Notes under the pieces: model-generated | Database searches by the model: none | What the model was told of the DNA's origin: nothing | The model's input: the letters and a program-made list of their open reading frames with translations, nothing else | Part shown: piece by piece, positions 1 through 64,000 of the stretch | Layout: each line of letters starts with the position of its first letter | Position numbering within the stretch: position 1 is the first letter of the stretch | Source of the DNA: a virus | Strand: one strand, 5' to 3' | Virus record (IMG/VR): IMGVR_UViG_3300022602_000037 | Length of the DNA stretch: 64,000 nucleotides | Made by a program: the position numbers and the translations under genes

Positions 1-1
1 G

Positions 2-157
2 TCATTTACAATCAATCGTTACGACAATGGATTTATGATTGAAGTCGGCGGACGTGATGACAACGACGATTGGAAAAATGCTAAAGTTATTGTTGGTACA
101 GAAGAAGAACTGATTGACGCTATCAAAGAAGCATTGTCTTTACCATTAGCAGAATAA
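2..157 (+). CDS. Hypothetical phage protein, 5'-truncated by the window edge
   Basis: Open frame from base 2 (SFTINRYDNGFMIEVGGRDD...LSLPLAE) to TAA at 155-157; not in the ORF track. Confidence 0.7.
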   Translation, partial: SFTINRYDNGFMIEVGGRDDNDDWKNAKVIVGTEEELIDAIKEALSLPLAE

Positions 158-167
158 GGGGATAAAC

Positions 168-671
168 ATGGCAACATGGACCGTTAGCACACATTATAAA
201 AAATCTTGTCAAGAAGTTGAATTTTGGGTTCGACGTGAAGGCGAAGGTAAAATTATCACTACTAACGGTTTCCGTTATGGTGAATGGACTGTAGAAACTA
301 CAGACGACAATCCTCCAGAGTTTGAGTTTACTTTTGTTCCCGGAGGCGATGGCAAGAAAGACAGCATCAATATGCTAGACTGTGAAGTTAATAATATTGA
401 AAGTGTTGAACTTGTTGAAATGTTTGACGGCGGTTGCTGGTATGATACTGAGTTTGTAGATCTTACTGAAGAAGAGGAAGATGAGCTTCAAGAGTTCATT
501 GATGAAAACAGCATCTACGATTTAGAGGATCGTGACGAAGACGGTTGGTATCAAGATGAAACTGAATGGTGGATCTGGGGACCAATTGAAATTAAAAACG
601 AAGCTGGTGAAACAGTACGCATTATCTGTGCAGATGCCGAGGGTAATGTAGTAGATTTTGTCGAAGAATGA
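168..671 (+). CDS. Acidic hypothetical phage protein
   Basis: 167 aa, D/E-rich; SD-like AAGGGG upstream. Confidence 0.8.
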   Translation: MATWTVSTHYKKSCQEVEFWVRREGEGKIITTNGFRYGEWTVETTDDNPPEFEFTFVPGGDGKKDSINMLDCEVNNIESVELVEMFDGGCWYDTEFVDLTEEEEDELQEFIDENSIYDLEDRDEDGWYQDETEWWIWGPIEIKNEAGETVRIICADAEGNVVDFVEE

Positions 672-673
672 GA

Positions 674-681
674 GATAAATA
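674..681 (+). promoter_or_regulatory. T4-type late promoter -10 element (GATAAATA)
   Basis: One mismatch to the T4 gp55-dependent TATAAATA; intergenic; motif recurs before many genes here. Confidence 0.55.
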
Positions 682-732
682 CATACATTACTCGGGTGCC
701 GCCAGGGCCTTTGTAATACTAAGGAGAAAAAT

Positions 733-1212
733 ATGACCGAAATATATGCCAAGCCTATTGTGGATGGTAAGTTTTGGATTGTAGAGCAAGATGGCTCTAA
801 AATCGCAACGCTACACAAAAAAGAAAATAACAAATTTGTACTTTCTAGTACACAAGGTGAAGTTATGTTTAATCGAAAACAAGACCTCACAAAACAATTT
901 GGTGAAGGGTTCTTCCTCAATAGCAACAAAGTAAAAATCACACAATCGGACCCTTACGAATGCCACGGTTTTGCCACTAGTGTCAAACCTTATAATAGTA
1001 TGTATGATGTAAGACGTCGTTTGCCATTGTTTACAAAAAGTAATCAAAGTAAAAGTCTATACTGTGCAGGTTACTATATTATAAAATTTAACAAAGGATG
1101 GGTTAAAAGTTTTTGCCCTAAGGTTATTACATTAGAACGTAATCCCTATCGAGGGCCTTTTAAGACCGAAATCGAAATGAAACAGGTACTTGCCAATGCA
1201 AAATCCGATTAA
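733..1212 (+). CDS. Hypothetical phage protein
   Basis: 159 aa; strong SD AAGGAG. Confidence 0.85.
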   Translation: MTEIYAKPIVDGKFWIVEQDGSKIATLHKKENNKFVLSSTQGEVMFNRKQDLTKQFGEGFFLNSNKVKITQSDPYECHGFATSVKPYNSMYDVRRRLPLFTKSNQSKSLYCAGYYIIKFNKGWVKSFCPKVITLERNPYRGPFKTEIEMKQVLANAKSD

Positions 1213-1441
1213 TTTATCACCTATCACACAATTTGCTCAACTGGTACGTGCCGCTGAACTTAGCCAAAGTAAAGAAGTCAAAATACCCATTCAACAGGCT
1301 AGGCTTATGAATCTAGCCTTTGTTGAGCTAATGGAACAGGTAAAACAAGACTACGAAAGTATGTTTAATCAATTAAAACAAAGCATTACAACTGAAGTAG
1401 TTAATGTAGAAATGGATGGCGGTGGTTTTGAAGACAAATAA
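1190..1441 (+). CDS. Hypothetical phage protein
   Basis: 83 aa (true start may be the ATG at 1196); overlaps the previous gene. Confidence 0.75.
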   Translation: MPMQNPINLSPITQFAQLVRAAELSQSKEVKIPIQQARLMNLAFVELMEQVKQDYESMFNQLKQSITTEVVNVEMDGGGFEDK

Positions 1442-1442
1442 T

Positions 1443-1476
1443 GATAAATATATGCGTACATTATCGGGGCGCATAT
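1443..1476 (+). promoter_or_regulatory. Late promoter GATAAATA (1443-1450) plus a hairpin over the translation initiation region
   Basis: ATATGCGT (1450-1457) pairs with GCGCATAT (1469-1476) just before ATG 1478. Confidence 0.55.
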
Positions 1477-1477
1477 T

Positions 1478-1762
1478 ATGTCAAGACCAAAGCCAAAAAT
1501 TCTATTAGAGAGCATTAATAAAAAAACCTATAAAGCCGAACAAATATTAGAAGCTGAAGCTATATGGGCAGTATTTTATAAAAACGAGCCTTTTAATCTA
1601 AAGAGCTTTAACAGCCTCACGAGTTATCCCGGACCAAAATATAAAAAAGTTTCTTTTTCAAATCCTGGCCATGCACATAATTTGGCAAAGAAATTAAATC
1701 AGACTTTCAATACAGAGGATTTCCAGGTTGTTATGCTTACACAAGGCACTATTATAAAATGA
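1478..1762 (+). CDS. Basic hypothetical phage protein
   Basis: 94 aa, MSRPKPKILLE... Confidence 0.85.
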   Translation: MSRPKPKILLESINKKTYKAEQILEAEAIWAVFYKNEPFNLKSFNSLTSYPGPKYKKVSFSNPGHAHNLAKKLNQTFNTEDFQVVMLTQGTIIK

Positions 1763-2166
1763 TCACACGAGATGCCCTAACCAAAATATTTTTACAGCAA
1801 TGGGGCAAGACTACAGACGAAGCTAATCTAAAATTGTTTAGTCGTAAATGGTGGCAAAGTACTCGTGCAGGTAAACAAACTAATTTTCGTCTTAGTGACG
1901 AAGGTTATGAATTTTTGGTTAAAGAATTGGATCTAAAAGAATATGAAATTCCTTTTACCGAACCAATCGAATTAAGTCCCCAAACAATTATATTTTTGGA
2001 AAGATATGTAGATTGTCCATATTACCTAACTCCAATGTCAATCACTGTCTTTTCAGAACGCAAGGGTTTCGAGCTAATGTTGTTTAGTGACGACATTAGA
2101 AAATTTGGCATAATAAAAGCCATGAATGAGCGAGAAAAAGAACTAGCAAGTCAAAATAATAGTTGA
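1759..2166 (+). CDS. Hypothetical phage protein
   Basis: 135 aa; ATGA overlap with the previous gene. Confidence 0.85.
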   Translation: MITRDALTKIFLQQWGKTTDEANLKLFSRKWWQSTRAGKQTNFRLSDEGYEFLVKELDLKEYEIPFTEPIELSPQTIIFLERYVDCPYYLTPMSITVFSERKGFELMLFSDDIRKFGIIKAMNEREKELASQNNS

Positions 2167-2191
2167 CAGAGATCATAGTTTCCCATATAAT
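2163..2191 (+). promoter_or_regulatory. Perfect sigma70-type (early) promoter
   Basis: TTGACA (2163-2168), 17 bp, TATAAT (2186-2191). Confidence 0.85.
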
Positions 2192-2248
2192 ACATACATA
2201 GACAGCGTTATTCGTAACAACACTTTTTTAACTAAGATAGGAAACAAC

Positions 2249-3337
2249 ATGCCAGAAATTGCTAGTCGTACCGTTGGCCCAAGCGGCGCCAAAAAGTCTT
2301 TGCGCAAGGCTTTCAAAAATCAGCGTCCAATCTTCCTTTGGGGTCCTCCAGGTATTGGCAAGTCGGACATTATTAAACAATTAGGCACAGAACTCGATGC
2401 TCATGTTATCGATGTACGTTTGAGTTTGTGGGAACCTACCGATATTAAAGGTATTCCATACTTTGATAGTAACGATAGTACTATGCGTTGGGCACCACCT
2501 AGCGAATTGCCTAGCCAAGAATTGGCTAATCAGCATAAACAAATCATTTTGTTCTTAGACGAAATGAACTCTGCGGCTCCTGCTGTACAAGCCGCGGCAT
2601 ACCAATTGATTTTGAATCGTCGTGTAGGCACCTATCACCTACCTGACAATGTTGTACTAGTTGCGGCTGGTAACCGTGAAACTGACAAAGGTGTTACATT
2701 CCGTATGCCTGCTCCGTTGGCTAACCGTTTTGTGCATTTGGAAATGACTGTTGATTGGGATGACTATTTTGAATGGGCAGTTGAAAACAAAATCCATCAA
2801 GATGTAGTTGGTTTTTTGAGCTTCAGTAAAAAGAGCTTGTACGATTTCGATCCAAAATCTAGCTCACGTGCTTTTGCTACACCTCGTTCTTGGAGCTTTG
2901 TAAGTGAATTGTTAACAGATGACGATGTAGACGTAGATACATTGACAGATTTGGTATCAGGTTCGGTCGGTGAAGGATTAGCTGTCAGTTTTATGGCCCA
3001 TCGTAAAATTGCTAGCAAAATGCCTAACCCTACTGACATTTTGAACGGCAAAGTCAAAAAGATGGATTCAAAAGAAATTTCAGCTATGTATAGTTTGACT
3101 GTATCTTTGTGCTATGAATTGAAAGATTCTTGCGAAAAGAAAGTTAAAAACTGGAATGAGCAAGTCAATAACTTTTTCGAATTTATGATGAATAACTTTG
3201 AAACAGAATTGGTTATTATGGGTACTAAATTGGCTTTGAGCACTTACAAATTGCCGTTGGATCCAGATGAAATCAAATGCTTTGACGATTTCCATGCCAA
3301 ATACGGTAAGTATATTAGTGCCGCAACTGAGAAATAA
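2249..3337 (+). CDS. MoxR-like AAA+ ATPase
   Basis: Walker A GPPGIGKS, Walker B ILFLDE, sensor VAAGN, arginine finger PLANRF; adjacent to a VWA gene. Confidence 0.9.
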   Translation: MPEIASRTVGPSGAKKSLRKAFKNQRPIFLWGPPGIGKSDIIKQLGTELDAHVIDVRLSLWEPTDIKGIPYFDSNDSTMRWAPPSELPSQELANQHKQIILFLDEMNSAAPAVQAAAYQLILNRRVGTYHLPDNVVLVAAGNRETDKGVTFRMPAPLANRFVHLEMTVDWDDYFEWAVENKIHQDVVGFLSFSKKSLYDFDPKSSSRAFATPRSWSFVSELLTDDDVDVDTLTDLVSGSVGEGLAVSFMAHRKIASKMPNPTDILNGKVKKMDSKEISAMYSLTVSLCYELKDSCEKKVKNWNEQVNNFFEFMMNNFETELVIMGTKLALSTYKLPLDPDEIKCFDDFHAKYGKYISAATEK

Positions 3338-3353
3338 ATTGGTTTAAGGATAT

Positions 3354-3382
3354 TTGACACCTCCTGCGGGAGGTGTTATAAT
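3354..3382 (+). promoter_or_regulatory. Perfect sigma70-type promoter whose spacer is an inverted repeat
   Basis: TTGACA (3354-3359), 17 bp, TATAAT (3377-3382); ACACCTCC-TGCG-GGAGGTGT palindrome at 3357-3376. Confidence 0.8.
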
Positions 3383-3406
3383 ATATACATACAGTAAAGG
3401 AGCATT

Positions 3407-4591
3407 ATGTCACATACAGATCCAATTATCGACAAAATTATTGTAGCCCGTGTAGGTCTATTACTTCGCCATCCTTTCTTTGGTAATATGGCTACTCGCT
3501 TAAAAATTGAAGAAGGCTCCGAATGGATGGGCACTGCCGCTACAGACGGTCGCACAATTTACTTTAATCGCGAATTTTTTGAACCTCTTACAGTTAAGCA
3601 AGTTGAGTTTGTGATTGCCCACGAAATTCTACATAATGTGTTTGATCACATGAGTCGTAGAGAAAGTCGTAATCCACGCATTTTTAATATTGCCGCAGAC
3701 TATTGTGTAAACGGACAATTAGTCCGAGATCGAATTGGTGATCATAATATTGAAGGTATCAAAATCTTCCATGACCAAAAGTACTACGGTATGGGTGCAG
3801 AAGAAGTATACGATAAAATCTTCGACGAAATGGACGAAGAAGAACTAAATGCTCTTGGCCAGTTACTTGACGATCATATTGATTGGGGAGAAGATGGCAA
3901 AGATGGCAAGCCAAAATATTCTAAAGAAGAATTAAAACAGATTCGTGATGAAATCCGCGAAGCTACAATGCAGGCCGCACAAGCCGCAGGCGCTGGTAAT
4001 ACTCCTGCTAGTGTACAACGCATGATTAAAGAATTAACTGAGCCTAAGATGAATTGGCGTGAAATCTTACGTCAACAAATCCAAAGCACTATTAAGAATG
4101 ATTTTAGTTTTATGCGTCCTAATCGTAAAGGTTGGCACATGAATGCCATTCTTCCAGGTCAACAGTTTCAAGAAACTATTGATATTTGTGTTGCAATTGA
4201 TATGTCAGGTTCTATTGGTGACGAACAGGCAAAAGACTTCTTAACAGAGATTAAAGGTATTATGCAAGAGTATAAAGACTTTAAGATTAAAGTATGGTGC
4301 TTTGATACTAAAGTCTACAACGAAGCTGACTTTGATGGATATAACATTGACGAGTTCGACAGCTATGAACCAATGGGCGGTGGCGGAACTGAGTTTGATG
4401 CCAACTGGGAATACATGAAAGAGAATGACATTCAACCTAAAAAGTTTATCATGTTTACTGATGGATATCCTTGGGGTAGTTGGGGTGATGAAAATTACTG
4501 TGATACAGTATTCATTATCCACGGTAATAACACTATTGTTCCACCATTTGGAGAATATGCTTATTACGAATTTGCTAAAGAGGCGGCATAA
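3407..4591 (+). CDS. Zincin-motif metallopeptidase plus VWA domain protein (DUF2201-like), MoxR partner
   Basis: TAATDG and HEILH (HExxH) in the N-terminal part; MIDAS DMSGS, GGGGT and MFTDG in the C-terminal part. Confidence 0.85.
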   Translation: MSHTDPIIDKIIVARVGLLLRHPFFGNMATRLKIEEGSEWMGTAATDGRTIYFNREFFEPLTVKQVEFVIAHEILHNVFDHMSRRESRNPRIFNIAADYCVNGQLVRDRIGDHNIEGIKIFHDQKYYGMGAEEVYDKIFDEMDEEELNALGQLLDDHIDWGEDGKDGKPKYSKEELKQIRDEIREATMQAAQAAGAGNTPASVQRMIKELTEPKMNWREILRQQIQSTIKNDFSFMRPNRKGWHMNAILPGQQFQETIDICVAIDMSGSIGDEQAKDFLTEIKGIMQEYKDFKIKVWCFDTKVYNEADFDGYNIDEFDSYEPMGGGGTEFDANWEYMKENDIQPKKFIMFTDGYPWGSWGDENYCDTVFIIHGNNTIVPPFGEYAYYEFAKEAA

Positions 4592-4878
4592 TGGCATTAA
4601 AGAATGGCAAACCTAATCCGTTAGATTATTATAATCTTAGAAGGGTTGAGTTTGCCTGTCCTCATTTTAAGTATACAACTATAGATAGGTACACTCCTAC
4701 TATAGTCAAATCTATGGATGCATGGATCCACAAGAATCTAAATAATAGGTATTATGTAGGACAAGGCATAACCTTGGATAATACCAATACCATAGTATAT
4801 AACACCCGTATTGGTTTTGAGTCAGAAAAAGAACTCAGTTTTTTCACGATTGCCTGTCCTTTACTACAAACAAGATAA
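4591..4878 (+). CDS. Hypothetical phage protein
   Basis: 95 aa; TAATG overlap with the previous gene. Confidence 0.8.
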   Translation: MALKNGKPNPLDYYNLRRVEFACPHFKYTTIDRYTPTIVKSMDAWIHKNLNNRYYVGQGITLDNTNTIVYNTRIGFESEKELSFFTIACPLLQTR

Positions 4879-4904
4879 TTAAGTTAGTACTTTAAGGAGA
4901 CAAT

Positions 4905-5153
4905 ATGACTGACGACGTACAACAAAATACAACAGATAATGCTACATCTGATACTCAAAACAGCAATGATTTAACTATTAACGATCTACAATCAATGAAA
5001 GTTATTATTGATATTGCTAGTTCACGCGGTGCGTTCAAACCAAATGAAATGGTAGCAGTAGGTCAAACTTACAACAAGTTAGAAGCATTTTTGAACAATG
5101 TAGCAAAACAAGCAGAAGCACAAAAAGCCGCTCAAGCGACTGCGGGAGTCTAA
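4905..5153 (+). CDS. Hypothetical phage protein
   Basis: 82 aa; SD AAGGAG. Confidence 0.85.
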   Translation: MTDDVQQNTTDNATSDTQNSNDLTINDLQSMKVIIDIASSRGAFKPNEMVAVGQTYNKLEAFLNNVAKQAEAQKAAQATAGV

Positions 5154-5154
5154 T

Positions 5155-5775
5155 ATGGCCGAACTCAAACACGTGGCACGTGTCAAGGCTACTAACAAAA
5201 AATGTCTAGTAGTTTATCGCACACTGCCCGGCGATGCGTATCATTGCCTAATTGTTCCAACTGAAAACATGCCCGATATCTATCATGATGCTATCATCAA
5301 TTTGGTAGAAAGTGGAGCAGGACAGGATGCGTACGAATTTGCCGATGTGTTAGCACGTACACAATTCCCAGATGGTAGTACTATGCTTCCATGGTTACAT
5401 GTAAATGGCCGATTGATCAAAGCACAAACCAGTGAAATTGAAATGATGCCAGCACCCAATTTTGGTATCCTTCTATCTGAGTTGAATCAACTGATTGCCG
5501 AGCAAAGAGGTGTTGCTGTTGACGATTTATCTATCAAATCGGATACTCCTGAAAAAACAGAAGCTCGTCCAATAAGTGAAATTGACAATATGCCTAAAGT
5601 AACTGCTACTGTTGAACAAACAGTACAAGCTACTGTACAAACTACCCAACCAACTTCTTTTGATTCACCAGAATCTGAAGCAAAGTTCTATCGTAGTCAA
5701 GCCGATAAACTAAGCAAAGAAGCCGCACAGATGCGTCGTAAAGCAGAGGAATTGGTTCCGACCAAGAAGAAATAA
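5155..5775 (+). CDS. Hypothetical phage protein
   Basis: 206 aa; tightly packed in the operon. Confidence 0.85.
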   Translation: MAELKHVARVKATNKKCLVVYRTLPGDAYHCLIVPTENMPDIYHDAIINLVESGAGQDAYEFADVLARTQFPDGSTMLPWLHVNGRLIKAQTSEIEMMPAPNFGILLSELNQLIAEQRGVAVDDLSIKSDTPEKTEARPISEIDNMPKVTATVEQTVQATVQTTQPTSFDSPESEAKFYRSQADKLSKEAAQMRRKAEELVPTKKK

Positions 5776-5777
5776 CA

Positions 5778-6098
5778 GTGACTAACTCGGGAAGATATCT
5801 TCCCAAGGAGGTCGTTAAACATTGGCCGGAAGTATTTGAAGACATACGATTAAATGTGGTACCTATGGAGTACCTACATACCGTATTGGTTAATTTCAAA
5901 GACGGAAAAACTTGGGAAATTAAAATAACACATAAAGCCAAACGGGAAGGATGGACTGCCTTTGAAAGAAGTTTGGCCGAGCTTTGCAGAAACTATGAAA
6001 CAAAAATAAACGATATCGACTTTAAGCTAGATACACAAAAAGTTAAAAAAGATATTGAAAAAAGCACTCAAAAATTCCTTAAGAAAAAGAAGCTATAA
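5778..6098 (+). CDS. Hypothetical phage protein
   Basis: 106 aa; GTG start; basic C-terminus. Confidence 0.75.
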   Translation: MTNSGRYLPKEVVKHWPEVFEDIRLNVVPMEYLHTVLVNFKDGKTWEIKITHKAKREGWTAFERSLAELCRNYETKINDIDFKLDTQKVKKDIEKSTQKFLKKKKL

Positions 6099-6101
6099 AT
6101 A
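6094..6101 (+). promoter_or_regulatory. Exact T4 late promoter TATAAATA
   Basis: Exact match, 5 nt before the ATG at 6107 and only 1 nt before the thyX ATG at 6103. Confidence 0.55.
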
Positions 6102-6102
6102 T

Positions 6103-6783
6103 ATGAATGTCCGACTACTTAGTTACAGCCAACCAACTACAGAATTTGCTAGCATGGGAATTGATGACGCCCAAGAGCTCATTGCCTACTGTGCCAGAGT
6201 CAGTAACCCAAGCAATCAACTCAACACAGAAACTAGTGAACGGCTTATCAGGTACCTCATCCGACACCAGCATTGGAGCCCACTTGAAATGGTCTCAGCT
6301 TGCATCGAAATTACAACAACTCGAGACATTGCCCGTCAGATCCTTAGACACAGAAGTTTTAGTTTCCAAGAGTTTAGCCAACGCTATGCTGACCCGACAA
6401 AGGATCTCAACTTTATACTTAGAGATGCCAGAAGGCAGGACCTACAGAATAGACAGAATAGTGTAGAACTAGATGTTCATAATAACGATGAAGATCGTTT
6501 CCTTGCTTATCAGTGGGAACGTATGCAAGAGCTAGTAATTAAACAATCACGCGAAGCGTACGAATGGGCTATTCTAAAAGGTATTGCTAAAGAGCAAGCC
6601 CGTGCTGTATTACCGGAAGGTTTAATCGAAAGTCGGTTGTATATGAATGGCACACTACGCAGTTGGATTCATTTTATCGAATTACGTAGTGCCAACGGCA
6701 CACAAAAAGAACATCAGGAAGTTGCTATTGCTTGTGCAAAAGTTATTTCTGAAATTTTTCCTTTAGCAAAAGATCTTACTTAA
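6103..6783 (+). CDS. thyX: Flavin-dependent thymidylate synthase
   Basis: ThyX motif RHRSFSFQEFSQRY, plus HWSPLE, AKEQARAVLP and GTLRSWIHFIELR; start moved to ATG 6103 (MNVRLLS). Confidence 0.95.
   Translation: MNVRLLSYSQPTTEFASMGIDDAQELIAYCARVSNPSNQLNTETSERLIRYLIRHQHWSPLEMVSACIEITTTRDIARQILRHRSFSFQEFSQRYADPTKDLNFILRDARRQDLQNRQNSVELDVHNNDEDRFLAYQWERMQELVIKQSREAYEWAILKGIAKEQARAVLPEGLIESRLYMNGTLRSWIHFIELRSANGTQKEHQEVAIACAKVISEIFPLAKDLT
6107..6466 (+). CDS. Candidate overprinted gene (119 aa) in the +1 frame of thyX
   Basis: Late promoter at leaderless spacing; thyX codon choice avoids +1-frame stops over exactly this interval. Confidence 0.5.
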   Translation: MSDYLVTANQLQNLLAWELMTPKSSLPTVPESVTQAINSTQKLVNGLSGTSSDTSIGAHLKWSQLASKLQQLETLPVRSLDTEVLVSKSLANAMLTRQRISTLYLEMPEGRTYRIDRIV

Positions 6784-7492
6784 AAGTTTCTGGTGGAAAC
6801 ATTTTAATGTGTTGCTCAAATTCTGCTTCAAGCCAATCATAATCATTTATTTTAGATAACATTTCGTTGTCATCTTTATAGGTTTTTCCAAACCATTCTC
6901 CAGCACTTGCTCCGCCTCGTGCATATTCAGAAAATGGAGCTGAACTATTGTTATAACACCACGTGTTTAATCTTTCGGTAGTTTCTTTATCCAACTGTCC
7001 TGGAATTATTCTACTACTTAATTTAACACATTCTCTAAAAGCAGTGCGCCACGTGCTCAATGCATCGGTATTAAATTTGTTTATATTACTAACTTCTTTT
7101 ATAACTTTGAATCTTTTAGATATGCTAGTAGTCATATCTGGGGCAGATATGTCCATATGCAATGTTAGGTTAGTTGGTAGCAATTTTATGCCGCCGTGTC
7201 CATATTCCAATCCATTTATTGGATTTCTACTATGCCAAACATGCACGATATCCTCTTCGTTGGTATTTAATTGGTTCGTAAACTTAAAAGTATGTAAAAT
7301 TTCAGCATCCGCATCAATTACATAAAACATCGGAGTTTTAACCTTTTTGGCTGCTTCTATGTGTGCTTCCTTAATACCTTTGACACCATGTACTCTGTGT
7401 AACCTATTAAACCCAGTAAATGTTGTAACAAATTGAAAATAATTTGTATTAGCATAGGGCTCGTTATAAGATATAAAAACAATATCATACAT
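6776..7492 (-). CDS. Glycosyltransferase-like protein (GT-A fold)
   Basis: FISYNEP, VHGVKG..AH, DxD motif VIDAD, WRTAFRE; paralog of 7485-8384. Confidence 0.65.
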   Translation of the reverse strand: MYDIVFISYNEPYANTNYFQFVTTFTGFNRLHRVHGVKGIKEAHIEAAKKVKTPMFYVIDADAEILHTFKFTNQLNTNEEDIVHVWHSRNPINGLEYGHGGIKLLPTNLTLHMDISAPDMTTSISKRFKVIKEVSNINKFNTDALSTWRTAFRECVKLSSRIIPGQLDKETTERLNTWCYNNSSAPFSEYARGGASAGEWFGKTYKDDNEMLSKINDYDWLEAEFEQHIKMFPPETFK

Positions 7493-8384
7493 AGCGTTTT
7501 ACTCTCCGGGGTGCATTATGATATACCGTTTTGAAAAATTTACTGCCAGCAGGATCTAAGTTAGCAATTTCTAAACCACATTTTGATTTCAATTCACTTG
7601 CTAAAAAATTAACATAATCAGAATTTGTAGTGGTACTGGCATTTGCATGTCTAGTATTCCAATAATCTAATAACCAATCAAAATCTCTAACATTGCTATA
7701 GTCCCAATCAGTACAATTGGTCATATAAGTGCCTTCCCGTGCGCCTAAAATACTCCAAATGCCATTTTCAACATCGGTTCCTACACTACACCAAATCAAT
7801 AATCTATTGTAGTTTTGCCAATGAGATTTTTTGAGGTCAGGAACTTTGGCACCTTGGTCTAATGACATTTTTACACCTTCCCTGAATCCTGCTCGCCATG
7901 CTTGAAAAGGACTTCCGTTTGTAAAACTTTCACTGTAGTTTTCAGAGAATTGAAAATAGTATTCATCAAAACAAAATTCAACTAATCCTTTAGTATCATT
8001 AGGATCACTGTTTTCATGAGTGCGCATATTGTTGACAAAATCAGGAGTCCACATTTTAAGTCCACCGTTGCCATACATTAGTCCATTCACATGAACATTG
8101 CCGCACCAACTGAATACGTGTTTAGATGTTAAACCCAATGCATCTAGATCTATCTCAACTTCTAAAAATTTAGGATCAACAATATTATCTCCGTCCACAG
8201 TTACAAAGTATTCGGTTTCGCACTGAGCGGCGCAGGCCTTGTGTGCCGCATCACTGCCTTTAACACCATGTACACGTTTGGCCCAAGGAATTTTAGTCAA
8301 TAAATCTGCATAGTGTTTTTCAGCATTAGGTTCGTCATAGCTGAGAAAAATAACATCTTGCTCAATTACTTTTATCTTAGTCAT
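7485..8384 (-). CDS. Glycosyltransferase-like protein (GT-A fold)
   Basis: FLSYDEP, VHGVKGSDAAH, TVDGD, YGNGGLK, AWRAGFREG. Confidence 0.65.
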   Translation of the reverse strand: MTKIKVIEQDVIFLSYDEPNAEKHYADLLTKIPWAKRVHGVKGSDAAHKACAAQCETEYFVTVDGDNIVDPKFLEVEIDLDALGLTSKHVFSWCGNVHVNGLMYGNGGLKMWTPDFVNNMRTHENSDPNDTKGLVEFCFDEYYFQFSENYSESFTNGSPFQAWRAGFREGVKMSLDQGAKVPDLKKSHWQNYNRLLIWCSVGTDVENGIWSILGAREGTYMTNCTDWDYSNVRDFDWLLDYWNTRHANASTTTNSDYVNFLASELKSKCGLEIANLDPAGSKFFKTVYHNAPRRVKRYV

Positions 8385-8952
8385 TTGTTGCTTCGCTTAT
8401 AGTTAGTTTATATTCTAAAGTTGAATCAGTAAACAAAGAAATATCATTTATAGATTTTTCATAATTAGATTCAAAAGGTATAACAAGTTTATCTAGTATG
8501 AGATCTTTGAAAATTAAATTAAAACTTCTAATTAGATAATTTTTTTCATTTTCAAGAGTTAGATATAACTGAACAGAATCTCCGATAAGTTTTTTATCGT
8601 AAAATTTTTGTCTTGTTGTTTCGGTCAATAAAAATGTCCAATGTTCACCCCAAAAAATTTCTATGTCTGGTGTTTTAGAGTCATTTATTAATTTTAATTT
8701 TTTAACTTTTATTGATATTTTATCAGCAGTGATATAAATCAATTCACCATTTTCAACTTTAATATCTGCAAGTTTATTTTTACCTGTGACTATATTTTCG
8801 TAGTCTGTATAAGTAATTTCGATAGAATTAATTGTATTAGATTTTTCATTAGAAACAGAAATTACATTACCTAATTCGTCATAATGCGCATGAAAAGAAG
8901 GATTCCAAACTTGTGGAGGATCGGCAAATTTTATTTTTTTCTTTTTAGGCAT
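8377..8952 (-). CDS. Hypothetical protein in the glycosyltransferase cluster
   Basis: 191 aa; overlaps both neighbours. Confidence 0.75.
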   Translation of the reverse strand: MPKKKKIKFADPPQVWNPSFHAHYDELGNVISVSNEKSNTINSIEITYTDYENIVTGKNKLADIKVENGELIYITADKISIKVKKLKLINDSKTPDIEIFWGEHWTFLLTETTRQKFYDKKLIGDSVQLYLTLENEKNYLIRSFNLIFKDLILDKLVIPFESNYEKSINDISLFTDSTLEYKLTISEATND

Positions 8953-9787
8953 TTGGTAATGACTCCAACTTTTTTAACAGGTCAGGTGTTACAAAATTCT
9001 TTTCAACATAATGAAATACTTTAGGTTGCTTAATGTTGTTTATTAATAATTCACCTTTAGAATTAAAAGTTGCCGATGCAACATCTTGCCAGCTATCAGG
9101 AATGAGGTTCCATCCTTGTATAGGCGCTTTCATATGAACAAATTCCATAGGATTATTAATATCTAGGACTTGTTCTTGGGCCCCCATCATTTCAATTGTA
9201 ATAGCTACTGCTAAATCCATACTTGGCCAATCTTGATATTTTTCTGGTGCAAAAATAGTCCAACATTTTTGCCAGTTGGAACATACAAATTCTAGCATCT
9301 TATAAAAATTATCTGCAAATTTTGATTTCTTAAAATAATGTAGAGCGTAGTATGGATTAGTTAAGTTGTTTGTTAAAAAAGTTTCTCTATGAAATGTATC
9401 TTTTATAACAGGTTCTAATTTGTAATTCATAATTCTATTACAAAATTTAACATCAAAATTACTACAATACTTCCACCATTGATCTATATCGCCTAATATC
9501 AACATATCGGAATCTAAAACCATAGTTTCATCATATGGCGATGCACTATATAACTGATATCTATGTTCTGTTTTAAGAGCGCTATTTTGATCTTGATTAA
9601 AATAGGGAATAGGAATTACTTGATCAAATAATTTTTTATATTTTTTTGGAACAAAGTCATCGGTAACAATAGAAATATTTTTAACCGTTATTTGACTAGA
9701 TTTTATACTCAAAGCAAGAGCATAGGCCTGTTGAACATAATCCACTGTATCTGTATTTTGAGCAAATACTAAAAATCCTTTAGACAC
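8945..9787 (-). CDS. Nucleotide-diphospho-sugar transferase-like protein (GT8-like)
   Basis: AQN...DY...A.ALA.SI, SPYDETMVLDSD (DxD), FVHMK, FHY. Confidence 0.65.
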   Translation of the reverse strand: MSKGFLVFAQNTDTVDYVQQAYALALSIKSSQITVKNISIVTDDFVPKKYKKLFDQVIPIPYFNQDQNSALKTEHRYQLYSASPYDETMVLDSDMLILGDIDQWWKYCSNFDVKFCNRIMNYKLEPVIKDTFHRETFLTNNLTNPYYALHYFKKSKFADNFYKMLEFVCSNWQKCWTIFAPEKYQDWPSMDLAVAITIEMMGAQEQVLDINNPMEFVHMKAPIQGWNLIPDSWQDVASATFNSKGELLINNIKQPKVFHYVEKNFVTPDLLKKLESLPNA

Positions 9788-10628
9788 CTAAACCTCCATC
9801 AATATATCTTCCTAAACTAGCTTTATTCATAATATGTACATCTAGACCACTAGTTTTAACTAAAGTATATTCGCCTAGGTATTTTTCTTTTTCTACTAAA
9901 AATTTCATCTTATCATCTTTAGATTCAATTAAAATATCTCGGTCCATTATATAAGTCATTTTACCTGGAAGTTCTACTGCAAATACGCCTTCGGTTTTTC
10001 CGTTCATAATATGTATAGCAATACTAAATGCTATATCATTTCTATATGTTGGTGAATCGATAGAATATAGCAATTTGTAATAATTCCAATTTGTTTTAAT
10101 ATAATCTAACAGATCAAAAAAACATCCTACAATATAATTTTTTTGAAATACAAATGCTGTGGCCCAGTAGAAAGGAATACTGTATTGATTTATTCTTGTA
10201 AACTCTGCATTAGACCTCCATCCTGCAAGATCAAAGCTATTTCGATAAATTTGAAAATCGTGTTCCATTTCTAGTGCAGGTGCAAGTACACTAGAATTTA
10301 ATATATAATCGCTGTCAATGACTAGAGTAGTTTCGTATGGAGTTAACTTATATACATTAGTTCTGGATTCATTTTTCCATTCTAAAGTTCTATTTGAAAT
10401 TGATCCATCGTAAAATTTTTTAACTTGTGCTGTTGTAGAAAAATCTAAATCAATAATTTGATCAAAAGGATGATCTGGATGACTTTTTTCTAACCATCCT
10501 CTGCTATCTGTAATAATACTTACAGGAATATTCAAATATTGTTTTATTCTTTTAGCTGAAAAAATTGCCAGTTTAACATAATCAACACCTGAATTATTTT
10601 GAGCAAAAATTATGGCGCCAGTTGTCAT
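9780..10628 (-). CDS. Nucleotide-diphospho-sugar transferase-like protein (GT8-like)
   Basis: FAQN...DY, TPYETTLVIDSD (DxD), RND.AFSIA.H, VHIMNK; paralog of 8945-9787. Confidence 0.65.
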   Translation of the reverse strand: MTTGAIIFAQNNSGVDYVKLAIFSAKRIKQYLNIPVSIITDSRGWLEKSHPDHPFDQIIDLDFSTTAQVKKFYDGSISNRTLEWKNESRTNVYKLTPYETTLVIDSDYILNSSVLAPALEMEHDFQIYRNSFDLAGWRSNAEFTRINQYSIPFYWATAFVFQKNYIVGCFFDLLDYIKTNWNYYKLLYSIDSPTYRNDIAFSIAIHIMNGKTEGVFAVELPGKMTYIMDRDILIESKDDKMKFLVEKEKYLGEYTLVKTSGLDVHIMNKASLGRYIDGGLGV

Positions 10629-10975
10629 AGTTCAATAATATCAGTAATTCTTCGTTTGGTTCTAATATTATGATATTTGAGTGCATAATCATCACAGGCT
10701 TTGAAATAAAACTCAGTGATATCATTAAAAAATTTCTGCACATCTGAAATAACAACAGGCAATGAATTTGAATCAACAAATACCGTATCTGTTGTTCTTC
10801 CAATATTAATTGCTATTTGAACAAGACTAATTAGTTCAGGAGTTATTTTGAAAGTCGAACCGTTGGTGTAGTATAGTAGACTTTGATTAAATTCTTCTAG
10901 TATTATTCTGCGCTGATTTGATAGCGTAGCCATAAAATTGGCTGTAGCAAATGCTTTTTCAATTCTTTCGTCCAT
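10625..10975 (-). CDS. Hypothetical protein, first gene of the GT cluster
   Basis: 116 aa; SD GGAG upstream. Confidence 0.8.
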   Translation of the reverse strand: MDERIEKAFATANFMATLSNQRRIILEEFNQSLLYYTNGSTFKITPELISLVQIAINIGRTTDTVFVDSNSLPVVISDVQKFFNDITEFYFKACDDYALKYHNIRTKRRITDIIEL

Positions 10976-10994
10976 AGATAACTCCGTAGTCTAT

Positions 10995-11023
10995 ATAATA
11001 TACTACTTTAATTATCTTGTCAA
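10995..11023 (-). promoter_or_regulatory. sigma70-type promoter for the GT cluster
   Basis: Minus strand TTGACA (11023-11018), 17 bp, TATTAT (11000-10995). Confidence 0.65.
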
Positions 11024-11041
11024 TGAATTAAGAGTGGTTAA

Positions 11042-11944
11042 TTACGGCCCAGTACTGGTAACACTTGGTAAGTAGTTTGTAACAGATACATTTGAACCCG
11101 AAGCATAGTATCCTTGTACATTGCTTACTAATGTACCTTCGACGTTTTCGTCTACACCCCAAGGAGGATTTGGTTGCCCTGATTGATCTTGGAATTGTAT
11201 GCTATAAGTAATAATAGATCCAGTACCATCTACTTTAGCATATATATCGTATTGGTTTGGACTATATGTTGGACTAGTAGTTGCTCTAGTAAACAAAGTT
11301 TGGAAATTAGTATTTAATTGATAAAATCCAATACTACCTGCGGCTGTTCCTGAACCCGAAGTAACTGTACTATTTAGGTTCATAGTAATTGTTCCCATGT
11401 TGGTCAACAATGTAGCCCAGTCATTACTTTTTTGATAACTGCCGTCTTGAGGATAGTTTGTCAAACTTGCACTAAATTGAACATTGCCACCAGAATTAAA
11501 ATACCATCTTGCGGCATTATAGTTAGGAAATTGTAAAGTTACTGTATGTGTAACTGTTCCGTTCCATGCTGTTGTTCGAGTACTACTGCTAAATGTAGTC
11601 AATGTTGCTTGTCCAGCAGGAGGAGTTGCATTAACACTAGATAAGATAGCTTGTGCATAGTTATAATAAGTTGCACGGTCGGCTTCACGTACTAGAGTAT
11701 TAGTTGTTAATACTGGTAAATTTCCACTTTCATTTACACCAGTTTGATGCTGACGAGCGGCTAATAAATCGTTACGTAAATTGATCCAGTCGCTTGCTTG
11801 AATTTTTCCGCCGACTGAAACTGAATTACTAGTAACTGTTTGGCCGTATCCAACATTGCTTGAGCCAGCACCTAACACATTAGATATAGTTGTCTGTATT
11901 GCGTTATAGTCACTAGCTCGAATTGGGGTTCCTACACCAGCCAT
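11042..11944 (-). CDS. Virion structural protein (tail or fibre associated)
   Basis: 300 aa, S/T/G/N-rich; SD AAGGA; last gene of the tail block. Confidence 0.65.
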   Translation of the reverse strand: MAGVGTPIRASDYNAIQTTISNVLGAGSSNVGYGQTVTSNSVSVGGKIQASDWINLRNDLLAARQHQTGVNESGNLPVLTTNTLVREADRATYYNYAQAILSSVNATPPAGQATLTTFSSSTRTTAWNGTVTHTVTLQFPNYNAARWYFNSGGNVQFSASLTNYPQDGSYQKSNDWATLLTNMGTITMNLNSTVTSGSGTAAGSIGFYQLNTNFQTLFTRATTSPTYSPNQYDIYAKVDGTGSIITYSIQFQDQSGQPNPPWGVDENVEGTLVSNVQGYYASGSNVSVTNYLPSVTSTGP

Positions 11945-11969
11945 TTTTTATCCTTTTATAACTTTTATT

Positions 11970-13460
11970 TTAGAGTATAACACATTCAACAAGTGTTTCT
12001 GTTACAGTAGAACAATCTTCAAGTGCAATAGCAAAACAAATAGGTACATTATCATCTGCACTGAACATTACACTCATACTTACAGCTACTCCATTTCCAT
12101 AAGAAGCCATTTGATCGCCTTTACTGCAACCTCCAACAACTCTAACTGGAATACGTCCTTTAAGTGCTACATATTGTCCGCCTTCTAAAGCAGAATTCAT
12201 CATATATGCTGGATTAGTACTAATAGCGCCGATTGGTCTGCTGCCATAAGTTGCGGCAACAACTTCAGCTGAACCACCTACACATACTACTGTTCCTGGT
12301 GGATATTCTTCTTGTGTTAAATATTTTTCTGCCAAGTCAGCATAATAACTTGTTGTACTTGCACCATTAAAAATTGTTGCATTAACATTACCGTTACCGT
12401 CACGAACTACTACTGTATTTGGACTTGAATTTGCACTCGGTGTAATAACTGTACTGTTATATGCTAGACCAGATGCACTTGTAGCGTTTCCATTAAACGT
12501 TGTTGCCCAAACATTTGACCATTGATAATTTTGATTACCTAAATTGCTAGTTGCAGTTTGTCCTGGCAATACGTCTGCTCCAACTAGTTGCATTGGAGTA
12601 ACAGTACTCGAACTTACTGTTGTTTGGAAAACAATAGTGTTGTTTGATTGATTTTGAATAGTAGGAGTACTACTATTATTGTTAAACACACGTAGACGAG
12701 CAACTGGATTACCAACTGTATATCCAACGTCCGCAAAATTTACAACAGTACTAAATGCCGCAGATCCAGCTTGAACAAAATTACTTGCGGCAAGGCCACC
12801 TAATTTATCTGAGTTAGTAGCTGTTCCCCAGAATCTATGAGCACTTGTTGTAACTCCTGGTGTACTATTGTTATTGGTATAACATAGTGTTACACCTTGT
12901 TGTATCTGTGTAAACCCTGTAATAGGATTTACTGTATTATCTAGAGTAAATGCGCTGTCTGGACTAATTATAAAAATAACTTGACCATTATCTACAGCTT
13001 CAATTACTGTATGACTTGTGCCAAATGTATCTTTAACACTGGTACTTAACATTTCTGTAGTTCCAGATCCTGCAACTGCTTGTGGACCAACTAGAGTAAA
13101 TGTAGTACCATTCCATGCAAACAACTGGCTAGTTGTTGTATCAAACCAAAAATCGCCCACTGTTAACCCGCTCGGAGCAATAGCTCCAATTTCAGCACCA
13201 CCAGTTGTACGGAATTGTGTACCGTCCCAGAATTTTAGCTTGCTTGTACCGCTGTCGAACCAGATCTGGCCAGTTTGTGGACTAGATGGCGGTGTTGAAT
13301 TTGCAAAATTTTCAAGCAAATAAACGAAATTTTCGTTCTGAATCGCACCGTAGCCGGCGTAATTTTTACCTACTAGTTTGAGATTTGTAGTTGCATCAAC
13401 TGTGCCATCGGCAATTGTTGCTAGTAATGTTCCATTATAATGATTGATAGTATATGCCAT
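11970..13460 (-). CDS. Tail fibre/spike protein with a C-terminal autocleaving chaperone (peptidase G2-like) domain
   Basis: N-terminal GKNYAGYG...LLENFA...GQIWFD module; C-terminal YADLAEKY...STNPAY.MN...VAL.GR.PV. Confidence 0.7.
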   Translation of the reverse strand: MAYTINHYNGTLLATIADGTVDATTNLKLVGKNYAGYGAIQNENFVYLLENFANSTPPSSPQTGQIWFDSGTSKLKFWDGTQFRTTGGAEIGAIAPSGLTVGDFWFDTTTSQLFAWNGTTFTLVGPQAVAGSGTTEMLSTSVKDTFGTSHTVIEAVDNGQVIFIISPDSAFTLDNTVNPITGFTQIQQGVTLCYTNNNSTPGVTTSAHRFWGTATNSDKLGGLAASNFVQAGSAAFSTVVNFADVGYTVGNPVARLRVFNNNSSTPTIQNQSNNTIVFQTTVSSSTVTPMQLVGADVLPGQTATSNLGNQNYQWSNVWATTFNGNATSASGLAYNSTVITPSANSSPNTVVVRDGNGNVNATIFNGASTTSYYADLAEKYLTQEEYPPGTVVCVGGSAEVVAATYGSRPIGAISTNPAYMMNSALEGGQYVALKGRIPVRVVGGCSKGDQMASYGNGVAVSMSVMFSADDNVPICFAIALEDCSTVTETLVECVIL

Positions 13461-13484
13461 CTCATCCTATTCCTTTTGCTTGAG

Positions 13485-13492
13485 TATTTATC
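13485..13492 (-). promoter_or_regulatory. Late promoter GATAAATA
   Basis: TATTTATC on the + strand, intergenic, upstream of the 13460 start. Confidence 0.65.
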
Positions 13493-13508
13493 ATTGTTTT
13501 GTTCCTTA

Positions 13509-14681
13509 TTACCACGTGCTAAGAGCCGCTCTTTTCCAAGTATTTGTGGCAATACAGATATAAACATATGAATTATCCCATGTAATCTGACCTTTTACAC
13601 CTGTACTTGAACTTGTAGCTGGTGTATAGGAAGTTGTTACATTTAATGCTGTTCCTGTTAGGGCCGCTCCCGAAGTGATTGCTCCTGTTGCTTGAATTGT
13701 AGTTCCAGCAGTAATTGAAGTTGTTGCTATTAATGAAGTTGTGCTACGAATTGAACCAACAACATCTAAAGAATACTGAGGATTATTTGTAAAAATGCCA
13801 ACTGATTGGGCACTAGAGTTTACAAATATTGCCGGACTTGTTCCAGACTGACTTAAAGTAGCTATTTCAAAGTTTTGATTAGCTATGTTTGATTTAATCT
13901 GAAATAATGAAGTGCTAATATCAATTTCATTATTAGAAAATGGTCCTAATACCAGCGGAGTTCCTGCTTGTATTGTCAAAGATCCAGTAATTGTTTGTGT
14001 AGTTGCTACTGTTTGTATAAAATTATCTGCTGTATGAGATACTCCGGCAGCATCTAATAATTTAGTTGCAGTAAGTACTGGTACATTAAATTGTAATCCA
14101 TTCAAGGTTGAAGCATTAAACCCTACACCTATGCTTCCCGAAAACCCTGTTATTGCTTCCTTAGGAGTAAATGCTGTTGAACTAAAAATTCCAAGTAACG
14201 ATTTTCCTACATATAGATACACAATAGTATGACTTAAATTATTTGAATCTACAATATCATCGACAAAAAATCCATTTTGCCCTTGGGTAGAAGTGTATAT
14301 TGGTCCACATAATATATTAGACACGCCATCATTAAAATATAATTGACTAGTTCCACTATCTATCCATATATCGCCTGTTGTTAAACTACTAGGAACTGTA
14401 GCACCTATAAGCGTACCGCCGGTTACTTTGAATTGCACACCATCGTATACTTTTAATCTGTTTTGTGTAGTATCAAACCATAATTGTCCTATGATAGGGT
14501 TGTTAGGTTGACTAGTATTAGCAAAATTTTCTAATATGTGTACAAAATTATCATTGATGAATACACCGTACCCTGTAGAATTTTTACCTATCAAGGTCAA
14601 ATCAGTAGTAGTTTGGTCTATTGTACCATCTACAATTTCAGTTAGTGTGCTTCCATCAGTTTTAAGAATTGAATAACTCAT
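13509..14681 (-). CDS. Tail fibre/baseplate protein (paralog of its neighbours)
   Basis: Same N-terminal module (LIGKN..GYG...LENFA...GQLWFD); C-terminal WDNSYVYICIATNTWKR. Confidence 0.7.
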   Translation of the reverse strand: MSYSILKTDGSTLTEIVDGTIDQTTTDLTLIGKNSTGYGVFINDNFVHILENFANTSQPNNPIIGQLWFDTTQNRLKVYDGVQFKVTGGTLIGATVPSSLTTGDIWIDSGTSQLYFNDGVSNILCGPIYTSTQGQNGFFVDDIVDSNNLSHTIVYLYVGKSLLGIFSSTAFTPKEAITGFSGSIGVGFNASTLNGLQFNVPVLTATKLLDAAGVSHTADNFIQTVATTQTITGSLTIQAGTPLVLGPFSNNEIDISTSLFQIKSNIANQNFEIATLSQSGTSPAIFVNSSAQSVGIFTNNPQYSLDVVGSIRSTTSLIATTSITAGTTIQATGAITSGAALTGTALNVTTSYTPATSSSTGVKGQITWDNSYVYICIATNTWKRAALSTW

Positions 14682-17071
14682 TATATGGCACCAGTAAAGA
14701 TTATGTAATTAATAGTAGTATAAGGCTGAAGTACAGTAAATGGAGTGGCAAGCGAAGGACTTATCACGCTACCACTATCCTGTAATCCGTAACCTTGACC
14801 GTCTTGCGATTGAACTGTTAAACCACGACCGGTAGCTACATTACTATATGGGTCTGTTGACGGATTTGGGCCGCCTACAGCAAAATACTGTGCGTTACCA
14901 TCATTTAGACTGTGTTTGTGATCTGGCAAGTTACTTAATTGTAAGGTAACAGTTTGACTACCGCCCGATGCTCCTATGGTATCTGCTGTAACATCGCTAA
15001 TTCTGTTAGCAATACCTCCGCCGGCATTAATTTGTATTCCAGAACCGTCGGCAGCAGGAACAGTTAATCCGTTGTTCATGTTATCTGCACCAAGTGGAAT
15101 ACGTCCTCTTAAATCTGGTAAAGCAAATGTACTCAAACCAGTTAATAAAATTGCCGCTTTGTATGTATAACCTATTACTGCAAACAATTGAGGATATGCA
15201 CTTATTTGTATTTCGCTACCATCACACAACAAATAACCTGTTGGAAGATTTGTAACAGATCCTGCATAGACAAACATGGATCCAACTGGAACTGTTGCTA
15301 CGTGTTTTAATAAATTTTGTTTTTGCATCTTAACTAGCTGACTAGTTGATGCTTGGAATACTAATAGTTGATCGTTGAGTGCTGAATCAGTAGCTTCATT
15401 TTTACTGGTAATAATACCCGAGTTAATACTTGTATTAAATACCACAGTTCCTGTAGCAGTTTGTCCGTCAAATGTAATACCAGGACTTGTAACGTCACCA
15501 GTTAATGAAAATACAGTAGAAGATTGCAATTTTGCGGCGGCACCTGTGATGCTTCCGGTCAAACTACCTGTGAATGTTCCGCTAAAATTACCTTGGAAAG
15601 CCTGAGCATAAATGTTTCTAAATGGTCTAGCTACCGTTCCAATATCATACAGATTGGCAGCACTGTCAGTCCCTGGCTGAATTACACTGGCAGCTACTGG
15701 ATTACCGTTGACATCGAGATAATTAATATAATATTGCCCATAACTAGTAACATCGTCACCTAGAGAAGTTTTTTTACCTACACTTAATCCGCCTGCTGTT
15801 TGAATACTTGCTCCGCCTGGATCAAACGGGCTTGTGCTAGCTGTTCCTACATCACTAGTTCCAGTAATAACTAATCTTCCTGGTACTACACTTGCCGGAA
15901 CTGATCCTATAAAACTCAATGTAGCTGTACCGTCTGTGCCAGTACCTGAAGTAAACACAGGGCCACTAGTTCCACTTATACCTGCTACAATAACTTGATA
16001 GTAATAATTGTTGTAAACGATATATGTATTAATACTAAATGGAGTATTAGCTGTCCATGTTACTGCATGACTACTTGGATCATCTTTAATTGTTAATCCG
16101 CCAATAATATCTAATGTACTTTGAGGATTGGCGTTGTTTGTACCAATACCTAACTTAGCATCTGCTGTCAAATGCATTGCTGTAATAACTGTTCCTGCAT
16201 TATTTGTAGCAAATTCTATAGCGTTTCCACTATTTTTTGAATACAAAACTGTAGTATTACCAGTAATACCAAGGTTAAAACCTAAACTAGCACCAATTGT
16301 AATACCGCCATCATTACGAACGTTAATTGGATAATTGGCAATAGTTGTAGTATCACCTCTTAAAAAGTTTGCCGCGGCAACTGTTGTTGTTCCAACTAGC
16401 AAAGCATCAGCTTGTTGAGCGGTTCCCCATATTCTAGACAAGCTAGTAGCACTGGTAGAGTCTAAAGTACTTAAATTAAATCCTTGGTTGATTGCTTGAA
16501 ATCCAGCTATTGCGGCTTTTGGAGTAAATGTATCCTTGCTAATAATAGCAATTCTGTAATTGGTTGTTGTACTGCTACTACTACTCGCATAAAGAGTAAT
16601 AACGTTGTGGCTAACATTAGATGTATCAACAATAGTTTCTACTACAGGACCAGTTTGTAGTCCTGCACTAAATTGTGGACCAACTAAAATCCAAGCACTT
16701 CCTGAATATAGATATAACTGACTAGTATCTGTATTGACCCATAAGTCTCCGGTTGTTGCGGCTGCAGGAGCAGTACCAGATTTTTTAAGACTACCAGCAG
16801 GATTCCAAGACGAACCGTCATAGACCTTTAATATATTAATGCCACTTGCAGTGTCAAACCATAGTTGTCCTTGAACTGGATTAACAGGTGCTGTATCATT
16901 AGCAAAATTTTCTAGTAAATGTAAGAAATCATTAGCCAGTATAGGAGCATATCCAGCATAGTTTTTTCCTATAAATTGCAGACTAGTAGTATTATCTACA
17001 GTACCATCAGCAACTGTGATAGGTGGTTTATCAGGATTGTTACTTTGAGTATAAGTTACTTGATATGACAT
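14681..17071 (-). CDS. Tail fibre protein with a tail-collar domain
   Basis: Shared N-terminal module; collar motif PVG....AG...P.GYLLCDGS......YP.LF..IG..Y...F.LPDLRGR; tip motif LP.H.H...QPY..INYII. Confidence 0.8.
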   Translation of the reverse strand: MSYQVTYTQSNNPDKPPITVADGTVDNTTSLQFIGKNYAGYAPILANDFLHLLENFANDTAPVNPVQGQLWFDTASGINILKVYDGSSWNPAGSLKKSGTAPAAATTGDLWVNTDTSQLYLYSGSAWILVGPQFSAGLQTGPVVETIVDTSNVSHNVITLYASSSSSTTTNYRIAIISKDTFTPKAAIAGFQAINQGFNLSTLDSTSATSLSRIWGTAQQADALLVGTTTVAAANFLRGDTTTIANYPINVRNDGGITIGASLGFNLGITGNTTVLYSKNSGNAIEFATNNAGTVITAMHLTADAKLGIGTNNANPQSTLDIIGGLTIKDDPSSHAVTWTANTPFSINTYIVYNNYYYQVIVAGISGTSGPVFTSGTGTDGTATLSFIGSVPASVVPGRLVITGTSDVGTASTSPFDPGGASIQTAGGLSVGKKTSLGDDVTSYGQYYINYLDVNGNPVAASVIQPGTDSAANLYDIGTVARPFRNIYAQAFQGNFSGTFTGSLTGSITGAAAKLQSSTVFSLTGDVTSPGITFDGQTATGTVVFNTSINSGIITSKNEATDSALNDQLLVFQASTSQLVKMQKQNLLKHVATVPVGSMFVYAGSVTNLPTGYLLCDGSEIQISAYPQLFAVIGYTYKAAILLTGLSTFALPDLRGRIPLGADNMNNGLTVPAADGSGIQINAGGGIANRISDVTADTIGASGGSQTVTLQLSNLPDHKHSLNDGNAQYFAVGGPNPSTDPYSNVATGRGLTVQSQDGQGYGLQDSGSVISPSLATPFTVLQPYTTINYIIFTGAI

Positions 17072-17074
17072 CTA

Positions 17075-17683
17075 TTATACTCCCACTAGTCCGGTCAAAC
17101 TCTGTATACGCACTGTATAATCAATTTGGATTAAACGATTAAGACTTTTTAATACAGGGTGAAAAATAACATGAGTTAATAATAAACTATTTCCATTAGA
17201 ATTATAACCAACAAGTCCTAGCTCATCAAATACAAATTGACTAGAATTAGAACTTACAGTATCAAATGCACTTTGAGAACTTGGTTCACCATAGTCTAGC
17301 AAACAAGTTACAAATAAATCTGTATAATTTGTACCGGTGGTATGACGTGTTTCAATAAAATTTCTACTAGGGTCAATATTGTTACTGGAATTTTGATTAA
17401 CAACTTTTAGATATGTTTGATTATACAAACTTGCATTAGTACCAGTAGTGTTTGGTGTAAGATATGTAATAATTCCTGTTGGGTCTATACTGGTTCCACC
17501 GTTTCCAAACGCCATTTGATAAACAAAGCCGTTACCGCTATCTGCTAGACTTTGAGCCAGAGCTAAACTAATATTCTCGTAGTGAATTGCATTGCGTTTG
17601 TCAATGTAGATTTCTTTGGATGCAGGATCATATATTTTGATATGCCCTTCAATGTGAATTCCTGTTTGATCTTTAGTCTGCAT
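17075..17683 (-). CDS. Tail/baseplate structural protein
   Basis: 202 aa within the tail block; own late promoter. Confidence 0.6.
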   Translation of the reverse strand: MQTKDQTGIHIEGHIKIYDPASKEIYIDKRNAIHYENISLALAQSLADSGNGFVYQMAFGNGGTSIDPTGIITYLTPNTTGTNASLYNQTYLKVVNQNSSNNIDPSRNFIETRHTTGTNYTDLFVTCLLDYGEPSSQSAFDTVSSNSSQFVFDELGLVGYNSNGNSLLLTHVIFHPVLKSLNRLIQIDYTVRIQSLTGLVGV

Positions 17684-17703
17684 AATTAACTCTCTTTATC
17701 TTA

Positions 17704-17711
17704 TATTTATC
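17704..17711 (-). promoter_or_regulatory. Late promoter GATAAATA
   Basis: TATTTATC on the + strand, intergenic. Confidence 0.65.
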
Positions 17712-17732
17712 AATAGTTATAATGTGCTAATA

Positions 17733-19310
17733 TTATGTTGTTAAAACTTGAGAATCTTGGGCCAAAAGGTTCTGAAGTGTAACTTCAGAGTAAATTGAAA
17801 AAACAATCCTGATATTAGCCGGCATAGATGCGCTAAATGACGCTGCCAAAATCACTTGGGTACCCGAAAATGTCAAAGTTCCCGAAGTAGCCCCACTTGC
17901 AAAATATGTGTTAGCTGTTGAAAGGTTAACTTGACTTGCTCCATTGAACAATATCATTGCATAATAAATTGTTGAATATGAATTATAATTAGACGTCACT
18001 GTATATGTAACAGATGAAGTATGCGAAGGACTTGTTGTATTTGGAGCAACAGTGTAAGAAAAACTCACTATTTTTCCAGTATTTCTCAAGTTAATAGTTT
18101 TTCTAGGATATACTGACCCGGTTGTGGGGCGAAGTCCATAATTATGTTTAGGAAAACTAACTTGTGGTCTGAGTAATGGATATAATTTACTTCCCGTAGG
18201 AGGTCCCAGTCCTGTAACACAGTCCCATCCAGATGTACCTGCATAACCTGAAGTTATAACGTCGTTATTAGTACCAGTAGTTATGTCGTAAAATGCACTA
18301 GGATTATTATAAAACAATGTGTTGTATTCGACACTAGATCTTTGTATACCAGTAAGTTGTTGAAATCTAGCTAACATACCGGCAATTACAGGAGCTGCCA
18401 AACTTGTTCCGCCAAATCCTCCAATGGAACCGTTGAAGTAACAACCATATACATTCATAGGAGCAGAAATGTCTGGAATTCCTCTAACAGTTAAGTTTGT
18501 AGGACTACCAGTTACGCCGTTTGTGATAGGTGTATATTTAAGTCCTGTTTGATAACTTGGCAAAGTAAACAAGGTACTTAGACCACCACCGCCTCCCCAA
18601 GTACTTCCAAAACTGGAATCTCTATTATCATCAGATTCGGATACTCTATTGTCTAGGGAATTCAACGCAAGTTTTGTGCCGCCAATGGATATTATATAAG
18701 GGCTTGAACCTGGGTACCCCACTGATAATGTGCTAGCGCCACTGTACCAGGCCGATCCATGATCGCCAGAAGCAATGACAATTGCCTGCTTATTAGTGTT
18801 TGCAGTTGCTAGTTGCGTTTGTAAAAAATCAGTTGATTCATTAGTTGACCAACTGATTGAAATTATATGGCAGCCATCTGCAATGGCTTGATTAATAGGA
18901 CTTTCCCATGTATTGCCTATATAAATTGTAATATCAGCAAGCGGAGCCATGGTAGCTGTACAATAAATGTCAACTGTATTTTCTCCACTAGCACCGTCTG
19001 CGGCATTAAATGTTCCGCTTGCGCCATCAAATGTTTTCTTTTTTATTGTGGGAGGTGACATATCAGCTGATATATAACCTGCTACTTGCAAATCTGCAAA
19101 AGATCTGTTTAGATCGCTTTGCAAAAAGCCACCACCGCCTGGGCTTATAATACCAATCTTTACTCCGTATCCAAAACTGCTTGGTAGCCCGTAGGCGTTA
19201 GCAATTTGAGGAGGGGTCAAATAAGACCCGTTTACGATAGATGCTAGTGGCTCTCCTGTGTTAGGATCAATAGCATCAATCTGGACAAGATTAGCTGGTT
19301 TAGAGTTCAT
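17733..19310 (-). CDS. S53 family (sedolisin/kumamolisin-like) serine protease
   Basis: ExxxD (ENTVD), oxyanion ASGDHG, RGIPDIS, nucleophile GGTSLAAP, Ca-site DITTGTN...GWDCVTGLG. Confidence 0.85.
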   Translation of the reverse strand: MNSKPANLVQIDAIDPNTGEPLASIVNGSYLTPPQIANAYGLPSSFGYGVKIGIISPGGGGFLQSDLNRSFADLQVAGYISADMSPPTIKKKTFDGASGTFNAADGASGENTVDIYCTATMAPLADITIYIGNTWESPINQAIADGCHIISISWSTNESTDFLQTQLATANTNKQAIVIASGDHGSAWYSGASTLSVGYPGSSPYIISIGGTKLALNSLDNRVSESDDNRDSSFGSTWGGGGGLSTLFTLPSYQTGLKYTPITNGVTGSPTNLTVRGIPDISAPMNVYGCYFNGSIGGFGGTSLAAPVIAGMLARFQQLTGIQRSSVEYNTLFYNNPSAFYDITTGTNNDVITSGYAGTSGWDCVTGLGPPTGSKLYPLLRPQVSFPKHNYGLRPTTGSVYPRKTINLRNTGKIVSFSYTVAPNTTSPSHTSSVTYTVTSNYNSYSTIYYAMILFNGASQVNLSTANTYFASGATSGTLTFSGTQVILAASFSASMPANIRIVFSIYSEVTLQNLLAQDSQVLTT

Positions 19311-19311
19311 A

Positions 19312-22275
19312 TTATATTTCTAGTTTTAAGATTGTAAGTGTTACAGTTATATTAGCAGATGATCCACTATTATTATAAACTTTCAAATACATGTTTGAGC
19401 TAACTGTTCCATCAGCATTGAATCCAATTGCGGCTGGAGTAAAATAAGTTGTTGTTGAAACAGTTGAAATTGATTCTGCAATGACTCCACTTCCTGGAGT
19501 AGGATCTGTAGTAATAGATCTAGAACTGTCATTAGACTGTGCTGTTGAACTAGTATAAACAGTTACCCATGCTCCTGCTGAAACTTGAATACTATATAAT
19601 GCGTAACCTTTAGCGGCTGTAATTGTTCCCGTCACTGAGTTTCCAGAATTAATAATACCTGTAACATATTGTACAGTAGTTCGACTTTGTAATCCAGATG
19701 TTTGAACCGCACTAATCGTACCGCCACTGATTGTAATAGTTGTTCCGTCTGGTTTTACTGCACCAAGTTGACTTGTTGTTGCGGTAGCTACTGCAATATT
19801 TCCATTAGTAGCTATAATAGTTGAACCGTCAACAGTTACACCACCTAATTGGCTAGTTGTAGCTAGAGCAAGGCCAATTGTTCCTGTTGTGTTTGTAATA
19901 CCACTTGTAGATACTGACGGTATAATAACTCCGCCTAATGCTGATGTTGTGGCTGCTGGAAGTGTATAAGAAATTGTACTAGTGATTACACCACCATTAA
20001 TTGTAATAGTTGTACCATCTACTTTAACACCACCTAATGTACCACCAGATCCAACACCTGCGGTTGGTAAAGTATAACTAGTGATATCAGACAAATTGGC
20101 TAAAGGACTCCAAACAGAATCGTGTGCATAATACATACGAGCATCTGCATTACTAAAAGCAACTGCACCTTTATAAGAACTTGCCGATGGAAACGCTGTT
20201 TGATTTGTAAAATAAAATGGTATAATGCTACCTACAACAGGGGCAGTAATAACTCCAGTATTGTCTATAGTTACTGCACTATTTTGTAGTGTTTGTCCAC
20301 CAGTGCCGTTGTATATTGCAATAGCTCTGTTGGTAGATGCTACTGGGCCAATAACAGTTCCTCCTGATGAAGGCGCACTTATAACACCAGATCCGCTGAT
20401 TGTAACTGTCGTTCCATCAACTTTGACTCCGCCCAATTGTGTAGTGCTTGCTATTGCTAGTCCGATAGTACCACTGGAGTTTGTTATTCCGCTAGTAGCC
20501 ACTGTTGGAATAATAACTCCACCTAATGCTGAAGTTGTGGCTGCTGGCAAAGAATATCCGCTAGCACTACTAATTACACCGCTTCCACTAATTGTAATAG
20601 TTGTACCATCAACTTTAACACCGCCCAATGTTCCTCCGCTACCTACTCCAGCTGTTGGTAAGCTATACGGTGCTGGAGGTGTAAATGAAAACACTCCGGT
20701 AGAATTGTTATAAGATAAACTGCCATTGCCGCTAGCTGTTTGAGTAGTTATACTAAGACTACTCAATTGAATTGGTGTGAATCCTAGTCCAGTTGTAATT
20801 TGATTGCTGGATAAAGTATTGCCGCTGATACTAGTTACTGTACCAGCATTTCCAGTGACGCTACCGTTAATTGGATTTGTTACTGTCAAATTAGTTAAAG
20901 TTCCAACACTGGTTAAACTAGAATTAACAATGTTTGAATTCAAAGTTGTACCAGTCAGCAATCCTGCGGCTGCCACAGTCGATCCTGGAATTTGTTGCCA
21001 GGTAGTTCCGTTATAAATTACATAATCACCGGCACTAAATGTAATGCCTAAAGCTGTACCTCCAACGGTAACAGCATATTCCCAACCAGCAGTACCAGAA
21101 CCGTTGGTTAATGTTGGAGTATTGGTACTGGCATTCCAAGTACCTTTATAAACAACTGCTCCTGTTAAACTTGCAGGTATCTGACTAGCTGTCAATCTTC
21201 CGTCCGGTCCTAATGTTGCTATTCCACTAGCGGCACCAATTGTACTGATTGCCGGAACTGAAATAATTCCTCCTGATATTGAAACGGTTGAACCATCTCC
21301 TTTAACAACTCCTAATACGCTTGAAGTAGCAGTTGGCAATGACGCAATATAATCAACGCCCGGAACTGCAATACTCAATGCACCCGTCGATGTAGTACTC
21401 TTAAGTAAACCCGTAGCCAAACCGCTAGTGCCAGGTGCATAATCTGTACCGCTTACTGCGGCTGTTCGAGTAGTGCCCGAAGACTTAACAATACCTGTTA
21501 CACTTTGCGCACTTTGATAATCTGTTCCAGCAACAGCCGCAGACATACTAGTACCGTTGCCTTTTAATATGCCGTTTATGTTAGTAATTATTGTAATAGC
21601 AGGAGTTGTGGTGCTATTGGCAACAGTTCCTGCAAAACCATTTGCTGTAACAACACTTATCGATGATACTGTTCCAGATCCTGCAATAGCAGTAATAACT
21701 CCATTATTAATAACAATCGAAGTTCCGTCAACTTTGACACCACCTAGTGTTCCTAAAGTGCTAGTTCCAACAGTAGCCGTTGGTATAACACTACTAATAA
21801 CTCCATTATTAATAACTATTGAAGACCCATCAATCTTAACACCACCCAATGCGGTTGTTGTTGCTGTTGGTAAGCTATAACCGCTAGGTGCCGCACTGAT
21901 CACACCGCCATTTATTGTAATAGTTGTACCGTCAACTTTGACACCGCCTAATACTGAAGAACTTGCTACCGGCAAACTATATGCGGCTGGAGCTCCAACT
22001 AATTTATTATAACTTAATGCTGTAATCCAACTTGGATCTGAATAATTTCCTGTTGTCAGCACCGCATTTGTTGTTGTATTAGGCGCCCAAAATAATTGAA
22101 ATCCATCTGTATACAAGGCATTTCCAGCTTGTCCAACCTTACTTGGCAACACTGATGCCGCGACATTTGTGTATAATTCTGTAAAATTGGCATTTATCTT
22201 TTGCCCGGCTGTACGTAGACTGTCACCAGTGCCATCGCCTGGGGCTGATCCTACGTTAATAAGTTGTTGTGTCAT
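19312..22275 (-). CDS. Repeat-rich fibre protein with a T4 gp9/gp10-like N-terminal attachment motif
   Basis: N-terminal INVG..PGDGTGDSLR..GQKINANFTELY; about 11 copies of LP.A....LGGVKVDG.TI.I..G.IS. Confidence 0.75.
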   Translation of the reverse strand: MTQQLINVGSAPGDGTGDSLRTAGQKINANFTELYTNVAASVLPSKVGQAGNALYTDGFQLFWAPNTTTNAVLTTGNYSDPSWITALSYNKLVGAPAAYSLPVASSSVLGGVKVDGTTITINGGVISAAPSGYSLPTATTTALGGVKIDGSSIVINNGVISSVIPTATVGTSTLGTLGGVKVDGTSIVINNGVITAIAGSGTVSSISVVTANGFAGTVANSTTTPAITIITNINGILKGNGTSMSAAVAGTDYQSAQSVTGIVKSSGTTRTAAVSGTDYAPGTSGLATGLLKSTTSTGALSIAVPGVDYIASLPTATSSVLGVVKGDGSTVSISGGIISVPAISTIGAASGIATLGPDGRLTASQIPASLTGAVVYKGTWNASTNTPTLTNGSGTAGWEYAVTVGGTALGITFSAGDYVIYNGTTWQQIPGSTVAAAGLLTGTTLNSNIVNSSLTSVGTLTNLTVTNPINGSVTGNAGTVTSISGNTLSSNQITTGLGFTPIQLSSLSITTQTASGNGSLSYNNSTGVFSFTPPAPYSLPTAGVGSGGTLGGVKVDGTTITISGSGVISSASGYSLPAATTSALGGVIIPTVATSGITNSSGTIGLAIASTTQLGGVKVDGTTVTISGSGVISAPSSGGTVIGPVASTNRAIAIYNGTGGQTLQNSAVTIDNTGVITAPVVGSIIPFYFTNQTAFPSASSYKGAVAFSNADARMYYAHDSVWSPLANLSDITSYTLPTAGVGSGGTLGGVKVDGTTITINGGVITSTISYTLPAATTSALGGVIIPSVSTSGITNTTGTIGLALATTSQLGGVTVDGSTIIATNGNIAVATATTSQLGAVKPDGTTITISGGTISAVQTSGLQSRTTVQYVTGIINSGNSVTGTITAAKGYALYSIQVSAGAWVTVYTSSTAQSNDSSRSITTDPTPGSGVIAESISTVSTTTYFTPAAIGFNADGTVSSNMYLKVYNNSGSSANITVTLTILKLEI

Positions 22276-25200
22276 TGTGTTGTTCCTTGATCGAATGTTG
22301 TGCGAGTACCGTCAAAACTTAATAGTGTGTTGTCAAAAGTTCCCACCGATACATTACTTATTTGTTTATACTCACTATACCATATGCCAGGTTCTGCTCT
22401 TAAGAAATCGCTTATTTTTCCAGTGTCATAAAGCACACTTGTTACATTATCCCAAGCCAATCCTGAATTTTGTACTACTGTAATTTGTGTTCCAAAACTT
22501 AATAAATTAGTCAATATTACAGTTGCTCCATTAATTATAAAAGTTAAAGAAGCAGTTCCATTTGAGGCTGTTCCCAATGTGTGATTAGGACCTGTAGTTC
22601 CTAGAACTCCGGCCACAGTAACTTCATAATAATTATTTTCATAATTTACATAAACACCTATTGCAACTGCTAAACCAGATGCCCATGTTGGTCCATAATA
22701 TTTCACTGCTGGTATAGTAAAATCTGGACTAAATGCAACATCTCCTTCTGGGCTAGTTGGGGCGTTGTTTATATTAAAGACACTATATCCAACTTTCTTC
22801 AAGCGTCTATTTCCAATAAAGAATTTCCAAGCACTGCTTGATGCAATATTAGTTGCAATAGAAGTAGTAGTTCCATCACTGTTAATTGTAACTTGGGTAA
22901 CAGAACTAAAGAATGTGCTTCCACTAATATGGCTAATTAAACATCTATAGGTGTAAGATCCCACATTAACTATAGCACCTACAGGATAAACTGCGCCAGT
23001 TTCCCATACTGATCCGTCGTTGTATCCTCCTACAAAAATTTCCATATCGTTAATAGTAGCTGGTACAAAATCTAAACTAACTAGATTTGTACCGTCACTA
23101 ACAATTTGTGTGACTTTTTGTGTATCACTATATGGAATATTTTCAAAAGGTCCAATATCCTGGACTAGTGTACCTGCTAAGGATACTGAATAAATTCCTG
23201 TACCAAGAGTCCCTCGACGCAATTGACTTAACTGATTACCTACTAGCGAGAAGTACTCAATACGCTCACCTCTAATTTCAATAACTCCTGGTTTATTTTT
23301 ACTTGGATTTGGTAAGTCAAAATTAGAAGCATTTTCAACTACAATCACAGTGTCATTCCAGTGTAAATCTTGTGCCAATGTAGTTTGTTTAGATTTACTT
23401 AGACGTTTATAGGTCACACGATTTAACATATCTTTGAACTGCATATATGCGATTCCAGATGTATATACATTGCTACCAAAAGTAATTATGGTTAACTTGT
23501 CAGTAATAGATGTATTTTGTGCTAATGTTATACTTTGATAATCTGGATTTAATTTATAATCAATCACAGGACTTAATAGAGTTCCATTTTTAATAACCCA
23601 AACGTAGTATTCACTTAATACTTGTCGGTCAAGCTGGACGATTCCTCCAAGAATATTATACATGTAAAAATAAAAAGAACTATTTGGTGTAAGAGATGCT
23701 AATGTAGAAGTAGATAAGGTAGTTCTTTGTGAATCTAAAAATTCATGTTGATAACTACTTATAACTTGTACCAAATGTGTGTTGTCATATGCTGTGTTAA
23801 ATGTAATCTGATTATTCAGTGCATTATATGTGTAGCCTTCTCCGGTAGTTAGACTCACAACCAAAGTTTGACCTTTATATGTGTTATAGGTAGTTTTATT
23901 AATTTTAATTGTAACACCTGACAGATCAACAATATAATCTGTTCCTAGTGTTAATGTATTACTTCCCGCATAGACATACAAAGTTCTAATGTCAATCGAA
24001 TATGGAACAAATTTGGTAGGATCAACTGTATAATTAAGTCTGTTGCTACCTATTGTAAAATATGCATTTACTGGAGCAGGTAAAATAGACTGATCGACAC
24101 GCACTATCATGTCTGATTCGTCTGGTAAGAATGTTCCAACAGGATTTTGCAAATTATAGGTAAATTGTCCGTTAGTTGCTATTGTTTCAACATTAGTTAT
24201 AGCATAAGTCGGCACCGTACCAGCAACTATAATAAAATTAATTAATGCACCGGCAGCAGGAGCTTTTCCAAAATTAAATCCAATTGCTCCAGAATACAAA
24301 TATGTCTTATCAGTCTTAAATATCTGAGGGCTAGCAACTTTACCATCAACATATACTAAAGTTGTGATAGGAGTTGTCCAAGTTGCACTTGATACAAATT
24401 CAGATGTTGTTCCATCGCCAACAAAGTAATCAATATCTATAATGTTTGCGCCATTGAATCCAATACTAAAAATACTAATTTCTGAATTAGAAGTAGGAGC
24501 AGTATGGAAAACAATATTATTATTTCTATAATCAACATCATAATCAGTTGTCACAGTTTTTATCGCACCACCTACTTTTACTATTACAGCACCTGGACTG
24601 TTTGGTTGTTGACTTATTTTGAAACCAGTAGTAGCTCCATCCCCAATATAATTGTCAGTTCTTATAACTCCCGATCCGCTAGTTGGTTTTTCAAATATTT
24701 TAATAGCTAACGCATCAACTAACTGTCCTGGAACAACTTCTTCGGGAGCCACATTCGTAGTAGTTGTAATAAGACCGTCGCCATCGACGATAATGTCATC
24801 TGCTGATAAACCAGTAGCTGTGGCATAAACACCATTTAATGTGGTAGTATCACCGCCACTTAAACTAGTATCATAATCCTGATCTCTTGGCGCTATCGAA
24901 CCATCGCTGGTAGTTTGTCTAATAACAAATTCGTCACCTTTAGATACAGTAAACACATTAGCCGATGCATTTGATCCAGCATCTACTTTGTCAAGTATTC
25001 CATATACTGTACTTGCAGATCCTCCGTCATCTACCTCAATATCTATAGTTGTATTGGCTTGACCGCCGTCAACTAGTGTATAAGGTTGCGGAATGCTAAA
25101 TGTTTTAGTTGTTAAACCACCAACATCGCTAACACCATCAGATAAGAAAGTGTTTACAATAGCAGTTGCATTTATTGAAGGTATTAATGTAGATTCGTTT

Positions 25201-28200
25201 GATAAGATTGTACTTAATACAGTTTGCAGACCTGCATCTTGAGCCGGTGCTGTAGGATTAGTTACTGGTGCATTTGGATAAAATGCACTGCTTATAATTG
25301 TTGTAATTGTTGATATATTATTACTAATAGCAGTTCCTGCTATTTGACCGTTAGCCAGGCCGCTATTTGTATATTGGAAAAAGTGTGTTTGTAATCTTGT
25401 AAATTGAGTATTGGTAATAATATGCTGAGCCATAGAATTCAAATATCCAAAAACACCTGACCAATAGGCAGGGGGTTGAATGAATGGAATACTATTATTG
25501 TAAATCCAATACTGATTTGCTGAATAGATAGATTCTCTATTGCCGCCGTAGGTTAAATCGTAACATAGACTCAACACGATATATTGAATTTTTGTTTGGA
25601 AATCTGTTTGATCATATACTACACTTGGATAATTGTTAGTAATATATTGTATTAATTCTGCTTGAATAAACGGAATATTATCATTCAACAAAGTAGCCGC
25701 ACTATAAAGTCCGTAATTAGGAGAAATAAAAGTATAATTCCCGTATTCTGCTTGTAGTCCAATACTTTGATTAATTTGTGCCGCAACTAGGCCATTATGT
25801 AGTACTACTGCTACGACTGTTGCAAATCCTGTTAGCCCAAGACCACTCACTGACCACCCTGCTTGCACTGGCGTAGCACTAATAGATGCTACTGGAATGT
25901 ATACATAGGTTCCTATCGGTGATCCGTTTATATTTGGTACATTATAAACTATAGATGTAGGAGTACCATACGGCAATGTAAATATTGGTTGAGGAACAAT
26001 TCCACCGCCAACAATAGTTGTTACTATTGCTGTGTTTGTATCAATTGCCAAGACTGCTTCTGCATTAGTACCCACTCCTTGTAGATTAGATACTGTTTCA
26101 AGTAAATTATTAATTGAATAATTTGTTTCACTAGATTTATATCCGTAAGAAGTAATGTGGTTTGATATTGCAAGTCCTACCAAAATACTTTGATAGTTTG
26201 AATTATACGCGGCATCATAAGCTGCCGATTCTACTAGTTGAGCAAAGAAAGGTTTTATATTATAATTAGGATCATCTAATCTAACAGGATTTAATTTTCC
26301 AAGAATACTAATTATAGAACCCAGCGCTATTCCGCTATTTGTTAAATTTGTTAACGTAATTTTTCCATTGTTACTAATAACTACATCAGTTGGGTGAATT
26401 AGTGTACGAACAAAATTTAAGTAAGTGCTATCTGGTATTTCAAAATAAAGTATAGAACTTAGTTGTACTTGATTTGCAGATAAGCCCAACGTAGAATTTG
26501 GACCTACTGCTGTAACTGTAGTATTCAATGCAAACAATGATAACGATGTATCTGTAGTTGTTATAACATCACCTACTCTTATTCCAGTCACGCTATTAAC
26601 ATACAAAATGTTGCTAGCAACCACGTTAGTTGTAAAAATAATGATTCCGCTAGGAAGACTATCGGGCGGAACACTTAATTGTACCTGAGTTGATGATAGT
26701 ATTGCTGTTACGGTTTGCCCCGATACAAATCCTTCTCCAGTTGCAGTCATACCCACCGTTATATTTGCAGTGCTTACTAGAGTAATAGTGTTTACATAAG
26801 ATCCTGCAACAGACGCAACAGATGCAAATGTAGCACGAACACCGCTAGAGTAAGTTGTATGAGTCAATGTAACATATGGTGCAATATCTTGAGTATTATA
26901 AACATATTCTTTAGTAACACCATCTGATACATATGAATCTACATTAACCTGTGTTCTATAAATGTTTAGTTGTATACCATTATCTGGAGTGTACGGTAAT
27001 GTAAATGTATTAGTGTTAGCATTTACAACAACACTATAATCTTTATATGTGCTGTCATAACTATCCCACTTATCTGAATAAAATGGTACACTATCCCAAC
27101 CCTGAGAAATTTCAAATCCTAATCCGTTAACAATAACACCGCCATAATCTATACCAGTCATTAACTGTGCAAGATCTTTTCCTGGTTCACCTGCACTTGG
27201 TGTATAATAATACTGTATTCTATCTGTAGCACTTAACAAAGATTCTGCAATATTATATGTAACAACTATTGATACTCCTTTTTTAGGAGCAGTTGTAAAT
27301 GTTATTGTTCCAGAATATGTGGTATACCCCTTAACAGTACTTGAAACAATAGCAAGTGTATAAGTATCTCTTAATGCAAGAATACCATTAAGTGTAACAG
27401 AACTTTTACCTATAGTGTTATCTGGTCCCCATTGTAAAACAAATTGTAATCTACTACCAGTTCCAGTAAATGTTTCAGTTTTTTCTAATTGTGTAATAAC
27501 GTATGTTTGATCTACTCTGTCAAATTTAATTCCAACATAATTAGATCTAACAAGGCTTTTTCCAATAATTGCTACCGCAGTTGCTGGTGTTCCAGTAGGC
27601 AGTATTCCACCTTTAATTGTAATCGTTGGTGCCGATAAGTAACCAGTTCCCGGAGTTAATAGCACTATTCTATTGACTTTTTCATTACTAATAAATGCTC
27701 TAGCTGTTGCTCCGGATCCGCTGTTGCTTGTAAAAATAACCTGAGGTTCAGTTACATACCCGCTGCCGCCGCTAGTTAATTTTAATTCTGTAATTGTAAA
27801 TCCTGCATTATCAAGCCAGAACTTCCAAGGATATGTTTCTATAGCAGGATCTTGGGCGATGATTTTATCATTTTGAGAATAAACTTGTATCAAAGTTCTC
27901 TTATTATTTTCGTAAATAGAAGGTAAATCAAAATCTGTTATAGGCAATTGGGCAGGATCAATGCTGTCATAATTGCTAATGTATTCCCTGACAGTAGTTT
28001 TATAAGGTTTAACTTCGTTGACATAATCTTCAAAATTAGCAAGATTATCTGGTTTGTAAGTCACAGGCTGATCTAGACCGCCGACATTGTGTTGGGCTCT
28101 TACAAAACTAGTCTTAAATATCCAATCAACATAAAGTTGTTCGCTATGAATATAATGTACACTACCAAAGAATAAATCTAAATAAGAACCGTTTAGTTCT

Positions 28201-31200
28201 CCTTTGAAAATATCATTTTTTAGACTAGACAGTATAATTCTCAATTCAGTTGATGCATATAGGTCAAAAGATTGAGAGTCATATATGTTATTATCAAAAC
28301 CTAATTGAGTATTCGATAAATTGTAAAGAGAAGCATCCAGCTGAATGGTGCCATTTTGTAAGCCAACTACATGATAACTCTGTGTCCAATCTATGCTTGT
28401 AGAATCCGCATACTTATATAATAGTTCCCAACCGCCTGTGTTAGTGGTTCTAACTTTAACTGTTTGTCCTATAATAGGAGAAATTGAATTTAAGTCCGCC
28501 AGTGTGGCAACTGAAAAATCAGCGGCTGTAAATTGACTGTAACCAGTTGCATACCAGTCTGCATAACTCCAATAATTTCTAACATCATATGCTTGAGTTA
28601 AGACTAATGACCAATATCCAACTGTAGTCTTTCCTACTGATGTTACTGGAGGTATCCATGCATATATACTCCAATTTCCATTAGCGTTAACATCGCTTCT
28701 AATTAATGCACTGTAATTTCTAATGGTTAATGTAGTTGTACTATCATAACCTTGTCCTGATGATATTACTTTAGCTCCGGTAATCTGACCTTTTGTATTA
28801 ATAATTGCATTTACTACAGCCCCAGTACCGGTACCATTAACTGTAATATAAGGAGCAACAAGATATCCTTTTCCTGATAAAGGATTACCAGTACTATCAG
28901 TATTAATAGTTATTCCAGTAATCCTGCCATCCGAAATTGTTGGGTTAATACTTGGTGTTGTATAATTACCTACACTAGCATAAATTAATTCTGCATAATT
29001 ATCAAAAGCAATATCATACAACCCCGTAGTAATTGCAGGTGCTGGATCATAACTTTCTAAATTTTTAAGATCTGAATTTTCTACTATCTGATTTGCTAAC
29101 AATATCTGATTAGCTTGTTCTACAAATTCTTTTAATGCTTCAAAACGATTAACAAACATACCCTGGCGAGGTCGATTTTCAATACCATAACGTAACTTAG
29201 GAGGCAATGCCGGATCGGGCACTGGTCGACCTACTGAATCATTTCCACATAAACTGTCAATCCATTTTTGTTCAATTACATCAGGAATATATGTTGTAGG
29301 GTCTTCGCTAACTAATTTCCAATGACTATGTACATTCTGATTTGTTTTAGAACCTAACCAGTACTCAACACTTAATACAACTTCGTCATGCTTTAAGTAT
29401 TGTTTTGCATTAACTAGACTAAAACTACTTGGGCCAGTTAATGCAAGATATGTATAACCCTGCCCTCTTGGATTAGCAATTAAAGTAGAAACATCGCTAG
29501 CTGCCAAGTTTCTTCCGGCAACATTAGGAATGAATTTTTTGTTTTTAACCCAGAAATAATAGGTATTCTTAAATGTTTGAGTTACAGTATTATAAGTTTG
29601 TTTTACACTATAACAACTATTGCCATATAAACTAGTTCCACTTATTCCGGCCGTAATACCAGCTGGTGTGTCTGCTAGAGAATCCCATACTGCTGGCAAT
29701 TGGTTATAACTTACCCATTCGTAAATATCAATACTTGCACCGGTTGCTAGCGAATTCCAATTTGTATTTTTATAAACAGGGTTATCTTCATATGCATTTA
29801 AGAATTTTGCGGTTCTTAAATCCCACCATAATAAGCCTACTTGATCATCTTTCCATGCAGTGCCAGTATTGACATTAACTGTAGTATCTCCTACACTATA
29901 AGTAGCTGGATCATAAAATGCTTTGAATTTAATTTCTTCTTCTGCTGGCCCAGCAATTTTGCCCTGTGCAGGATCAATAATATCTAAGTATGTTACTAAT
30001 GTTCCTAAAGTTCTATTATACAAGAACGCTTTTTTAATTTTCTTAACGTCTGGTTTATCAATTTCGCTGTGTATGATAGTCCAAGTCTTTGTGCCTGGCA
30101 TCTTACTATAATCATATACTCGACCAGAAGTTAATCCATGATCTATACCAAATGGTGCACCAATTAATACGTGATTGCCCCCTACTGCAAATCCAGTACC
30201 ATATCCGTCAGCTACTCCACCTTCATTAGTAATTATTGCGGCAATACCTGTACCTGAACCGTCACCTGTTGCAGTAAATGTAACACCAATAGCATTAACA
30301 CTAGCACCAACTTTTGTAAAATCTGTAGTGCCTAAACTTAATATTGAATATGTATTACCAACAACAAATTCTCCTGCTGGGGTAACTGGATTAGACCTGG
30401 TTAAACTTTCACTAAACACCCAACTAGTATCATAACGATCATAGATATCAATGCGACCACTATTAATTTGTCGTACAGTAAATGGTGTAGAATTTTTATC
30501 AAATGTTGTAGAATTTTTATCAAATGTTGTAGTTATAAACGTATCGCCATACTGACTATAAATTACTAATGTTTCAAAGTTATTCATGAAAGAAATTTTA
30601 CGGCCAAAATGTCCGTTAGTTTCTGGTTGATGAGGAACTAATGTCTGTTGTATAAAATATAATCCAGAATCAGTATGATAATTATATACTGCTACAGAAC
30701 CTTGTTGTTTAATTTGTGTTGAACTTGTAGTATCATCTGAAATAGCAATATAATTGCCATCATCTGATATTGCCAATTGTATATCATAATCAACACCTTG
30801 TAATATTTGTACTAGTCCAAAACCAGTTAAACTATTTCCAGAAATAGTACCTGCCTGTGTTTGCGGGCCAGTAGCGTGGCTAGCATAACTAACACTATTC
30901 AATGTAACAGCAGTTACAACAAATGCGCCGTTAAATGACGATGGTACAACACCAGAGACTGTAATTGTATCGCCTAATGCATAGGGCAATAGTGTTTGTT
31001 TAGCAAACGTCAATGTTGCCGTTGTGCCGGTTCCAGTAGCACCTGTAGTCGTCAATACAACTGTTGGTGTAGCTTTGAATATTGCCACTAAAGCAGTTGT
31101 AACACTACTTGCGGCACTAATTGCTAATGTAGAATTATCATTACTTATGGCTAGACTATAACCAAAATTCATTCCGGTTATATTACCAGTATACACCTCG

Positions 31201-34200
31201 GCTTGATCATAGCCCCAACCAACAACTGCAAATTCAATTACTCCGTTTGGAGTGCTATCTGGGCTGCCACTTAAAATTAATGTTGTAAAATTAACTACAC
31301 TAGTAACTGTCTGTCCGCTTGTGAATCCAGTACCTAGCACATACATGCCTGGAAGTATGCCGATTGTACTAGTTACTCGCAATGTTGCTTCTGCACTTCC
31401 TACAGGATTATATGCAGACTGAGCTTGTACTACTGAAGAATATTTTAATTTATATACTCTACCAGATGAATTATTATATCCCGGAGCTGATATATAAATT
31501 ACATCATTACCAAATGCAAAATTTGATCCAAAATTTTCATTAGCAACAGGATAAGGACTTACAATAGTATCTACTAAAGCGTAGATATTATTTGAATCTT
31601 TCTTATATAGACTTATTACACCTTGTCGTGCATATCCAGTTTGAGCATACTGGAATGACCATTGGCCGCTGCCGCTATCAGGTGTAGAAGGAGCCTGCTG
31701 AGTAGCAGACATGATTCCACTTGCAGTCGTTAACGGCACTGCCAAGTTACTTCCTTGTATAGCTGTTATTGTAAATTGTGTACTACTAATAATTGTTTGT
31801 ACATAATAAATGACTCCAGCTACTGCTCCTCCAAATGTATTTCCAGAAAAAATAATTTCATAACCAACGCCTAATACGCTAGTATCTGCTGTGGTCAAAT
31901 AATATGTAGAGGCTGCGGTATTAGTTACTGTAATTGTTACTTGCCCATAAATTTTAATAATAGATTGATAAACATTACTCTTATAGATAACCAAGCATCC
32001 CGAAGGATAAATTACAGTTGGATCCCAGGTTCCATAACTATCGACTGGAATATAATATATTGTTTCCCAGTAGCCGTATACATCATATAATGGCTCATTA
32101 TTTGCTGGTACAACTTTAAGTGCTCGATAAAAGTTAGTAAATCCAGTATCTAAATCTACTTCACTTACAATGAGTCCTGGGCCATATACTAAAACTTGAT
32201 TCCAATTACCAATATAATTTGTAATTGCATAACCTGCCAATGGACTGCCAGTTATCATGTACGATGCATCGGGTGCGATTGCAACTGCTGTAGCAACAAC
32301 ATTTCCTTGATTTGGATTAGTTGTTATTATATAAGTAGCAGTTGTTATAGATGCATTTGCTGGCTGGCTAATTGTGACACTAACTCCTTGAATTACTGAA
32401 ATTATAATTGAATTTGGAGAAATGCCTTGACCTTCTATAACTCCGTTTAACATTCCAGAGGCTGCCGCAGACATTGTAACTACAGTACTATTGATTATAG
32501 TGCTTGCAATAACATTATAAACTGTATTGGTAGAAATAAAAGGAGGTTCAATGATTTGTCGTTGTACCCATGGCAAGGCCGGACTAGATTTATCATAAGT
32601 GGTGATTTGCCCATAACCTGTGCCTATGGCAGCCATGTTACCTTCTCTGTTGATTGCAATAACAGCACCAAACTCTAACTCATTTTGTGGAGCAGAATTA
32701 TTCAAATAAGAAATTTCATATACTGGGTTGTATTGCCAAGTAGCCCATTTGCCGTTACCCTGATCATCGGTCCAAATTAGTTCTCCTGGATTTAGACGAA
32801 CTGTGAGAATAGAATCTAATGAGTTAATACTAGATGTTCGTTGACTTACCAGTGCATACACTACCAATTGGTTTGATTGTGTAAATGGTTGAGGAAACCC
32901 AGAAATAGTAGCAGAAATTGTAAACGAATTTAAGTTTACACTGGTAATTTGATAAAATCCTTGCAACAACGCTACTTGAGAAAGCCCGACCCAATCACCT
33001 ACTTGGAATGAGGTTAAATTTTCAGTAGTTAATGTTAGTGTAAAGTTATTATTGTTATAAGAAACGTTATTAATTATAATTTGTAAGTCGGTGAATCTGT
33101 AGACATTCCAACTTGGACCATCAAATGCCACCCATACATAGGCACCTTCATTAAATGTAGTGATATCATAAGAAGATATTTCTGACAAGTATCCTAAACT
33201 TAAGAATACATCTGTGGCATTAACATATCCTGCTTCTCTTAAGAAAGAATTATACACTGGTAGTAGAGGCCAGGGTTGACTATTATAACCTAAAGGTTTT
33301 AGATAAACATCATTATATGTTTGTTCAATAATAAATGTTTCACTAAGACTTGTGTCTTTTAATTGTCTTAGTTCAAATCCCTGAGGATTAGATCTAAAAT
33401 TTGCTTCGTTGAGTATAAACTCTATATTTTCAAACGCTTTAGCGGCACCGTATTGTCCCAATCGTAATGCCCATTCTTCATAAAATACCAAACTCTCTAA
33501 GTTATCAGAACTTAGTACATTAAACAATTTATTAAGACTATTTTGTGTACCTTTTTCACGAATCATTCCTTGATAAAACTTAAATTCTGTAACATCGTCT
33601 TGTAAGATGTTATCTAGGTATTGACGTTTTTGATAACCAATTAAATGCTGTGCAACTTTTTGTTGATTATTATCAAAATTATCACTGTCTAAGCTATAAA
33701 AATCTTCAAACTGACTTGCCTTGTAAGACCAATTAGGTAATAGTTTTGCTGTAGGTTTTGTTGCCAGTTGAGTCCACTGTGTAGCATCAAAGGTTTCTGT
33801 ACCAATCAATGCCGACAATGCGCTATAATAAAATCCTTGATAATTAACAATATCGCCTAATGCATAATCTGTCCATGCTTTCCAATTTTGTATAATTGCT
33901 TGGTCAAAAATAAATCCTGGAATGTCTAATCCGCCATACCAATCGATACTAACATGTCCAGAAACTTTAAGTCTTTCTTGTCTATAACCACTTTCTGGGT
34001 TATAAATTACATCATTAAAAATTGTTGTATTACTTAAAGTAATAACTTGTTCATGTTGGATTAGATAAAAACTTGCACCATATATTCCATCAGTTGTTCG
34101 AGGACTATAAGATACTATATTTCCACTTCTGTAGCTATCTAAAAATTTTGAAGCCAGTGGAGTTCCATCAACCTTGAAAATTTCATAGTGATAGAATGGA

Positions 34201-37200
34201 TTTGTTATATCATCGACTACAGCTAAATTAGTTGTAAAAGTTAATTTACTTGCAGATGGACTTAGACTTATAACACTATTACCTACATTGCTTATTCCAG
34301 GCAACATTTGATATTTTGCCTTATCAAAAGAATCAGTAGCTGAAAGATTATATAAAGCACTGTAATAATCTCCGTTATATCTTACAATAGTACCATAAGT
34401 TACCGGAGCATTTGGCATCCAATCTTTCCATTGACTAGAATCAGGAGTCCAGTTTTGAGTAGTCCAGAATAAAAATTCTTTAGCACTAGTTTCCCAATTT
34501 GTAACTAGGCCTAAGTTAACGTTAAAGCTGTCAAAAGTAAATCCTTCGTCTTGAAGATATCTGCCGTACCCTAGTAAGAAATCTACAACTTCTTGTTTAG
34601 TTTGAAATTCAGTACCGTAAGGAACAACAATAGGTTTAGTTCTGTCCCAACCAGTTCTAATAACAGCACTAGCTCCACCTACTACCGGTAAATGACCTAA
34701 GGGAGTAAAAATATTTGAATCAAACGCAGTACCTGCAACAGTGGTAGATAATGTTCTGTAGTAAGAATTTACATATTTTACAATAGTACCAGTTACGTAT
34801 GTTTCTCCTGGCGTCCAAGTTACATAAGGTGCGCTAATACCACCAATGACTGTTGTAGGACCAGATTTAACATAAGGATAATAGGTAAAATATGGTTGAG
34901 TTTGACTGTAGCCTTTTACTTCATACCCGTCGGGCATCTTTGTAATAATAACACCACTATAAACTATTTTCCTAATTGGGCTTGAACTATTTAGAAATAC
35001 ATTAAAATTTTCTGCAGGAACAAATACGTTACCAGTACTTGCAGGAGTTTTAGAATCTAATAATAAATTCATCTGCTCTTTACTAGTAAATGCGCCAATT
35101 CTATAAGATATCTGTGCTGTCATTGTAGCAAGATCAGTTATATATTGCTTGTAAGATTGTACATTATTACTAAAAATAAAATTTAAGATTTGATCTACAA
35201 TATAGTTTACAATACCTGCGGTTTGTACTCTAGTAGTACTAGAATAAATGCTTGGTAATAAAATATCTGCTGGAGATATTCTTAAATTAGTTTTTGTATA
35301 AACTAATTGTCCTGCTAAATTTCTTGCTATTCTAGATCTGTCTAACAAAATGTTTATAGTTTTAGCAGGTGTTAATAATATACTAGCAATAACAACTGCA
35401 AATGGGTAATGACTGCTACGACGCCATGCTGTTTCAACTGGACTTTGATCTCCGAATACAAATCCGTTTCCTGTATTTTGTGTTATAGTGCCGTTAGCAA
35501 GGCCAGACGCTATAGGATTTATTAATAATCCATTGCTATCCACTGGGATATGCTTCATTAAAAAGGGTTTAGCATACTTAGACAATTTAATTGTAGGCAT
35601 TCCTGGCTCTCTGACCATGCCATCATTAATATCTTGCCACATTGGTAGATTGTCACCGGTATAAGGTGCTGGTCCGTATAACTCTACCCACCAACTTGGT
35701 TGTTGACTAAATCCTAACATTTCCCAAGGACATAAATTTGGACGATCGGTGTCTAATAAATATTGGAATATGCCTCTCCAATATCCTGGAAGTTGTCTGC
35801 CGTCGGGTGCATAGTTATCCGAATAATTATAACTAAACGGATTGTTTATATCATAACTAAGAGGTTTTGTAAAATCTCTTCCTGATAGTTTAGTCCACTT
35901 GTAAAAATTAGGAGCTAATACTTGATTAAATTCTGCAAGACTGTAATCATTAGATCTGTTATAACTAGGAATAATGTCAGCTACATCAAAAATTGTAGGA
36001 TCGTACTGAACTTTAATATTATTAAAAATACGTTTTTCTAATTCTAATAACAGCTGATCTCGGTAATCTCCATAGGCAAGTATTTTACTACCATCGTGAC
36101 CTTGAATCATAGTTTGCGGAGTAGCATAGGTATTGTCTACATAAATTTGTGGAACATAGGCTGGCCACATTCCATATTTTGTAGGTGTAGCTGGAACAAA
36201 ACTACCATCAGTGCTGTCATATTCTACTGTTGTGATAGTGTCTCCATTATTCATTACTACGCTATTGGTAATAGTAAAATATCCTTGATTGTCAAATGTA
36301 TAATCTCTACCATGTACTAATTGACTGTTATTCAAGTAAATACCAACAGCTTTATTGGATAAAGTAGTTAATGTGAATACTGAACTTAATGGATATTGTT
36401 TTATTCTATAATCAACTACTGAAAGATTTGTTTTAACAGATGCTCCGTACGGAATCATATCACTAAAATAATAAGGAGCAGTATTAGGACGATCCTTGTT
36501 TATTTTTTGCATTATTAAATCTACAAGTGTAACTGGATCTCCGTCAACGCCCAAACTAGTAGCTGTCTTAACAAAATTTCTTTTGAAATTATTATAGTCA
36601 TCTCGACTTTGTTCAATTGAACGTATAATATTATTTGTTTCTGAAGTAATATGATATATTGTAGTGCTTAACGGACCACTGTGCTGTACAAATTTTGTTC
36701 CGTATTGTGTAACATTGCCTAAATCTCTTAAATTTCCATCCCCTGGAAATGATCCAACAAATGTTGTTCCAAGATTATCAACAATTGAATTTACATGATC
36801 TGCAACTTCACCTAATGTAAAATCTCCCATGATGTTATTCAAAGGATTATTTTGCAGATTAATTGGAATTTCGTAGTAGCCTTTACTATTAATTATTTGT
36901 GAGGCAAATGCACGGATTGTTAAAACATCACTTTTAGATATCGGATTAACCAATGTAATAAATTTGTAGTTAGGTCCTGAATTTAATTGCCACAATGTTG
37001 GGCTTAATCTAATTCCGTTTACATAAATTTTAACCACAAGATCTGATAAGTTTGTGATATCGTCAAAAATATCTAAATTAAATTTTGTTGTTAGCCCAGA
37101 ATTTTTGTAAATTCTAACGGCAGCTTGCGTATTAGGTGCAGAACATGTTTGCCAGCCATTTTTATAAGTTAACCCACCAGCATAAGTTTGTTTTACTAGA

Positions 37201-39104
37201 TATCCTACATTAATATTTTTTGTAATTAGTGATGTAGATTCCTTATACTGGAATGTATCAGTAGCCAATGTGAAATTAAAAACAATATCGCCAATATTAC
37301 TGATATTTCTGTAACTAAGAGGAAACCCTAATGTAGTATCTGCTACCCCAGATCCTATTTTATATGAAAATAAAGTAGTTCCTACAAATGTACTACCATT
37401 GTAAACACTAGTATCTCCGTAACTTATTGTGTTTTCATCAACTACATCAAACAAAGGTGCTTGGTTAATTTTAGTTTTTTGCTGGCCTAATACCCAAGAA
37501 GTTCCGTTATACCACCAACTGGTTCCTTGATAAGTTAAACCATTCTTAATCAATGCAACTTGATTCAGAACTGGTTCTGCTATTTCAGCTAAATGTATTT
37601 GTCGGCTACCTGAACTAAGATGTAATACGTCTAAGAACTGTACTTCAAACACCTTATTTCTTGTAAGTCTATCTGTATCGGCTGTGAAAATAATACGTTG
37701 CCCTTGAGCTAATGGAATTCCATCAACATGATATCCAAATGCTCCTTCAATTTGTGTAAATGCATCTTTAGTAAAAGTATCAATGATATCAATATCGGCA
37801 ATTGCGGTGGTTCCTGAATTTGCTAACTTGAGATCTGCTTCAAATTCTATAATAGGTCTAATAGCTCTTGCTGTTTGATCGATACTAGCAACATTGCCAT
37901 TATATGTTGCACTTGCGGTGATTACATCTTTATGAAACCATCTATTATAACGACTCCAATTATTGTAATCGTTACTAGCCCGGTTAATCACAATATAGTC
38001 TTGTGACCCAGCAAAACCTGTTGCATCGCTGAAAGGGTTATTATCAAATTTATCGCTGTCAAAAGGAATAGTTTTTTCTGTAGTATAGTTATTAATAACT
38101 TCTAAAGTAGTTGTCAATATTAGTTTTATAGCAACGCCCACTCCTTCTACATAATATTCACCGGTAGCGTACTCTGCCGGTGTTACATTGCCGACAAATT
38201 TAAGTTTCATTCCGTTACTAAGTTGTGTTCCATCAGCAAATTTATAAGTCTTTTTACCTAGAAGATCATTAGCAACATCTGTGTAAGTATCTTCGGTAAT
38301 TGATAATATTTCAAAAACTCCGCCCAGGTTAAGATCGCTTTCACTTTGATAATAAAGCACTGTTGGAGCATCTAATGGAACTGTAAATGTTAGTAAACCT
38401 TGTTCTATTCCGTAGCCGCTTACTAAATCATTTTCGTATCTGTTATCTGTTCCTGCACTTCTATCAGTTTTTATACTAAAAGGATTTCCAGGACTATTAA
38501 TTTCAAAATTATATGTTTGCCCTCTGTAGAGTTTTAACACAGGATTTCTTGTAAACCCGTTAGGAGTAAACAAATATTCTTTATTGCTTAATTCATTTTC
38601 AATAGTAACAGTATATGTACTTTCAATGGCCTTAACTTGTCCCGGAAACACAATAGTCTCGGGTCCGTAAGGCAACCAATAGTAGTTTTGAAAATTAACA
38701 AATTTGTCCCAATCAATATGGGGATCCCAGCTATAAAATTCTTGTTTATTTAATCTAGCATGATTTTTTGTATTACCACCAAATACTCCGATTTGATTTA
38801 TGTAATCCATGTAATCTTTGAAAAATGTAGTATTACCTAAACTATCTTGAATATTAATACTAGGTTCAAGTTGATAATTTTGTCTGTTTACTGTAGGTGC
38901 AGTTAGATAGATATCAGAACCTGTGGCACTTTTTGCATTTTCTCGACCAATATAACCGTTGATTTTCTTTACAGCACCTGGTTGGAATAACTGATCAACC
39001 GTTGCTTGTAAAAATTTGTCGTTGGCGGGTGTTTGATAAAATGTTGGTAATAATTTTTTTGTTATACCTACATTGCCGCTTTTTGCGTCACGACTATTAG
39101 CCAT
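22272..39104 (-). CDS. Giant (5610 aa) baseplate/tail virion protein
   Basis: Uninterrupted 16.8-kb ORF directly after the gp6-like gene; W...Y..G.IV.Y modules, FG-GAP-like propeller motifs, G.GY...P.I repeats, GDG.T..F repeats. Confidence 0.8.
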   Translation of the reverse strand: MANSRDAKSGNVGITKKLLPTFYQTPANDKFLQATVDQLFQPGAVKKINGYIGRENAKSATGSDIYLTAPTVNRQNYQLEPSINIQDSLGNTTFFKDYMDYINQIGVFGGNTKNHARLNKQEFYSWDPHIDWDKFVNFQNYYWLPYGPETIVFPGQVKAIESTYTVTIENELSNKEYLFTPNGFTRNPVLKLYRGQTYNFEINSPGNPFSIKTDRSAGTDNRYENDLVSGYGIEQGLLTFTVPLDAPTVLYYQSESDLNLGGVFEILSITEDTYTDVANDLLGKKTYKFADGTQLSNGMKLKFVGNVTPAEYATGEYYVEGVGVAIKLILTTTLEVINNYTTEKTIPFDSDKFDNNPFSDATGFAGSQDYIVINRASNDYNNWSRYNRWFHKDVITASATYNGNVASIDQTARAIRPIIEFEADLKLANSGTTAIADIDIIDTFTKDAFTQIEGAFGYHVDGIPLAQGQRIIFTADTDRLTRNKVFEVQFLDVLHLSSGSRQIHLAEIAEPVLNQVALIKNGLTYQGTSWWYNGTSWVLGQQKTKINQAPLFDVVDENTISYGDTSVYNGSTFVGTTLFSYKIGSGVADTTLGFPLSYRNISNIGDIVFNFTLATDTFQYKESTSLITKNINVGYLVKQTYAGGLTYKNGWQTCSAPNTQAAVRIYKNSGLTTKFNLDIFDDITNLSDLVVKIYVNGIRLSPTLWQLNSGPNYKFITLVNPISKSDVLTIRAFASQIINSKGYYEIPINLQNNPLNNIMGDFTLGEVADHVNSIVDNLGTTFVGSFPGDGNLRDLGNVTQYGTKFVQHSGPLSTTIYHITSETNNIIRSIEQSRDDYNNFKRNFVKTATSLGVDGDPVTLVDLIMQKINKDRPNTAPYYFSDMIPYGASVKTNLSVVDYRIKQYPLSSVFTLTTLSNKAVGIYLNNSQLVHGRDYTFDNQGYFTITNSVVMNNGDTITTVEYDSTDGSFVPATPTKYGMWPAYVPQIYVDNTYATPQTMIQGHDGSKILAYGDYRDQLLLELEKRIFNNIKVQYDPTIFDVADIIPSYNRSNDYSLAEFNQVLAPNFYKWTKLSGRDFTKPLSYDINNPFSYNYSDNYAPDGRQLPGYWRGIFQYLLDTDRPNLCPWEMLGFSQQPSWWVELYGPAPYTGDNLPMWQDINDGMVREPGMPTIKLSKYAKPFLMKHIPVDSNGLLINPIASGLANGTITQNTGNGFVFGDQSPVETAWRRSSHYPFAVVIASILLTPAKTINILLDRSRIARNLAGQLVYTKTNLRISPADILLPSIYSSTTRVQTAGIVNYIVDQILNFIFSNNVQSYKQYITDLATMTAQISYRIGAFTSKEQMNLLLDSKTPASTGNVFVPAENFNVFLNSSSPIRKIVYSGVIITKMPDGYEVKGYSQTQPYFTYYPYVKSGPTTVIGGISAPYVTWTPGETYVTGTIVKYVNSYYRTLSTTVAGTAFDSNIFTPLGHLPVVGGASAVIRTGWDRTKPIVVPYGTEFQTKQEVVDFLLGYGRYLQDEGFTFDSFNVNLGLVTNWETSAKEFLFWTTQNWTPDSSQWKDWMPNAPVTYGTIVRYNGDYYSALYNLSATDSFDKAKYQMLPGISNVGNSVISLSPSASKLTFTTNLAVVDDITNPFYHYEIFKVDGTPLASKFLDSYRSGNIVSYSPRTTDGIYGASFYLIQHEQVITLSNTTIFNDVIYNPESGYRQERLKVSGHVSIDWYGGLDIPGFIFDQAIIQNWKAWTDYALGDIVNYQGFYYSALSALIGTETFDATQWTQLATKPTAKLLPNWSYKASQFEDFYSLDSDNFDNNQQKVAQHLIGYQKRQYLDNILQDDVTEFKFYQGMIREKGTQNSLNKLFNVLSSDNLESLVFYEEWALRLGQYGAAKAFENIEFILNEANFRSNPQGFELRQLKDTSLSETFIIEQTYNDVYLKPLGYNSQPWPLLPVYNSFLREAGYVNATDVFLSLGYLSEISSYDITTFNEGAYVWVAFDGPSWNVYRFTDLQIIINNVSYNNNNFTLTLTTENLTSFQVGDWVGLSQVALLQGFYQITSVNLNSFTISATISGFPQPFTQSNQLVVYALVSQRTSSINSLDSILTVRLNPGELIWTDDQGNGKWATWQYNPVYEISYLNNSAPQNELEFGAVIAINREGNMAAIGTGYGQITTYDKSSPALPWVQRQIIEPPFISTNTVYNVIASTIINSTVVTMSAAASGMLNGVIEGQGISPNSIIISVIQGVSVTISQPANASITTATYIITTNPNQGNVVATAVAIAPDASYMITGSPLAGYAITNYIGNWNQVLVYGPGLIVSEVDLDTGFTNFYRALKVVPANNEPLYDVYGYWETIYYIPVDSYGTWDPTVIYPSGCLVIYKSNVYQSIIKIYGQVTITVTNTAASTYYLTTADTSVLGVGYEIIFSGNTFGGAVAGVIYYVQTIISSTQFTITAIQGSNLAVPLTTASGIMSATQQAPSTPDSGSGQWSFQYAQTGYARQGVISLYKKDSNNIYALVDTIVSPYPVANENFGSNFAFGNDVIYISAPGYNNSSGRVYKLKYSSVVQAQSAYNPVGSAEATLRVTSTIGILPGMYVLGTGFTSGQTVTSVVNFTTLILSGSPDSTPNGVIEFAVVGWGYDQAEVYTGNITGMNFGYSLAISNDNSTLAISAASSVTTALVAIFKATPTVVLTTTGATGTGTTATLTFAKQTLLPYALGDTITVSGVVPSSFNGAFVVTAVTLNSVSYASHATGPQTQAGTISGNSLTGFGLVQILQGVDYDIQLAISDDGNYIAISDDTTSSTQIKQQGSVAVYNYHTDSGLYFIQQTLVPHQPETNGHFGRKISFMNNFETLVIYSQYGDTFITTTFDKNSTTFDKNSTPFTVRQINSGRIDIYDRYDTSWVFSESLTRSNPVTPAGEFVVGNTYSILSLGTTDFTKVGASVNAIGVTFTATGDGSGTGIAAIITNEGGVADGYGTGFAVGGNHVLIGAPFGIDHGLTSGRVYDYSKMPGTKTWTIIHSEIDKPDVKKIKKAFLYNRTLGTLVTYLDIIDPAQGKIAGPAEEEIKFKAFYDPATYSVGDTTVNVNTGTAWKDDQVGLLWWDLRTAKFLNAYEDNPVYKNTNWNSLATGASIDIYEWVSYNQLPAVWDSLADTPAGITAGISGTSLYGNSCYSVKQTYNTVTQTFKNTYYFWVKNKKFIPNVAGRNLAASDVSTLIANPRGQGYTYLALTGPSSFSLVNAKQYLKHDEVVLSVEYWLGSKTNQNVHSHWKLVSEDPTTYIPDVIEQKWIDSLCGNDSVGRPVPDPALPPKLRYGIENRPRQGMFVNRFEALKEFVEQANQILLANQIVENSDLKNLESYDPAPAITTGLYDIAFDNYAELIYASVGNYTTPSINPTISDGRITGITINTDSTGNPLSGKGYLVAPYITVNGTGTGAVVNAIINTKGQITGAKVISSGQGYDSTTTLTIRNYSALIRSDVNANGNWSIYAWIPPVTSVGKTTVGYWSLVLTQAYDVRNYWSYADWYATGYSQFTAADFSVATLADLNSISPIIGQTVKVRTTNTGGWELLYKYADSTSIDWTQSYHVVGLQNGTIQLDASLYNLSNTQLGFDNNIYDSQSFDLYASTELRIILSSLKNDIFKGELNGSYLDLFFGSVHYIHSEQLYVDWIFKTSFVRAQHNVGGLDQPVTYKPDNLANFEDYVNEVKPYKTTVREYISNYDSIDPAQLPITDFDLPSIYENNKRTLIQVYSQNDKIIAQDPAIETYPWKFWLDNAGFTITELKLTSGGSGYVTEPQVIFTSNSGSGATARAFISNEKVNRIVLLTPGTGYLSAPTITIKGGILPTGTPATAVAIIGKSLVRSNYVGIKFDRVDQTYVITQLEKTETFTGTGSRLQFVLQWGPDNTIGKSSVTLNGILALRDTYTLAIVSSTVKGYTTYSGTITFTTAPKKGVSIVVTYNIAESLLSATDRIQYYYTPSAGEPGKDLAQLMTGIDYGGVIVNGLGFEISQGWDSVPFYSDKWDSYDSTYKDYSVVVNANTNTFTLPYTPDNGIQLNIYRTQVNVDSYVSDGVTKEYVYNTQDIAPYVTLTHTTYSSGVRATFASVASVAGSYVNTITLVSTANITVGMTATGEGFVSGQTVTAILSSTQVQLSVPPDSLPSGIIIFTTNVVASNILYVNSVTGIRVGDVITTTDTSLSLFALNTTVTAVGPNSTLGLSANQVQLSSILYFEIPDSTYLNFVRTLIHPTDVVISNNGKITLTNLTNSGIALGSIISILGKLNPVRLDDPNYNIKPFFAQLVESAAYDAAYNSNYQSILVGLAISNHITSYGYKSSETNYSINNLLETVSNLQGVGTNAEAVLAIDTNTAIVTTIVGGGIVPQPIFTLPYGTPTSIVYNVPNINGSPIGTYVYIPVASISATPVQAGWSVSGLGLTGFATVVAVVLHNGLVAAQINQSIGLQAEYGNYTFISPNYGLYSAATLLNDNIPFIQAELIQYITNNYPSVVYDQTDFQTKIQYIVLSLCYDLTYGGNRESIYSANQYWIYNNSIPFIQPPAYWSGVFGYLNSMAQHIITNTQFTRLQTHFFQYTNSGLANGQIAGTAISNNISTITTIISSAFYPNAPVTNPTAPAQDAGLQTVLSTILSNESTLIPSINATAIVNTFLSDGVSDVGGLTTKTFSIPQPYTLVDGGQANTTIDIEVDDGGSASTVYGILDKVDAGSNASANVFTVSKGDEFVIRQTTSDGSIAPRDQDYDTSLSGGDTTTLNGVYATATGLSADDIIVDGDGLITTTTNVAPEEVVPGQLVDALAIKIFEKPTSGSGVIRTDNYIGDGATTGFKISQQPNSPGAVIVKVGGAIKTVTTDYDVDYRNNNIVFHTAPTSNSEISIFSIGFNGANIIDIDYFVGDGTTSEFVSSATWTTPITTLVYVDGKVASPQIFKTDKTYLYSGAIGFNFGKAPAAGALINFIIVAGTVPTYAITNVETIATNGQFTYNLQNPVGTFLPDESDMIVRVDQSILPAPVNAYFTIGSNRLNYTVDPTKFVPYSIDIRTLYVYAGSNTLTLGTDYIVDLSGVTIKINKTTYNTYKGQTLVVSLTTGEGYTYNALNNQITFNTAYDNTHLVQVISSYQHEFLDSQRTTLSTSTLASLTPNSSFYFYMYNILGGIVQLDRQVLSEYYVWVIKNGTLLSPVIDYKLNPDYQSITLAQNTSITDKLTIITFGSNVYTSGIAYMQFKDMLNRVTYKRLSKSKQTTLAQDLHWNDTVIVVENASNFDLPNPSKNKPGVIEIRGERIEYFSLVGNQLSQLRRGTLGTGIYSVSLAGTLVQDIGPFENIPYSDTQKVTQIVSDGTNLVSLDFVPATINDMEIFVGGYNDGSVWETGAVYPVGAIVNVGSYTYRCLISHISGSTFFSSVTQVTINSDGTTTSIATNIASSSAWKFFIGNRRLKKVGYSVFNINNAPTSPEGDVAFSPDFTIPAVKYYGPTWASGLAVAIGVYVNYENNYYEVTVAGVLGTTGPNHTLGTASNGTASLTFIINGATVILTNLLSFGTQITVVQNSGLAWDNVTSVLYDTGKISDFLRAEPGIWYSEYKQISNVSVGTFDNTLLSFDGTRTTFDQGTTQ
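30486..30532. repeat. 21-bp tandem repeat (2.2 copies) in the giant gene, encoding TTFDKNS twice
   Basis: TGTAGAATTTTTATCAAATGT repeated exactly. Confidence 0.9.
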
Positions 39105-42100
39105 TAGTTACTCCAAATGTTGCACTAGTTATATTTTGACTTGATGTAAGAGTCGATAAAGATTGTCCTGTTACAGTTTTAAGGTTGTCAGATGTTAGTC
39201 CTGGAACAATATTAATATTTGCGGCAGTAGCGCAACTTATAAAGATTCGATCGCTTGGGCATTGAATTTCAAATAAACTTCCAAAAAATTGATTACCTTG
39301 TACTGGAACTATAACAAAATTTGTAATATCAGGAGCCAACTGCATCATTACATAAGTTGACAATTCTGAAAAATAAAATGTATCTCCAAAATTCCAATTA
39401 TCTAATGCAAAGAATGTGTTAAAGGCTGTGATTATTCTTGCAGTAATATCGTTATTACTTAATGTACTGCTTGGATTTTTTACTACATTAAAAGAAGCCT
39501 GAAGATTAGTATCTGCTAACGCACCAAATAATAAAATATAACTAACTGGATGATAAATTATTTGATCTGAAATAGATTTTATTAAATCCAAGTCTGCACC
39601 TAACAAATTATCTAATTCTCCGCTACTTGGAGGCAACGGCTCTGCTATGTTTGCACCACTCAACCATTGTCTAAATTTAGTATCGTAGTCTGTGGTCAAC
39701 ACATAGATATCCATAATATTACTTGCACCCGGATCAATCCTAGATTCAAAATCAGCATTATGAATATATTGGAATTTGAGTTTATCTCTTCCGACATACA
39801 CCTTAAAATCTAGTGTTGGATTTAATGTACTTGTAGAAGCATTATATTTTTTTACCACTTGTTTATCAACAAAATAAAAATATTGTCCGTCTGTGTATTG
39901 TGTCAATACACCGACATTGCCCTGTGTACTTAAAATTATTACAAGATTATTATCATTACTTACATATTTGTAATCTTCTTGCCCTTCGCTTATAAAATAT
40001 TTTTGTTGTAAAATATATTTGTTTAAGCTATTTGTATTAGGAGCAACAATATCTAAGAACAATTGAGGATTGTCAACAATTCCATTATTTTCACTATCAG
40101 CAAATGATACAACAATTTTTGTTGGGTCAATATATCCATCTTGACCAGTATATTCTTTTATTATCTGCCAAGCCATATCAGTAGTAAATGGACTAGTACT
40201 ATCTGGTTGAGTATTAATACTTAAAACATTTAGTCTGTCTAATATTGTACTGCTCGATACAATATCATATACTTTCTGAGTACCGTCAAAATAGAAAGTT
40301 ACTTCTTGATCACTTTCAAAAACATATCGCAATAATCTGGTACTAACTGTATAATATTCGTTGTTAGTTGTAAACAATAATAGCCAACTAGAATCTTGTT
40401 GTGTATTTGTAGAATCCCCTTGATTGCCTAAACTAAAAGAACTTGTAGTATTCAAATTAGTTTCAAAAATTATCTGCCAGCTTTGTGTACCGGCATCGTA
40501 TCTTAAACCAAACGGCTTATTGTAAAATATTAAATCAATCATAGAAGTTACTATTGAACTCTGTATAGTAACATTTAATTCTGGAATAATTTGACTAATA
40601 ACGGCATTTGTTGGAATAACTTTATTAAGAGTAACAGATCCAAATTTAGTTGATAATATGCCGGTCGAACTTACTCCTGTTCCATCTCCTGTGATGGAAA
40701 CAACTTGAGACCATAGATAATTTACAGATCCTAAATTAGTAGCAGTACCTTTAACCAGCATGTTGTTATTGGTCGTATCAAAATAATATCCAGATGGTGC
40801 AACAAATTTTATCAATGCTCCAGTGGTGAAATATTTCAAATCCGTACTGGTAAACGATGCAAGTTTATAAGGAACGCCGTCTGAAGAAGAACCTACATAA
40901 CCTGTACAACTATTGCTATCACTAGTGATATTATACCAAGAAATATTTAGACTTTCTGTAATGTAATTAATAAAATTTGCATAATAAAAATTACGTAAAT
41001 CTGGAGTATCTAAAATTGGAAAAATAGTATTATAGATAATACCTTCTATATCTGTTTTAGTTAGATAAGAAAAATTGATAGGAGAAACATAGGGTTCTTG
41101 ATAAATTATGCCATCATCTGCAAATAAATTAGTGCTAGAATATTTTCCAGTAGGATCTTTAAGATCAAAATATCTACTAATACCGCTACTTGTTCTATTA
41201 ATACTTTTTACTTTTGCAACTTTTTGCGTAACAGACAAAGGACTAATGTTATAATCTTCTCCAGTGACCATACGATTTTGTGTATAATAAGTTTGAGGAG
41301 CATTGGCTTTAATACTAGCATTAGTCTCAGTAGCCGCACTATTATTAACTGTAGAGGCCAGCCCCAAACTAAGAGTTAAAGTTTCAAAATTATTTTGTGT
41401 ACTTACGTAAGGAATGGTAATCAGAACATTTATTATATCCGATGGATTGATAGTGTAGGATAAATTATTACTGGTTCTATAATAGACTCTAAAATTCCCT
41501 AAAGGTAAATTACCAAATACACCATCTGCAAACCCCAATGAAATGGCATCTCCTGCTCGAGTGATAACATTATAGATAGTTTTAATTTTGTTATTAAGAC
41601 TGTTGTATATAATGTTATTGCCTGTTAGAGCAGGTACTTGAGTCCATAAAGTGTTTTCAAGACCTGTACTTTGATCAATACTATACAGCCATACATCAGT
41701 ATTATTAATATTTTGAGTATTAACATCTATTGTTTCATTAGCACTAGGCTGTGTAACGGTAAATGTTCCCTGATTAAGAGTACCTTGGGTAAAGTTAAAG
41801 AAAAATCCAGTATTTGCACTGCCGGCTCCGTAGCCGTCATCTCGATAAACACAGGCAATATTATTAGCAATCTTTGGAGGTTCTTCGTAGATATAACTTT
41901 TACCGCTAAATGTTGTGCTAGTAATTTCAAAATTCATACTTCTACCAGCTACTGTTTTAGTAAAACTATAAGTAGGTACATTGGTATTGGCGCCATTAAA
42001 TCTATATTGCCCTGTACTAATGCCGTAAATGTTAGCTTGATCTATAGGAGTTCCAAATTGGTTAGTCGGTAATAAGGCGGCATTTAAGATTTTTATAAAT

Positions 42101-42564
42101 TGATCATACCAATTAGGATTACTACTATCGTTCCATGTAATGTACTGTCCTGCTAAATTTATACCATTACTGTCCAGTATTGTTTCTGTAGTGCTAATAG
42201 TATTAACTTTTAATAACCCTTGAGCTGGTACATTTCTACTAGCATTGTACCCAATCATTCTTGAAAGTCGTAATACACTTTCACGACGTTCTGCTAGTTC
42301 TAAAAAGTTTTCTCGGGCGTTAAGATCCACTCGGAAAGCTATACTTTGACCTACAAAAGCTATGAGATCAATAAGAGCAAGGTATTCGCTGGATTCAATG
42401 TAATCATTGAAATCTTCTGGAAAATTCACACGGATATAATCAATCATTGTACGGCGCAAATTTTCAAAGTCGTAACTTTGAAAATCAGCATTTTTGAATG
42501 ATTGATAGATTTTTTGCCAGTCTTCGTTTACTAATAAATTGTTTAGTCTATCCGTCGAGCTCAT
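39097..42564 (-). CDS. Baseplate wedge protein (T4 gp6-like)
   Basis: DFENLRRTMIDY...FNDY..SS, ARENFL..A..R.S.L.L...GY, FADG.FG..P, QNRMVT.EDY. Confidence 0.8.
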   Translation of the reverse strand: MSSTDRLNNLLVNEDWQKIYQSFKNADFQSYDFENLRRTMIDYIRVNFPEDFNDYIESSEYLALIDLIAFVGQSIAFRVDLNARENFLELAERRESVLRLSRMIGYNASRNVPAQGLLKVNTISTTETILDSNGINLAGQYITWNDSSNPNWYDQFIKILNAALLPTNQFGTPIDQANIYGISTGQYRFNGANTNVPTYSFTKTVAGRSMNFEITSTTFSGKSYIYEEPPKIANNIACVYRDDGYGAGSANTGFFFNFTQGTLNQGTFTVTQPSANETIDVNTQNINNTDVWLYSIDQSTGLENTLWTQVPALTGNNIIYNSLNNKIKTIYNVITRAGDAISLGFADGVFGNLPLGNFRVYYRTSNNLSYTINPSDIINVLITIPYVSTQNNFETLTLSLGLASTVNNSAATETNASIKANAPQTYYTQNRMVTGEDYNISPLSVTQKVAKVKSINRTSSGISRYFDLKDPTGKYSSTNLFADDGIIYQEPYVSPINFSYLTKTDIEGIIYNTIFPILDTPDLRNFYYANFINYITESLNISWYNITSDSNSCTGYVGSSSDGVPYKLASFTSTDLKYFTTGALIKFVAPSGYYFDTTNNNMLVKGTATNLGSVNYLWSQVVSITGDGTGVSSTGILSTKFGSVTLNKVIPTNAVISQIIPELNVTIQSSIVTSMIDLIFYNKPFGLRYDAGTQSWQIIFETNLNTTSSFSLGNQGDSTNTQQDSSWLLLFTTNNEYYTVSTRLLRYVFESDQEVTFYFDGTQKVYDIVSSSTILDRLNVLSINTQPDSTSPFTTDMAWQIIKEYTGQDGYIDPTKIVVSFADSENNGIVDNPQLFLDIVAPNTNSLNKYILQQKYFISEGQEDYKYVSNDNNLVIILSTQGNVGVLTQYTDGQYFYFVDKQVVKKYNASTSTLNPTLDFKVYVGRDKLKFQYIHNADFESRIDPGASNIMDIYVLTTDYDTKFRQWLSGANIAEPLPPSSGELDNLLGADLDLIKSISDQIIYHPVSYILLFGALADTNLQASFNVVKNPSSTLSNNDITARIITAFNTFFALDNWNFGDTFYFSELSTYVMMQLAPDITNFVIVPVQGNQFFGSLFEIQCPSDRIFISCATAANINIVPGLTSDNLKTVTGQSLSTLTSSQNITSATFGVTNG

Positions 42565-42582
42565 AGTTTGTCCTAATAATTA

Positions 42583-42590
42583 TATTTATT
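42583..42590 (-). promoter_or_regulatory. Late promoter AATAAATA
   Basis: TATTTATT on the + strand, upstream of the gp6-like start. Confidence 0.55.
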
Positions 42591-42614
42591 GAAATAAATT
42601 ATGTGCGTAGTTAA

Positions 42615-43052
42615 TTAAGCTACACGGAGCCCGTTGTCTTGATCAAATGTCAATTGCATTCTTTCTTGAAGATTATATTGCGAGTATTTTAGTGTAAAAG
42701 ATATCTGTAGGCCAGTATCATACGGAGTGATAACCACATTTCCGGCTTGAACTCTTGGGTCATAATTTACTATTTCATTAACGTTTTGCAATATCAAATT
42801 CTTAATTTCTTCAGTCAACGGTTCGAATATCAAGTCCCAAATTATAGTTCCAAAAGCAGGATTCATTAGACGTTCGCCCTGGCGAATATAAAAATGATTC
42901 AGTAAATCTTGTTTAATCAACTCAAAATCGTAGAGAGAAAAATTTTCAGTATTTCTACTAACAGTACTAAATCCTTTATAAGTTTTAGGAGGTGCAATGG
43001 TATTAGTTCCTACTGCTGGTACTGCAATTTTATGATATAGTTGTGATGCCAT
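42615..43052 (-). CDS. Baseplate wedge protein gp25-like
   Basis: LIKQDLLN....GER.M.P.FG..I...FEP....I......V..DPR. Confidence 0.9.
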   Translation of the reverse strand: MASQLYHKIAVPAVGTNTIAPPKTYKGFSTVSRNTENFSLYDFELIKQDLLNHFYIRQGERLMNPAFGTIIWDLIFEPLTEEIKNLILQNVNEIVNYDPRVQAGNVVITPYDTGLQISFTLKYSQYNLQERMQLTFDQDNGLRVA

Positions 43053-44704
43053 TATTTTCCTCCTTGTACCTTATTAAAAGTATCTGTTTTGGTTGTATAT
43101 TTTTGATAAAACTCCGGAGTAGCAATAGCACTTCCAGATTCTCTGTCTGTATTTGAAGTCTTAAATTTTGTAGCATCTAGATTTTCATGATGTGCATAAG
43201 GTTCAGTAGTAGGTATACGCAACATGATGCTGTTTATACTGCTTCCTGCCGATGCTGTTCCATCAGAACCAACAGTTGGTTCACCAGGATTATCAAATGT
43301 GCTCAACGGAGTAGGTGTTGTTGCTGCCGATGCAGAGCCAGCCGTGGCGGCTGCTGGTCCATTAAGGTTAATATTACCACCAGAAATAGTAGTATTAGCC
43401 GCACTAAGTTCCATATTACCGCCAGATGTTAATTTATTAGACCCACTTGTATTCAAATCAAATCCGCCACTAATTGTCATATTTGTTTGGCCGCCAACAG
43501 TAACATCCCATGTAGAACCAAAAGATTGTTTGTGTGCGCCTGTTATAGTTTCATCTTGTGTACCATCTACTTTTATCTTGACATTGCCGTTTACTATGGT
43601 AATTTTGTCTTTACCTATTTCGGTTTGATGTCTTCCTCCAACTTTTAGATTGAAATTCCGTTTGGCTTCAAAGTTAAAGTCTCGTCCTGCGTAAAAATTA
43701 AAATCGTGTTCACTATGCACACTAATACTGTCTTTAGCATAGATATCAATCTTACCGTCGCTAGTTAATTCTATCCAAGCAGTTCCTCTGCTATTTGTAA
43801 TATAGATAAGATCTTCACTGTTATGTAATAATATTTCATGGCCTGTTCTAGTTCTAATTCTTACCAACTCATTATGGGGAATATCAGGTTTACCAGTATA
43901 CTCGCCTTGCTCTACTGCCGCATAATCTGGAGGACCGTCCTTAGGTGTAGTCTTGCGTAAAAATTTATCATCACCGTCATCCATAACAAATGTAGTACCA
44001 CCTAATCTACTTACAGGAGAATTAGGTATTAGATGTTCTAATTTACCAACTGGGCCTTGTTTTGCTCCTGGACGTTTATCTAAAGGTCCTGGAGTACTAA
44101 TACCAAATACCATACTGGGTGCTTCTCTCCTAGCACTGCTGGTAGTTATTCCTCTTATATCGTCTTTTATCAGTCCTTGATGGTTTAATGCATCAGCTAA
44201 AGGATGCGTAGGTTTTTTAATCTGCGAAGGATCTGAAGGACTATTGTTTATTTGTTTGTTGTATTCTGCTGTAGGAGCTCGTGTATATGTACCTTCAACA
44301 TTATTTTGTGTTGCCGCTATACCTGGCAACATAAAATTAGCATTTTCATCTTGAACACATCCCATCCAGTAGCCTTGACGAGGATCTCCGTCAATAAAAA
44401 ACACAATCACAGTGGTTCCGGGATCGGGAGGTATCATCCACATACCATAACTTTTTTGAGTATTGTTATAATCGTTAGGATCGGCTTGAACATACTTAAC
44501 ACCAGTAATACCATAAAATGGACTCATATATTTTACTTGGTGGAGTTGACTTTCTGTTCCGTCGCCGCCTGCTGGTCTTAAAATTTCAACTTCTAATATA
44601 CCCATATAAGTAGGGTCAAGATGGCTAACAACTCGTGCTAGAAACGGGCCTGGTTTTTGTTCTGCATCGTGCGCAGGAGCGTAGTCATAATTTTTATCTG
44701 CCAT
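43052..44704 (-). CDS. Baseplate central spike (gp5/VgrG-like)
   Basis: OB-fold N-terminus (DP...G.L.V; SYGMWM.PPD.G..V.V.F..GD), RTRTGH, C-terminal beta-helix repeats; no lysozyme domain evident. Confidence 0.75.
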   Translation of the reverse strand: MADKNYDYAPAHDAEQKPGPFLARVVSHLDPTYMGILEVEILRPAGGDGTESQLHQVKYMSPFYGITGVKYVQADPNDYNNTQKSYGMWMIPPDPGTTVIVFFIDGDPRQGYWMGCVQDENANFMLPGIAATQNNVEGTYTRAPTAEYNKQINNSPSDPSQIKKPTHPLADALNHQGLIKDDIRGITTSSARREAPSMVFGISTPGPLDKRPGAKQGPVGKLEHLIPNSPVSRLGGTTFVMDDGDDKFLRKTTPKDGPPDYAAVEQGEYTGKPDIPHNELVRIRTRTGHEILLHNSEDLIYITNSRGTAWIELTSDGKIDIYAKDSISVHSEHDFNFYAGRDFNFEAKRNFNLKVGGRHQTEIGKDKITIVNGNVKIKVDGTQDETITGAHKQSFGSTWDVTVGGQTNMTISGGFDLNTSGSNKLTSGGNMELSAANTTISGGNINLNGPAAATAGSASAATTPTPLSTFDNPGEPTVGSDGTASAGSSINSIMLRIPTTEPYAHHENLDATKFKTSNTDRESGSAIATPEFYQKYTTKTDTFNKVQGGK

Positions 44705-44706
44705 CT

Positions 44707-47043
44707 TTAACTTCCTGCACTTTCGCCATCAGGGCCGTTGTATCCTGCCGGATCCCCTAGAGCTGGTGCTGTTTTATCGCCTTCGCCATCTGGGTTGTTA
44801 GGATTAACTGTACTCTCGCTAGTATTGAGAGGTTTACCAGATACTGTCATCTCTTGTGCTGGTCTTCTAAATCCAATTAAATTTTGTGTAAATTTACCTT
44901 GTTTGAAATGACTTTCAACATTATTAATACAATATAATCCGCTAAAAGCCATTACGGGTTTAGTAGTTCCAGATCCAAAATCATACATTCCAGTAGTTTG
45001 ATTAATATCTATAGGAGTTCTAAAATTTACAATAATATCAACTTCACCGCTTTGATGATTTACTGTACCATCAGCATTTAGATTTTTGAATTGACTTGGA
45101 GGCGAAGTATATGTACCTGTTCCGCTTTGAATAATAAAATAGGGATCACCAATAATTTCCATATTGAGTTGTAGCATATCAACACCGCCATTAATAGCAT
45201 CGTGCCATATGCGAGCCGCTCGAGTTTTTTGATCTTCAGAACCGCCGCCGCCCTTTTTATCTGTAGCCTGTGTAGTTCCTGAATATTTTATTGTAGTAGG
45301 ATTTTCTCCTAAATTACCCGAAGGAGCAGAACCTTGTTCTACAGGTTTTAGTGTTGGAACAACTTTATCTTTTGTCCCACCTTCTGCGGCAGAATTTTTA
45401 TTATCTTGAGTATTTGCTAAACTACTTGCTGGCAAACTTGTACTAAAAGTTGCATTGTATTCTATATCAAATTTTATTACATCGATATTTTTGCCTGTAT
45501 AGATATAATTGTATACTTTTACTGCTTGTTTTTTTAGTTCTTCGAACCCAGGTGCTCTAGTATTTGGAGGCATTATTTTACTTGTATGTGCTTCCCAAGG
45601 CACAACACGATAAACAATTAATCGAGGTTGTTTACCTGTACCTTTCTGATAATCTCCAATATTATAAACTTGAGTGTCAATTCTCCACCATTGTCGCATA
45701 CCAGTCGGAGTAACGTTTGACTCTTCAAGTGCTTTGTTTGCGTAGTCACTTTTTAACATTACCTGATTTATTGCATTTGGAATATCACTATCCTGTGTAA
45801 ACTTAAATTCACTCATTTTAGGATCAATTGTATTTTTTCCTCTAATGGTAACTTGTCCTTTAGGATCATAAAGTTTATTTTCTTTACCCATGCTTGGGTC
45901 GCCTTTTTTAACTTCATCAAATGCTAATACTGCTTTTCCTAAAGGATTACATGCTGATTGAGACTGTACTAGTGTTTTATTTGTACTACTTCTAGTAAGA
46001 CCTAATTTTGTAAATACTCCTTGCGCACTTGGTGCATCTATAGGCTGAGTAGCAGATGTGTTATTTTCACTAGTAGTAGAATCTGTCGCTAGTGTGACTC
46101 CAGACGATATATCAGTTGGGAACATGATTACTATTTCGTCTGGAATTTCAACTACTTTGTCGTCTTTTAATTTTTGTAGTCTTTGATTAACAGCAACTTG
46201 TAGACTTTTTTCTCCTGTTTGCAAAACTTCTTGCACAGTTTTTCCTGCTACAGATACATCAGTTTTCAATGAAGTATACTCTGCTGTGTGAGCTTGATCG
46301 GCTTGTGCAAACGCTTCCACATTGTATGTTGCACCTTTTTCATTAACTTTCATTGTTAAATTTTGAAACTTAAAAGGTATTTTACGAGTAGTGTTAGGCA
46401 CAGGCACCATAGATCCTGTTTCAGTTTCTCCTCTAAATTCAATGGTCAATAAAAATGTTGTATCTCTCCAATTACCTTTACCTTTTGTAGGTGCTACTAA
46501 ATTTGCGGCTTCTTGAACTGCAATATAAAACAACCCCATACTATAAGGCTCTATAATGTCAAATGTAATATTTGTAACACTAGAATTTTTTCCGCCTTGA
46601 CCGGTCAACACTCCATTAACTTGTAAATTATCAATATAAAAATCAAATTTACCATAGTCTGTATTAATCCTATTAGTAGGATCAGCGTTTGCTGATTTAC
46701 AAATTAAAGGATACTGACTTGTATTCATATACAATGCAGGATTACTCAACTGATCGTTGGATAATGCTCCTATGCCAAGAACATAATCATAACTTGCATA
46801 GACAAACAAGGGATTAGGTAATGGTAATTGTGTCCCTGATAGCGGTTTTATAAAACTTGATATACTTTGAAAAATACCTGATATTGCATCTCCGGCGGCA
46901 CTCAACGCACTTGCAGGGCCTTGTGAAAGAAAGTTTCCAACACTGCCTCCAATGTCAGATACTGTATCGCCTACAGCTTGAACTCCTGACTGTACAGAGG
47001 CAGTTGCTGAATCTAGTAATCCTGGTAATCCGTCAAGACTCAT
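44707..47043 (-). CDS. Baseplate hub-like protein (gp27/gpD position)
   Basis: 778 aa between the gp53-like and gp5-like genes; IIGDP and FSGLY....V.S.F..G.F.Q.L motifs. Confidence 0.55.
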   Translation of the reverse strand: MSLDGLPGLLDSATASVQSGVQAVGDTVSDIGGSVGNFLSQGPASALSAAGDAISGIFQSISSFIKPLSGTQLPLPNPLFVYASYDYVLGIGALSNDQLSNPALYMNTSQYPLICKSANADPTNRINTDYGKFDFYIDNLQVNGVLTGQGGKNSSVTNITFDIIEPYSMGLFYIAVQEAANLVAPTKGKGNWRDTTFLLTIEFRGETETGSMVPVPNTTRKIPFKFQNLTMKVNEKGATYNVEAFAQADQAHTAEYTSLKTDVSVAGKTVQEVLQTGEKSLQVAVNQRLQKLKDDKVVEIPDEIVIMFPTDISSGVTLATDSTTSENNTSATQPIDAPSAQGVFTKLGLTRSSTNKTLVQSQSACNPLGKAVLAFDEVKKGDPSMGKENKLYDPKGQVTIRGKNTIDPKMSEFKFTQDSDIPNAINQVMLKSDYANKALEESNVTPTGMRQWWRIDTQVYNIGDYQKGTGKQPRLIVYRVVPWEAHTSKIMPPNTRAPGFEELKKQAVKVYNYIYTGKNIDVIKFDIEYNATFSTSLPASSLANTQDNKNSAAEGGTKDKVVPTLKPVEQGSAPSGNLGENPTTIKYSGTTQATDKKGGGGSEDQKTRAARIWHDAINGGVDMLQLNMEIIGDPYFIIQSGTGTYTSPPSQFKNLNADGTVNHQSGEVDIIVNFRTPIDINQTTGMYDFGSGTTKPVMAFSGLYCINNVESHFKQGKFTQNLIGFRRPAQEMTVSGKPLNTSESTVNPNNPDGEGDKTAPALGDPAGYNGPDGESAGS

Positions 47044-47044
47044 A

Positions 47045-47344
47045 TTACAATCCTAAAAATGTTGTTAGCGCTGAACCTTTTGGTATATAAATTTGTGTCC
47101 CTGGAACAAAATCTAAGATAGGATCTTGTAGTACATCTAAATTACGTTGAATAAAAACCCACCACAGTGCGGCGTCTTTATACAAGTCAAATGCCAATAA
47201 ATCTGGTCTATAAGTATACTGAGGCTGAATAGTATATAAAAAATCATCAGCAGACGTTGGCACTGGTCTAATAGACAGTACATCTAAATAATTATTAGAT
47301 ATTGTTGTTGTAAACCAAGGACTAGCAGATTTGTATTTTGCCAT
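47045..47344 (-). CDS. Baseplate wedge gp53-like (LysM-like) protein
   Basis: YRPDLLAFDLY....LWWVF..RN....DP..DF..G..I.IP; start moved to MAKYK at 47344. Confidence 0.8.
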   Translation of the reverse strand: MAKYKSASPWFTTTISNNYLDVLSIRPVPTSADDFLYTIQPQYTYRPDLLAFDLYKDAALWWVFIQRNLDVLQDPILDFVPGTQIYIPKGSALTTFLGL

Positions 47345-47345
47345 A

Positions 47346-48341
47346 TTAGATGTATCCAAAACTATTATTGAGATATCCACCTTGAACAAATCTATCAAGA
47401 CTGAAATTCTTCACACTATTTCTACTGTACATTGGTTGTAGACTAATAGTAAAACTACTCTTTGTTGGTACATGTGTAACTCCGCCACTTGTTGTTCCAC
47501 CAAGACCTAACGACCCAGCTAATGAAGCAACTTGACCAATACCACCCGCTATACTACTTACCGTACTAGTGATATCTGATATACCAGGAATGGCTCCACC
47601 TAATGAATCAGCAAGTCCGCCAATTGAATCGGCTACACCGTTTATCTGGCCTGCCATACTACCAACAACATTAACACCAATATAATCGCAAGTGGAATCT
47701 AGTGTAGTTGTAAAACTTGTAACTACTACTGGCACATTCTTAAACACATAGTTTCCATAACCGTTTAAGAATACAATAGGAGGAGGATTACCTGCTTTAG
47801 GATCAGATCCTGTGAACATTTTGGTAAGACTTCGTAAATAATGTACCGCCGCGACCCAGTATAGACCTTGAGTTGGATCTTCAACGTTCATAGGTGCAGT
47901 AATTTGTATTTCACCTGGTTCGCTATTTTGAAAAGCCTTGAAAGCATAGTTAGAATGAGTGATAGGAATACTGGTATAACTGGCTTTACTGGTCATAGTG
48001 ATTTGAGGAGTATACGGAAAGATTAACCCGCCCGCATCTTTTAACGGAGCAAGCACTGGACTATTCCTAAAAGCCGGCCAAGTTGGCAAGCTCATTCTAA
48101 CACGCCAATCGTTAGAATTTGCATCTCCGCCAAAACTGGCCACAGCACTGAGTACATCGCCTACTGCTTCTCCTGCCGCTGGTAAATCTATGCTTCTAAT
48201 AGCACTCATTACTCCGCCATTGGCATATCCAGCGCTAATAGCACTAGATAAGTTACCGGCAACATTGATAGCATTAGTGCCCGCACCAATGATATTTTGT
48301 GAAGAAGTTATGTCTTGTATTAGATTATCGCCGAATGCCAT
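47346..48341 (-). CDS. Baseplate/tail-tube initiator-like protein (gp48/gp54-type)
   Basis: FPYTP.I...HSNY, GNPPP...L.GYG..VF.NVPVVV; first gene of the baseplate operon. Confidence 0.5.
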   Translation of the reverse strand: MAFGDNLIQDITSSQNIIGAGTNAINVAGNLSSAISAGYANGGVMSAIRSIDLPAAGEAVGDVLSAVASFGGDANSNDWRVRMSLPTWPAFRNSPVLAPLKDAGGLIFPYTPQITMTSKASYTSIPITHSNYAFKAFQNSEPGEIQITAPMNVEDPTQGLYWVAAVHYLRSLTKMFTGSDPKAGNPPPIVFLNGYGNYVFKNVPVVVTSFTTTLDSTCDYIGVNVVGSMAGQINGVADSIGGLADSLGGAIPGISDITSTVSSIAGGIGQVASLAGSLGLGGTTSGGVTHVPTKSSFTISLQPMYSRNSVKNFSLDRFVQGGYLNNSFGYI

Positions 48342-48363
48342 AATAATATTCCTTTTGGTATAT

Positions 48364-48399
48364 TATTTATTTGACTTTATTAAGTGCGTAGTTTATAAT
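48364..48399. promoter_or_regulatory. Back-to-back promoters: late AATAAATA (- strand) and sigma70 TTGACT-17-TATAAT (+ strand)
   Basis: TATTTATT at 48364-48371; TTGACT at 48371-48376; TATAAT at 48394-48399. Confidence 0.75.
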
Positions 48400-48425
48400 T
48401 AACCTATCAGAGGACTGAGAACAGG

Positions 48426-49253
48426 ATGACAACTAAAATAAATTACCTAAACAACAAGGATATGTTGTTAGAAATACATAGATCAAAAAGTTCATATTGT
48501 AGCTTTACCAAACCAGAATATCACCAATATGACATAATTTTACCTAGCATAGACAAAATTAATATACGTACTATAGCAGAAGCCAAACGCAATAGAGCCA
48601 AACGTATAGGAGATTTGGATTATCAAACTCGAAAAAAAGCCGGCGAAAAAGTCAAACAAGCAGACTGTGAAGTAGACTATAAAAAGATTGCTAAAACAGA
48701 TCTAGTCTTTAGGATTATGACATTTGATCATATCCCACTTAACAGTACTCGTAAAAAGAATCCCAAGAGTCTTGCTGACCATAGAGATAAGGTCAACTTT
48801 CCGCCATTCCAACATTGGAAATTTAATGACGCAGACGAACTCGAATGTGTTGGAAAAAGTCATTGGAAAGGTGATTTAGTCAAGGGTAAGTTTGATAAAG
48901 ATGCTGGCCAAATTACTAACACTTTAGCACGTATGATGTTAAAATTGTGTGAAAGGTATGCTACTCGCGGCAATGTTCGCGGTTACACATACAATGACGA
49001 AATGAAAGGACAGGCCATTTTGCAGTTAACACAAATTGGGTTACAATTTGACGAAAGTAAATCAGACAATCCGTTTGCTTATTTTACTGCGGCTGTTACT
49101 AATAGTTTTGTTCGTGTTATTAATATTGAGAAACGTAATCAAAATATTCGTGACGACATTTTAGAAATGAATGGAATGAATCCAAGTTATAGCCGTACTG
49201 GTGCTGGAGAACATGCGGCCGCAATGAAACGAAACGAGGAAGCCGGTGAGTAA
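48426..49253 (+). CDS. Late-transcription sigma factor (T4 gp55-like)
   Basis: NYLNNKD N-terminus; N.RGYTY.DEM...A......FD..KS.NPFAYFT.....F.R.I..EK; next to gp47/gp46 as in T4. Confidence 0.85.
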   Translation: MTTKINYLNNKDMLLEIHRSKSSYCSFTKPEYHQYDIILPSIDKINIRTIAEAKRNRAKRIGDLDYQTRKKAGEKVKQADCEVDYKKIAKTDLVFRIMTFDHIPLNSTRKKNPKSLADHRDKVNFPPFQHWKFNDADELECVGKSHWKGDLVKGKFDKDAGQITNTLARMMLKLCERYATRGNVRGYTYNDEMKGQAILQLTQIGLQFDESKSDNPFAYFTAAVTNSFVRVINIEKRNQNIRDDILEMNGMNPSYSRTGAGEHAAAMKRNEEAGE

Positions 49254-50259
49254 TTTATTCAAAAAAGTAGCGTGTTTTACTGATATACATTTTGGATTGA
49301 AATCTAACAGCTCGGTACACAACCAAGACTGTGAAGACTTTGTAGATTGGTATATTGCAAAAGCAAAGGAGGAAGGATGTGATACAGGTATCTTTATGGG
49401 AGACTGGCATCATAATCGTAATAGTCTTAATATCACTACAATGGACTATAGTCTTAGGGCGTTGGAAAAATTGGGTCAAGCGTTTGATAATTTTTATTTC
49501 TTCCCTGGTAATCACGACTTGTATTATAAAGACAAGCGAGATATTCACTCAGTGGAGTTTGGAAAATATATCCCTGGCATTACTGTTGTTCACGAGCCTA
49601 CCACTATTGGTAACGTCACTTTGTGTCCCTGGCTTGTTGGGGAAGAATGGAAAAGCCTAAAAGGCTCTAAGAGCAAATATATCTTTGGACACTTTGAATT
49701 GCCTTTATTTTATATGAATGCCATGGTACAAATGCCAGATCATGGCGAACTTAAAGCAGATGATCTGCGTGGGCCCGATTATGTATTTTCAGGTCATTTC
49801 CACAAACGTCAACAACAAGGCAATGTAGTTTATATCGGCAATGCATTTCCACACAATTATGCAGACACATGGGACGACGAACGCGGCATGATGATTTTAG
49901 AGTGGGGTAAAGAACCTGTATATTACACATGGGGTCAACAGCCTACATTCCGTACACTAAAATTAAGCGAATTAATCGACGGCGCAGACACTATTATTAA
50001 ACCTAAACAGCATTTGCGAGTTACATTAGATATCGATATCAGCTATGAAGAAGCTAGTTTTATTAAAGAAAAATTCATGACAGATTATGATATTCGAGAA
50101 TTAACTTTGATTGCTGAAAAGAAAGATATAGAAATTAATACTAATATTGATATACAGTCGTTTGAATCAGTAGATCAAATTGTTAGTAGTCAGATTATTA
50201 ACATTGAAAGTGACACTTACGACAAGAATACCTTGTTAAGCATTTATAATAGCCTATGA
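49246..50259 (+). CDS. Recombination nuclease gp47 (Mre11/SbcD-like)
   Basis: DIH, GDWHH, GNHD, GHFE, SGHFH metallophosphoesterase motifs. Confidence 0.92.
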   Translation: MSNLFKKVACFTDIHFGLKSNSSVHNQDCEDFVDWYIAKAKEEGCDTGIFMGDWHHNRNSLNITTMDYSLRALEKLGQAFDNFYFFPGNHDLYYKDKRDIHSVEFGKYIPGITVVHEPTTIGNVTLCPWLVGEEWKSLKGSKSKYIFGHFELPLFYMNAMVQMPDHGELKADDLRGPDYVFSGHFHKRQQQGNVVYIGNAFPHNYADTWDDERGMMILEWGKEPVYYTWGQQPTFRTLKLSELIDGADTIIKPKQHLRVTLDIDISYEEASFIKEKFMTDYDIRELTLIAEKKDIEINTNIDIQSFESVDQIVSSQIINIESDTYDKNTLLSIYNSL

Positions 50260-50386
50260 TAAAATTAAAAGAAATTGCATCAAAGAGTGTTTTGAAAAAG
50301 GCTTAAGGCCGCAAGAAGCGGCGCAAGTTAGCAATCTTAGAATGCTACCTTGGAAGGATAATTTAATGAGGCAATATGGCAATTAA
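50256..50386 (+). pseudogene. Relic of an HNH homing endonuclease with a duplicated gp46-like start
   Basis: Start-less frame 50276-50386 CIKECFEKGLRPQEAAQVSNLRMLPWKDNLMRQYGN*; mini-ORF MIKLKE... at 50256-50306. Confidence 0.55.
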
Positions 50387-52157
50387 ACTAAAAGAATTAA
50401 CGGTAAAAAATTTCATGAGTGTGGGTAACCAGACTCAAGCTGTAAACTTTGCACAACAAAATTTAACATTGGTCTTAGGTGAAAACTTAGATCAAGGCGG
50501 AGATGACAGCGGAAGTCGCAACGGTACAGGCAAGACAACTATAGTAAATGCACTTAGTTATGCCCTATTTGGCAATGCTTTAACTAACATTAAAAAAGAT
50601 AATCTTATCAATAAGATTAATTCAAAAGGCATGTTGGTTACACTAGCATTTGAAAAAGATGGCATAGATTATCGTATTGAACGTGGCCGTAAACCAAACA
50701 TTCTTAAATTTTTTGTAAACGATCAAGAGCAGGAAACCGTAGAAACTGATGATGCTCAAGGTGATGTAAGAGAAACACAAAAAGATTTAGACGATCTGAT
50801 CAGTATGAGTCACGATATGTTCAAGCATATTGTAGCATTGAACACTTATACAGAACCATTCTTAAGCATGCGGGCTAATGATCAACGTGTAATCATCGAA
50901 CAATTATTAGGAATTACCATACTAAGTGAGAAAGCAGAAGCACTCAAAGAGATGATTAAACTAACTAAAGATTCTATCACTCAAGAGTCTGCTAACATCG
51001 AAGCGGCCAAAAGAAGTAACGAAAAAATACAACAAAGTATTGACGGGTTGTTAACAAGACAAAGTGCTTGGAATACACAACATACACAAGAAGTGGAGAA
51101 AATTGCCCGTGCTATCGTAGAGCTAGAAAGTGTAGATATTGAAACTGAGCTTGCGAAGCATGCGGAGCTAAAAGCCTATGAAGAAAAGGCAGCGAAGCTG
51201 AAAAGCCTAAATAAGGAGCGGGCTACGCTAGAAAGCGCGATAGCGCAAGCAGAGCGAAGCGTTACAAAGTATAACGCTGAGCTTATGAAGTTGGCGAATA
51301 AGCAGTGCCATGCTTGTGAACAACAACTACATGATCACAAACATGAAGAAATGACCCAATTGGCTCAAACTCACCTTGACGAGGCCGGAAAATATTTCGA
51401 CAAGATCACACAAGATTTCAATAAAATACAGACAGAAATCAACAGTTTGGGCGAATTAAATACTCGACCCAACACTTACTATGACACCGTCGAGCAGGCG
51501 TTAAAACACCAGAACAATCTAAAGAGTTTAGAAAATCAGCTGACGATCAAGGCAGGAGAGTCTGATCCTTATCAAGAGCAAATTGACGAATTGACCGATA
51601 CTGCCATGCAGGAAATCACATGGGATCGTGTAAATGAACTAAGTGCAATCAAGGATCATCAAGAGTTCTTGCTTAAACTGTTAACATCTAAAGATTCGTT
51701 TATTCGCAAGAAAATCATTGACCAGAACCTTGCTTACTTGAACAACCGTCTAACTTATTATTTGGATAAAATGGGCTTGCCCCATACTGTTTTATTCCAA
51801 AACGACCTAAGTGTACTAATTACACAACTAGGACAAGATTTAGATTTTGACAATTTGTCGCGTGGTGAACGTAACCGCTTGATACTATCATTATCATGGG
51901 CGTTCCGTGATGTATGGGAAAGTTTGTATCAGCAGATTAACTTGTTGTTTGTAGATGAATTAATAGATAACGGGCTTGATGCATCGGGTGTAGAAGGCGC
52001 ACTAGCAGTGCTTAAAAAAATGGCACGTGAGCGTAAAAAGAACATTTTCCTAATTAGTCACAAGGACGAATTGATCGGACGTGTGAACAATGTCTTGAAA
52101 GTAGTTAAGGAAAATGGCTTTACCAACTATGCCAACGACCTAGAGATCAATGAGTAA
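50376..52157 (+). CDS. Recombination ATPase gp46 (Rad50/SbcC-like)
   Basis: KNFMS, Walker A NGTGKT, coiled coil with CHAC zinc hook, signature LSRGE, Walker B LFVDE, ISH. Confidence 0.93.
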   Translation: MAIKLKELTVKNFMSVGNQTQAVNFAQQNLTLVLGENLDQGGDDSGSRNGTGKTTIVNALSYALFGNALTNIKKDNLINKINSKGMLVTLAFEKDGIDYRIERGRKPNILKFFVNDQEQETVETDDAQGDVRETQKDLDDLISMSHDMFKHIVALNTYTEPFLSMRANDQRVIIEQLLGITILSEKAEALKEMIKLTKDSITQESANIEAAKRSNEKIQQSIDGLLTRQSAWNTQHTQEVEKIARAIVELESVDIETELAKHAELKAYEEKAAKLKSLNKERATLESAIAQAERSVTKYNAELMKLANKQCHACEQQLHDHKHEEMTQLAQTHLDEAGKYFDKITQDFNKIQTEINSLGELNTRPNTYYDTVEQALKHQNNLKSLENQLTIKAGESDPYQEQIDELTDTAMQEITWDRVNELSAIKDHQEFLLKLLTSKDSFIRKKIIDQNLAYLNNRLTYYLDKMGLPHTVLFQNDLSVLITQLGQDLDFDNLSRGERNRLILSLSWAFRDVWESLYQQINLLFVDELIDNGLDASGVEGALAVLKKMARERKKNIFLISHKDELIGRVNNVLKVVKENGFTNYANDLEINE

Positions 52158-52416
52158 ACACGTTGAACCTAGTCCTTATCAAAATGAAGAGAGCCATGAA
52201 CAACTCATGGCGGCTTTCAAGGAATATTTTAAGGCAAATCAAGATTGGCAAGCTAAAGGCACAAGAAGAGCAGGCGAAAATATGCGCTACTGGCTAGCGC
52301 AGATTAGAATTATAGCACGAGAACGCCGTACACATGTACAGCAATATCGTGTGTGGTTAGATCGTAACAAGGCAGCAAAAAAGGCAAACCAAAAGGCAAG
52401 TGATAGTGAGGACTGA
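52150..52416 (+). CDS. Small basic helical protein (possibly Hc1/histone-H1-like)
   Basis: 88 aa; KGTRRAG..MR..L..I......R..VQ pattern; family call is tentative. Confidence 0.6.
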   Translation: MSKHVEPSPYQNEESHEQLMAAFKEYFKANQDWQAKGTRRAGENMRYWLAQIRIIARERRTHVQQYRVWLDRNKAAKKANQKASDSED

Positions 52417-52431
52417 TTAACTACATAGTTA

Positions 52432-52857
52432 ATGTCCTGGTTTTATCAAGATCAAATAATAGATACTTTACCCGAAGATTGTGTTGGGTTTGTTTATATC
52501 ATAACAAACACCGTCTCGGGGCGCAAGTACATAGGCAAAAAACTGGCAAAATTCTCCAAAACTACTTACAAAATAGTAAAACTCAAAAACGGCACTAAGA
52601 AGAAAAAGCGAATTCGTAGCAAAATTGATTCAGACTGGCGAGACTATTATGGTAGTAGCCCTGAACTGACCAAGGATGTTGAGAAATTAGGCAAAGAAAT
52701 TTTTACTAGAGAAATACTTTTTTACTGTAAAAGCAAGGCAGAGTGTAGTTATATCGAAGCTCGTGAGCAGTTTGCACGTAGAGTTCTTGAATCTAAAGAC
52801 TATTATAATGGTCATATTCAAGTGCGTGTACATGGTTCACATATACTTAAATCTTAA
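52432..52857 (+). CDS. Stand-alone GIY-YIG nuclease-domain protein
   Basis: GFVY...YIGKK, YYGSS, REIL..C......Y.E, YYN; 141 aa with no separate DNA-binding domain. Confidence 0.85.
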   Translation: MSWFYQDQIIDTLPEDCVGFVYIITNTVSGRKYIGKKLAKFSKTTYKIVKLKNGTKKKKRIRSKIDSDWRDYYGSSPELTKDVEKLGKEIFTREILFYCKSKAECSYIEAREQFARRVLESKDYYNGHIQVRVHGSHILKS

Positions 52858-52884
52858 TTATTTAGGCCCGTTAATCACCAAATA

Positions 52885-53332
52885 AGCCCGCACAGGCGTT
52901 GCTATTGTGCCCTGAATCCGTTCTGATGTGTGACGGCAAGGTAGTTCTGCTTGGTGACAGAGTTATAAATCACTATCCCTTACCGGACGCTGACGGAATA
53001 TGCCTCAAATCCGTTTGATTTATAAGTAGGAGAATAAGGCTAAAAGAGGAGTAGTAGCTCCACGGTTATTAAGCGTTTAGTGTTGTTTAATAGCCCGCCG
53101 TCATATAAAGACTCAGCTCGTGGTACCGGATGACCGCCACTGTAATGCTGAAACACTAGGGTGATATTGTTCGACTCAGATAATGTCCACTCATTTTGCC
53201 CGCTAGGGCAAAGTGTGACTGAACGATCTAGATAATATCTTAACGCTTCGCGTTTAATTAAAGATTTTCTACTTCTAGATAGTTCGAGCCAAAGCGAAGA
53301 ACAGAAGAACGCAAGTTCTTCTTTGAACTGTC
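52885..53332 (+). ncRNA. Candidate large structured non-coding RNA
   Basis: Many nested stems with G-U pairs that work only on the + strand, a long-range 11-bp helix and a 7-9 bp pseudoknot; ends approximate. Confidence 0.7.
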
Positions 53333-53340
53333 GATAAATA
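53333..53340 (+). promoter_or_regulatory. Late promoter GATAAATA, probably giving a leaderless mRNA
   Basis: 5 nt before ATG 53346; no SD. Confidence 0.7.
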
Positions 53341-53345
53341 TCATT

Positions 53346-54296
53346 ATGAAAATCCACGAATTAGTTGAAGATAATACAAGATCTGATGAAAGCCTTGCTA
53401 CTTGGCTAGTTAGTACAGGTGCTAAGTTAGGCGGAAAGCAAGCAGTAAAAGCTGGACTTAAAGCGGCACCCACGGCTACTAAACTAGGTTCACAAGCAGT
53501 ACAAACAGCGGCCAAGAGCAAGGGTGTTGTGGGAGTTGCTGTAGAGTTTGGCCAGCTGGTCAGTAAGATAGTCAAAGTTTTTATCACACTGGGATTTGGT
53601 TATAGCGTAGCACAGCCTATTTACAGTTATTATAAAAATGTCACTAAAATTGAAGACATGTATAAAAATGGTGAAGTTACCCAGGAAGAATATCAGTATC
53701 AGCGTCAACAACTAATGGGATTGATGATTACACGAGTAGCTGTAGTTCTAGAAGCTGCCGCAATCTTAGGTAGTGCCGCTGGTGTTCTAAAAGTATTCAA
53801 AATTCTAATTGGCTGGGTTCCTGGTTTAGGTAAAGTTTTAAGTTCATTAATTGGTATACTGGAAGGTGGTAATGCTGTGGCCGCTGCCGGTGCTATTACT
53901 TTGATCAACAGCAAATGGGGCAGTGAGTGGATTACTAAAATTGCATTTTATCATCTTAGTGAAATATTTCCCAGTTTGAAAGGCACTTCATGGGATATGG
54001 ATCTAGCAGATGTGCTAGGTGCAGGTGGTACATTTATTGTAGATGGTGTTAAGAAAATTTCAGACAGTGTATTAGGCACACACTTACAAGATCCAGCAGA
54101 TGCTCCTATCAAGAATCAAAATAAACCTAACACACCTACTGATCCTAATGCGGCTGCCGACCAAGCGGCTGGTGATCTTGCAGACAAACAACATAAAGAT
54201 CAACAGACTAAATCAGATGACAAGTGGGATCAAATAGGTCCTGGTAGAGAACAGAATCGTCGTACTGGTGTAATACGCATGAACGACAAGTATTAA
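53346..54296 (+). CDS. Hydrophobic, probably virion-internal or ejected protein
   Basis: 316 aa; MKIHELVE N-terminus; several long G/A-rich hydrophobic segments. Confidence 0.65.
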   Translation: MKIHELVEDNTRSDESLATWLVSTGAKLGGKQAVKAGLKAAPTATKLGSQAVQTAAKSKGVVGVAVEFGQLVSKIVKVFITLGFGYSVAQPIYSYYKNVTKIEDMYKNGEVTQEEYQYQRQQLMGLMITRVAVVLEAAAILGSAAGVLKVFKILIGWVPGLGKVLSSLIGILEGGNAVAAAGAITLINSKWGSEWITKIAFYHLSEIFPSLKGTSWDMDLADVLGAGGTFIVDGVKKISDSVLGTHLQDPADAPIKNQNKPNTPTDPNAAADQAAGDLADKQHKDQQTKSDDKWDQIGPGREQNRRTGVIRMNDKY

Positions 54297-54526
54297 ATTA
54301 GTGGCATACCACTATTTTTAGTATTTTCAAAGTTGTCGTTGATTATTTCGTAGAAAATTTCTCGGTCGTCACGGCTGTATCGATCTAATAGATCATTTAC
54401 AGTAACGCCGCCCCGCATGTACCAACTTATTCTATACAACTCTAATTTGAAATTTTTAACGTATTTGTCAAGCCCAATCAGTTCTTGTTCAATTTCCTGG
54501 ACGGAAAGACCGATTAGGCTGGTTCG
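54293..54526 (-). CDS. gp51-like frame, probably reached by -1 frameshift from the gp26-like gene
   Basis: 77-codon frame RTSLIGLSVQEIEQELIGLDKYVKNFKLELYRISWYMRGG...SGMPLI*; missing from the ORF track; no 5' start codon. Confidence 0.7.
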   Translation of the reverse strand, partial: RTSLIGLSVQEIEQELIGLDKYVKNFKLELYRISWYMRGGVTVNDLLDRYSRDDREIFYEIINDNFENTKNSGMPLI

Positions 54527-55341
54527 AAAAAAGTTGTTTGGTCCATGGTAATTGTGATGTCATTTGCTTCATGACAGTTACTACATTCTAAAGTAAACGT
54601 AGGAATCATTAACAAGTCTCTATTTTTTTCAAATTGATCTTTAATACGAGCAAACACACTACGATCGCAATTGGCCAACCATTCATCTATATAAGCACGT
54701 TCGGTTACATTAATCTTGGCAGTTTGTACACTTTCGATACTGAGACTATATAATTCATTTTGCATACGACCTAGTTCATCAAATAGACTGTTTAGGATTC
54801 GTTGCTGTTCTTTTTCATCTTCTAGTTGTTGTGCTTGCGAGAATTTTTGTTGTAACTGGAAATTTCTCATGCCAAAATCGTTACTTTGTTCATAGGTCAA
54901 CGGTTGCATTTTGATTACTAGATCATCTAAGACTAGTTCATTAGCAAATTTTACGTTGCTAAAATGTTCCACTAGACGATTTAGATCAACTGTATAGTCG
55001 CTAAGTTCTCCACAGTGTTTGCAAGTTTTTTCAACTTCCATGTTAGACCCAAATGTAGCAATGCGTATAGCAGTAAAAATTAAATCAGTATCAATTACGC
55101 TAAGTTCCTTGGCATTCTTAATGCTAGGACAACAACTTTCAATAACTCTAATATTGCTTTCTCCAGTGAGCAAGGCATCTGGCGTTTTCATGATAATTTC
55201 ATCCATGCCAGTCATGCCATAAACTGGTATAGCATTGACATCTCCTGCAATAGTGCCAGGTTTACTGTAAATGCCTTGACTGGGCAACCTTACAAAAATT
55301 TTGGGCTGTCTAAAATGTTGTGCTAACGGGTTATTTGCCAT
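54514..55341 (-). CDS. Baseplate hub/tail assembly chaperone (T4 gp26-like)
   Basis: LPS.G..Y, MT..DE, D.D.I..AIR..T.G, two CxxC pairs, C-terminal FF; start moved to MANNPL with SD AGGAG. Confidence 0.75.
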   Translation of the reverse strand: MANNPLAQHFRQPKIFVRLPSQGIYSKPGTIAGDVNAIPVYGMTGMDEIIMKTPDALLTGESNIRVIESCCPSIKNAKELSVIDTDLIFTAIRIATFGSNMEVEKTCKHCGELSDYTVDLNRLVEHFSNVKFANELVLDDLVIKMQPLTYEQSNDFGMRNFQLQQKFSQAQQLEDEKEQQRILNSLFDELGRMQNELYSLSIESVQTAKINVTERAYIDEWLANCDRSVFARIKDQFEKNRDLLMIPTFTLECSNCHEANDITITMDQTTFFEPA

Positions 55342-55354
55342 GGTTTTGGCTCCT

Positions 55355-55380
55355 GATAAATATAATATATAGTATTTATA
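55355..55380. promoter_or_regulatory. Face-to-face late promoters for the divergent tape-measure and gp26-like genes
   Basis: GATAAATA (+, 55355-55362) and TATAAATA (-, 55380-55373). Confidence 0.7.
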
Positions 55381-55404
55381 TACGCATATTTCTGGTAGAA
55401 AATA

Positions 55405-58104
55405 ATGGATGACATTCAACAACAGATATTAGATCAGCTTAAAGAAAACAATAGATTACTTTCCGGCAATCGAGACTCTGGCAATTCCGCGGCTCAAAAA
55501 TCTAGCGGCGGTAACAGTAATAGTAGCGGAGGAGTTGAAGGATTTGGTAAACTAGGAGAAGCTACTAATAGATTGATGAACAGTCAATACAAGGCATCCG
55601 ATGCCTTGCAGGATGGCGCCGGTATTGTTAGTAAAGTTTTTCCTAAATTAGGAGAAGCATTCGGCGGAACTGCCAAATATGTAACTGATACCAATGAAGC
55701 ACTTAAACAAAGTGGCAAATCTGGAGTTAATTTTGCTGGAGATTTAGGTCAGGCTAGAGAAAGTATATCAGGTGCCAGACTTACCATGGACCAGTACAAT
55801 CAACTGGTTCGTAAAAGCAGTAGTGACATGACTGGGCTTGGTCAAGGTGTGGATCAAGGTACTAAGAATTTCTTAAAATTAAATCAAGCTGTTATTGAAC
55901 AAACTGATGTTAATGATAGTCTAGCACAAAGTTTGATGCAAAGCGGTGTCACTGCTGACGATTTCAGTAAAGCTACTCAATTGGTAACATTAAACAGTCG
56001 TGCAGGACTGTTACAAGACAAAGAACGTTCTGCTCGTGCTGTACAAAGTGCTATCGAACTAGCAGACGAGATGGATCGTTTGGCCAAGATCACTGGTAAG
56101 AGCAAAGAACAACAGGCTAGCGACTTAGAAAAACAAATGCGTAAAGCAGACGTTCAAGCAACATTGTTGCAAATGGACGATCAGCAACAGCAAAACTATA
56201 AGAAAGCACAATTAACTTTTGGTACATTAGGCGAGGGTGTACAAGATCTAGCTAGTGAAATTGTAACAGGCGGTGTACGTACTAAAGAAGGTGCGGCCGC
56301 TATGAGTGCTTTAGGCCCAGCAGGTAAAGAATTTGAAAATGCATTGAAGCAACAGATGGCTGCTCGTACTCCAGCAGAAAAAGCCGCTGCCGAAGCTTCA
56401 ATGAATCTTGCAAAACAACATATTACTGAATATCAATCCAGTAAAGAATATAGAGATAAACTGGCATATGACCGTAGTGCTAGTGGCGATGCGGCTAGAA
56501 AAATGTTTACCGACAACAAAGAAATGCAAGGTAAACTAGAAACAGCGCAATTAATAGAAAAAAAGACTGGCGCACCAGCTAAATCAGAAGATGTAGTAGC
56601 CGCACAGCAAAAGGCTGCTGATAGACAAACAAAAGGTCAAGATGTAGATACTGGAAAAGAATTGCCAGGTGCAGGTACGGCTAGGGCATTGAACACTGCG
56701 GACATGCAACTTGGTAGTGTGAGTGCTGGTCTGAACAGTAAGTTCAAACAATTGAATGACAATCTTGCCCCTAGTCCAGAAGCTATTAGAAAATTTAACG
56801 AAGCGTTACAGAGCAAGGGTCTTGGTACCCAAGAAGGTGTAAACAATGCTATAGGCGAAGGAGTTACGGCAGCTCAGGATCTGATTGGCGTAAAACCCAA
56901 AGTTGAAGAATCCAAGATGACCACTAAATTGGATAGCGAAGGCAATATAGTTAAACGTGCAGGTGGCAGTCCAGGAGTACAGGATTTCTTAAAAGGCGGG
57001 TCATTTGACGGAATGTTTGAACAGTTTGGTAAAGGTACTCCGGCAATACTACATGGCGAAGAAATGGTTGCCACCAAAGATCAAATGACTAAAATGTTAA
57101 GTGGCATGCAAGGGCAAATGCAAGGTGCTATGAAAAGCGCACCAGATCAATTGCAAGGTATGTCAGAGCAAATGCAAGGCATGATGAAAAATATGCCAGG
57201 TGTTGGTGGCAGTTTCAATGTTAGCGATACGATGAAAGGCATGGAAGGCGCACAAGGGTTAGCAGTTAAGGAACCTAGTTTAGAAGAATTAAAAAAACAA
57301 GCAATGTCTATGAGTGCAACTGCAAGTACCGCAGAAAAAGAAGCACTTAGTAAAAAAATTCAAGCGGCAACTCCTAAGGAAACTATAGATAAGTCTATGC
57401 TGGAGAAAAAAGACACAGGCGGTTCTCAAAATCTAAAAAAAGACATTGAAATTCCTGATGAAGATCCTAAAGTAGCAGAAATGAAAAAGGCTGAGCGTGA
57501 TATCGTACTTGCCAAGAACGATGCACAACGAGCAGCCGCAGAAGAAAAATTGGCTTTTCTTAAAAAACAAGCTATAGATCAAGGTCGAAAAGACGCAGAA
57601 GAACGTGCAAAAGCAACTGGCGCTGTAGCTAAAGATACTACAGTAGGTATAAAGGAAAAAACTCCTGAACCACCTAAAACTGAAGATTTCAAAGATGGAT
57701 CAAAAGATCCTAAAGTATTAGAATTACAAAAACATCTAATTGAAGCTGGTGCCAAGATAAAAGCAGACGGTATCATGGGTCCATTGACTCGTGCGGCCCA
57801 AGAAAAATTTGGTAATGTTGGACAAACAGGTTCTGTTACTGCAAAAACAGCTGAAATACCAAAAGTTACACCACCGGCACCTAAAACAGAAGAGGCTAAA
57901 CCAGCCGAAGCTGACAAACCCAAACAAGAAGAAGCTAAATCATCTGGACCGGTAACAGGAGAAGTAACCATGAAAGACATTAAAGACCAACTTGTTCACT
58001 TAAATACTAACATAGAAAAGCTAGTTAATCATAGTGCCTCGTCTGCTGATGCCGCCCATAAGCAGGTTAAAGCTACTAAGAGTTTGAGTGGTAACAGGCT
58101 TTAA
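55405..58104 (+). CDS. Tape-measure-like protein with a C-terminal peptidoglycan-binding domain
   Basis: 899 aa, helical and A/Q/K-rich; LHG.E.V motif; V.ELQ..L...G....ADGIMGPLTRAA; next to the chaperone gene. Confidence 0.65.
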   Translation: MDDIQQQILDQLKENNRLLSGNRDSGNSAAQKSSGGNSNSSGGVEGFGKLGEATNRLMNSQYKASDALQDGAGIVSKVFPKLGEAFGGTAKYVTDTNEALKQSGKSGVNFAGDLGQARESISGARLTMDQYNQLVRKSSSDMTGLGQGVDQGTKNFLKLNQAVIEQTDVNDSLAQSLMQSGVTADDFSKATQLVTLNSRAGLLQDKERSARAVQSAIELADEMDRLAKITGKSKEQQASDLEKQMRKADVQATLLQMDDQQQQNYKKAQLTFGTLGEGVQDLASEIVTGGVRTKEGAAAMSALGPAGKEFENALKQQMAARTPAEKAAAEASMNLAKQHITEYQSSKEYRDKLAYDRSASGDAARKMFTDNKEMQGKLETAQLIEKKTGAPAKSEDVVAAQQKAADRQTKGQDVDTGKELPGAGTARALNTADMQLGSVSAGLNSKFKQLNDNLAPSPEAIRKFNEALQSKGLGTQEGVNNAIGEGVTAAQDLIGVKPKVEESKMTTKLDSEGNIVKRAGGSPGVQDFLKGGSFDGMFEQFGKGTPAILHGEEMVATKDQMTKMLSGMQGQMQGAMKSAPDQLQGMSEQMQGMMKNMPGVGGSFNVSDTMKGMEGAQGLAVKEPSLEELKKQAMSMSATASTAEKEALSKKIQAATPKETIDKSMLEKKDTGGSQNLKKDIEIPDEDPKVAEMKKAERDIVLAKNDAQRAAAEEKLAFLKKQAIDQGRKDAEERAKATGAVAKDTTVGIKEKTPEPPKTEDFKDGSKDPKVLELQKHLIEAGAKIKADGIMGPLTRAAQEKFGNVGQTGSVTAKTAEIPKVTPPAPKTEEAKPAEADKPKQEEAKSSGPVTGEVTMKDIKDQLVHLNTNIEKLVNHSASSADAAHKQVKATKSLSGNRL

Positions 58105-58116
58105 GGATAAAATTTA

Positions 58117-59862
58117 ATGAGTTGGAAAAAATATTTCACACCAGTAGCTGTAAATGGCGAGATGCTTGGTCCTATAAACGGAACAAACAGTGGTAATCGT
58201 CCAGGTCCGGCTCGTAGTAACTATAGTTCTTATCTTCCAGATGTTTATACGGGCAGTCCTAATCGTGTAGAACGCTATCAGCAGTATGAAGTAATGGATT
58301 CAGATCCTGAAGTCAATGCGGCTTTGGATATATTAGCTGAATTTTGTACACAAAAATTAAAAGATAGCAATATTCCTTTTGAAGTTAAGTGGAGACACAA
58401 AGCAACTAACGTAGAAATACGTGTATTAGGTGAATATCTACAGCAATGGTGTAAACTACAACAATTTGATACAAAGATTTTTCGTATAGTACGTAATACA
58501 TTCAAATACGGAGACTGTTTTTTCATACGAGATCCTGAAAATCAAAAATGGTCTTGGGTAGAACCAAGCAATTTGATCAAGGTAATTGTAAACGAAAGTG
58601 AAGGTAAAAAGCCAGAACAGTTTGTAATTAAAGATCTAGCACCTAATTTTGAAAATTTAGTTGCTACAATGATTACTCCTAACATGAATCCTAAGCAAAC
58701 TGGTGGTGGTCCATTACCGGCTAGCGGTTATTTAGGATCGAGCGGTAGTCAAAAAGGTAGTACAAGCAGTGGTGGATCTAGTGGAAGCAATCGTTTTGGC
58801 ATCCAATACAAAGAAAATGCCATAGATGCCAAGCATATAGTTCACTTATCACTGTCAGAAGGCCTAGATCAGAACTTTCCTTTTGGAAATAGTTTGTTAG
58901 AAAATATATTCAAAGTATACAAACAGAAGGAATTACTAGAAGATGCCATCCTAATCTATCGTATACAACGTGCTCCAGAACGTAGAGTGTTCCATATTGA
59001 CGTTGGAAACATGCCAAGTCACTTGGCAATGGCATTTGTTGAGCGTGTTAAGAACGAAATTCATCAAAGACGCATACCTAGTCAAACAGGTGGCGGGCAA
59101 AACGTTATTGATAGCGCATATAATCCATTATCAATCAACGAAGATTACTTCTTTCCTAAGACAGCAGATGGTAAAGGATCAGATGTTACCATGCTTGAAG
59201 GTGGTAAAAACATTGGTGAAATCGATGATTTGAAGTATTTTACTAACAAATTGTTCCGTGGATTGCGTATTCCTAGCAGTTATTTGCCTACAGGAGCAGA
59301 TGAAAGTCAAACTGCCTTTAATGATGGTCGTGTTGGTACTGCATATATCCAAGAATTGCGTTTTAACAAGTATTGCGAACGTTTACAATCGCTATTAACC
59401 GCAGTATTTGATGAAGAATTTAAGATGTTCATGCACAGTAAAGGCTTGAATATTGATAGTAATTTGTTTGAATTAAAGTTTAATCCACCAATGAACTTTG
59501 CAAGTAGCCGTCAAGCGGCTATAGATGCTGAACGTATCAATACTTTTAATACTATACAAGCGATTCCTTTTGTATCAAAACGCTTTGCAATGAAGCGTTT
59601 CTTAGGACTAACAGCAGAAGAAGTAGCAGAAAATGAACGCATGTGGGCTGAAGAAAATGGTAAAGGACAGCCAACTACTACAGATAGTGCTGGAGAATTG
59701 CGTAGTGCTGGCTTATCTGCTAGCGGAATTGAAGGAGATATAGGTGCTGCCGGAGATATGGATGCTCCTGAAGACATGCAAGATGCCGATACTGGAGAAG
59801 CAGGAGCGGTAGGAGGAGCACCGACACAACCTGGAGCACCTCCTGCACCCGGTGGCGCATAA
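58117..59862 (+). CDS. Portal protein (T4 gp20-like)
   Basis: LLEDAILIYRIQRAPERRVFHIDVGNMP, EDYFFP, L.GG.N.GEIDD..YF..KL...L..P.S. Confidence 0.95.
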   Translation: MSWKKYFTPVAVNGEMLGPINGTNSGNRPGPARSNYSSYLPDVYTGSPNRVERYQQYEVMDSDPEVNAALDILAEFCTQKLKDSNIPFEVKWRHKATNVEIRVLGEYLQQWCKLQQFDTKIFRIVRNTFKYGDCFFIRDPENQKWSWVEPSNLIKVIVNESEGKKPEQFVIKDLAPNFENLVATMITPNMNPKQTGGGPLPASGYLGSSGSQKGSTSSGGSSGSNRFGIQYKENAIDAKHIVHLSLSEGLDQNFPFGNSLLENIFKVYKQKELLEDAILIYRIQRAPERRVFHIDVGNMPSHLAMAFVERVKNEIHQRRIPSQTGGGQNVIDSAYNPLSINEDYFFPKTADGKGSDVTMLEGGKNIGEIDDLKYFTNKLFRGLRIPSSYLPTGADESQTAFNDGRVGTAYIQELRFNKYCERLQSLLTAVFDEEFKMFMHSKGLNIDSNLFELKFNPPMNFASSRQAAIDAERINTFNTIQAIPFVSKRFAMKRFLGLTAEEVAENERMWAEENGKGQPTTTDSAGELRSAGLSASGIEGDIGAAGDMDAPEDMQDADTGEAGAVGGAPTQPGAPPAPGGA

Positions 59863-59865
59863 ATA
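59858..59865 (+). promoter_or_regulatory. Late promoter CATAAATA (leaderless spacing)
   Basis: Overlaps the portal stop codon; 4 nt before ATG 59870. Confidence 0.6.
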
Positions 59866-59869
59866 TCAT

Positions 59870-60112
59870 ATGATCCTAAGAGAATTATTTTACATTGATC
59901 CTGATACTCGTCATGTTGCAAACGATTTGCGATACGAGCCTAAGCGTGACAATAGTCAAATGCATAGAAGCGATACACGTAAAACAAGATTAACTCTTAA
60001 ACAACTTAACGAACTGCGTAAGAGTAGTGAAGCGCATATACTAGAACAAGAAAATGAATTAGAATTTATTCATTCTATGTATGCTACTCCTGCTCCTGCG
60101 CCAGCACAATAA
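59870..60112 (+). CDS. Small head-module protein
   Basis: Start moved to MILRELF; DTRKTRLTL.QLN.LR. Confidence 0.8.
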   Translation: MILRELFYIDPDTRHVANDLRYEPKRDNSQMHRSDTRKTRLTLKQLNELRKSSEAHILEQENELEFIHSMYATPAPAPAQ

Positions 60113-60113
60113 T

Positions 60114-60140
60114 AAAAACGGCCAGAAATTGGCCGTTTTT
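60114..60140. terminator. Bidirectional intrinsic terminator
   Basis: AAAAACGGCCA-GAAAT-TGGCCGTTTTT. Confidence 0.85.
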
Positions 60141-60217
60141 GCTATATAAGTACACTATTTTTTAATAATAGTGTAAATAATAAACAGCCTTGTAACACAA
60201 TTCACAGGAGACTAAAC

Positions 60218-61132
60218 ATGACTGACCGCGCTCAATTTGAAGCAATGTTGGAAGCACTTATCAATAACGATCAAGATGCTGCCAAAGAAATATTTCACAA
60301 TATCGTAGTAGGCAAAAGCCGTGAAATCTACGAAGAATTACTAGCAGAAGATTTTAGCCAAGATACTGGCAATCCTTATTCAAATAAATCTGAAGGCATG
60401 GAAGAAGAGGAAGAAGAATCCATGGAAGAAGAGGGAATGGAAGAGGAAGAAGAGGAAGAAGAGGAAGAAGAATCTGCTGGTGAAGAAGAAGAATCAGATG
60501 ATTCTGAAGACGATTCTGAAGATGAGCCAGAGGATGACGATGGCGAAGAAGAGCCAGATTTTGGTGGCGACGAAGAAGGTGAAGGCGATATCGAAGATCG
60601 CGTAATGGATCTAGAAGATGCATTAGAAGACCTAAAAGCAGAATTTGAACAGCTATTAGCTGGTGAAGAACACGAAGAAGAAGAACATCCAGGCGTACAC
60701 GGTGACGGCATGCCAATGCACGATATCGAAGGTGAAATGGATGAAATGGGTATGCCAGTGATGGAGTATGTTAATAAAGTTGCTCCACCAAAGCATGGCG
60801 ACAACGGTGTTAACACAAAGTCAACTATTGACAACATGAAGAACGATATGGGCGGTTCTGCAAAGAACATTGCACAAAGTTTTTCAACAGAAAAAGGCGG
60901 TACACAAGGTGGTTTGGCCAAGCCAACAACTGGTGATTTAACAGCCGGGTTGGATGTACACAATCGTCCAGGTAGTGATGCAGGCAAAAAAGCATTTAAG
61001 AAACAAGTACCAGGTGGTGGAATCGATCGTCAAAGCGGTTTCAATAAGCCAGGTAAGCAAGTTGGTGCAACTGACTCAAGTGGACGCGGCGAAAGCAACA
61101 CTAAGTCATTGATCAGCAAGCGTGTAAGATAA
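60218..61132 (+). CDS. Highly acidic prohead core-like protein
   Basis: Long E/D tracts, basic C-terminus, between portal and protease; SD AGGAG; GTAAATA upstream. Confidence 0.65.
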   Translation: MTDRAQFEAMLEALINNDQDAAKEIFHNIVVGKSREIYEELLAEDFSQDTGNPYSNKSEGMEEEEEESMEEEGMEEEEEEEEEEESAGEEEESDDSEDDSEDEPEDDDGEEEPDFGGDEEGEGDIEDRVMDLEDALEDLKAEFEQLLAGEEHEEEEHPGVHGDGMPMHDIEGEMDEMGMPVMEYVNKVAPPKHGDNGVNTKSTIDNMKNDMGGSAKNIAQSFSTEKGGTQGGLAKPTTGDLTAGLDVHNRPGSDAGKKAFKKQVPGGGIDRQSGFNKPGKQVGATDSSGRGESNTKSLISKRVR

Positions 61133-61152
61133 TAAAGAGTACATACTAATAT

Positions 61153-61782
61153 ATGTCACTATACCTCCGAGAGAATCTCAGTTTCAACGAAGCAAAAATG
61201 ATCGTTGAGTCTGATGACAAAGATGGGAAAAGCCTATACATGTCCGGGATTTGTATCCAGGGCGGTATTCGCAACGCTAACCAGCGTGTTTACCCTGTGA
61301 ATGAGATTGGCAAGGCTGTCAAGACCCTAAACGATCAGATTCAAAACGGTTATTCAGTTCTCGGGGAAGTAGATCATCCAGATGATCTAAAAATTAACCT
61401 GGACCGTGTAAGCCATATGATAGTTAATATGTGGATGGACGGTCCAAACGGTTACGGGAAGTTGAAAATACTTCCAACACCAATGGGACAACTAATCAAG
61501 ACAATGCTGGAAAGCGGAGTCAAGTTAGGAGTGTCAAGTCGCGGATCCGGAAACGTCAGAGATGACGGATCCGGTGAAGTATCGGATTTTGAGATTATCA
61601 CAGTAGATATGGTAGCTCAACCTAGTGCTCCTGGAGCATATCCCACACCAATTTATGAACACCTTATGAATAATAAGGGAGGATTAAGTGCCTTACGCAT
61701 AGCGCAAGAGGTTAAGGGTGATCCTAAAGCACAGAAATATCTCAAAGAGAGCTTATTAGGTATAATAAGCAGACTCCAATAA
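61153..61782 (+). CDS. Prohead protease (T4 gp21-like)
   Basis: N.N.R.YP, LGEVDHP, VSH, TPMG, GVSSRG.G, D.V..PS...A. Confidence 0.95.
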   Translation: MSLYLRENLSFNEAKMIVESDDKDGKSLYMSGICIQGGIRNANQRVYPVNEIGKAVKTLNDQIQNGYSVLGEVDHPDDLKINLDRVSHMIVNMWMDGPNGYGKLKILPTPMGQLIKTMLESGVKLGVSSRGSGNVRDDGSGEVSDFEIITVDMVAQPSAPGAYPTPIYEHLMNNKGGLSALRIAQEVKGDPKAQKYLKESLLGIISRLQ

Positions 61783-61797
61783 CAAGGAGAATCATAT

Positions 61798-62898
61798 ATG
61801 TTGGATGCGCTAAAACAGTTATTTGAAAACAATGTGATTTCTGAAGAGATCAAAGAGTCAATTCAGCAAGCATGGGATTCAAAAATTAATGAAGCCCGTG
61901 AACAAGTTGCTGTACAACTACGCGAAGAGTTTGCACAAAAATACGAACACGACAAAAACACGATGATTGAAGCAGTAGATCGTATGATCTCTGAACAATT
62001 AGCCGCTGAAATTGTTGAGTTTGCCGACGATCGTAGTCAATTAGCAGAAATGAAAGTTAAGTATGCTAAGAAGATGAAGAAAGATGCCGCTGTGATGAAG
62101 GAATTTGTTACACGTCAATTAGCTAGTGAAGTTCGTGAACTACACGAAGATCAAGTAGCAATGGCAAGTAAATTTGGTGCATTAGAAAAATTCGTAGTTG
62201 AAGCTCTTGCTCAAGAAATTACAGAGTTTTACAAAGATAAACAAGACCTAGCTGAAACTAAAGTACGTTTAGTTCGTGAAGGTCGCAAAGAAATCAAGAA
62301 AGTAAAAGAAGCATTTGTTCAACGTGCCGCAACAATGGTGGAATCAGTTGTAACTACAGGACTACGTTCTGAAATTTACACATTGAAAGAAGACATTGAA
62401 GCCGCTCGTCGTGCAGACTTTGGCCGTAAGTTATTCGAAGCTTTTGCCGCTGAATACCAAGGCAGTTACTTAAATGAAAAATCGGAAACAGCAAAATTAC
62501 TCAAAGTCATAGACGTGAAGGATCAAGCAATGCAAGAAGCCGCTCAGGCAGTTGTCAAAGCTGAAGAACTCTTAGAAAGTAAACAAGCTGAAATCCGTGC
62601 TCTTAAAGAGAGTCAAACAAGAAAAGAAATCATGAGCGAGTTACTAAGCCCACTTAACAGTGAGCAACGTGAAATCATGAGCGAGTTGATGGAGACTGTG
62701 AAAACAGAACGTCTAAACGAAAGTTTTGAAAAGTACTTGCCATCAGTAATTAATGGCAAGACTCCGCAGAAGAAACAGGCACTAGTAGAGGCTAAAGAAA
62801 TAACCGGAAATAAAATTTCCAACAACCCACGTAGCAGTGAGTCAGATGGCGACAGTAATATCGTCGACATCCGTAGACTTGCAGGACTAAAAATTTAA
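61798..62898 (+). CDS. Prohead scaffolding protein (T4 gp22-like)
   Basis: 366 aa E/K-rich coiled coil between protease and capsid genes; SD AAGGAG. Confidence 0.85.
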   Translation: MLDALKQLFENNVISEEIKESIQQAWDSKINEAREQVAVQLREEFAQKYEHDKNTMIEAVDRMISEQLAAEIVEFADDRSQLAEMKVKYAKKMKKDAAVMKEFVTRQLASEVRELHEDQVAMASKFGALEKFVVEALAQEITEFYKDKQDLAETKVRLVREGRKEIKKVKEAFVQRAATMVESVVTTGLRSEIYTLKEDIEAARRADFGRKLFEAFAAEYQGSYLNEKSETAKLLKVIDVKDQAMQEAAQAVVKAEELLESKQAEIRALKESQTRKEIMSELLSPLNSEQREIMSELMETVKTERLNESFEKYLPSVINGKTPQKKQALVEAKEITGNKISNNPRSSESDGDSNIVDIRRLAGLKI

Positions 62899-62910
62899 GG
62901 AGAATTTGAA

Positions 62911-64000
62911 ATGTCAGAACTACTAAACGGACGTTGGGCAGAAACTAAGGAAGCCCTATTAGAAGGCTTGCAAGGCACTAAAAAATCAGTAATGGGAGTT
63001 ACACTAGAAAATACTCGTAAGTATTTGATGGAATCTCCAACTGCTGGTGCTACTTCTGCTGGCAACGTTGCAACATTAAACCGCGTGATTCTTCCAGTAA
63101 TCCGTCGTGTTATGCCAACCGTTATCGCTAACGAGTTGGTTGGTGTACAACCAATGACTGGCCCAGTTGGACAAATTCACACATTGCGTGTACGCTACAG
63201 CGATACATCAGCAGGTGCGAACGTTCTAGCTGGTGAAGAGGCATTGAGCCCATTCAAGATTGCCGCTAGCTATTCTGGTAATGCTAACGATGCAGCCGCT
63301 AAAGCCGCATCAACAGCAACACTAGAAGGTCAAGCTGGTAACAGAATGAGCATCCAAATCTTGAAACAAACTGTTGAAGCGAAGACACGTAAATTGTCAG
63401 CTCGTTGGACATTTGAATCAGCTCAGGATGCACAAGCTCAACAAGGTATTGACGTTGAAGCAGAAGTAATGGCTGCTTTAGCTCAAGAAATCACAGCTGA
63501 AATTGACCAAGAGATCATTGCATCTCTAACAACTCTAGCTGGTACAGCTACACAAACTTATGACCAATCAGCAGTTAGTGGTACAGCAACATTCGTAGGC
63601 GATGAGCATGCCGCATTGGCAGTTCAGATCAATCGCGTAAGCAACTTGATCGCTCAACGTACACGTCGTGGTGCAGGTAACTACGCTGTTGTAAGTCCAT
63701 TTGCTTTAACAATTCTACAATCTGCAACTACTAGCGCATTTGCTCGTACAACAGAAGGTACATTCGAAGCTCCAACAAACACTAAGTTCGTTGGTACATT
63801 GAACGGTGCTATGAAGATTTATGTTAACAGCTACGCTCAAGACTCTGCATCTATCCTAATTGGATACAAAGGTGCAAGCGAATCAGATGCTCCAGCATTC
63901 TATTGCCCATACATTCCATTGATGAGCAGTGGTGTTGTTCTTGACCCATCAACATTTGAACCAGTCGTATCATTCATGACACGTTATGGTTATGTTGAGT
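62911..64000 (+). CDS. Major capsid protein (T4 gp23-like), truncated at the window end
   Basis: MSELLNGRW...LENT...RRVMP..IA..LVGVQPMTGP.GQI..LR...RKL.A.WT.E.AQD...YCPYIPL...TRYG; SD AAGGAG; not in the ORF track. Confidence 0.97.
   Translation, partial: MSELLNGRWAETKEALLEGLQGTKKSVMGVTLENTRKYLMESPTAGATSAGNVATLNRVILPVIRRVMPTVIANELVGVQPMTGPVGQIHTLRVRYSDTSAGANVLAGEEALSPFKIAASYSGNANDAAAKAASTATLEGQAGNRMSIQILKQTVEAKTRKLSARWTFESAQDAQAQQGIDVEAEVMAALAQEITAEIDQEIIASLTTLAGTATQTYDQSAVSGTATFVGDEHAALAVQINRVSNLIAQRTRRGAGNYAVVSPFALTILQSATTSAFARTTEGTFEAPTNTKFVGTLNGAMKIYVNSYAQDSASILIGYKGASESDAPAFYCPYIPLMSSGVVLDPSTFEPVVSFMTRYGYVE

Follow-up and report, generated by a model that had tools for sequence, protein, structure and literature searches.

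A probable overlapping gene in the +1 frame of thyX in a clade of uncultured aquatic phages

Genomic organization of the thyX locus

The window analysed here, a stretch of 64,000 nucleotides from the IMG/VR virus record IMGVR_UViG_3300022602_000037, encoded a flavin-dependent thymidylate synthase that matched Pfam Thy1 (PF02511) with E=1e-44 and carried the ThyX motif RHRxxSxxxxSxR as RHRSFSFQEFSQR. Its 5' part was overlapped on the same strand by a second ORF in the +1 frame (Table 1). The two start codons were 4 nt apart within ATGAATG (thyX ATG at 6103, +1 ATG at 6107), and because the TGA that immediately precedes the second ATG lies in the +1 frame, the ORF begins exactly at that ATG. The gene situated 5' of thyX, for which comparison with PHROGs returned no match, ended in a TAA at 6096-6098 inside the TATAAATA box, with its Leu-TAA contributing TATAA to the box. 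The C-terminus of this upstream gene recurred 5' of thyX in many relatives, in those with an open and those with a broken (closed) +1 frame alike. Genes downstream of thyX were convergent.

Table 1. Coordinates of features at the thyX locus of the window
Feature	Position	Strand	Remarks
Gene 5' of thyX, 106 aa, ending ...QKFLKKKKL*	5778-6098	+	ORF listing
Box TATAAATA, candidate late promoter of T4/cyanophage type	6094-6101	+	5 nt before ATG 6107
thyX, flavin-dependent thymidylate synthase, 226 aa, the older gene that hosts the overlap	6103-6783	+	Pfam Thy1
TGA shutting the +1 frame immediately 5' of its ATG	6104-6106	+	Direct read
Overprinted ORF, +1 frame, product P0002	6107-6466	+	119 codons + TAG
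Start codon of the +1 ORF, built from thyX codons 2-3 (AAT GTC)	6107-6109	+	
Stop codon TAG of the +1 ORF, formed by thyX GTA and the following G, codons 121-122	6464-6466	+	

The first-pass annotation, which was made from the letters of the window, had described a box at 6094-6101, start codons at 6103 and 6107 and an open frame of 119 codons, and these coordinates matched the sequence. Its codon count was also exact: of 23 Leu/Ile/Val codons in the overlap, 20 had C or T at the third position, none was TTA or TTG, and all three A-ending codons preceded a C. It had further claimed that thyX returns to A-ending codons after the +1 stop, where we found that 11 of 26 Leu/Ile/Val codons ended in A. 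When synonymous codons were permuted within the gene, +1 runs of at least 119 codons arose with P=0.00046 if they had to start at codon 1 and with P=0.003 if they could start anywhere. With codons drawn from window-wide usage the probability was P<2e-5, i.e., below 1 in 50,000. As about 72 gene-frames were scanned, the evidence for the +1 ORF from the window alone was borderline after multiple testing, and it is the comparative data that are decisive in making the case for an ORF beyond chance. Across the 36 long ORFs of the window (~20,000 codons), the +1 run was the longest alternative-frame run on the same strand. The thyX gene ranked among the shortest of those 36 genes, yet held the longest such run.

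Distribution of the open frame among thyX homologues

Homologues of thyX number in the hundreds. Loci were taken irrespective of the state of their +1 frame from three collections, namely IMG/VR viral contigs (at least 80 loci, ThyX identity 70-94%), genome contigs (at least 80 loci, 64-79%) and metagenome contigs (at least 80 loci, of which 78 were new among those listed, 66-85%). The total compared was 239 thyX genes including that of the window, drawn from the matches listed; more exist. Among these, 79 of the 239 had a +1 frame open for at least 100 codons. No +1 stop occurred within codons 1-118 in 76 of the 239 listed genes; stop counts of the others were broadly distributed, with a mode of 8-12. 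Within the listed viral set, including the window, 48 of 81 genes were open for 100-173 codons, 47 of them for at least 119; shuffling gave P<=0.012 for the open viral genes and P<=0.004 for most of them. The frames of the other 33 viral genes broke at codon 1-38. In the metagenome contigs, an independent sample, 27 of 78 genes were open among the matches listed. Cellular thyX genes among the matches listed, from Candidatus Actinomarina, Dehalococcoidia, Thermodesulfobacteriota and others, all had broken +1 frames. Four of the genome-contig matches (L081, L083, L084 and L130) were open; all four sit on contigs of MAGs and possibly come from phages, and L081, L083 and L130 are associated with Polynucleobacter and Haliscomenobacter. 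Frames were broken in the nearest isolates, which were Methylophilales phage Melnitz and Limnohabitans phage DC31 (~61% ThyX identity). Stops in close homologues and codon shuffling were the test that the first-pass annotation had named for its hidden gene, and the outcome of both left the ORF standing.

In a joint protein tree, all open genes among the matches listed fell into a single clade whose sister is the cellular one, and about 10 losses were nested within it. Since about ten lineages have lost the ORF, it must be dispensable. Open genes were found in at least four upstream and at least nine downstream genomic contexts, so the open state travels with thyX itself. The position at which the ORF ended differed, at codon 120-122 in several subclades and at codon 154, 158 or 174 in others, making the first ~119 codons the common unit.

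Selection on the frame and its start codon

Within the overlap, 48% of synonymous codons differed between open genes; with saturation near 60%, synonymous sites were about 80% saturated. The open sequences made up 31 lineages, each more than 30% apart. Synonymous codons were allowed to drift neutrally in a simulation that followed the nucleotide tree, was forced to start from an open root and took its rates from a fit to the divergence seen. On average 0.08 of 81 tips remained open, with a maximum of 3 in 300 runs, compared to 47 observed. Stop avoidance was context-specific and not compositional. In the overlap of open genes, Leu/Ile/Val codons before a purine ended in A at a frequency of 0.001 (n=714), the corresponding frequency before a pyrimidine was 0.315, and four-fold codons before a purine ended in A at 0.47. 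An NTG codon was followed by A at 0.000, versus 0.244 before other bases.

The start codon of the ORF was retained together with the frame. NATG was present at thyX codon 2 in 48 of 48 open viral loci and 27 of 27 open metagenome loci among the matches listed, and codon 2 of the open viral loci was AAT, CAT or GAT, never AAC. Where codon 2 encoded Asn, AAT was used in all 44 open genes versus 10 of 15 closed genes, the remaining 5 of 15 having AAC. The +1 ATG was missing in 22 of the 33 closed viral genes. It was kept at a locus where thyX itself starts with ATT (L021), and at two loci where the thyX start sits 10-11 codons upstream (L073 and L227). Cellular thyX genes mostly started with ATGAAAGT, without a +1 ATG. 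As the cellular Lys2 codon (AAA/AAG) gives no ATG, the start codon of the ORF would have arisen through a change in ThyX residue 2. The earlier proposal, in which a second frame and a start codon of its own are maintained by selection, held up, because diverged homologues are open and a neutral model fails to account for them. The comparisons strongly support selection on the second frame, and the ORF is very probably a real, unannotated overlapping gene inside thyX.

Conservation and composition of the +1 product

A check for suppressed synonymous substitution in thyX, which had also been suggested in the first-pass annotation, showed next to no reduction across the overlap. In open genes, synonymous differences were 0.476 in the overlap versus 0.501 downstream (ratio 0.95); in closed genes they were 0.568 and 0.548, respectively (ratio 1.04). 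An entropy test for constraint on the overlap was weak (p=0.025, and p=0.1 without Leu/Ile/Val). The +1 product of locus L002 was 45% identical to that of the window, compared to 92% for ThyX, and the invariant +1 residues G57 and W62 were forced by thyX. At a few synonymous sites, one codon was fixed among open genes but not among closed ones, namely GCC at codon 31, CAC at codon 55 and GCT-GAC at codons 96-97.

Composition was shifted in a manner that sequence was not. Third positions of thyX are the second positions of the +1 codons, and C occupied them at a frequency of 0.305 in the overlap of open genes, compared to 0.11 in closed genes and 0.13 downstream of the overlap in open genes. 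This enrichment in C raises the Ser, Thr, Pro and Ala content of the +1 product (33% in open versus 14% in closed genes) and lowers its mean hydropathy index (GRAVY -0.53 versus +0.05). The suggestion that a second protein is being kept was thus borne out for the frame, start, length and hydrophilic composition, but not for the amino acid sequence, which drifts nearly neutrally, and any description of the product as a conserved protein needs qualifying to that extent. Selection for basic charge (pI about 9.6) was considered and rejected, as closed frames would be at least as rich in Lys and Arg.

Searches with the +1 product returned no recognizable family. Pfam gave just a CBM32 match at E=0.04 and no family was assigned; PHROGs gave a single match at 0.0016, which was not accepted as a relative; and the ESM Atlas yielded no relative, its top score of 0.84 coming with lower recognition than is usual. 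Membrane segments were absent from the +1 products (the median of the highest 19-aa hydropathy was 0.59), and no lipobox Cys, hydrophobic N-terminus or T4-like head-targeting tag was conserved among them. AlphaFold2, run with an alignment of 48 sequences, produced no confident fold (pLDDT 55, pTM 0.22), and the product is probably disordered. A profile search of 1.84 billion representative proteins yielded 48 matches in total. Those inspected were +1-frame translations of thyX or frameshift chimeras, and the remaining ones aligned from profile residue 1 with lengths of 119-158 aa; no stand-alone homologue was found among the 1.84 billion representatives. Literature searches on thyX and on bacteriophage overlapping genes or overprinting found nothing linking thyX to an overlapping gene.

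A candidate late promoter upstream of the +1 start

NATAAATA is a late-promoter motif in T4-like cyanophages (PMC2984593), and in T4 the late box is positioned about one helical turn upstream of the transcription start (PMC2988020). ATAAATA occurred 12 times in the window versus 36 copies expected, and 11 of the 12 copies occupied short spacers, with the start of a co-oriented gene following 1-52 nt further on. Genes following a copy included those for a baseplate-wedge protein (start at 42564), a virion structural protein (48341) and a fibre-like protein (13460). Across 536 kb comprising the window and related viral loci, about 45 copies of the motif were found versus about 280 expected, and depletion of NATAAATA was 3-6-fold overall. 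The exact TATAAATA had 2 copies in the window versus 11 expected, and ATAAATAT had 8 versus 10.75. Depletion of the motif together with its placement 5' of genes fits the NATAAATA late promoter of T4-like cyanophages. T4-like baseplate genes were present in the window.

In the window and related loci, the spacing between a box and the ATG that follows it peaked at 4-5 nt. Five long ORFs had this spacing with no Shine-Dalgarno sequence in between: two in the window, starting at 53346 (316 aa) and 59870 (80 aa), and one each at L017, L032 and L070. The two window ORFs had been put forward in the first-pass annotation as apparently leaderless comparators, and we found them as described, with GATAAATA 5 nt before the ATG at 53346, CATAAATA 4 nt before that at 59870, and no Shine-Dalgarno sequence at either. 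A box 4-5 nt before the +1 ATG was present at 9 of 78 open and 0 of 160 closed loci among the matches listed, and was absent from thyX in the closest listed relatives (L001, L003, L004 and L008). Because so few open loci have it and the closest listed relatives lack it, the ORF is independent of the box. A late transcript initiated here would start past the thyX AUG and run towards convergent genes, which leaves the +1 ORF as its only sensible product. The idea that the ORF has a late promoter of its own therefore stands in part: motif depletion, placement and the 4-5 nt geometry favour it, whereas the absence of the box from 69 of 78 open loci and its partial origin in the Leu and stop codons of the upstream gene count against it. 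A late promoter for the +1 ORF is plausible in this genome, and we put the chance that the candidate box is active in this phage at somewhat better than even. Retention of the ORF throughout the clade is not due to the box.

A proposed disordered accessory protein and alternative explanations

We infer the translation, transcription start, timing and function of the ORF from these patterns, and think it fairly probable that the +1 frame is translated into an accessory protein that arose de novo and is disordered. Translation would begin at the ATG at 6107 and cover 119 codons in the +1 frame at the 5' end of the thyX region. The ORF would have been born once, in a thyX clade carried by uncultured phages of aquatic habitats, among them many T4-like and very large ones, when a Lys-to-Asn change at thyX codon 2 made the +1 ATG, and selection against stops would have kept the frame open ever since, except in the ten or so lineages that lost it. 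The predicted product is a hydrophilic, Ser/Thr/Pro-rich polypeptide of 119-173 aa, on whose existence, length and composition selection would act, and hardly on its sequence. In most carriers, the +1 product would have to be translated from the mRNA of thyX, with ribosomes arriving via the ribosome-binding region that both starts share or re-initiating past the stop of the upstream gene, 4-8 nt away. In the window and at eight other loci, a late transcript from the NATAAATA box might start at or next to A6107; without the thyX AUG, such a transcript would be a leaderless mRNA that encodes the +1 product alone. More tentatively, the two products could follow a timetable, with ThyX made early from a polycistronic message and the de novo +1 protein late from a leaderless one. 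Late genes with leaderless messages would then form a broader, hitherto undescribed class in giant T4-like phages of aquatic habitats, to which the genes of the window starting at 53346 and 59870 and the ORFs in L017, L032 and L070 would also belong. We regard this extension as doubtful.

The main rival of the accessory-protein reading is that the act of translation matters and not the protein. The +1 AUG would then compete with the thyX AUG, and the passage of ribosomes along ~120 codons of the +1 frame might, for example, tune ThyX output or protect the mRNA, with the product being a harmless by-product that is hydrophilic to avoid toxicity. This would account for near-neutral +1 amino acids alongside a maintained frame and start codon, for a composition shift that cuts hydrophobicity and yields no motif, for a product without fold or relatives, and for two starts 4 nt apart that share one upstream region. 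However, we know of no mechanism that requires a long out-of-frame run, and an early stop is tolerated both in the loss lineages and in all cellular thyX genes among the matches listed. The synonymous sites fixed in open genes only (codons 31, 55 and 96-97) also speak against it, and at the nine loci with a box, the box transcript could not make ThyX, which suggests that the product itself is wanted. We consider an effect of translation by itself unlikely.

Two explanations without an independent gene fared worse than that. The open frame could go untranslated and simply reflect the local base composition or codon usage of the 5' half of thyX, perhaps owing to a mosaic origin or higher GC. In its favour, the GC of the overlap (0.44-0.49) exceeded that of its surroundings, and the same part of the gene had a GC of 0.41-0.52 in open genes and of 0.31-0.41 in many closed ones. 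Yet A-ending codons occurred at normal frequencies in harmless contexts and almost vanished where they would form a stop, and permutation within genes, which holds composition fixed, still gave P<=0.004 in nearly all open genes. Closed genes with a GC of 0.45-0.52 exist, and the +1 frame of a cellular thyX with a GC of 0.60 was open for just 46 codons. In addition, the start codon co-varied with openness and stop counts were bimodal. On the codon-context test, high-GC controls, permutation, tree simulation and stop counts, we rejected composition as the cause, and attach very little probability to it. It is just as improbable that a programmed frameshift joins +1-frame and ThyX parts, in either order, into a single product. 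Public chimeras (P0022, P0027, P0033 and P0035) do fuse a +1 N-terminal part to the C-terminal half of ThyX, but their junctions all differ, as expected of assembly indels or pseudogenes, and it was on this ground that a programmed frameshift was set aside. Inspection by eye of the chimeras and the alignment found no common junction or slippery site, the +1 frame opens at its own ATG directly after a stop, and frame 0 encodes a conserved ThyX N-terminus.

Comparison with known systems

Overlapping genes are textbook features of tiny viruses, in which they are usually put down to lack of space. To our knowledge, genes for core enzymes of large dsDNA phages have seldom been shown to contain one. 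In the thyX clade the birth of such a gene may be traceable, as the open genes form a single clade sister to ORF-less cellular thyX and the step creating the start codon would be the change from Lys2 to Asn. Together with many independent losses, and with selection that is strong on the frame and near nil on the sequence, this makes for a clean natural system in which to study the origin of new proteins and the properties that are under selection in a disordered protein soon after its birth. If the accessory-protein reading holds, standard annotation misses a gene that is present in many aquatic phage genomes.

Overprinting is well known in the Microviridae, where phiX174 gene E lies inside D and B inside A, with K as a further case. 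As in those phages, a younger ORF lies on the same strand wholly within an older gene, in a shifted frame and with its own start, and the new product is unrelated to the protein of the older gene and compositionally odd. Unlike the Microviridae, the carrier of thyX is a very large dsDNA phage in which pressure on genome size is not obvious, the older gene is a metabolic enzyme of cellular origin, and the +1 product has no membrane segment and an almost unconstrained sequence. Lambda Rz1 is embedded in Rz in the +1 frame and has a Pro/Ser-rich product. The thyX ORF resembles Rz1 as an embedded +1-frame gene of a tailed phage with a product of that composition; unlike Rz1, its products carry no signal peptide, conserved lipobox Cys or hydrophobic segment, and it lies outside any lysis cassette.

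The candidate promoter is the same 8-mer as the T4 late promoter TATAAATA and the cyanomyophage NATAAATA, and is strongly avoided elsewhere in the window. As in T4 and cyanomyophages, boxes stood just 5' of baseplate-wedge, virion-structural and fibre-like genes (PMC2984593, PMC2988020). Unlike in T4 late genes, just 4-5 nt separate box and ATG at thyX and four or five further genes, from which a transcript without leader or Shine-Dalgarno sequence is predicted. We know of no description of this box-to-ATG spacing for T4 late genes, and its geometry points to leaderless late transcripts in T4-like phages. Leaderless phage mRNA is known from lambda cI transcribed from P_RM. Like the cI message, the predicted +1 transcript would start at the A of its AUG; unlike cI, it would be nested in a second gene that is read in another frame.

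Candidate late-promoter boxes and candidate leaderless genes

The candidate late-promoter box NATAAATA was depleted about 3-fold in the window, and every copy was followed 1-52 nt downstream by a co-oriented gene start, with the exception of one copy at 35756, which lay within the giant ORF. Taken jointly, the boxes provide a usable predicted late-promoter map for the phage represented by the window. At five places, two in the window and one each in the thyX loci of three relatives (L017, L032 and L070), NATAAATA was separated by only 4-5 nt from the ATG of a long ORF, and no Shine-Dalgarno sequence was present between box and ATG at any of the five. We regard these ORFs as candidate leaderless late genes of T4-like aquatic phages. 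A longer element containing the ATAAATA motif was conserved, in the window and in three relatives, upstream of a gene whose product has the N-terminus MSRPKPK. It resembles a promoter together with a leader that is conserved, or a very short upstream ORF (4-18 codons).

Features in the window and in thyX loci of relatives (L-numbers)
Feature	Location	Strand	Detail
NATAAATA boxes	window 675, 1444, 53334, 55356, 59859		motif match
NATAAATA boxes	window 13485, 17704, 42583, 48364, 55373	(-)	motif match
Box-to-ATG site	window 53333-53348		ORF 316 codons
Box-to-ATG site	window 59858-59872		ORF 80 codons
Box-to-ATG site	L017 near 5938	(-)	ORF 176 codons
Box-to-ATG site	L032 near 4834		ORF 242 codons
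Box-to-ATG site	L070 near 3655		ORF 244 codons
ATAAATA-t-ATGCGTRYATTAT	window 1444-1500; L011 near 862; L072 and L075 near 782
Giant ORF	window 22272-39104	(-)	5,610 codons, a single ORF
Stop-free run inside gene	window 49246-50259	same strand, +1 frame	104 codons
Stop-free run inside gene	window 58117-59862	same strand, +1 frame	92 codons
Antisense ORF inside 60218-61132	window 60376-60987	(-)	203 aa

Possible variant and fused forms of the overprinted frame

In two metagenome loci (L188 and L208), thyX had lost the +5 ATG and carried a stop in the overprinted +1 frame at codon 4-5, after which that frame was stop-free to codon ~122. It has Met codons around codon 15, and these loci may represent a version of the overlapping gene that begins at a start codon farther downstream. 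In three further loci (L021, L073 and L227) the +1 ATG was intact and the thyX start-codon position was occupied by ATT, ATA or ACA; the apparent thyX start lies 10-11 codons farther upstream in L073 and L227. Four predicted proteins from public protein sets (P0022, P0027, P0033 and P0035) fused an N-terminal part in the +1 frame to the C-terminal half of ThyX, with the junction at a different position in each, and are probably products of assembly indels or thyX pseudogenes.

The giant ORF adjoined baseplate-wedge genes, within a structural gene block.

What the first reader, a model, noticed from the sequence alone, without database searches (positions are those of the whole stretch)
52432..53332. 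Large pseudoknotted RNA directly after a stand-alone GIY-YIG nuclease: candidate undescribed nuclease-RNA system
Seen: 52858-53345 is by far the longest intergenic gap in a tightly packed genome, and most of it can base-pair. Stems: GCACAG/TTGTGC (52890-52910); long-range TGTGTGACGGC (52927-37) with GCCGTCATATA (53097-107); perfect TTATAAATCA (52963-72) with TGATTTATAA (53016-25), closing a junction that holds GACGGA/TCCGTT; GGAGT/GCTCC (53048-61); GGTTATTAAGC (53064-74) with GTTTAATAGCC (53085-95); TCAGC/GCTGA enclosing GTGGT/GCCAC (53113-51); GATATTGT/ATAATATC (53163-53239) enclosing CATTTTGCCC-GCTA-GGGCAAAGTG; and GATAGTTCGAG/TTTGAACTGTC (53278-53332) enclosing AGAAGAAC-GCAA-GTTCTTCT (a GNRA loop). 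The loop TAGTGTT (53078-84) is complementary to AACACTA (53152-58) outside the long-range helix, which is a pseudoknot. Non-Watson-Crick positions in these stems are G-T on the + strand, as expected for a + strand RNA. The upstream 141-aa protein is only a GIY-YIG catalytic domain with a basic insertion (KIVKLKNGTKKKKRIRSK) and no homing-type DNA-binding domain. Established: compact nucleases paired with large adjacent RNAs (IscB/omega-RNA) are RNA-guided, and phages carry large ncRNAs of unknown function (GOLLD, ROOL). Inference: this RNA may be a scaffold or guide for the nuclease, a ribozyme, or a replication/packaging RNA. I do not recognise it as tmRNA, RNase P or a group I/II intron.
Basis: partly seen in the sequence, partly recalled or inferred. 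Interest (0 to 1): 0.9.

Follow-up and report, generated by a model that had tools for sequence, protein, structure and literature searches.

The report
Extended Polynucleobacter-1 phage RNA, twin boxes
The gene-free gap behind a small nuclease gene of this uncultured T4-like phage encodes a real, multiply knotted non-coding RNA of about 450 bases; its first third is the catalogued but unexplained Polynucleobacter-1 motif, it does not depend on the nuclease, and its uncatalogued part carries the same 7-letter word twice for a partner I could not find.

Summary
The gap 52858-53345 is by far the longest in a window that is about 97% coding. It encodes a + strand RNA of about 450 nt (about 52875-53325). 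On 40 homologues, 106 pairs are 82.8% paired against 35-43% when slid, and 79 pairs show compensatory changes.

It is not wholly new. Positions 52885-53025 are Rfam RF01718 (Polynucleobacter-1, 81 bits, cut-off 37). The supplement of the 2010 paper already placed that motif behind the PSSM2_218 gene family, which is this GIY-YIG protein (41% identity). About 300 nt are uncatalogued: the 3' part, a new 5' pseudoknot, and two 7-nt boxes. The boxes are identical in 118 of 119 RNAs and changed in step 14 of 14 independent times.

The nuclease-RNA reading is weak:
- Full-length copies sit in Polynucleobacter chromosomal islands without the nuclease.
- One phage has a PD-(D/E)XK nuclease in its place, and others have inserted genes.
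- Hundreds of cultured phages have the nuclease, and the four checked lack the RNA.
- No nuclease residue changes in step with the boxes.

Function is unknown. My best guess is a mobile-element RNA that grips two copies of one partner. Earlier follow-ups of this scan reached the same reading on other genomes.

The parts
52432..52857 (+). Gene for a 141-aa stand-alone GIY-YIG nuclease (SegE-type catalytic domain; the basic insertion at residues 40-66 is modelled as a long beta hairpin)
   Evidence: Pfam PF19835, E 3e-33. PHROG 447, E 7e-38. AlphaFold model pLDDT 87.9. I-TevI catalytic domain Z 8.1, T4 EndoII Z 4.9. 41% identical to P-SSM2 PSSM2_218.
52875..53325 (+). Whole structured RNA (full-length Polynucleobacter-1-type RNA). 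The bounds are the first covarying pair and the last hairpin; the true ends were not mapped.
   Evidence: Homologous over its whole length in 138 loci (119 distinct sequences). 106 pairs, 82.8% paired against 35-43% slid; 79 pairs with changes on both sides.
52885..53025 (+). Part matched by Rfam RF01718, Polynucleobacter-1 RNA
   Evidence: cmscan 81.2 bits against a gathering score of 37, model positions 1-141 of 141, E 1e-15.
52875..52878 (+). 5' strand (TCAC) of a new long-range pseudoknot; pairs with GTGA 52954-52957 in the loop of hairpin 52944-49/52958-63
   Evidence: 52875:52957 shows GC 41, AU 36, UA 13, GU 10, CG 7. All 4 pairs are compensatory and 89% canonical. Kept as CTACTG/CAGTAG or CTACCG/CGGTAG in the chromosomal copies.
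52886..52910 (+). H-type pseudoknot: GCC 52886-88 with GGC 52895-97, interlaced with P1 GCACA 52890-94 / TGTGC 52906-10
   Evidence: P1 98% canonical with 3 compensatory pairs. 52886:52897 shows GC 93, AU 22; helix 92% canonical against 16% slid.
52918..52936 (+). Local hairpin CCGTT/GACGG (Rfam stem 2).
   Evidence: 52919:52935 shows UA 81, CG 21. 52923:52930 shows CG 49, UA 43.
52964..53024 (+). Outer helix 52964-71/53017-24, closing a junction with hairpins 52977-78/52985-86 and 52995-99/53008-12
   Evidence: Seven of 8 outer pairs are compensatory. 52995:53012 shows CG 89, GC 17, AU 7.
53064..53095 (+). Long hairpin 53064-74/53085-95, whose loop forms the next pseudoknot
   Evidence: All 11 pairs are compensatory and 91% canonical.
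53077..53159 (+).
   Evidence: 97% canonical, 6 of 7 pairs compensatory. 98.8% of cells paired on A1.
53100..53151 (+). Pseudoknot GTCA 53100-03 with TGAC 53131-34, the latter in the loop of 53120-24/53136-40; the hairpin sits inside helix 53113-17/53147-51
   Evidence: 53102:53132 shows UA 75, CG 44. 53103:53131 shows GC 81, AU 31, GU 7. 100% canonical.
53174..53187 (+). Box 1: ACTC + heptamer AGATAAT (53178-84) + GTC; predicted unpaired
   Evidence: The heptamer equals that of box 2 in 118 of 119 RNAs, with 9 heptamer types. Pairing probability is at most 0.34.
53192..53215 (+). Hairpin between the two boxes, CATTTTGCCC-GCTA-GGGCAAAGTG
   Evidence: Core 97% canonical. 53197:53210 shows UA 63, AU 26, CG 9.
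53226..53239 (+). Box 2: ATCT + heptamer AGATAAT (53230-36) + ATC
   Evidence: On a tree built without the box columns, letter 1 changed about 23 times, always in both boxes. Independent pairs: 14 of 14 the same way, p 1.2e-4. Letters 5 and 7: 6 of 6 and 7 of 7.
53242..53255 (+). UUCG-loop hairpin AACGC/GCGTT
   Evidence: Visible with stem changes in A1. Column counts are poor because the alignment shifts here, so support is moderate.
53282..53301 (+). Hairpin GTTC-GAGC-CAAA-GCGAA-GAAC, with a conserved GAGC...GCGAA internal motif
   Evidence: Motif found in 112 of 119 RNAs; 104 of them have a flanking stem with at least 3 of 4 canonical pairs; 30 distinct stem sequences. Inner GC/GC pairs 100% paired.
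53303..53322 (+). Last hairpin AGAAGAAC-GCAA-GTTCTTCT, terminator-like
   Evidence: 97% canonical, 7 of 8 pairs compensatory. The equivalent hairpin of the chromosomal copy L230 is called terminator-like. The window's own T tail is weak.
53333..53341 (+). GATAAATAT, resembling the T4 late promoter TATAAATA, just before the downstream gene (inference)
   Evidence: Conserved only in loci whose downstream gene is on the + strand. The consensus is from my own knowledge of T4.

Best explanation
The gap encodes a free-standing structured non-coding RNA of about 450 nt, carried by mobile elements of freshwater bacteria. It is the full-length form of the RNA whose 5' third Rfam lists as Polynucleobacter-1.

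Shown: a compact core held by four pseudoknots; a strand call from G-U pairs; a last hairpin that looks like a terminator; and two predicted single-stranded boxes about 52 nt apart that always carry the same 7-nt word.

Inferred: the RNA is transcribed with, or from within, the gene upstream of it. The folded core serves as a scaffold that presents the two boxes. The boxes read two copies of one partner by base pairing, or read the two halves of a symmetric partner. The word sets the specificity, which differs between elements.

The GIY-YIG gene is a usual neighbour in phages, either as a shared operon or as a nuclease-gene insertion hot spot. It is not a required partner.
For: Structure: 106 pairs are 82.8% paired against 69.2% in shuffles and 35-43% when slid. 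79 pairs have changes on both sides. Covariation score is 0.394 against 0.166 and 0.07-0.09. Top mutual-information pairs are canonical and include four pseudoknots.

Family: RF01718 at 81.2 bits.

Independence from the nuclease:
- 18 of 151 Polynucleobacter genomes hold the RNA.
- The chromosomal copies are full length with the same knots and boxes. They have no GIY-YIG gene within 1.5 kb and lie next to a DUF6641 gene and a short integrase.
- L136 has a PDDEXK_15 gene in place of the GIY-YIG gene. Five loci have another gene inserted between the two.
- GIY-YIG relatives without the RNA are common.

Boxes:
- Identical in 118 of 119 RNAs; 9 words in phages and 4 others in chromosomes.
- Two copies in one genome carry different words.
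- Concerted change in 14 of 14, 6 of 6 and 7 of 7 independent contrasts.
- Unpaired in ensemble folds.
Against: No partner was found. The word and its complement are not enriched within 3 kb of 119 loci or within 10 kb of the chromosomal copies. Complements with flanks are scattered in two host genomes.

No transcript data could be obtained, so expression, ends and strand rest on covariation alone.

The 92% adjacency to the GIY-YIG gene, while both outer flanks vary, is stronger than plain synteny predicts. A functional tie in phages is therefore not excluded.

The co-evolution test had only about 10 independent contrasts.
Confidence: 0.5

Rival explanations
1. Nuclease-RNA system. The RNA is the scaffold or guide of the upstream GIY-YIG nuclease, which lacks a DNA-binding domain. 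The twin boxes are guides that aim a nuclease dimer at two identical half-sites.
For: 97 of 105 RNA-bearing phage loci have the GIY-YIG gene directly upstream, including a clade only 55-59% identical. The RNA starts within about 20 nt of the stop codon. The protein is a catalytic domain only. A short hypervariable duplicated segment exists.
Against: The RNA occurs without the nuclease in 10 chromosomal loci, and behind a PDDEXK_15 gene or other genes in phages. The nuclease occurs without the RNA in at least 9 close loci and in cultured phages. No residue co-switches with the boxes. No complementary target was found. T4 EndoII shows that a bare GIY-YIG domain works without a guide (own knowledge; fold match Z 4.9).
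Confidence: 0.1
2. Selfish-gene neighbourhood. The GIY-YIG gene, and the PDDEXK gene in L136, are free-standing homing endonuclease genes that settle next to the RNA gene because its nearly invariant DNA holds their cleavage site. Adjacency then says nothing about what the RNA does.
For: The protein family is SegE-type. A different nuclease family occupies the same slot in L136. The RNA gene has long invariant runs such as GGTACCGGAYRACCGCC. Free-standing endonuclease genes beside RNA genes are known, such as T4 segB in the tRNA cluster (own knowledge).
Against: The gene is nearly fixed next to the RNA and 73-87% identical among loci, unlike the patchy, decaying pattern typical of homing genes. 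It lacks the DNA-binding domain of Seg proteins. The same short protein is near-universal in cyanophages at other loci. No cleavage site was tested.
Confidence: 0.2
3. Cis-acting 3' untranslated region that controls the stability or translation of the upstream mRNA.
For: The RNA always begins right after the stop codon of whatever gene lies upstream in phages. No promoter-like site lies in the gap.
Against: The upstream gene differs between loci: GIY-YIG, PDDEXK, SGNH-like, unknown. In chromosomes the RNA follows a 200-nt spacer and a divergent gene, so it cannot be a 3' UTR there. A 450-nt RNA with four pseudoknots and a switching specificity word is far beyond known 3' stabilisers.
Confidence: 0.07
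4. Ribozyme or intron: a self-cleaving or self-splicing RNA, for example a group I-like intron with its endonuclease gene.
For: Its size and knotted core are in the range of large ribozymes. GIY-YIG genes often ride in phage group I introns (own knowledge).
Against: No intron or ribozyme family matches at E up to 10. The flanks are complete genes that differ from locus to locus, so there are no exons to join. The endonuclease gene lies outside the folded RNA.
Confidence: 0.05
5. The gap is protein-coding on the - strand (105-aa ORF at 53040-53357).
For: the ORF listing shows the ORF.
Against: A stop-free run of at least 100 codons on the - strand exists in only 14 of 119 homologous regions, with a median of 67. 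Changes are compensatory base-pair changes.
Confidence: 0.01

Closest known systems
Polynucleobacter-1 RNA motif (Rfam RF01718; Weinberg et al. 2010, Genome Biol 11:R31, PMC2864571)
   Same: Positions 52885-53025 match the full 141-position model at 81 bits. The stems are the same. The habitat is the same (fresh water, Polynucleobacter). The position is the same, downstream of the GOS11034 / PSSM2_218 gene family, which is shown here to be this GIY-YIG protein.
   Different: The catalogued motif is under a third of the RNA. The real unit is about 450 nt. It has an extra 5' pseudoknot strand outside the model, an H-type pseudoknot around P1, about 300 nt of further conserved structure with two more pseudoknots, twin boxes and a terminal hairpin. 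The 2010 authors found it in no purified phage and did not name the gene as a nuclease.
Large ornate non-coding RNAs of phages and mobile elements (GOLLD, ROOL, HEARO; Weinberg et al.)
   Same: It is hundreds of nucleotides long, multiply pseudoknotted, found by comparative genomics, carried by phages and islands, and of unknown function.
   Different: There is no sequence or model match. Same-letter co-variation of two boxes is not, to my knowledge, a described feature of those classes.
IscB/omega-RNA (HEARO) and TnpB/reRNA guided nucleases
   Same: A small nuclease gene lies next to a large structured RNA that holds a short variable segment.
   Different: The nuclease is GIY-YIG, not RuvC/HNH. 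The RNA and the nuclease occur apart. The variable segment is 7 nt, internal and duplicated, not a terminal guide of 16-20 nt. No target was found.
SegE / I-TevI-type GIY-YIG homing endonucleases and T4 EndoII
   Same: The protein has the GIY-YIG catalytic fold (PF19835; I-TevI Z 8.1; EndoII Z 4.9). Like EndoII, it is domain-only, about 140 aa.
   Different: It has no linker or DNA-binding domain as in I-TevI and Seg proteins. It is near-universal rather than sporadic in several T4-like groups. Its activity is untested.

Membership tests
Rfam RF01718 Polynucleobacter-1 RNA | Covariance-model score at or above the curated gathering score over the full model | tested here: met
   81.2 bits against 37, model positions 1-141 of 141.
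Rfam RF01718 Polynucleobacter-1 RNA | Model stems kept through compensatory changes in relatives | tested here: met
   P1, stem 2, stem 3, the outer helix and the inner hairpins covary.
Rfam RF01718 Polynucleobacter-1 RNA | Location downstream of the GOS11034 / PSSM2_218 gene family (supplement to the 2010 paper) | tested here: met
   The upstream protein is 41% identical to PSSM2_218, E 3e-20.
RNA-guided nuclease systems (IscB/omega-RNA, TnpB/reRNA) | RuvC-type (with or without HNH) nuclease carrying an RNA-binding part | tested here: not met
   The protein is a GIY-YIG domain only.
RNA-guided nuclease systems (IscB/omega-RNA, TnpB/reRNA) | RNA and nuclease always occur together | tested here: not met
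   RNA without the nuclease. Nuclease without the RNA.
RNA-guided nuclease systems (IscB/omega-RNA, TnpB/reRNA) | Variable guide complementary to a target | tested here: inconclusive
   Variable twin 7-mers exist, but no complementary site was found.
Group I intron | Match to the intron covariance model | tested here: not met
   No intron family at E up to 10 in 52300-53500.
Group I intron | Interrupts a gene whose exons can be rejoined | tested here: not met
   The flanks are complete ORFs that differ among loci.
Free-standing GIY-YIG homing endonucleases (Seg family) | GIY-YIG catalytic domain | tested here: met
   PF19835, E 3e-33. I-TevI Z 8.1.
Free-standing GIY-YIG homing endonucleases (Seg family) | C-terminal DNA-binding domain | tested here: not met
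   141 aa, with the domain spanning residues 3-129. Relatives are the same length.
Free-standing GIY-YIG homing endonucleases (Seg family) | Cleaves the allele that lacks the gene and is inherited preferentially | not testable with these tools
   Needs cleavage assays and phage crosses.

The most novel reading that the evidence does not exclude
The twin boxes are programmable guides. The knotted RNA presents two identical 7-10-nt single strands that base-pair with two copies of one sequence, for example the two strands of a palindromic DNA site or two RNA molecules. It then recruits whichever effector its element encodes: the GIY-YIG or PD-(D/E)XK nuclease in phages, other proteins in the Polynucleobacter islands. 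That would be a new kind of bivalent RNA-guided system used in conflicts between mobile elements.
Probability: 0.08. Interest if true: 0.9.

Novelty: new variant of a known kind. Interest (0 to 1): 0.6.

Why it matters
Polynucleobacter-1 has sat in Rfam since 2010 as a 141-nt orphan motif. This locus and its relatives show that it is the head of a much larger RNA with four pseudoknots. It is also shared with integrative islands of Polynucleobacter, the likely host.

Two boxes change in step yet stay identical. That signature is not the base-pair covariation usual for RNA, and it points to a specificity element read twice. It gives a concrete experimental handle: swap one box or both. Polynucleobacter strains that carry chromosomal copies offer a culturable system.

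For annotation, Rfam's model should be extended, and the family labelled 'NAD synthetase' (PHROG 447) is a GIY-YIG nuclease.

Tried and rejected
1. Boxes as promoters. YTCTAGATAATR is enriched in the window, 9 against 2.15 expected. All other hits lie inside structural genes and encode x-V-D-N-x.
2. A cis partner. The locus's own word and its complement are not enriched within 3 kb of 119 loci or within 10 kb of the islands. ATTATCTNAG occurs only in the RNA gene itself.
3. A host partner. Complements with flanks are scattered in genomes G124 and G026, with no paired sites.
4. Internal pairing of the boxes. The best candidate, AGAU with AUCU, has probability 0.33 and is not conserved. A helix between the two spacer segments is no better in own pairs than in cross pairs, 4.07 against 3.80.
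5. Co-evolution with the GIY-YIG protein. The best residue co-switches in 4.9 of about 10 contrasts.
6. Box 1 as a mimic of the GIY-YIG start region. AGATAATGTCC resembles AGTTAATGTCC in the window, but start regions do not track the word in other loci.
7. blastn of the gap against 50,697 phage records found no match. The four cultured relatives checked (Melnitz-3, V45v66, ACP17, S-SRM01) lack RF01718 beside their GIY-YIG homologue.
9. A PDB sequence search gave nothing for the protein, and Foldseek was weak.
10. PADLOC found no defence family for the island proteins. No papers mention DUF6641. No later paper mentions the RNA.
11. A possible pairing or triple of 53097 and 53107 with the hairpin 53197-53210 rests on one clade and was not pursued.

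Full report
**What is in the window.** The window is part of an uncultured T4-like myovirus.
- The late sigma factor gp55 lies at 48426-49253.
- The gp47- and gp46-like recombination nuclease genes lie at 49246-52157.
- An 88-aa ORF follows, then a 141-aa gene at 52432-52857, then the gap.
- After the gap come a 316-aa ORF and baseplate genes.
- The gap 52858-53345 (488 nt) is the longest ORF-free stretch. The next is 116 nt, and coding is about 0.97.

**The protein.** It is a GIY-YIG catalytic domain and nothing else.
- Pfam SegE_GIY-YIG matches at E 3e-33 over residues 3-129.
- A confident model (pLDDT 87.9) superposes on the I-TevI catalytic domain (Z 8.1, rmsd 2.7, 82 residues). It also matches a GIY-YIG restriction enzyme (Z 6.9), T4 EndoII (Z 4.9) and UvrC (Z 4.8).
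- The family is very common. At least 584 viral contigs encode relatives at 73-87% identity.
- 514 cultured-phage records hold relatives below 60% identity, mostly cyanophages. Many are labelled 'NAD synthetase'.

**The RNA is real and partly known.**
- Rfam places RF01718 (Polynucleobacter-1) at 52885-53025 with 81.2 bits against a cut-off of 37. Nothing else in Rfam matches the rest, even at E 10.
- Of about 65 GIY-YIG loci with enough downstream DNA, 50 carry a homologous region of about 460 nt starting at the stop codon.
- A scan with an RNA-internal 17-mer brought 118 more loci.
- On 40 sequences, a structure of 106 pairs is 82.8% paired, against 69.2% in shuffles and 35-43% when slid. 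79 pairs have changes on both sides, and the covariation score is 0.394 against 0.166.
- Mutual information on 119 distinct RNAs recovers the helices without prior assumptions.
- Wobble pairs are G-U on the + strand. The - strand ORF of the window is not conserved.

**Anatomy.** Four pseudoknots are supported:
- 52875-78 with 52954-57. This one is new and reaches 5' of the Rfam model.
- 52886-88 with 52895-97, interlaced with P1.
- 53077-83 with 53153-59.
- 53100-03 with 53131-34.

Three do not: the long-range 52927-37/53097-107, 53163-70/53232-39 and 53278-88/53322-32.

The RNA ends in a covarying hairpin at 53303-22. In a chromosomal copy the equivalent hairpin scores as terminator-like. The motif GATAAATAT before the next gene resembles a T4 late promoter; this is an inference.

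**Twin boxes.** Two stretches about 52 nt apart flank a conserved hairpin.
- Box 1 is ACTC-AGATAAT-G at 53174-85.
- Box 2 is ATCT-AGATAAT-A at 53226-37.
- The 7-mer is identical within an RNA in 118 of 119 cases but takes nine forms among phages. It takes four other forms in bacterial copies, and two copies in one genome differ.
- CTC against TCT, just 5' of the word, is a fixed difference. This argues against simple gene conversion.
- On a tree built without these columns, the first letter changed about 23 times, always in both boxes. Independent contrasts give 14 of 14 (p 1.2e-4), 6 of 6 and 7 of 7.
- The boxes are unpaired in ensemble folds. No complementary site was found in cis, in the window or in two host genomes.

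**Link to the nuclease.** The link is strong in phages. Of 105 RNA-bearing loci with enough upstream DNA:
- 97 have the GIY-YIG gene directly upstream.
- 5 have another gene inserted between the two.
- 3 lack the GIY-YIG gene. One of these has a PDDEXK_15 endonuclease in the same slot.

The outer flanks vary. Upstream is gp46, the 88-aa ORF or radical-SAM genes. Downstream is diverse.

The link is not obligate:
- At least nine close GIY-YIG loci have no gap.
- The four cultured relatives checked lack the RNA.
- RF01718 is present in 18 of 151 Polynucleobacter genomes, including complete chromosomes.
- Those copies are full length, with the same knots and boxes. They lie beside a divergent DUF6641 gene and a short tyrosine recombinase, with no GIY-YIG gene.
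- No GIY-YIG residue changes in step with the boxes.

**What was already known.** The supplement of Weinberg et al. 2010 says that most Polynucleobacter-1 RNAs lie downstream of genes with possible homology to P-SSM2 PSSM2_218, and that none was seen in a purified phage. PSSM2_218 is 41% identical to the window's protein. The gene-RNA association is therefore old, though the gene was not recognised as a nuclease. I found no later paper on the RNA.

Earlier follow-ups of this scan on other genomes reached the same reading: an extended Polynucleobacter-1 RNA with twin boxes and an unknown reader. I reached mine before reading them.

**Verdict.**
- The novelty claim is reduced by the Rfam match.
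- The nuclease-RNA mechanism is unlikely, about 0.1.
- The most likely reading, about 0.5, is an autonomous mobile-element RNA whose knotted core presents two identical recognition words to a partner read twice.
- Expression, RNA ends and the partner are untested.

Noticed in passing
window 53333-53341 and 53229-53239: The late-promoter-like motif before the downstream gene (TCGATAAATATC here, TAGATAAATATCTTA in several relatives) is box 2 (TAGATAATATCTTAA) with one extra A. It is present only where the downstream gene is on the + strand.
   Followed up: partly
window 22272-39104 (- strand): A single open reading frame of about 16.8 kb (about 5,600 aa) lies among the structural genes. Neighbouring large ORFs repeat x-V-D-N-x coding motifs (CTnTAGATAATR at 12935, 12986 and 16990).
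   Followed up: no
L136 8819-9385: In one related phage a PDDEXK_15 endonuclease gene (PF24608, E 6e-30) occupies the slot of the GIY-YIG gene, between the gp46-adjacent small ORF and the RNA.
   Followed up: partly
L230 898-1365 (-) and 2739-3134 (+); L231 10959-16887: Polynucleobacter chromosomal copies of the RNA lie in a small island with a divergent DUF6641 protein (phrog_31551), small unknown ORFs, a 188-198-aa tyrosine recombinase and an AAA ATPase. The island sits next to ordinary housekeeping genes.
   Followed up: partly
window 52432-52857; P-SSM2 PSSM2_218 (L236 26712-27149): The short GIY-YIG family is widely labelled 'NAD synthetase' in GenBank and in PHROG 447. The Pfam match and the fold show a GIY-YIG nuclease, so the label looks like a propagated error.
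   Followed up: yes
window 52421-52436 against 53178-53188: The start region of the GIY-YIG gene (AGTTAATGTCC) matches box 1 with its tail (AGATAATGTCC) in 10 of 11 letters. Other loci do not show this, so it is probably chance.
   Followed up: yes
L101 10375-11148; L193, L094, L144, L110 (my re-oriented copies): Genes of 257-308 aa (unknown, or SGNH-like) are inserted between the GIY-YIG gene and the RNA in a few phages. In each case the RNA again starts right after the stop codon of the inserted gene.
   Followed up: partly
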